Source: Squalus acanthias (Eukaryota). From it: a DNA stretch of 34,005 bases. The notes below the pieces were generated by a model, which ran no database searches, had not been told where the DNA came from, and saw nothing but the letters and a program-made list of their open reading frames with translations. Below, one piece after another: positions 1-34,005 of this stretch. Numbering within the stretch: position 1 is the stretch's first letter; every line of letters begins with the position of its first letter. The position numbers and the translations under genes were made by a program. The stretch is from contig JASTWF010000336.1 of assembly GCA_030390025.1 (NCBI GenBank), positions 496,001 to 530,005 on the forward strand. The letters run 5' to 3'.

Positions 1-716
1 TTCTACCAGTTACATCCTCAAAAAATTCCAGTAGGTTTGTCAAATACGATTTCCCTTTCATAAATCTATGTTGAATTTGTCTAATCCCGTTGATATTTTC
101 TAAGTGTCCTGTTATCACATCCTGTATAATAGACTCTAGCATTTTCCCTACTACTGATGTTAGGCTAACCGGTCTGTAGTTCCCTGTTTTCTCTCTCGCA
201 CCTTTTTTAAATAGTAGGGTTACATTTGCCACCCTCCAATCTGCAGGAACTGTTCCATAATCTATAGAATTTTGGAAGATGACAACCGATGCATCCACTA
301 TTTCCATGGCTACCTCTTTTAGTACTCTGGGATGCAGATTATCAGGCCCTGGGGATTTATCGGCTTTCTGTCCCATTAATTTCTCCAGCACTATTTTTTT
401 ACGAATACTAATTTCCTTTCAGTCCTCCTTCTCACTAGACCCTTGGGTCCTTAGCATTTCTGGGAAGTTATTTGTGTTCTCTTCCATGAAGACAGAAGCA
501 AAGTATTTGTTTAATTGCTCTGCTATTTCCTTGTTCCCCATTATAAATTATCTCGTTTCTGACTGTAAGGGACCTACATTTGTCTTCACTAATCTTTTTC
601 TTTTTACATACTTGTAGAAGCTTTTACAATCTGCTTTTATGTTCCTTGCAAGCTTACTCTCATACTCTATTTTTCCCCTCTTAGTCAATCTCTTGTTCCT
701 TTTTTGCTGAACTCTA
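1..716 (-). mobile_element. CR1-clade LINE ORF2 fragment (region upstream of and into the RT domain), runs off the window start
   Basis: The reverse complement of 1-60 encodes GKSYLTNLLEFFEDVT, and NYRPVSLTSVVGK follows at about 140-180. Both are homologous to the CR1 ORF2 at 11818-13648. The + ORF 279-617 is its antisense shadow. Confidence 0.9.
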
Positions 717-952
717 AAGGGTGGTGAATCTTTGGAATTCTCTATCCCAGAGGGCTTTGGAAGCTCAGTTGTTGAGTATATTCAAGACAGAGATCGATCG
801 ATTTTTGAATATTAAGGGAAACAAGGGATATGGGGATAGTTCAGGAAAGTGGAGTTGAGGTAGAAGATCAGCCATGATCTTATTGAATGGTGGAGCAGAC
901 TCAAAGGGCCAAATGGCCGACTCCTGCTCTTATTTCTTATGTTCTTATGTTC
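717..952 (+). mobile_element. CR1 LINE 3' end with (TCTTATGT)n tail
   Basis: Encodes RVVNLWNSL..., then the 3' UTR GATCAGCCATGATCTTATTGAATGGTGGAGCAG...CTCCTGCTC and an octamer tail at about 935-951. Homologous to the 3' end of the CR1 at 11818-12070. Confidence 0.9.
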
Positions 953-1024
953 TAATTGATTGTTGTACCTGCATGTTAAATTTCTGCAATTCATGTAAAA
1001 GGACACTCAAATCCCTCTGAATAG

Positions 1025-2713
1025 GGACAGAGGAAAACCCACACTCACATACCAGAGACTGTCAGGGACAGAGTAAAATCCTCAATCATATAACAGAAAC
1101 TGACAGATACATCATACAATCCACTCACACATACCAGAAACCAACAGGTACAAAATAAAGCCCACACTCACATACCAGACACTGACTGGTACAAAGAAAA
1201 ACCCACACTCACATCCCAGAGACAGACAGGTACAGAGTAAAACACACACACGTGGCAGAAACTGACAACTACAGACGGAAACCCACACTCACATCCCAGA
1301 GACATAAGAATTAGAAGCAGGAGTAGACCGTACGGCCCCTCGAGCCTCACAGATACAGAATAAAGCCACAGTCACACACCAGAGACTGTCAGGTACAGAA
1401 TTACCACCCACTCTTCCATACCAGAAACTGACGGGTAAAGATTAAAACCAACCCTCGGAAACCAGAAACTGACAGATATAGAAAAAAAAACACCCTCGCA
1501 CACCACAGACTAACAGATACAGAGTAAAATCCACATTCACGTACCAGAGACTGACAGGTACAGATTGAATCACACACTGACACAGAGTATCAGAGGGTGA
1601 CAGACACAGAATGGATCCCACACTCACATACAGTACCAGAAAATGATAGACAAAATGAATCCCATACTGGCACTGATTATGAAAGACTGACTGATACAGA
1701 ATGAATCTCACTCTCACACATAATCCAGAGACTGACAGAGAATGTACCTCACTGTCACAAAAAGTACCAGAAACTGACAAAAACAGAATCAATCACACAA
1801 TGACAAGAGTATCAGAGACAGACATACAGAATGATTCTTACTCTCACACACAGTACCGGAGACTGAGAGACACAGCATTAATCTAAATCTCACATGGAGC
1901 TCCAGAGACTGACAGAAACAGAATTAACCTCACTCTCACATACAGTATCAGAGACTGTCATTTACAGAATTAATCTAACTGTCACATACAGTATCAGAGA
2001 CTGACAGACCCAGAATTAATCTATCTCTCACATACAGTATCAGAGACTGACAGACCCAGAATTAATCTATCTCTCACATACAGTATCAGAGACTGACAGA
2101 CCCAGAATTAATCTATCTCTCACATACAGTATCAGAGACTGACAGACCCAGAATTAATCTATCTCTCACATACAGTATCAGAGACTGACAGATACAGAAA
2201 GTACCTCTTTGTCACATACAGTACTAGACACTGACCAATACAGAATCAATCACACACCGACACAGAGTATCAGAGACTGACATACAGAATGATTCTCAGT
2301 CACACACATTACCAGAGACTGACAGATACACACCTCATTGTCAGTGTGTGATGAATACTGGATTTGTCAGTCTCTGGTACTGTATGTGACAAAGAGTATC
2401 TAAGTCTGAGAGATAAAGATTGGATATAACTCTCACATACAGTACTAGAGATTAACAGAGCCAGAATTAATCTATCTCTCAAATAAGGTATCAGAGACTG
2501 ATAGTTATGGAATGATTCTCAAATTCTCATGCCGTGCCAGAAACTGACTGATATAGAATACATCTCCCTCTCTCATACAGTATCAGAGACTGACAGATAC
2601 AGAATGAATCCCACACTTACATACAGCACCAGAGAATGACAGATACTGAATTAATCTAAATCTCTCATACAGAATCATAAACTGACAGAGAGAATGAATC
2701 TCACATTAACACA
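1025..2713 (+). repeat. Satellite array, about 41-bp units grading into 46-bp units
   Basis: CCAGAGACTGACAG core recurs at 1052, 1093, 1134 (41-bp period). Near-perfect 46-bp units CAGAGACTGACAGACCCAGAATTAATCTATCTCTCACATACAGTAT occupy about 1995-2190. Confidence 0.9.
1302..1347 (-). mobile_element. Very short CR1 or CR1-dependent SINE 3' end fragment inside the satellite
   Basis: ACATAAGAATTAGAAGCAGGAGTAGACCGTACGGCCCCTCGAGCCT matches the reverse complement of the CR1 3' terminus (compare 8624-8680 and 11834-11880). Confidence 0.75.
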
Positions 2714-4318
2714 TTTAGCATTGAGAGGGAGGAGGTACTAACGGTTTTAGCGGGCTTAAAAGTGGATAAATCCCCAGGCCCAAATGAGATGTATCCCAGG
2801 CTGCTGTGTGAGGCAAGGGAGGAGATTGCAGGGGCTCTGACACAAATTTTCAGAACCTCTCTGGCCACAGGGGAGGTACCAGAGGACTGCTAACGTACTA
2901 CCATTATTCAAGAAGGGTAGTAGGGATAAACCAGGGAATTACAGGCCAGTGAGCCTAACATCAGTGGTAGGGAAATTATTGGAAAAAATTCTGAGGGACA
3001 GAATTAGTCTCCACTTGGAGAGGCAAGGATTAATCAAGGATAGTCAGCATGGCTTTGTCAGGGGGAGATCATGTCGAACCAATTTGATTGAATTTTTCGA
3101 GGGGGTGACTAGGTGTGTGGATGAGGGTAGTGCAGTTGATGTAGTCTACATGGACTTCAGTAAGGCTTTTGACAAAGTTCCGCATGGGAGACTGGTCAAG
3201 AAGGTAAGAGCCCAGGGCAATTGGCACATTGGATCCAAAATTGGTTTAGTGGCATTAGGCAGAGGGTGATGGTCGAAGGTTGTTTTTGTGACTGGAAGCC
3301 TGTGTCCAGTGGTGTACCGCAGGGATCGGTGCTGGGTACCTTGCTGTTTGTAGTGTACATTAATGATTTAGATATGAATGTAGGAGGTATGATCAGTAAG
3401 TTCGCAGATGACACAAAAATTGGTGGAGTGGTAAATAGCGAGGAGGGAAGCCTCAGGCTACAGGACGATATAGACGGGTTAGTCAGATGGGCAGAATAGT
3501 GGCAAATGGAATTTAACCCTGAAAAGTGTGAGGTGATGCATTTTGGGAGGACTAACAAGGCAAGGGAATACACAATGAATGGTAGGACCCTAGGAAGGAC
3601 AGAGGATCAGAGGGACCTTGGTGTGCATGTACATAGATCCCTGAAGGCAGCAGGACAGGTAGATAAGGTGGTTAAGAAGGCATATGGGATACTTGCCTTC
3701 ATTAGCCGAGGCATAGAATGTAAGAGCAGGGAGGTTATGATGGAGCTGTACAAAACGCTAGTTAGGCCACAGCTGGAATAACGTGTGCAGTTCTGGTCAC
3801 CACACTATAGGAAGGATGTGATTGCATTGGAGAGGGTGCAGAGGAGATTCACCAGGATGTTACCTGGGCTGGAGCATTTCAGCTAAGAAGAGAGACTGGA
3901 CAGGCTGGGGTTGTTTTCCTTAGAGCAGAGAAGGCTGAGGGGGGACCTGATTGAGGTGTACAAAATTATGAGGGGCATGGATAGGGTAGATAGAAAGGAA
4001 CTTTTTCCCTTAGTAGAGGGGTCAATAACCAGGGGGCAGAGTTTCAAGGTAAGGGGCAGGAGGTTTAGAGGGGATTTGAGGAAAAACTTTTCACCCAGGG
4101 AGTGGTTGGAATCTGGAACTCACTGCCTGAAAGGGTGGTAGAGGCAGGAACCCTCACAACATTCAAGAAGCATTTAGATGAGCACTTGAAACGCCATAGC
4201 ATACAAGGCTACGGACCAAGTGCTGGACAATGGGATTAGAATAGATAGGGCTTGATGGCCGGTGCGGACACGATGGGCCGAAGGGCCTCTTTCTGTGCTG
4301 TATAACTCTGACTCTATG
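2714..4318 (+). mobile_element. 5'-truncated, decayed CR1 LINE (RT pseudogene) inserted in the satellite
   Basis: Motifs DKSPGP, NYRPVSLTSVVGK, DFSKAFDKVPH, SGVPQGSVLG and KFADDTK. In-frame stops at 3497 and 3779 and a frameshift near 3215. Ends in an ACTCT(AT)G tail, after which the satellite resumes mid-unit. Confidence 0.93.
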
Positions 4319-4723
4319 ACAGAGTATGAGAGACAGACAGGTACAGAATGAATTCCACACTCTATACAGGACCAGAAAATGATAGAGACAAAATGAATCC
4401 CACTCTGATACAGCGTATTAAAGATTGACTGATACAGCATGAATCTCACGCTCACACATAATACCAGAGACTAACAGATACAGAATGTATCTCACTGTCA
4501 CATACAGTACCAGATAGTGACAGAGAGAATTAAACTAACTCTCACATACAGTATCATAGACTGACAGGTACAGAATAAATCCCAAACTCGCATGCCATAC
4601 CAGGAATTGACAGATATAGAATAAATCTCAATCTCACATACAGTATCACAGATTGGCAGAGAGAGAGAATGAATCTCACACTGACACAGAGTATCAGAGG
4701 ATGACAGACACAGAATTAATACA
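4319..4723 (+). repeat. Satellite array (about 46-bp unit), continuation
   Basis: Same CAGAGACTGACAGATACAGAAT...CTCACATACAGTA units as 1025-2713. Confidence 0.88.
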
Positions 4724-5597
4724 GAAAGCACTGCTCCCTCCGCGACACCCTGGTCCACTCCTCTATCACCCCTAACACCCCTTCCCCTTCGCCCGGCACC
4801 TTCCCGTGCAAGCGCAGGAGATGCAACACCTGCCCTTCTCCCTCCACCCTTCCTACTGTCCGGGGCCCCAAACACTCCTTCCAGGTGAAACAGCGATTTA
4901 CTTGTACTTCTTGCAATTTAGTATACTGCATTCCCTGCTCACGATGCGGTCTCCTCTACACTGGGGAGACCAAACGCAGATTGGGTGAGCACTTTGCGGA
5001 ACACCTCCGTTCAGTCCGTAAGGGTGACCCCGAGCTTCCGGTGACCTGTCACTTTAATTCTCCGCTCCGCTCCGCTCCCACTCAGACCTCACCGTCCTCG
5101 GCCTCTTACACTGTTCCAATGAAGCTCAACGTAAGCTCGAGGAACAGCACCTCATCTTTCGATAAGGCACTTCACAGCCTTCTGGACTCAACATCGAGTT
5201 CAACAATTTCAGACCATAACCTTTTTTTCCCATTTTTTTATCTCTCTCTCCCACATGGCAGCTGTCTTTCATTCTACCAGTGCCATTTACACTTCATCTA
5301 GAGCCATCTTTTGTTTCTTAACTTGTCCCATTACCATCTCCTTTTGCCTTGCACCATCTCTTAATCTCTCTCAATGTCTCTTAATCTCTCCTGCCTTCCA
5401 TCCTATCACAGTCCTTCCCATTTGTTCTTTCCTCCCCTCTCCCTTTTCCCTGCCCCTGCACTTGCTTAAAAACCTGTTCCATCTCCAGTTTTTTCCAGTT
5501 CTGACGAAGGGTCATCGACCTGAAACGTTAACTCTGTTTCTCTCTCCACAGATGCTGCCTGACCTGCTGAGTATTTCCAACTTTTTCTGTTTCTATT
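4724..5597 (+). mobile_element. 5'-truncated Penelope-like retroelement: GIY-YIG endonuclease C-terminus plus terminal repeat
   Basis: Encodes FTCTSCNLVYCIPCSRCGLLYTGETKRRLGEHFAEH, a PLE-type GIY-YIG with CxxC. Bounded by a 14-bp direct repeat ACAGAATTAATACA at 4710-4723 and 5598-5611. Contains a hammerhead core. Confidence 0.88.
5497..5533 (+). ncRNA. Minimal type I hammerhead ribozyme in the Penelope-like element
   Basis: AGTT-[CTGACGA]-AGGGTC ATC GACCT-[GAAA]-C-GTT-AACT: conserved cores, stem II with one bulge, stem I AGTT/AACT, and palindromic AACGTT in place of a full stem III. Confidence 0.8.
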
Positions 5598-6445
5598 ACA
5601 GAATTAATACACATTTGTATACAGTACCAGAAAATTATAGAAAAAATTAACCACACATTAAAGACTGATTGGTACAGAATGAATCTCACTCTCACGTACA
5701 GCACCAGAGATTGACAGATATATAATTACTCTAACACACACCTACAGAACATAGACTGACAGACAGAGAATTATTCTCACGCTGACACAGAGTATCAGAG
5801 CCCATGACAGATACAGAATGAGTACACAATCATATGCAGTACGATTGATTTACAGATCGATTCAGTGCCACACTGACAAAGTACCAGATACTAGCAGAAA
5901 TGGAATGAATCTCAAACTAACATCAAGTACCAGAGACTGATAGATACAGTACGAATCCCACATTCATAAACCGAGTGAGTAGCAGATTCATGTGGAATCC
6001 TTTGCTGAAATACAGTACCAGAGACAGACTGATTCAGAACTAATCTGACACTAACATACAATACCAGAGACTGACTGATAGAGAATGAATCACACACTCA
6101 CACACAGTACCAGAGACTGACAGATACAGAATGAATCTCAGACTCGCACGGCCCAGTGACAGACAGATAAAGAATTAATTTCACACACACATACAGTACC
6201 AGAGAATGACAGATTCAGAATGAATCCCAACACTGTCACACGGTACCAGAGTCTGTCGGATACAGATGGAATCCCACCCTGACACATGGTACCAGTGACG
6301 GACAGGAAACGAATGGATCCCACACTCCGAGTGTAACAGAGACTGAGATTGAGAATGATCCCCACATTTACATAAATCACCAGAGACTGAGTGATACAGA
6401 ACTATTCCCACACACACAGTACTGGAGACTGACAGATACTGAACT
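5598..6445 (+). repeat. Satellite array (about 46-bp unit), more diverged continuation
   Basis: Recurrent AGTACCAGAGACTGACAGATACAGAATGAATC units. Confidence 0.85.
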
Positions 6446-6447
6446 AA

Positions 6448-6555
6448 AGTGGCGGAGACCACACCTCAAGGCGTGAATATAGTGCACAGGTTGGAGGAAG
6501 TACATCTAAATTGCTGTCTCGTCCGAAGGAGTGCTTGGGGCCCTGGATAATGGTC
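6448..6555 (-). mobile_element. Decayed Penelope-like GIY-YIG fragment
   Basis: GAAGTACATCTAAATTGCTGTCTCGTCCGAAGGAGTGCTTGGGGCCCTGGA aligns by eye with the reverse complement of about 4855-4960. Confidence 0.65.
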
Positions 6556-6647
6556 TGGGAAATGGGGAATGGGCCGATGATGCTCTCTCTGCTCTTGGAA
6601 TGACCTTTCTGACTGCAGGGGGAACTCTGGTGGCAAACACTAAATCT

Positions 6648-6780
6648 GATTGGATACATAAAGAAGCCAATCAGAGAGATGCAGAACAATGGAAATTGAC
6701 ATCACTCCTAGCCAGCCAATAAAAATCATTGCCTTCACCAATCCCTCATTAGCATAGCACTGTGGGGCTGCCTATTTAAT
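6648..6780 (+). promoter_or_regulatory. H2B promoter: CCAAT boxes, octamer-like H2B box, TATA-like element
   Basis: ATTGG at about 6649, CCAAT at about 6667, 6716 and 6738, ATTAGCAT at 6748-6755 (one mismatch to the ATTTGCAT octamer), TATTTAA at 6773. Confidence 0.75.
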
Positions 6781-6831
6781 CCGAGCGCGGAGCGGATTCG
6801 CGTCATTTTGTGTCTGAAATCGAGTTTGAGA

Positions 6832-7209
6832 ATGGTTGATGAAAAGAAGAAACCAGTTGCCAAGAAGGGCGCCAAGAAAACCGTCACTAAACCGGCAGCG
6901 AAGGGCGGCAAGAAGCGCAGAAAGTCGAGGAAGGAGAGTTACTCCATCTACATCTACAAAGTGATGAAGCAGGTTCACCCCGACACCGGCATCTCCTCCA
7001 AGGCCATGAGCATCATGAACTCGTTTGTGAACGATATTTTCGAGCGCATCGCGGGTGAGGCTTCCCGCCTGGCCCATTACAACAAGCGGCACACCATCAG
7101 CTCCCGGGAGATCCAGACCGCCGTGCGCCTGCTGCTGCCCGGGGAGCTGGCCAAGCACGCCGTGTCGGAAGGGACAAAGGCGGTGACCAAATACACCAGC
7201 TCCAAGTAA
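6832..7209 (+). CDS. H2B: Histone H2B, replication-dependent, 125 aa
   Basis: [27 protein letters not shown]...AVTKYTSSK. The true ATG is at 6832 (the ORF track starts at an upstream TTG). Intronless, with a downstream stem-loop. Confidence 0.98.
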
Positions 7210-7249
7210 AACTCCACGTTGTCCTTAACCAACAAACCCAAAACACAAT

Positions 7250-7288
7250 GGCTCTTTTAAGAGCCACCCACAACCTCTTTGAAAGAGC
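7250..7288 (+). terminator. Histone mRNA 3' stem-loop and U7-binding downstream element (H2B)
   Basis: GGCTCTTTTAAGAGCC at 7250-7265, then ACCCA, then purine-rich GAAAGAGC at 7281-7288. Confidence 0.95.
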
Positions 7289-7569
7289 GACACAAACGCA
7301 TCGCCCTTTAGATTCAATTTACTGTCATTATTTCCTTAACAAGTGTGTCTCAGATGGTTTGAAGTTCCAGCTGTAGATTTAGTTTTGAATTGTCAGATAA
7401 GCAATTTCATTGTCCGGTTCGACCTCAGCGTCGCTGTTGAATTTCCCGCCCAGTGAACTCCAAACACGGTCCCTGGTGGCTCTTTTCCCTTTGCTCTCAG
7501 ACCCGTTCATTTCCAGCGCCTGCCGACGAATTAAAAGCTTGTTTTAGGGATGAGACTCGGATTTCAAAC

Positions 7570-7617
7570 GGGCCGAATGGCCTCCTACTGCGCTGTAACC
7601 ATTCCGTGATTCTATAA
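7570..7617 (+). mobile_element. Short CR1/SINE 3' end remnant in the H2B-H4 spacer
   Basis: GGGCCGAATGGCCTCCTACTGCGCTGTAACCATTCCGTGATTCTA resembles the CR1 terminus at 4275-4318. Confidence 0.6.
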
Positions 7618-7862
7618 TAGATTTGAAGTGCAGCGGGACACATTTAATGAATTTTAATTGTATTGTCCCGCTATTGCTTTTCTATAAATCCTTGAATATC
7701 AAGATTTATCTGAATCTGTATTAAGCTCTTGTGAAGATTTTAAAGAGGATTGTAAGTTCAACTTGGAGAGGTTGTTGGAAGCTCAGAACCCTTTCTCTCA
7801 CTCTGAATCTACCTCCTCCCTTTCCCCGTGCTCTCTGCTCTGTCTCGTATTCAAACACCCTT

Positions 7863-7920
7863 CCGCCCCACGCACAGTCTGCCTTTCTCAGCCAGGTCCA
7901 CTCAGGCTGTATAAATAAAG
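7863..7920 (+). promoter_or_regulatory. H4 promoter: GC box, GGTCC element, TATA
   Basis: CCGCCC at 7863, AGGTCC at about 7894, TATAAATA at about 7909, 60 bp before the ATG. Confidence 0.7.
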
Positions 7921-7961
7921 CTGTAAGGCGAGACCTTCTCATTTAGCGACGATTTGAGTGA

Positions 7962-8282
<321 letters not shown>

Positions 8283-8316
8283 ACAACTCGACCCTTTCTA
8301 CCAAACACAACACAAA

Positions 8317-8353
8317 GGCTCTTTTAAGAGCCACCCACCGCCTCACAGAGAGC
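8317..8353 (+). terminator. Histone mRNA 3' stem-loop and downstream element (H4)
   Basis: GGCTCTTTTAAGAGCC at 8317-8332, then ACCCA, then CAGAGAGC at about 8346. Confidence 0.95.
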
Positions 8354-8621
8354 AGTGACCTTAGAGCGAGCATAGATCATTGATTTACATTGTATTCGAT
8401 GATTTATATCTTTCTCTTTTAAATCAGAATAGGCCGAATGGCCTTTTTTCATAGACTTGTAGACATTTACGGTACAGAAAAATGTTATTCGACCCATCGT
8501 GTCTACCGGCCTTAGTCTTGTCGGTTGCGGCACTTCTGTACCTGTCAGTTTCTGATCTGGGATTTCTGAGGATGTTGATTTTACTCTCTATCTGTTACTG
8601 TTTGGGATGTGACTGAGAGTT

Positions 8622-9027
8622 AAACATAGAAACATAGAATCTAGGAGCAGGAGTAGGCCATTCGGCCCGTCGAGCCTGCTCCACCATTCAATACGATCAT
8701 GGCTGATCATTCAAATCCAGTACCCTGTCCCTGCTTTAATCCCCACAGTACACATATCCCACCCTACCCCCGTAACCCCACGTATTTAATTCCCCCTAAC
8801 ATATCCCATCCTATCCCCATAACCCCACATATTTAATCCCCCCTAACACTAAGGGTCAATTTATCATAGCCAAATCAACCTAACCCGCACATTTTTGGAC
8901 TGTGGGAGGAAACCGGAGCACCCGGAGGAAACCCACGCAGACACGGGGAGAATGTGCAAACTCCACACAGACAGTCACCCGAGGTCAGATTCGAACCGGG
9001 TCCCTGGCGCTGTGAGGCACCAGTGCT
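8622..9027 (-). mobile_element. tRNA-derived V-SINE (HE1-like) with CR1-derived tail
   Basis: The minus strand reads GCCTCACAGCGCCAGGGACCCGGTTCGAATC (B box at 8988-8997), then the V-domain GTGTGGAGTTTGCACATTCTCCCCGTGTCTGCGTGGGTTTCCTCCGGG, short internal repeats, and a CR1 3' end with a (TTCTATGT)n tail. Family name is from recall. Confidence 0.82.
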
Positions 9028-9090
9028 TTGTATCTCTAGTATGTGAGTGTGGGTTTTCCTCTATAGCGGTCTGTTTCTGGGATGTATCGG

Positions 9091-9295
9091 ATCATAGAAA
9101 TCGTGTCTGTGTGGGCCAAATAAAATCTATCCAGTCAAATCCCACTTTCCAGCTCTTGGTCAGAAGCCTTGCAGTTTACGGCACTTCAAGTGCATATCCA
9201 AGTACTTTTTTTAAATGCGATGAGGGTTTCTGCCTCTGTCACCCTTTGAGCTACAAGTTCCAGACCCCCACCACCCTCTGGGTGAAAAAAAATCT
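9091..9295 (-). mobile_element. Decayed CR1 3' end fragment
   Basis: The reverse complement matches TTTTCACCCAG-G-GTGGT-GG..TGGAACT through GCACTTGAA..GCC at 4088-4240. Confidence 0.75.
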
Positions 9296-9442
9296 CAACG
9301 GATGGAAAGTGTAAACCTCTTCAGGAACTCCCATTCCAGGGTTCGGGTCACACACTCGTTTTATCAGTAATTCGGATGATAATTAACATCCTCTCACTGT
9401 GGCCCATTTAATGAATGATAAAAGCGATTTGTGAAACAATCC

Positions 9443-10205
9443 TGAAGGATCCAGCTTGTTCCCAAAGAACTCTGGGATACTTGACTACATTACCCTCTAC
9501 TTATTTCGGATAGTAGGTTTAGCTAATTAAGGCATATTTGTAGACTGGAAGGTGCCTCCCTCCCCTTATCAAACCTTGGGATATATGTATTCACAACCTC
9601 AGTAGAGCCAGTGTCAAAGCACAGCCTGGCCTCCCAAGAGATAAGGGAGCAATTAACAACCAACACAGTTCCAGGCACGGGGGGTACATCTACTATTCGA
9701 ACCTGGTCGCCCAAGAGATAAGGGAGCAATTAATGACCAACACGGTTCCAGTCATTGAGCATCCAAGCCATTACGGCCTTGAGCCACCCCGCTTTGTCCG
9801 ACAGCTAGGGATAAAATATGTTTTCTCAAACTATAAACTATGCCTGCAAAGGAAGAGATAACAGCAAGAATTTGGGGAGTAGGATGAGGCAACCAACATC
9901 TGTGACTGGCATGGTCAGGGTTCAAGGGGAGGGCCCGACAGTTGAGTGACTAACCATATAACCAATAGAGAGTAACTGTAGTGACACTGTTTGTACGTGT
10001 ACGCCCCATTCTGTAGTAAGTGGGCGGTGCTTATAGAAATGTATAACTTGAATGAACCGTTACTTGTTCCTCAGAGAGTGCGCCCCTAGCTTGAGGAAGC
10101 TGAGTGGCTCTCCCTTGTGCACAAGTCTTTTGTTTATTTTAATAAATTCTGAACTTGTCCTCAATTCCGTCTCCGTCTAGAGTTTCTCCAAATTCGAATC
10201 TAACA
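9443..10205 (+). mobile_element. Probable solo LTR (ERV-like), 763 bp
   Basis: Begins TGAAGG and ends TAACA, flanked by ATCC at 9439-9442 and 10206-10209. Has a 42-bp duplicated block (9633 and 9710), CCAAT at about 9962, TATA-like at about 10032 and AATAAA at 10141. Confidence 0.68.
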
Positions 10206-10234
10206 ATCCCATTTTTGCTGATTTAAATGTTACA

Positions 10235-10279
10235 AAAAGAAGGCTTTCGATAAGGTCCTGCATAAGAGATTAGCGTGCA
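10235..10279 (+). mobile_element. CR1 RT fragment (KAFDKVLHKRLA), left of Tx1 copy A
   Basis: AAGGCTTTCGATAAGGTCCTGCATAAGAGATTAGC; the CR1 reading resumes at 14503 with GAGATTAGC. Confidence 0.7.
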
Positions 10280-13200
10280 CTCTTTTAATTTGGGTGGTTA
10301 ACCAAATAAACTGTAAATCAATAAAACTTTAAATAAACCTTAACAAATTAAATTAAAATTTGGTAGCCCGGGTGACGATGCACTCCAGTCCCCGCGGCGC
10401 CCACTGGTCGCGGAAAAACTCAAGCGTGCCGGCGGACACCGCTTGCTCCATCTCCAGGGCCACCCAGGCGCGAACATGACCGTGGAAAAGAGGCAGGCAA
10501 TCGGGCCGAACGACCCCCTCGACCGCCCGCTGCCTGGACCAATTAATGGCTTTTTTAGCCAGGCCCAGGAGCAGTCCTACGAGGAGGTCCTCCGACCTGC
10601 CCACTCCCCTCCGCACCGGGTGACCGTAGATCAGGAGCGTGGGGCTGAAGTGCAACAAAAAATCGAGGAGCAGCCCCTTCAAATAATGAAAGAGGGGCTG
10701 CAACCTCTCACACTCTGTATAAACGTGAAAGACGGACTCCTCCAGGCCGCAAAAATGGCAAGCAGCCTGGGAGTCCGTGAACCTATTTAAAAACCATATT
10801 GCACGGGACTGCTCCGTGCAACACCCTCCAGGCCAAGTCCCCAATAGAACAAGGGAAGACTCCCGCGTAGAGAGCCCTCCATTGGGGAACTTCACCTCCG
10901 CCGGACGGCAGGATGGTACGCCAAGGCATGTCCAGATGGCAGACGAAGATGGCAAAGTGGATAGTGTGCAGGAGCAGCCCGTACAGGAAACACCTCCATG
11001 CGGAATGAAAGGGCACGGAGGGCATTTCTCCGAGAAGGCTCAAGTGGTGAGGCGGTGGCTCCCGAGGGAGGATTCGGGGCCGGGCGCCGATGAGGAATTC
11101 CGTCCGAACGGAGGTCAGCTCGGACGGGATCGCCCCACGTGCTTGAGCCTCCTCGATACACCTAGTGGAGTCGGGGCCCAGTGCCATTTTTAGCGACTCG
11201 ATGGCTTTGACCGCGAGCCGGACGTTGACCCAAGACATGCGCCTCACCAGCTCCTCCGGCGCCATCCAGCCCGCTCCTCCACCACCGAGCAGGTCCCCGA
11301 CTCTAGTCACCTTACCGGGCACAGCCCTGCCCTCCGCCAGCCATCCGAACCCGCGGTCGTGGAGGTGCGGATTCCTGAGCAGCGGCTCCCAAAGGACGGC
11401 CGCCACTCCTGACGGGGGAGAACTGTGCTCGGAGGCGACGCTGTTCCAAACCCATAGCAGTTCCTGGTAGAAGACAGGCAGCTCCTGCAGGCAGGCACGT
11501 GTGCCGCCCACTCTCATAAACAAGAGCTGCGTGTCGTAATTGAGGCCGTGCAGCTGGCGGAAGAAATACGTCGCCAGCGCATGCCACCTAGGAGGATTCT
11601 CCATGTACAGGTACCTCTGCAGCGTCTGAAGACGGAAAGTTGCCGCCTGGGTGCGAAGGCACACCAGCGCCTGACCGCCCTCCCTAAGCGGGAGACTCAG
11701 AACCGCGGCAGAGACCCAGTGCTTCCTTTTGTCCCAGAAGAAGTCGACGAGCTTCTTCTGCATCTTGGTGACAAACGCAGGGGGAGGGTTCAAAGTGACC
11801 AACCGGTACCACAACATACATAGATACATAGATACATAGAAGATAGGAGCAGGAGTAGGCCAGCCGGCCCTTCGAGCCTGCTCCGCCATTTAATGAGATC
11901 ATGGCTGATCCTCCAATTCAGTATCCCGTCCCCCGCCTTCTCTCCGTAACCCTTAACCCCTTTTGCCTGTAGAAATATATCTAATTCCCTCTTAAATATA
12001 TTTAATGAGCTGGCGTACACTGCCCTCTGTGGCAATGAGTTCCACAGGTTCACCACCCTCTGAGTGAAGAAATTCCCCCTCATTTCTGTCCTAAATGGTT
12101 TAGCCCTTATCCTTAAATTATGTCCTCTAGTTCTGTTCTCACCCGCCAAGGGAAACATTCCTTCTGCATGTAGTCTGTCTAGACCTGTCAGAATTTTATA
12201 CACTTCTATGAGGTCCCCTCTCAATCTTCTAAACTCCAGTGTGTACATCCCTAAACTACATAGTCTCTCCTCATAGGTCAATCCCGCCATTCCTGGTATC
12301 AGCCTGGTGAATCGCCGCTGCACCCCCTCCATGGCAAGAACATCTTTCCTCAGATGAGGCGACCAAAACTGTACACAGTACTCGAGGTGTGGTCTCACCA
12401 GTGCCCTGTACAGCTGCAGCAAGGTATCCCTGTTCCTGTATTCCAACCCTTTTGCTATGAAGGCCAGCATACCGTTTGCCTTCTTGACCGCCTGTTGCAC
12501 CTGCATGCTCGCCTTCAGTGACTGGTGTACAAGAACACCCAGGTCTCTCTGTACTTCCCCCTCTCCCAATTTATTGCCATTTAAATAATAATTTGCCCTC
12601 CCGTTCCTGCACCCAAGGTGGATAACTTCGCACTTGTCCACATTATAGTGCATCTGCCATTTATCCGCCCAATCACCCAGTCTGTCCAAATCGCTCTGGA
12701 GCTTCCTGGTCTCCTCCTCTGAGCCCACCCCCCCTCCTAGTTTAGTGTCGTCTGCAAATTTGGAAATGCTGCATCCGACTCCCTGATCCAGGTCATTAAT
12801 GTAAATTGTGAACAGCTGGGGACCCAGGACAGATCCCTGCGGTACCCCACTTGTTACTGCCTGCCATTCAGAAAATGAGCCGTTTATTCCAACTCTCTGT
12901 TTCCTATCTGACAGCCAGTTCTCTATCCACGTCAATACTTTCCCCTTTATCCCATGAGCTTCAATTTTCCATGCTAATCTTTTATGTGGGACCTTGTCGA
13001 AGGCCTTTTGGAAGTCCAGGTACACCACATCTACTGGCTCTCCCCCATCTATTTTATCAGTTACTCCCTCAAAAAATTCCAATAGATTAGTCAAGCACGA
13101 TTTACCCTTTGTAAATCCATGTTGACTCTGTCCTATCCTGTCCCCATTTGCTAAGTGCTCCGCTATTTCATCCTTAATGATGGACTCCAGCATTTTGCCC

Positions 13201-14502
13201 ACAACTGATGTAAGGCTTACAGGTCTGTAATTACCTGCTTTTCCCCTACCCCCCTTTTTGAATAGTGGGGTAACGTTAGCTACCCTCCAATCCATGGGCA
13301 CTGTTCCCGAGTCTAATGAATTCTGAAAAATCATACTTAGTGCATCCGCTATCTCTAGGGCCACCTCCTTCAGTACCCTAGGATGCATGTTATCAGGCCC
13401 TGGGGATTTGTCCGCCTTCAATCCCTTTAGCTTCCTTAACACCATATCCTTAGAGATATTGATTTGCGTCAGTTCCTCCTTTGCCAATGTCCCTATTTTT
13501 CCCGATATCCCAGGGAGGTTTTTTGTGTCTTCCTTCGTAAAGACTGACCCAAAGTATGCATTTAGTTGGTCTGCCATTTCCTTATTTCCCGTTATATATT
13601 CCCCCGTATCTGACTGCAATGGACCAACTTTGGTTTTCACCAGTCCTGTGTAGGAGAACACTCGGAGCAGTCCTGTCCAGCACCCTAGGCGAGCGGTGAC
13701 TTTGGCCTCCAGCTCTTGCCAGTTCGCCGGCCAGGCATCCTCGGCGGGGCTGAGGTAGACTCCCAAGTAGAGGAGGTACGTGGTGCTCCAGGCGAAGGGC
13801 CTGAACTCCTCCGGCAGGGAGTCCACCCGCCACAGGCCCACCAGGAGTCCAGAACATTTCTCCCAGTTGATCCTGGCAGAGGATGCGTCCAAGTAAATCT
13901 GCTGGCATTCTCGCATCCTCCGCAAGTCAACGGGATCCGTGACCGCGAGGAGCACATCATCGGCGTAAGCCGAGAGGACGACCTCCACGCCCGGCCCTTG
14001 CAGAGCCAGTCCCATCAACCTCTTCCGCAAGAGGCGCAGGAAAGGCTCCACGCAAACGGCGTATAACTGACCGGACATGGGGCATCCCTGATGCACCCGC
14101 CTCCCGAAGCGAAGGGGCGCCGTCAAAGACCCGTTAACTTTAATCAGACACTCCGCAGCGGCGTACAGAAGTCGGATCCGGGCGACGAAATGCGTCCCGA
14201 ACCCGAATGCGCGCAGAGTCACGAAAAGATACTCGTGATCCACCCTGTCGAACGCCTTCTCCTGATCCAGGGAAAGGAAGGCGACCGACAGACCAGCCCT
14301 CTGGGAATGGTGGACCAGGTCCCAGACAGATGGATGTTGTCGTGGATGCTCCGGCCCGGGACCGTGTAGGACTGGTCGGGGTGGTCCATGTGGGCCAGCA
14401 CGGTGCCCAAGGCGAGTAGACATAGCCATGGCAAAAATTTTGTAGTCCATGCTGAGGAGGGAGACCGGGCGCCAGTTCTTAAGTAGGCGGAGATCGCCCT
14501 TC
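10280..14502 (-). mobile_element. Tx1-like non-LTR retrotransposon copy A, 5'-truncated within ORF2, interrupted by a CR1
   Basis: NWRPVSLL, DQEKAFDRV, QGCPMS and YADD motifs plus C-terminal CHFC..H..C. Colinear with 27777-30208. Short 3' UTR ending AAAAGAG. Confidence 0.92.
11818..13648 (-). mobile_element. Young 5'-truncated CR1 LINE nested in Tx1 copy A, RT frame uninterrupted
   Basis: Open frame LVKTKVGPL...NYRPVSLT...KAFDKVPH...QGSVLGP...FADDTKL...KGVKGYG and an (ATCTATGT)n tail at 11818-11840. Confidence 0.95.
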
Positions 14503-15077
14503 GAGATTAGCAGGTAAAGTTAAGGCACATGGGATTGGGGGCAAGGTATTGACTTGGATAGAGAACTGGTTGGCGGACAGAAAGCAGAGAGTAGGAATTA
14601 ATGGTCTTTTTCAGAGTGGCAGGCAGTGACTAGTGGGGTACCGCAGTGATCGGTCCTTGGACCCCAGCTATTCACAATATACATTAATGATCTAGATAAG
14701 GGAACTAAATGTAATACCTCCAAGTTTGCTGATGACACAAAGCTGGGTGGGCGTGTGTGCTGCGAAGAGGGTACCGAGAAACTCCAGGATGATTTGGACA
14801 GGTTGTGTGAGTGGGCAGAAGCGTGGCAGATGCAATATAACGTGGATAAATGTGAGGTTATCCACTTTGGTGTCAAAAACAGAAAGGCAGTCTATTATCT
14901 GAATGGCAATAGATTGGGAGAAGGGGAAGTGCAACGAGACCTGGGTGTCCTTGTGCACCAGTCGCTGAAGGTAAGCATGCAGGTGCAGCAGGCGGTGAAG
15001 AAGGGAAATGGTATGTTGGCCTTCATAGCGAAAGGGTTTGAGTATAGGAACAGGGATGTCCTGCTGCAGTTGTACAG
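14503..15077 (+). mobile_element. CR1 RT fragment, right of Tx1 copy A, 3'-truncated
   Basis: RLAGKVKAHGIGG...SGVPQ*SVLGP...FADDTKL...VLLQLYR, then an abrupt junction to the 56-bp repeat. Confidence 0.9.
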
Positions 15078-15081
15078 AAAT

Positions 15082-15137
15082 GAGAAGTCGCACAACACCA
15101 GGTCATAGTCCAACAGCTTTATTTGAAATCACAAGCT
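15082..15137 (-). repeat. Left arm of a 56-bp inverted repeat (partner 30223-30278)
   Basis: The reverse complement matches 30223-30278 with 3 mismatches in 56. Confidence 0.9.
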
Positions 15138-15527
15138 TGTGGTGAGCAGCAGCAGCAGAGTGGTGGTCTCTGTGAGCAGGAAGAGGAGAAGGAGAAGGAG
15201 ACAGCAGACCACAACCAACAACCACTACTGAGGTGCCTGGAGAGAGAGGACAGGAGAGGAGAAAGAAAAGAAGGAAAGGAAGGCCAAGGCCATAACAACA
15301 GAGGAGAGGCCTTTCCACACTGCCTCCTCAATTGGCCTCCATTTTAGGAGAGGGAGAGAGGGGAGAAAACAACAAAACATCCATCATCTGTTTGGAAGGA
15401 GGAAGGAAGGAAAGAACAACAGCTACAGGTGGGTGTGATTCTGGTGCACTCTCCCAGAGACTTTGTTTTGTAGGTGGGGGGAGGAAAGAAGAAAAAGAAG
15501 AAGGCCGGAACATCCAAGGGGTGTGTG
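15138..15527 (+). mobile_element. Distal 5' UTR of Tx1 copy C, separated from its body by copy B
   Basis: Homologous to the reverse complement of about 22950-23340 (5' UTR of copy B), and colinearity continues at 23484 after the duplicated GGGGTGTGTG. Confidence 0.85.
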
Positions 15528-15814
15528 AATCTTTTATTCAAACCAATAATACAAATTACATAGTAAAACCATTACATTCATCCATCAAAATACAGTACAA
15601 ATACCCCCAAACAGTACCACACTTTTTTTTTATATTAAAATAATACATCTCACTTAACTCCACATAAAACAACCCATTTCAACACCACAGTGTACAAACA
15701 CATAGCACCATCACAATCCAACTAAATGCCACATATAACATCCACTCCAATAACCCAAGAAACCTGTTCCGCGCCAGTCCCACTGGCACCACCCACCCGA
15801 CCATCCACTCAATT

Positions 15815-16400
15815 GTTCTCCGTGCTGGGCCTCCCGCCCAGGCCACTCTCCTCCGGGTCTTCCACCTTGGGCCTTCTGCACCGGACCCTCCGCACCGGCA
15901 TTCCCCGCGAGCAGCCGGGGTGAATCAACCGCATCTCCCGACTCCACCTCTGCCGACCAGCCGCCCCGCCCTGGGCCCCCCGCCTGGGGTTCTCCGTGCT
16001 GGGCCTCCCGCCCAGGCCACTCTCCTCTGGGTCTTCCACCTTGGGCCTTCTGCACCGGACCCTCCGCACCGGCATTCCCCACGAGCACCCGGGGTGAAGC
16101 AACCGCATCTCCCGACTCCACCTCTGCCGACCTGCCGCCCCGCCCTGGGCCCCCCGCCTGGGGTTCTCCGTGCTGGGCCTCCCGCCCAGGCCACTCTCCT
16201 CTGGGTCTTCCACCTCGGGCCTTCTTCACCGGACCCTCCGCACCGGCATTCCCCGCGAGCACCCGGGGTGAAGCAACCGCATCTCCTGACTCCACCTCTG
16301 CCGACCAGCCACCCCGCCCTGGGCCCCCCGCCTGGGGTTCTCCGTGCTGGGCCTCCCGCCCAGGCCACTCTCCTCCGGGTCTTCCACCTTGGGCCTTCTG
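15815..16400. repeat. 174-bp GC-rich tandem repeat, about 3.4 copies, in the 3' UTR of copy B
   Basis: GTTCTCCGTGCTGGGCCTCCCGCCCAGG starts at 15815, 15989, 16163 and 16337. Confidence 0.95.
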
Positions 16401-16423
16401 CGAAGCGGACAACTTGGAGTGCA

Positions 16424-19400
16424 TTAAATTAAAATAACATTTCCCGGGGAAACGATGCACTCCAGTCCCTGCGGCGCCCACCGGTCTCGGAAGGCTTCAA
16501 GTGTGCCGGCGGACACCGCATGCTCCATCTCCAGGGCCACCCGGGCGCGAACATAGCCGCGGAAGAGAGGTAGGCAATTGGGCTGAACGACCCCCTCGAC
16601 CGCCCGCTGCCTGGACCTGTTAATGGCCACTTTGGCCAGGCCCAGGAGCAGTCCTACGAGGAGGTCCTCCGACCTGCTCTCTCCCCTCCGCACCGGGTGA
16701 CCGTAGATCAGGAGCGTGGGACTGAAGTGCAACCAAAAAGCGAGGAGCAGCCCCTTCAAATATTCAAAGAGGGGCTGCAACCTCTCACATTCCACATAAA
16801 CGTGGAACACGGACTCCTCGAGCCGCAAAAATGACAGGCGGCCTGGGAGTCCGTGAACCTACTTAAAAACCGATTGCACGGGACTGCTCCGTGCAACACC
16901 CTCCAGGCCATGTCCCCAATAGAAAAGGGGAGTACTCCCGCATAGAGAGCCCTCCATTGGGGACCTTCGCCTCCGCCGGACGGCAAGATGGCACGCCAAG
17001 GCGTGTCCGGACGGCAGGCGAAGATGACAAAGTGGAAAGTGTGCAGGAGCAGCCCGTACAGGAAACCCCTCCGTGCAGAACTGAAGGGCACGGAGGGCAT
17101 TTCCCCGAGACGGCTCAAGTTGTGAGGCGCCGGTTCCCGAGAGGGGTTTCGGGGCCGTGCGCCGATGAGGAATTCCGTCCGAACGGAGGTCAGTTCGGAC
17201 GGGATCGCCCCACGTGCTTGAGCCTCCTCGATACACCTAGTGGAGTCCGGGCCCAGTGCCACTTTCAGCAACTCGATGGCTTTGGCCGCGCGCCAGACGT
17301 CTACCCAGGAGAGGCGCCGCGCCAACTCCTCCGGCGCCATCCAGCCCGCTCCTCCGCCATCGAGCAGGTCCCTGACTCTGGTCACCTTGCCTGGCACAGC
17401 CCTGCCCTCCGCCAGCCAGCCGATCCGTCGGACGTGGAGGTGCGGATTCCTGAACAGCGGCTCCCGAAGGAGAGCCGCCACTCCTGACGGGGGAGAACTC
17501 CGCCTGGAGGCGACCTGGTTCCAGACCCATAGCAGTTCCTGGTAAAAGACAGGCAGCTCCCACAGGTAGGCTCGCGTGCGGCCCAATTCCACAAACAGGA
17601 GCTGCGTGTCGTAGTTGAGGCCGTGCATCTGGCGGAAGAAATACGTCGCCAGCGCACACCATCTGGGAGGATTCTCGACGTAAAGGTACCTCTGCAGCGT
17701 CTGAAGACGGAAAGTCGCCGCCTGGGTGCGAAGGCACACCAGCGCCTGACCGCCCTCCCTAAGCGGGAGACACAGAACCGCGGCAGAGACCCAGTGCTTC
17801 CTTTTGTCCCAGAAGAAGTCGATGAGCATCTTCTGTATCTTGGCGACAAACGCAGGGGGAGGGATCAAAGTGACCAACCGGTACCACAACATGGCGGCCA
17901 CCAGCTGGTTTATGACCAGCGCTCGACCCCTGTAGGACAACACTCGGAGCAACACCGTCCAGCGTCCTAGGCGAGCGGTGACCTTGGCCTCCAGCTCTTG
18001 CCAGTTCGCCGGCCAGGTGTCCTCGGCAGGGCTGAGGTAGACTCCCAAGTAGAGGAGGTGTGTTGTGCTCCAGGCGAAGGCCTGAACTCCTCCGCAGGGA
18101 GTCCACCCGCCACTGGCCCACCAGGAGTCCAGAACATTTCTCCCAGTTGATCCTGGCGGAGGATGCGTCCGAGTAAATCTGCTGGCATTCTCGCATCCTC
18201 CGCAGGTCGACGGGATCCGTGACCATGAGGAGCACGTCATCGGCGTAAGCCGAGAGGACCACCTCCACGCCCGGCCCTTGCAGAGCCAGTCCGTCAACCT
18301 CTTCCGCAAGAGGCGCAGGAAAGGCTCCACGCAAACGGCATATAACTGACCGGACATGGGGCATCCCTGACGCACCCCCCTCCCGAAGCGAAGGGGCGCC
18401 GTCAAAGGAACACCGTTAACTTTAATCAGACACTCCGCGGCGGCGTACAGAAGTCGGATCCGGCGACGAAATGCGTCCCGAACCCGAATGCGCGCAGAGT
18501 CCCGAAGAGGAACTCGTGATCCACCCTGTCGAACGCCTTCTCCTGATCCAGGGAAAGGAAGGCGACCGACAGACCAGTCTCCTGGGAAAGGTGACCAGGT
18601 CCTGACCAGATGGATGTTGTCATGGATTGTCCGGCCCGGGACCGTGTAGGAGCCTGGTCGGGGTGGATCATGTGGGCCAGCACGGTGCCGAGGCGGGCAG
18701 AACATGGCCCTGGCAAAAATGTTATAGTCCGTGCTGAGGAGGGAGACCGGGCGCCAAGTTTTTTAAAAGGCGGAGATCACCCCTCTTGGGCAGCAGGACG
18801 ATAACCGCCCTGCGCCAAGAGAGGGGCATCTCCCCGGTCGCCAGACTTTCCCCCAGGACCCGCGCGTAGTCGCCCCCCAAGACGTCCCAGAACGCCCTGT
18901 GGAATCCACGGTCAGCCCGTCCAGCCCCCGGGGGACTTTCCCCTCGAGAGCTGGCGCAGGGCGCCGGTCAGCTCCGCCAAACTTAGCGGAGCGTCCAATT
19001 CCTCGGCGCCCTCCGGGCCGACCTTCGGCAGGTCCTCCCACAAAACTCTGCGCGCATCCTCGCTGGACGGATCCGGAGAGAACAGGCCCCGTAATAGGCC
19101 CGGGTCCCCGCGCTGATCCCCTCCGGATCCGAGACCAGAGATCCGTCGTCGGCCAGCAGCCCCAAGAGCTGCTTACGGACCCCTCGTCTTTTTTCCAGCG
19201 AGTAGAAGAAGGGGGAGCCGCGGTCCAGGTCCCGCAGGAACTGGATCCGCGACCTCACGTACGCGCCTCGGGACCCGACCAGCTGCAGGTCCTTCAGCGC
19301 GCCCTTCTTCTCTTCGTACACCTTCCGCAGGGCCGGGTCTTCGACGACTTGACCGAGACGGGACTCCAGGTCGAGCACTTCTTTCTCCAATCGCCCGACC

Positions 19401-20319
19401 CGGGCCTCCCGCCTCTTGGTCGACCCCTTCGCGTACTCCTGACAGAAGAGACGGACGTGAGCCTTGCCCACGTCCCACCATAGCCTCAAGGAGGGGAAGC
19501 CCCCCTGCTTCCTTCTCCAGTCGGCCCAGAACCGGCGAAACGAATCCCGGAACCGCACGTCCTCCAGCAGCAGGTTGTTAAAATGCCAGTACGCGGACCC
19601 CCCCGGCGCCTGCAACGGAGCGAGCTCCGCCCACACCAGGTGGTGGTCCGTGCACGGCACCGGCCGCATGGAAGCCGCCGGAACGCAGGAGACGTACGCC
19701 CGGGAAATATAAAGGCGGTCGATTCTGGACCTTCCTCCTCCAGACCCCACCCAAGTGAAGGCGCTGGAGTCGGGATGGAGATTTCGCCAGACGTCCAACC
19801 AAGTCGAAGGACCCGACCAGGTCCCCTCAACTTCACCGTCGCCGTCAGGCTTCGCGGAGGCCCGAACGGTCCCCGCCTCGAGGGTACAATTAAAATCCCC
19901 CCCGAGGATGATGCACTCGCCGACGTCGACGGTGCCCAGAGAGCGGACACTTCATCGAAGAAGCGCACTTGCTGCGCACCGGGCTGGGGGGGCGTACACT
20001 GTTCACTAAATGAGCGGCACGCCCCCCAGACGAACAGTGACCTGGAGCAAGCGGCCCGGCACATGCTCCTTGACCCCCAAGATCTCCGGCTGAAAATGCG
20101 GGGCAGCAAGATAGCCACCCCACCGGAAACGTTGGAGAGGTGACTCATGCTGACCCTCCTCGCCATCCCAGAGCCACGTGCCTCGTCTCCCGGAACGGTG
20201 TGAGTTTCCTGCAGGAAGCACACCGCATGCCTCCCTTCCCGAAGGGACGAGAAGTTATTAAATCTACGGCGTGCCTCTTTGCTGCCGTTGATGTTGAGGC
20301 TGGCTATGGTTATCTTCAT
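16424..20319 (-). pseudogene. Tx1 copy B ORF2 (APE endonuclease, RT, zinc finger), many frameshifts as assembled
   Basis: MKITIASLNING...LQETH, SRIDRLY, TDH, YADD and C-terminal CHFC..H..C are spread across several frames. Confidence 0.88.
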
Positions 20320-20344
20320 GACAAGAGCATAGTGCAACTCTACC

Positions 20345-22440
20345 TTACTCTAACGGGAGAGGGAGCGCGGCCGCTAGTCGACCGCCACTCCCTCCAAGCC
20401 CAGCGAGGAATTCTGGATCCGACGCCGCTCGGCCAGGCCCACGCCCCCGTCCGCGCCCATGGATTTGAATGCGGCGCGGACGGAGCAAAAACGAGCAGCG
20501 CCAGATCCGACCATTTACGATGGCCAGCCGGATTATATCCTGGCGACCCTGGCCCATGGCCACAAAGTCCCCGGAGTTCCACAACGGGGATGAGGGGGGA
20601 CCCGGAGGAGGGCACGAGGGCATCCGCCGCCTCACTGGCGACGATTCCAATCATCCACAGTGTCCTCCGCCGGGTCCGCGTCCTCCTCCGGGGGGTTCGC
20701 CATCGGCCAGCCCTACCTCTGCCCCGATCCAACCCCCAGGATCGGCAGCAGAGGAGTCCTCCCTGGGCTTCTCTCAGAGGCGCCGGGTCAGGAAGCGGCG
20801 GCGGCTCGGGGCACCCCCTCCGCCCCCGGCACCGGGGTGCACAGGGGAAACCGGGGAGCACATTAGTGCCAGTTCCCTCAACAACCCCGGCGCCAGCGTC
20901 CACACGGAGTCAGGGGGCCTTCCCCTTCACCGCCACCATCCTCCGACCCAGCGGACCAGGTACCCTGGTTATATTGCTCAACCAGGTCGAGCAGTGCCTG
21001 GGAGTGGTCCTGACCGTACACGGCGGGCTCTGCCTCATCGGCCTCGCCCGCCCCGGTCCCCAGGATGCCCGACCTGGCGAGAAACAACGGATCAGCGTAA
21101 CTCCCCACCGCGGGTAGTTCCGCGGCCCCCCCCCCCATGAGCAGGGCCTCTCCCCCATCCCCGGGAGGCACAGGCTGGACAGACTCATCTGTCATGCCCT
21201 CCCGGGGGACAGGCGACCCCTGCCGGATGTCGGTGATGGTGTCGGTGGGGGGGGGCGCAGCACCCGCGGCGGGCAACGACTCCCCTTGCGAGTGGGGACC
21301 CCGTTCCTCGCGGTCCTCCCCCTCATCCAGGATGTCGCGCCTCCTTTTCGAAGAGGAGGGACACGAAGGTTGGGAGACCTCCATGCATACCGAGGCCTCC
21401 ACCTCCGCTCCCCCCTGTCGATCGGTCTGCTCGGGGGTCCCGGGCCCGGTCACGGCCGCAGGTCTCGATTTTGCCGCCTTGGCGGATGCGGCCGCAGGCC
21501 CGGGCACAAGGTCCCTCGCATTCTCGAACTCCGCCGCCACCCGCGCAAGGTGTAGGGGCGTAAGCTCGGGTAAGTCATCATATATGTGAAGGGGACCCGC
21601 CTGAAGGTGTTTGCTTTTCCTCCGCGCCTTCCTTCCAGTCGGACGCTCCCCCTCCCCTTCGCCGGAGGCCGCGACGGCGTTGACCTCCGGCGTCGACCGC
21701 GCATCGGGTGTCGCAGACGCGCGGACAGAAACAGGGGGAGGAGCGGCGGCGGCGCCAGCCTTGGCCGCCTCAGATGCTTTGGCGGCCTTGGAGGCGGGGC
21801 AGTTCTTTCTTATGTGCCCCACCTCCTTACAGGCGTGGCACCGCACACCGTCCGACGTCCAGAAGACGCGGTAGGCGGTCCCCTCGTGTGTTATGCTAAA
21901 TGCGCCTTCCGTGTCTTCCTCCCGCGCCAGCTGGATAAACAGCTGGCGCCGGAAGGAGAAGACGTGCCGGAGGCTGGCCTCCCTGCAGCCGAGCGGGATC
22001 GGATTAATCCCCGACCTCACCTCCCCCAGTTGACGTAGGTGGGGGAGGAGGAGCTCAACCGGAACAAAGGGCGGGACATTCGATAGTATGAGTCGCTGCT
22101 CGGTGGCCTCGAGCGGATCCACCGGCAGGAAGGTCCCGCCCACGGTGAGCCCCTCGGTGACGGCCAGGGACACCGCCCGCTCCGACCGCAGGAAGAACAC
22201 AGCCTTACCGTACATTTTAGAGGCCGCAACGATGGCTGAGGGGCCGACTACCCCAGCCATGGCTTTGACGCAAGCCTCTATGGTCATGTTGGGGTGAGTG
22301 TAGCTCTTCACCCCCAGCTTTTTTGTCAATAGCCTGAAAGGCGACGGGGCAGCAGAAGCAGCGGGACCAGCTGTGGCCGTGGCTGCCACACCCGCGTACG
22401 ACCTTGCTTGCCCCGCCGCCGGCGAAGATGTGCTCGCCAT
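20345..22440 (-). pseudogene. Tx1 copy B ORF1 (CCHC zinc knuckle), frameshifted in the 3' part as assembled
   Basis: MASTSS...SYAGV...LSNVPPF...CHACKEVGHIRKNC; homologous to 24059-26214. Confidence 0.88.
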
Positions 22441-22646
22441 ACTGAGGTGGTATAAAGGGCTACACCCACCCCAAGTCACAGGCCGGGTGACGTTTAAGTG
22501 GCCTTGGGCTTTTTTGTCTTTTCCCCCGAGCAGAGGGGGGGTTTTGAGAAAAAGAAGGCACACCTCTCCCTTTTATGATTGGAATTGGGAGTGGCCTTCT
22601 CCCCTCTGCTCAATTGGGTAATAAATAAGGTTTGAGGTGCCTCGTT

Positions 22647-22677
<31 letters not shown>

Positions 22678-24058
22678 GTGGGAAGGAGGAAGGGGGAAGG
22701 CCGCACGGGCCTTTTCGCCCTCAGGATAGTGGGTGGGTGGGTGCCTGCTGGGGGGGGGCACTCTTCGATGATAAATAAAGTCTTTGTTGATGTTCTTCTG
22801 GTGGGGGGAGAAGATGTCTTCACCTGGGAAAAAATAAAGCTGGAGATGCCCAGGCTCAGTCCACAACCAGGTCTTAACAATGTTCTAAAATGTGAAGCAA
22901 TAGGCAAGGGGTGCTTGTTGATGGTGTGTGTGGCCGAGTCATTAGCAAGAGCCACACACACTCCCCTTGCTATCCCGGTCTTCTCCTTCTTCTTTCCTCC
23001 CCCCACCTCAAATACAAAGTCTTTTGGAGAGTGCCCTTTTTAACACCCACCTCTCGATGTTGTTTTCCTTCTCGATGGCTCGCTCTCCCTCCTTCCAAGC
23101 AGATGTTGGTCTTGTTCTCCCCTCTCTCCCTCTCTCGTAATGGAGACCAGTTGGGGAGGCAGTGATGGAAAGGCTTCCCTCTGTTGTTGTTGCTGGTCTC
23201 CTCTCTCTCCTCTCTCTCTCCTCTCCTCTCTCTCCTCTCTCACCTCAGCAGCAGTCGTGGTTGTAGCTGTAGCTGCAGGCGTGGTGGAGGTGGAAAGGTC
23301 TCCACTCTGTCCTTCGTGGCTCCTTCTCCTTCTAGGCACAGAGAAAAGAGACCTCTCCTTTCCCCTCCTCTTCTCAGCAAACGGCGCTCACCCGTTCACG
23401 CAGCACCGAGTTGAGCTGAGTCCCTCGCAGCCTCAGCCTCAGCCTCCGTCTGTCCTCGCCTGGGACCGCACTCGGGGTGTGTGTGTGTGTGGCTTCTGTA
23501 AAAGCTAGGCCGCACACACCATATTAAACACCCCTTTCCCATTGCCTGACCTGGGACAGCTGGAGCTGCCGAGGTGAAGTCCCCAATTCAAACAACATCT
23601 AATTGGGCATCGTTAAGACCTGGTGCAGGACTGAGCCTGGGCATCTCCAGCTTTCCCAGGTGAAGACATCTTCTCCCCCCACCAGAAGACCACCACCAAA
23701 GACTTTTATTTACATCGGAGAGTGTACCCCCCCTGCCAACACCCACCCACCCACCATCCTGAGTGGCGACCCTGCCCTTGCGGCTTCCCTCCTTCCCACC
23801 CCCCCTCTCTCTCTCTCTTTGTCTCTTGTCTCTCTCTGCCTCTCTCTCGAAGAGGCACCTCAAATTACTTTTAATTAAGTACCCATTGAGCAGAGGGGAG
23901 AAGGCCCCTCTCCTAATTAATTCACATAAAGGGAGAGGTGTGCCTTCAATTTAAGAGCTCCCTCTGCTCAGGGGAAAACAAAAACAAAAAACCAGAGGCC
24001 ATTAACATCTTCAGGCCTGTGACTTGGGGTGAGTGTAGCCCTTAAAGACCCGTCCATT

Positions 24059-26214
24059 ATGGCGAGCACATCTTCGTCGGTGGCGGGGGCAGCGAGGACG
24101 TATGCGAGCGTGGCAGCCGCGGCCACGGCCGCAGCCACGAGTCCTCCTGTTACCCCGTCACCTTTTACCCTCCTTACGAGGAAGAATGGGATCAAGAGCT
24201 ACACTCACCCCAATATGACAATAGAGGCGTGCGTAAAAGCCATGGCTGGGGTTGTCGGCCCTTCAGCCATCGTCGCCGCCTCTAAAATGTACGGCAAGGC
24301 TGTGTTCTTCCTGGGGTCGGAGCGGGCGGTGTCCCTGGCCATCGAGAAGGGGCTCACCGTGGGCGGGACCTTCCTGCCGGTGGACCCCCTTGAGGCCACC
24401 GCGCAAAGGATTGTGGTTTCCAACGTCCCGCCCTTTGTTCCGGGTGAGCTCCTCCTCCCCCACCTACGTCAACTGGGGGAGGTGAGGTCGGGGATCACAC
24501 CCATCCCGCTCGGCTTCCGGGAAGCCAGCCTTCGGCACGTCTTCTCCTTCCGGCGCCAGCTTTTCGTCCGGCTGGCGCGGGAGGAGGACGCGGACGGCGC
24601 GTTCACGGTGCTCCACGGGGGGACCGCCCACCGCGTCTTCTGGACCTCGGACGGCGTGCGGTGCTACGCCTGTAAGGAGGTGGGGCACGTCCGCAAAAAC
24701 TGCCCCGCCTCCAAGGCCGCCATGACACCTAGCGCGGCCAGGACTGGCGCCGCCGCCCCCCCTCCCCCTGATACTGTCCGCGCGTCGAAGACGACGGATG
24801 CGCGGTCGAAATCGGAGGCCAACACCATCACGGCCTCCGGCGGGGGGGAGGGAGAGCGTCCGAGGGGAAGGAAGGCGCTTAGAAAGAATAAACACCTAAG
24901 GGCGGATCCCCTCGTGGAGGAAACATCCGATTTGACCGAACTCACGCCCGAGTACATCGCGGAGTTGATCGGGACGCATGAGACTGGGGGGGTCCTCGTG
25001 CCCGGGCCCGTGACCGTGACCGCAACTGCCAAGGCAGCTAAATCAAGACCTGCGGCCGGGCTCGGGCCCGAGGGGCCCAAGAAACCCAGTCGTCGGAAGG
25101 GGGCAGAGAGGGAGGCCCCAGCAGACATGGAGGCCTCCCCCTCTCCGGGCCCCAACATGTTAAAAAGAAAGCTCCGCCCCCAGGAGGAGGAGGACTGTGA
25201 GGAGGAAGGTCCCTCCGCAGAAGGGGGGAGTCGCCCGCCGCGGGTGCTGCGCCCCACCCCACCCCCGTCATCGTCACGTGCGAGCGGCAGGGGTCGCCTG
25301 TCCCTCGGGAGGGTGAGACAGCCGAGTCTGTCCGACCTATGCCTCCCGGGGATGGGGAAGAGACCCTGCCCGTGGGGGGGGGCGCGGAACAACCCGCGGA
25401 AGGAAATGTAGTTCCGGAACCGTTGCTCCTCGCCGGGTCGGGCGTCCTGGGGACTGGGGCGGGCGAGGCCAAAGAGGCTGAAGCCGAGCCCGCCTTTTAC
25501 AACCCAGATATCTCCCAGGGACTGCTCGACCTGGTGGAGGAGTATAACAATCCCCAGCCCGCTGGGTCGGAGGTTGGTGGCGGGGAGACGGAAAGCCCCC
25601 TGACTCCGTCTCTGATGTTGGCGCCGGACGTACTGGAGGACTTTGAGATTATTTTCTCCCCGGTTTCTCCGGTCGCTCCGGCGCCTGAGGCGGGGGGGGG
25701 GCCCGAACCGCCGCCGCCTCCCGGCCCGGCGCCCCTGAAGGAGCCCAGGGTGGACTCCTCTGCCACCGATCCTGGGGGTGGGATCGTGACGGAGGCGGGG
25801 CCGGCCGGTGTGGCCGAGCCGTTCGCTGCACCCCGTGCGACGGACGGGTCGGCCGCCGGTGACGACCTCCCGGAGGAGGACGGGGACTCGGTGGTGGGCA
25901 TCGAGGACGATTTGGAGTCCATCGGCAGCGAGGTGATGGACGCCCTCGTGCCCTTCACCGACTCTCCCCTCATCCCCGTAGGGGAACTCCGGGATTTTAT
26001 GGCCGCGAGCCAGGGTCGTCACAAGAAGATCCGGCTGGCCCTCGACAAGTGGTCGGAGCTGGCGCTGCTCGTCGTGTCCGTCCGCGCCGCCGTTAAGATC
26101 ATGGGCGCGGACAAGGACGTTGGCCGGCTCGAGCTGCGTCGGCTCAAGAGTTTCCACACTGGGCTGCTGAGGGAGTGGCGGTCGTCAGTGACCGCGCTCC
26201 CTCCCCTCCGTTAG
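24059..26214 (+). CDS. Tx1 copy C ORF1 protein (zinc knuckle), one apparent frameshift near 25240-25260
   Basis: MASTSSSVAG...CYACKEVGHVRKNC, continuing in frame 25339-26214 (acidic, Pro-rich region) homologous to copy B. Confidence 0.85.
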
Positions 26215-26239
26215 GTAGAGGTTGCACTATGCTTCTGAG

Positions 26240-29200
26240 ATGAAGATAACCATAGCCAGCCTCAACATCAACGGCAGCAGGGAGGCGCGCCGTAGATTCA
26301 ATAACTTCTCGGTCCTTCGGGACGGGAAATATGCGGTGTGCTTCCTGCAAGAAACCCACACCGTTCCGGGAGACGAGGCCACGTGGCTCCTGGAGTGGCA
26401 AGGAGGGGTCAGCATGAGTCACCTCTCTAACAATTCCTGCGGGGTGGCTGTCTTGCTGGCCCCGCATTTTCAGCCGGAGATCTTGAGGGTCAAGGAGCAC
26501 GTGCCGGGCCGCTTGCTCCAGGTCACTGTTCGCCTGGGAGGCGTGCCGCTCCATTTAGTGAACGTGTACGCCCCCCGGACCGGTGCGCAGCAAGTGCGCT
26601 TCTTCGGAGAAGTGTCCGCTCTTCTGGGCTCCATCGACGTGGGCGAGTGCGTCATCCTCAGGGGGGATTTCAATTGTACCCTCGAGGCGCGGGACCGGTC
26701 GGGTCCCCCGCGAAGCCCGGCGGCGATGGAGAAGTTGCGGGACCTGGTCGGGTCCTTCGACTTGGTGGACGTCTGGCGAAATCTCCATCCCGACTCCAGC
26801 GCCTTCACGAGCGTGAGGTCTGGAGGAGGAAGGTCCAGAATCGACCGCCTTTACATTTCCCGGGCGTACGTCTCCTGCGTTCCGGCGGCTTCCATGCGGC
26901 CGGTGCCGTGCACGGACCACCACCTGGTGTGGGCGGAGCTCGCTCCGCTGCGCGCGCGGGGGGGGTCCGCGTACTGGCATTTTAACAACCTGCTGCTGGA
27001 GGACGCGCGGTTCCGGGATTCGTTTCGCCGGTTCTGGGCCGACTGGAGAAGGAAGCGGGGAGGCTTCCCCTCCTTGAGGCTATGGTGGGACGTGGGCAAG
27101 GCTCACGTCCGCGTCTTCTGTCAGGAGTACGCGAAGGGGTCGACCAAGAGGCGGGAGGCCCGGGTTGGGCGATTGGAGAAAGAAGTGCTCGACCTGGAGT
27201 CCCGTCTCGGTCAGGTCGTCGAGGACCCGGCCCTGCGGAAGGTGTACGAAGAGAAGAAGGGCGCGCTGAAGGACCTGCAGCTGGTCGGGTCCCGAGGCGC
27301 GTACGTGAGGTCGCGGATCCAGTTCCTGCGGGACCTGGACCGCGGCTCCCCCTTCTTCTACTCGCTGGAAAAAAGACGGGGGGTCCGTAAGCAGCTCTTG
27401 GGGCTGCTGGCCGACGACGGATCTCTGGTCTCGGATCCGGAGGGCATCAGCGCGGAGGCCCGGGCCTATTACGGGGCTCTGTTCTCTTCGGATCCGTCCA
27501 GCGAGGATGCGCGCAGAGTTTTGTGGGAGGACCTGCCGAAGGTCGGCCCGGAGGGCGCCGAGAATTTAGAAGCTCCGCTAAGCCTGGCGGAGCTGACCGG
27601 CGCCCTGCGCCAGCTCTCGAGGGGCAAGTCCCCGGGGCTGGACGGGCTGACCGTGGAGTTCCACAGGGCGTTCTGGGACGTCTTGGGGGACGACTACGCG
27701 CGGGTCCTGGGGGAAAGTCTGGCGACCGGGGAGATGCCCCTCTCTTGGCGCAGGGCGGTCATCGTCCTGCTGCCCAAGAAGGGCGATCTCCGCCTACTTA
27801 AGAACTGGCGCCCGGTCTCCCTCCTCAGCACGGACTACGAAATTTTCGCCAGGGCTATGTCTGCTCGCCTTGGCACCGTGCTGGCCCACATGATCCACCC
27901 CGACCAGTCCTACACGGTCCCGGGCCGGAGTATCCACGATAACATCCATCTGGTCCGGGATCTGGACCACCATTCCCAGAGGGCTGGTCTGTCGGTCGCC
28001 TTCCTTTCCCTAGATCAGGAGAAGGCGTTCGACAGGGTGGATCACGAGTATCTTTTCGGGACTCTGCGCGCATTCGGTTCGGGACGCATTTCGTCGCCCG
28101 GATCCGACTTCTGTACGCCGCCGCGGAGTGTCTGTTTAAAGTTAACGGGTCTTTGACGGCGCCCCTTCGCTTCGGGAGGGGGGTGCGTCAGGGATGCCCC
28201 ATGTCCGGTCAGTTATACGCCGTTTGCGTGGAGCCTTTCCTGCGCCTCTTGCGGAAGAGGTTGACGGGACTGGCTCTGCAAGGGCCGGGCGTGGAGGTGG
28301 TCCTCTCGGCTTACGCCGATGACGTGCTCCTCGCGATCACGGATCCCGTCGACTTGCGGAGGATGCGAGAATGCCAGCAGATTTACTCGGACGCATCCTC
28401 CGCCAAGATCAACTGGGAGAAATGTTCTGGACTCCTGGTGGGCCCATGGCGGGTGGACTCCCTGCCGGAGGAGTTCGGGCCTTTCGCCTGGAGCACCACG
28501 CACCTCCTCTACCTGGGAGTCTACCTCAGCCCGGCCGAGGACGCCTGGCCGGCGAACTGGCAACAGCTGGAGGCCAAAGTCACCTGTCGCCTAGGACGCT
28601 GGACAGGACTGCTCCGAGTGTTGTCCTACAGGGGTCGAGCGCTGGTCATAAACCAGCTGGTGGCCGCCATGTTGTGGTACCGGTTGGTCACTTTGATCCC
28701 TCCCCCTGCGTTTGTCGCCAAGATGCAGAAGAAGCTCGTCGACTTCTTCTGGGACAAAAGGAAGCACTGGGTCTCTGCCGCGGTTTTGAGTCTCCCGCTT
28801 AGGGAGGGCGGTCAGGCGCTGGTGTGCCTTCGCACCCAGGCGGCGACTTTCCGTCTTCAGACGCTGCAGAGATACCTGTACGTGGAGAATCCTCCTAGGT
28901 GGCGTGCGCTGGCGACGTATTTCTTCCGCCAGCTGCACGGCCTCAATTACGACACGCAGCTCCTGTTTGTGAGAGTGGGTGGCACGCGTGCCAGCCTGCG
29001 GGAGCTGCCTGTCTTCTACCAGGAACTGCTATGGGTTTGGAACAGCGTCGCCTCCGAGCGCAGTTCTCCCCCGTCAGGAGCGGCGGCCGTCCTTCGGGAG
29101 CCGCTGTTCAGGAATCCGCACCTCCACGACCGCGGGTTCGGCTGGCTGGCGGAGGGCAGGGCTGTGCCCGGTAAGGTGACCAGAGTCGGGGACCTGCTCG

Positions 29201-30137
29201 ATGGCGGAGGAGCGGGCTGGATGGCGCCGGAGGAGTTGGCGAGGCGCATGTCCTGGGTCAACGTCCGGCTCGCGGTCAAAGCCATCGAGTCGCTAAAAGT
29301 AGCACTGGGCCCCGTCTCCACTAGGTGTGTCGAGGAGGCTCAAGCACGTGGGGCGATCCCGTCCGAACTGACCCCCGTTCGGACGGAATTCCTTATCGGC
29401 GCCCGGCCCCGAATCCTCCCTCGGGAGCCGCCGCCTCACCACTTGAGCCTTCTCGGAGAAATGCCCTCCGTGCCCTTTCAATCCGCACGGAGGCGTTTCC
29501 TGTACGGGCTGCTCCTGCACACTCTCCACTTTGCCATCTTCGTCTGCCGTCCGGACACGCCTTGGCGTACCATCCTGCCGTCCGGCGGAGGCGAAGGTCC
29601 CCATTGGAAGGCTCTCTACGCGGGAGTCTTCCCTTGTTCTATTGGGGACTTGGCCTGAGGGTGTTGCACGGAGCAGTCCCGTGCAACAGGATTTTAAGTA
29701 GGTTTACGGACTCCCAGGCTGCTTGCCATTTCTGCGGCCTGGAGGAGTCCGTCTATCACATTTATATTGAGTGTGAGAGGTTGCAGCCCCTCTTTCATTA
29801 TTTGAAGGGGCTGCTCCTCAATTTCTGGTTGCACTTCAGCCCCACGCTCCTGATCTACGGTCACCCGGTGCGGAGGGGAGCGGGTAGGTCGGAGGACCTC
29901 CTCGTAGGACTGCTCCTGGGCCTGGCCAAGAAAGCCATTAATTGGTCCAGGCAGCGGGCGGTCGAGGGGGTCGTTCGGCCCGATTGCCTGCCTCTCTTCC
30001 GCGGCCATGTTCGCGCCCGGGTGGCCCTGGAGATGGAGCACGCGGTGCCCGCCGGCACGCTTGAGTTTTTCCGCGACCGGTGGGCGCCGCGGGGGCTGGA
30101 GTGCATCGTCACCCCGGACTTCCAAATTTTGATTTGA
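26240..30137 (+). CDS. Tx1 copy C ORF2 (APE endonuclease, RT, CCHC), about 1300 aa if two single-G deletions are corrected
   Basis: SLNING, LQETH, GDFN, SRIDRLY, TDH, KSPGLDG, DQEKAFD, RQGCPMS, YADD, CHFCGLEESVYHIYIEC. Frameshifts at about 28077 (TTCGGTT vs TTCGGGTT in A and B) and about 29656 (CCTGAGG vs CCTGGAGG). Confidence 0.9.
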
Positions 30138-30209
30138 TTTATTAAGTTTCATTTAAAGTTTTAATTGATTTACAGTAAATTTGGATTTTTTTGTCCAACC
30201 AAAAAGAGG

Positions 30210-30278
30210 AACACCAGGTTATAGCTCGTGATTTCAAATAAAACTGTTGGACTATAACCTGGTGTTGTGCGACTTCTC
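30210..30278 (+). repeat. Right arm of the 56-bp inverted repeat plus a local 15-bp hairpin
   Basis: 30223-30278 pairs with 15082-15137. AACACCAGGTTATAG (30210-30224) is the perfect reverse complement of CTATAACCTGGTGTT (30252-30266). Confidence 0.88.
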
Positions 30279-31687
30279 GAATATGAACCGAGTATAAAGG
30301 AGTTGTTGATGGGCGATTAGGGGGCAATAGTGCCATGGGAAGAAGTATATACATGCTGAATACAATTATTTTCCCTTTTAGTTTAGACAGGATGGAGCCA
30401 GCATTACAGCTCCGGTTGATTTAAAATATTCCAAATATTAACAAGTTCCCACCTGTCCCCGCAACAAGAGATGGTTTTAAAGCTGAGATTCGGACCTCAG
30501 GCACCTTATTCTCTAACACGGTATGTGGCGTGAGAGCAGTTAACTACCAGAGATCCTACTTATAATTTCCCACCCATTGTTCATGTGCAATCAGTCTACT
30601 AGGTAGATCACTCACATTTAAACCAGAACAAACCCGCACCGTCAGTAATCACTGCCTCCCACGTTATAAATGCCCAGTTCCAGTCACACTACAAGACTGG
30701 TGCTTTAGGGCCCTTCCCATTGCCTGCACTCTGGGCTGTTGATGCTGACAGGAGCGGGGAAAGGGACCCGCGCCAATCTCCCGCTCTCCCACTCTATTCC
30801 TCTCCCTCTCCTCTCCAACCCATTCAGACTTTCCCTCCGCCCGTCCGATTGTGACGTTAGCCGCCGCTTTCAGGGGCGAGGATCAGAAATCAGTCGCTTC
30901 TCTCTGTCCCCGTGGAGCCTGTGAGAAGGGCTTGGCCAATAATCTGTCATTCGGTAACTGTGCAGTGAGCGATCTGATACTCGGCACATTTTAGATTGCT
31001 GAGTGGAGACGTATTGCCGCCTGTTACTGATAAGAGGCTGACAAATTAAACCTGTTCGTGGAACAGCGCCAGGAATGTGTGACGGTGAACCGAGAATAAC
31101 AGAACGAAAGGCCCGAGATTTTTAAAATCATTCCCTGGAAATTGGACTTTCGATTAATTCGCTTCTTTCCGGCACTGGAATTGGCGGGGTTTTTGCAAAT
31201 ACAAAAAAAATAAAACATTTTGCCAGGTCGACAATTTGAACCAATGATGTGCTTAATTTCTAATCTGCGGCTCTGCGATTGGTTAAGAAATGGGATTGTG
31301 ACGCGGACCGCCAATCAGAAGTAAACTCGGGTTCGAGCGGGTTCAAAAACCGCGGTAATTTCAGATCCCCGAAATAACTGAGCTGAAATTGTTCAATTTC
31401 ACAAACCCTGTCAGTATCAGTGCCGGACATCACCGTCTGGCGGGAAATAATTCACAAGTTGGACTCTTTTCAGTGACCCATTCAACGGCTCCTGCCCGAC
31501 CAGCCAGATAATTATTATAGAATAACACAATGAACAAATGTGATGTGATGTGATTTTTCACCGAGAGGGAGCATCTGCCGTCTGGGGAAAAACTTTCAAT
31601 AAATCTGGTGCAACAGAAAGCGAAATTCAGATTCCAAAATTCAGAACACAGCGCAAATCCGTTACTAATATTTCTGACCACAATCTA

Positions 31688-34005
<2,318 letters not shown>

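Follow-up and report, generated by a model that had tools for sequence, protein, structure and literature searches.

Within a 34,005-nucleotide stretch of Squalus acanthias DNA (positions 496,001 to 530,005 of contig JASTWF010000336.1; hereafter the window) we found a three-tier nest of mobile elements, in which a LINE of the Tx1 clade (copy B) lies antisense in the 5' leader of a related Tx1 element (copy C), which in turn is inserted in a repeat that is probably of Penelope type. By sequence B and C belong to separate Tx1 subfamilies, which apparently use different sites, and we lean towards an explanation in which two sister subfamilies with different target preferences built the three tiers one upon the other.

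Anatomy of the nest

The elements and their parts are as follows (window positions, strand):

10275..14502, minus: copy A, truncated at its 5' end and 95% similar to C, lying within a CR1-type reverse transcriptase (RT) fragment
15074..15138, plus: left-hand arm of a highly abundant repeat, probably a Penelope-type terminal repeat
15094..15108, plus: 15-bp site AACACCAGGT(C/T)ATAG, C's probable target duplication, repeated directly after C's 3' end
15139..15527, plus: copy C, opening section of the 5' leader, aligning with B's leader from ~15211
15518..15527, plus: left target-site duplication GGGGTGTGTG, of which 15525-15527 may be B's 3' end
15528..23473, minus: copy B, a Tx1 element of full extent, 7,946 bp
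15528..16425, minus: B 3' UTR, unrelated to the 3' UTRs of A and C
16426..20319, minus: B ORF2 (AP endonuclease and RT), with many frameshifts in the assembly
20340..22440, minus: B ORF1, frameshifted, end approximate
22441..23473, minus: B 5' leader, 1,033 bp, with a hairpin at ~22961-22924
23474..23483, plus: right target-site duplication and start of the C leader hairpin (~23476-23520; fold z = -4.83)
23484..30209, plus: rest of copy C (leader, ORF1, ORF2 and a short 3' UTR)
from 24059, plus: C ORF1 with a zinc knuckle (PF00098, E = 1.3e-4, above the cut-off)
26240-30137, plus: C ORF2, in three frames (PF03372 and PF00078)
30210..30278, plus: a second copy of the 15-bp site, followed by the right arm of the Penelope-type repeat in inverted orientation; the centre that would separate the arms is missing

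A comparison of the window with Rfam gave three histone stem-loops, plus two hits attributable to chance.

The nested structure of B and C is real. The window contains exactly two copies of GGGGTGTGTG (15518-15527 and 23474-23483) and none on the opposite strand, and when B is removed, joining 15527 to 23484, the rebuilt leader aligns with that of B across the junction and on into ORF1. The first-pass annotation had proposed just such an antisense insertion of a 7.9-kb copy B inside copy C with a target-site duplication, and both the exact pair and the colinear leader bear it out. The longest exact overlap at the junctions is 10 bp, for which base composition gives ~9e-7 per site, too strong a figure because the motif is of low complexity and lies within a TG tract. 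Since the terminal CAC (B sense strand, 15525-15527) is common to other B-type ends in public contigs, the true B duplication is 7-10 bp. The mutual disabling of promoters that the first-pass annotation suggested is at most a conjecture: B into C is the sole direction of insertion seen, and the duplication leaves C's entire leader hairpin downstream of B.

B and C form inverted arms (16444-22882 versus 23608-30117) separated by a spacer of ~725 bp, so that the earlier description of a ~15-kb quasi-palindrome needs refining: the span is ~13.7 kb and, at 85.8% identity over 6,568 columns, far short of a perfect palindrome. B is full-length in extent but its ORF2 is not intact as assembled, with 29 indels relative to C ORF2 (26 single-base, 3 of two bases). 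Against Tx1L of Xenopus laevis just 2 frame changes suffice for C ORF2, so most of these indels lie in B, which, read in C's frame, has the same AP endonuclease and RT domains. B ORF1 gave no family match and is homologous to C's ORF1. Within the B 3' UTR a unit of 174 bp is repeated 3.4 times at 96% (15815-16401), and no exact match to B's 3' end was found in either metagenome or prokaryote contigs.

The site of copy C

C starts at ~15139, and its first ~70 bases do not align with B's first ~200. The arms that flank C share a 56-bp inverted match with 3 mismatches, and the repeat to which they belong left 45, 41 and 24 records as loose ends behind 15138 in X1, X2 and X6, respectively. Other copies of it run on into sequence with a hammerhead core (CTGACGA, a short stem and GAAA on the reverse complement of the loose-end consensus), a reading made by eye on the consensus behind 15138 rather than by a model search, the core being absent from the window itself. 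This core and a published description of Penelope-like elements (PMC4209133, in its available part) suggest the Penelope-type label; no ORF with linked RT and GIY-YIG was found in the window.

The 15-bp site, whose variable position 15104 is T in nearly all contig depth, is followed on the left of C by 30 more repeat bases, whereas the expected continuation on the right is missing, and C's site therefore requires an extra deletion. A palindrome centre with an 8-bp duplication and filler was dropped in favour of the 15-bp site because the start of the latter coincides with C's end. In X1 and in X2 a single contig links the repeat, at 15103, with the leader, at 15351, as would be expected of a 5'-truncated on-target C copy, a joint flagged as weak with one side of only 21 letters.

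Copy A is flanked by the 9-bp duplication GAGATTAGC (10266-10274 and 14503-14511) and interrupted by a CR1-type 3' half (11817-13649). Despite its 95% likeness to C it is not at the Penelope-type site, and therefore either the specificity is loose or A represents a third subfamily. A preference for hairpin DNA was also considered: B and C lie within inverted repeats, A outside any.

Lineage and endonuclease of B and C

The Tx1-like identity given at first pass was upheld: in a quick tree of 35 rows, with C's sequence only, C, Tx1L and turtle elements make up a clade of 6 rows (SH-aLRT 98), and C has the organization of the Tx1 clade, an ORF2 with N-terminal AP endonuclease and RT preceded by an ORF1 with a zinc knuckle. 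Eight proteins are related to ORF1 at 60-72% identity. The protein searches yielded no locus in viral or prokaryote contigs, and the metagenome matches (best 80 of 465 loci) are all distant, at 22-38% identity, and were set aside. The split between B and C is seen in their 85.8% identity over 6.6 kb and unrelated 3' UTRs; their ORF2 DNA is 93% identical. The target-site duplications measure 10 bp for B, 9 bp for A and probably 15 bp for C.

The endonuclease hairpin, whose loop is tied to target choice in the available text of PMC1950540, differs between B and C by two residues (TWVG versus TSVR). Non-synonymous B/C codons number 24/222 in the endonuclease versus 19/367 in the linker and early RT (p = 0.014), in an endonuclease region that in B is rich in probable sequence errors. 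Accelerated change of the endonuclease was nonetheless rejected, since the C-terminal half is also divergent (45/322 after the RT, 20/156 at the C-terminus).

Probable target preference of B

B's site lies in a (TG)7 tract, 14 of the 7,115 bases of rebuilt C; no other (TG)4+ tract occurs in C's leader of 961 bp. All three listed records that reach B's 3' end start aligning at 15525 and not at 15521, the start expected if the TG repeat continued past B; each keeps CAC and then leaves the window's register, and in this very small sample none continues past CAC as (CA)n. The one flank that can be read, CAC-CCCAATCGC in sense orientation, does not form a CA repeat and, like the window site, contains GGGGTG; the record (depth 11.3) looks like two B-type ends 12 bases apart, resembling a repeated hit at one site. 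A contig in X6 extends 12 letters past CAC at a depth of 74.5, and as this is near the depth of its neighbours (79.3 and 90.9), most B ends in X6 probably share further letters, although the shared letters in the two deeper flanks could be a longer B 3' end instead of target. With CAC kept in 3/3 listed records, these 12 letters and its target-specific Tx1L kin, B's site is, as first proposed, probably non-random. Most likely the preference of B is for a short motif rich in GT and with GTG at its end, not for (TG)n tracts, as judged from one fully visible B insertion and one further readable flank; the criterion for a target-specific Tx1 family in the available part of PMC4494074 is more than 20% of flanks of one kind.

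The proposal that the family favours GT tracts, including the one in its own 5' UTR, is not supported: A and C are both in non-TG sites, two subfamilies with different sites are involved, and in the hairpin of B's own leader (fold z = -2.44), which reads GGGGAGTGTG where C has GGGGTGTGTG, the GT motif is broken by an A, the same letters being present in one X6 record. That B itself is nevertheless a genuine (TG)n-targeting Tx1 family is quite unlikely; its (TG)7 site and the precedents of Kibi, Koshi and the (TG)n-targeting fish element Togen of another clade speak for it, yet no listed B end runs on as a CA repeat, and in the tree the element falls with Tx1L, away from the teleost clade, with Kibi and Koshi not picked out among the tree rows. 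We also consider it rather unlikely that B has no real preference and landed by chance amid crowded mobile elements, aided by a 3-base CAC/GTG microhomology. This would suit a single locus in a window made up mostly of repeats, where GGGGTG has 40 sites on both strands together and (G/T)G(G/T)GTG occurs 149 times, as well as the off-target A and a second readable flank that matches the window at chance level (2 hits versus 3.4 expected); it sits poorly with the target specificity of near kin, the letters shared in the deep X6 contig and a site in the sole (TG)4+ tract of C's leader.

Very improbable, finally, is an assembly artefact that joined separate copies at the TG tract. No bridge over 15527/15528 was found among the short-read contig pieces listed (12,852 further pieces lay beyond these) in a comparison that covered the left junction and short-read contigs only, and one-base indels cluster in B and the window's end is error-rich. 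However, the best run contains only 0.60 of the words; the same ten bases stand at both junctions around a leader that becomes colinear without B, and the arms, at 86%, are too diverged, and the 3' UTRs too unrelated, for a fold-back.

Proposed sequence of events

In the explanation that we favour, a C-type element would have inserted into the 15-bp site of the Penelope-type terminal repeat, and target-primed reverse transcription would later have placed a B-type element, in antisense orientation, 390 bp inside the leader of C. A conserved hairpin in that leader would present a GTG-ending motif in its 5' arm; B's AP endonuclease may nick the plus strand just behind GGGGTGTGTG, the 3' GTG thus freed could pair with the CAC of the 3' junction, and a second, staggered nick would leave the 7-10 bp duplication. 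C was presumably inactivated, because 7.9 kb of antisense sequence parts its 5' end from its ORFs.

A bolder reading, which we think improbable as a whole, makes B a one-way parasite of its sister. B would have split from a Penelope-targeting ancestor, altered its endonuclease hairpin and turned to an RNA hairpin that C-type leaders cannot afford to lose, with the 5' arm as its target, its own leader being spared by the one-base interruption. With B inserted antisense, C's upstream leader could drive a transcript foldable into 6.5 kb of 86% double-stranded RNA, and the nest may therefore silence both subfamilies.

If a preference for the sister's leader holds genome-wide, the locus would be a clean case of LINE competition; otherwise it is a nested insertion of the ordinary sort, in a histone region full of repeats. 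The pair, 93% identical in ORF2 DNA with apparently different targets, offers a natural test of AP endonuclease target change.

Comparison with known systems

Zepp of Chlorella is a LINE that inserts into copies of itself; the nest shares with it the insertion of LINE into LINE, but in this case a sister subfamily serves as host, with the insertion in its leader. Mino is an R1-clade element. It targets (AC)n (PMC3812793), the Tx1 families Kibi and Koshi are described as targeting (TC)n and (TTC)n, and Togen, related to the NeSL clade with its restriction-like endonuclease, targets (TG)n (PMC4640811). The window site, too, lies in a dinucleotide tract, whereas the other listed B ends do not run on as CA repeats.

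Transposon targeting by Tx1 elements is an already known habit, of which the B/C case is a variant. In the available text of PMC4494074, preferences are split among Mariner, LTR and Harbinger in crocodilian Tx1-Mar, Tx1-8_Crp, Tx1-4_AMi and Tx1-9_AMi, related families that differ in target much as B and C do, but none is reported there on another Tx1 or a Penelope-like element, which sets them apart by description; tandem insertions around one duplication are reported there for a crocodilian partner SINE. In the literature covered, which takes in few subscription papers and not Repbase, searches on Tx1 elements together with Penelope, with CA or GT repeats and in cartilaginous fishes yielded no account of targets such as these.

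The closest known system is Tx1L (YTX2, P0007), whose ORF2 is 53% identical over 96% of the query and whose endonuclease is sequence-specific (PMC1950540, available part); grafting of loops between distant elements left the question of target change open there. Tx1L belongs to the same clade, has two ORFs with AP endonuclease and RT, and likewise inserts into another mobile element. Its endonuclease hairpin is three residues longer than that found here, and its host is the piggyBac-type Tx1D, whereas the hosts here are a probable Penelope-type repeat for C and the leader of a sister LINE for B.

Nested insertion of copy B in copy C

Self-comparison of the window revealed three Tx1-like copies (A, B and C), one of which, B, interrupts another:

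15528-23473, minus strand: copy B

Both sides of B carry GGGGTGTGTG, which occurs nowhere else in the window, and when B was excised in silico the 5' leader of C aligned with that of B across the junction and on into ORF1. The flanking GGGGTGTGTG pair and the colinear leader after removal of B confirm the first-pass annotation's proposal that B was inserted into the leader of C. B and C are 85.8% identical over 6,568 columns (ORF2 93%, ORF1 region 80%) and have unrelated 3' UTRs; as a fold-back artefact would yield near-identical arms, the nest is very probably real. Public runs with part of the stretch (20 of 22 listed) were all short-read contigs, the best holding 0.60 of its words, and no short-read contig bridged the left junction (15527/15528), the one compared, among the pieces listed from four runs.

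ORF2 of B bears about 27 clustered one- or two-base indels, with no new stop codon in the compared segments. Because B is necessarily the younger of the two copies, its indels are probably sequence errors, and their clustering is a pattern that errors near an inverted repeat might produce. At 17000-20200 the one-base indels fall into two clusters, of 12 and 13, separated by long clean intervals. Among the five best-matching pieces listed for the B 3' UTR (from the public runs X6 and X8), four show 1-2 mismatches per ~100 and one shows 8 in 75, while listed pieces over the C leader show 2-6 mismatches plus gaps; within these matches, the lower mismatch of the B pieces fits a younger B. The B 3' UTR also holds a GC-rich 174-bp unit (15815-16401; 3.4 copies, 96% alike) that is absent from A and C and has no match elsewhere in the window.

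Target-primed reverse transcription is established for this element class, and a plus-strand nick after GGGGTGTGTG, at positions that we infer, followed by such reverse transcription would give both the antisense orientation and the duplication.

Identity of the element

In C, ORF2 encodes an AP endonuclease domain and an RT domain, and ORF1 carries a zinc knuckle. A stingray protein matches ORF2 at 66%, making a cartilaginous-fish host likely. Among the matches listed, turtle elements (53-55%) are the best named relatives together with Xenopus Tx1L (53%), and teleost elements reach 41-42%. In a quick tree of 35 rows (C plus 34 of the 120 listed hits), C groups with Tx1L and the turtle elements (SH-aLRT 98). 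This placement, with the ORF2 domains, bears out the assignment to Tx1: the element is a Tx1 clade member that works like Tx1L.

Target sites of B and C

B was inserted within (TG)7, and C within a Penelope-type repeat. Copy A is flanked by a 9-bp duplication and interrupts a CR1-type RT fragment. Three of the records (contigs) listed reach the B 3' end, and in all three the alignment starts at 15525, where a continuing TG repeat would have extended it at least to 15521; CAC is therefore kept at the junction and the flank beyond is unlike the window. The single readable flank (CAC-CCCAATCGC, sense strand) shares GGGGTG with the window site on the nicked strand and apparently lies between two B-type ends arranged in tandem. 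The X6 contig at the B end (depth 74.5; neighbours 79.3 and 90.9) runs 12 letters past CAC and that of run X1 (depth 62.7) 40 letters; these letters might come from a shared target, from another register of the same leader or from a 3' end that extends further. Judged from a small sample of three listed records, the flanks speak against a simple microsatellite target and lean towards a motif. The earlier interpretation is supported as to insertion into another mobile element but not as to the (TG)n tract as target: all three listed B-end records leave the TG register at 15525, and A and C sit off TG tracts. On the sense strand, the 3' junctions of A (10275-10279), B (15525-15527) and C (30212-30214) all read AAAAGA, 2-4 bases, CAC.

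The 15 bases directly after the C 3' end equal those at 15094-15108, which lie within a 56-bp arm with an inverted counterpart at 30223-30278. In further copies the arm runs on into sequence with a hammerhead core on the reverse complement (45, 41 and 24 listed records in X1, X2 and X6), which is of the minimal kind described for fish Penelope-like elements (PMC4209133). In one contig each of X1 and X2 the arm is joined to leader position 15351 (short side, 21 letters), as a truncated on-target copy would give. The C site is GT-rich on the nicked strand (GGTGTT then GTG), and GT-richness at both the B and C sites hints at a common ancestral preference.

Each of the two leaders has a hairpin whose 5' arm is the TG tract (fold z of -4.83 in C and -2.44 in B). 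The corresponding place in the B leader reads GGGGAGTGTG, as it does in one record from another organism, so B may avoid inserting into itself. Two residues of the endonuclease hairpin differ between B and C, and comparison of the whole ORF2 found no unusual divergence of the endonuclease relative to the rest. Grafting of this hairpin loop alters target choice, and the loop alone does not transfer specificity, according to PMC1950540.

B separates the first 390 bases of C from the C ORFs and might thereby destroy a promoter; no insertion of C into B was seen. B contains seven plus-strand AATAAA/ATTAAA sites. These sites could end a read-through transcript early, which weakens the idea that a transcript driven by the C leader folds into double-stranded RNA silencing both subfamilies.

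Surroundings of the nest

The window is repeat-filled, and all three of its histone genes have a histone stem-loop:

6832-7209: H2B gene, intact, stem-loop kept
7971-8282: H4 gene, intact, threonine at position 2 (usually serine), stem-loop kept
31715-32060: second H4 gene, truncated close to the 5' end by a CR1-type element, 3' stem-loop kept

Within copy A, ~40 bases are replaced by the 3' half of a CR1-type element that has a tail of 8-bp repeats (11817-13649); no duplication was seen. A degenerate 41-46 bp tandem repeat forms three blocks (1020-2713, 4303-4720 and 5597-6447). In the last kilobase (33000-34005) a CR1-type ORF carries many small indels, which suggest low sequence quality there.

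Comparison with known target-specific elements

Among known microsatellite targeters, Togen inserts into (TG)n (PMC4640811) and Mino into (AC)n (PMC3812793). A literature search, with Repbase and most subscription papers outside its reach, found no report of a Tx1 element inserted into the leader of a sister element or into a Penelope repeat. Tx1L inserts in Tx1D, and crocodilian Tx1 families target Mariner, LTR and Harbinger elements (both from PMC4494074). Insertion of Tx1 into mobile elements is thus already known, and the novelty of the copies described here lies in their targets.
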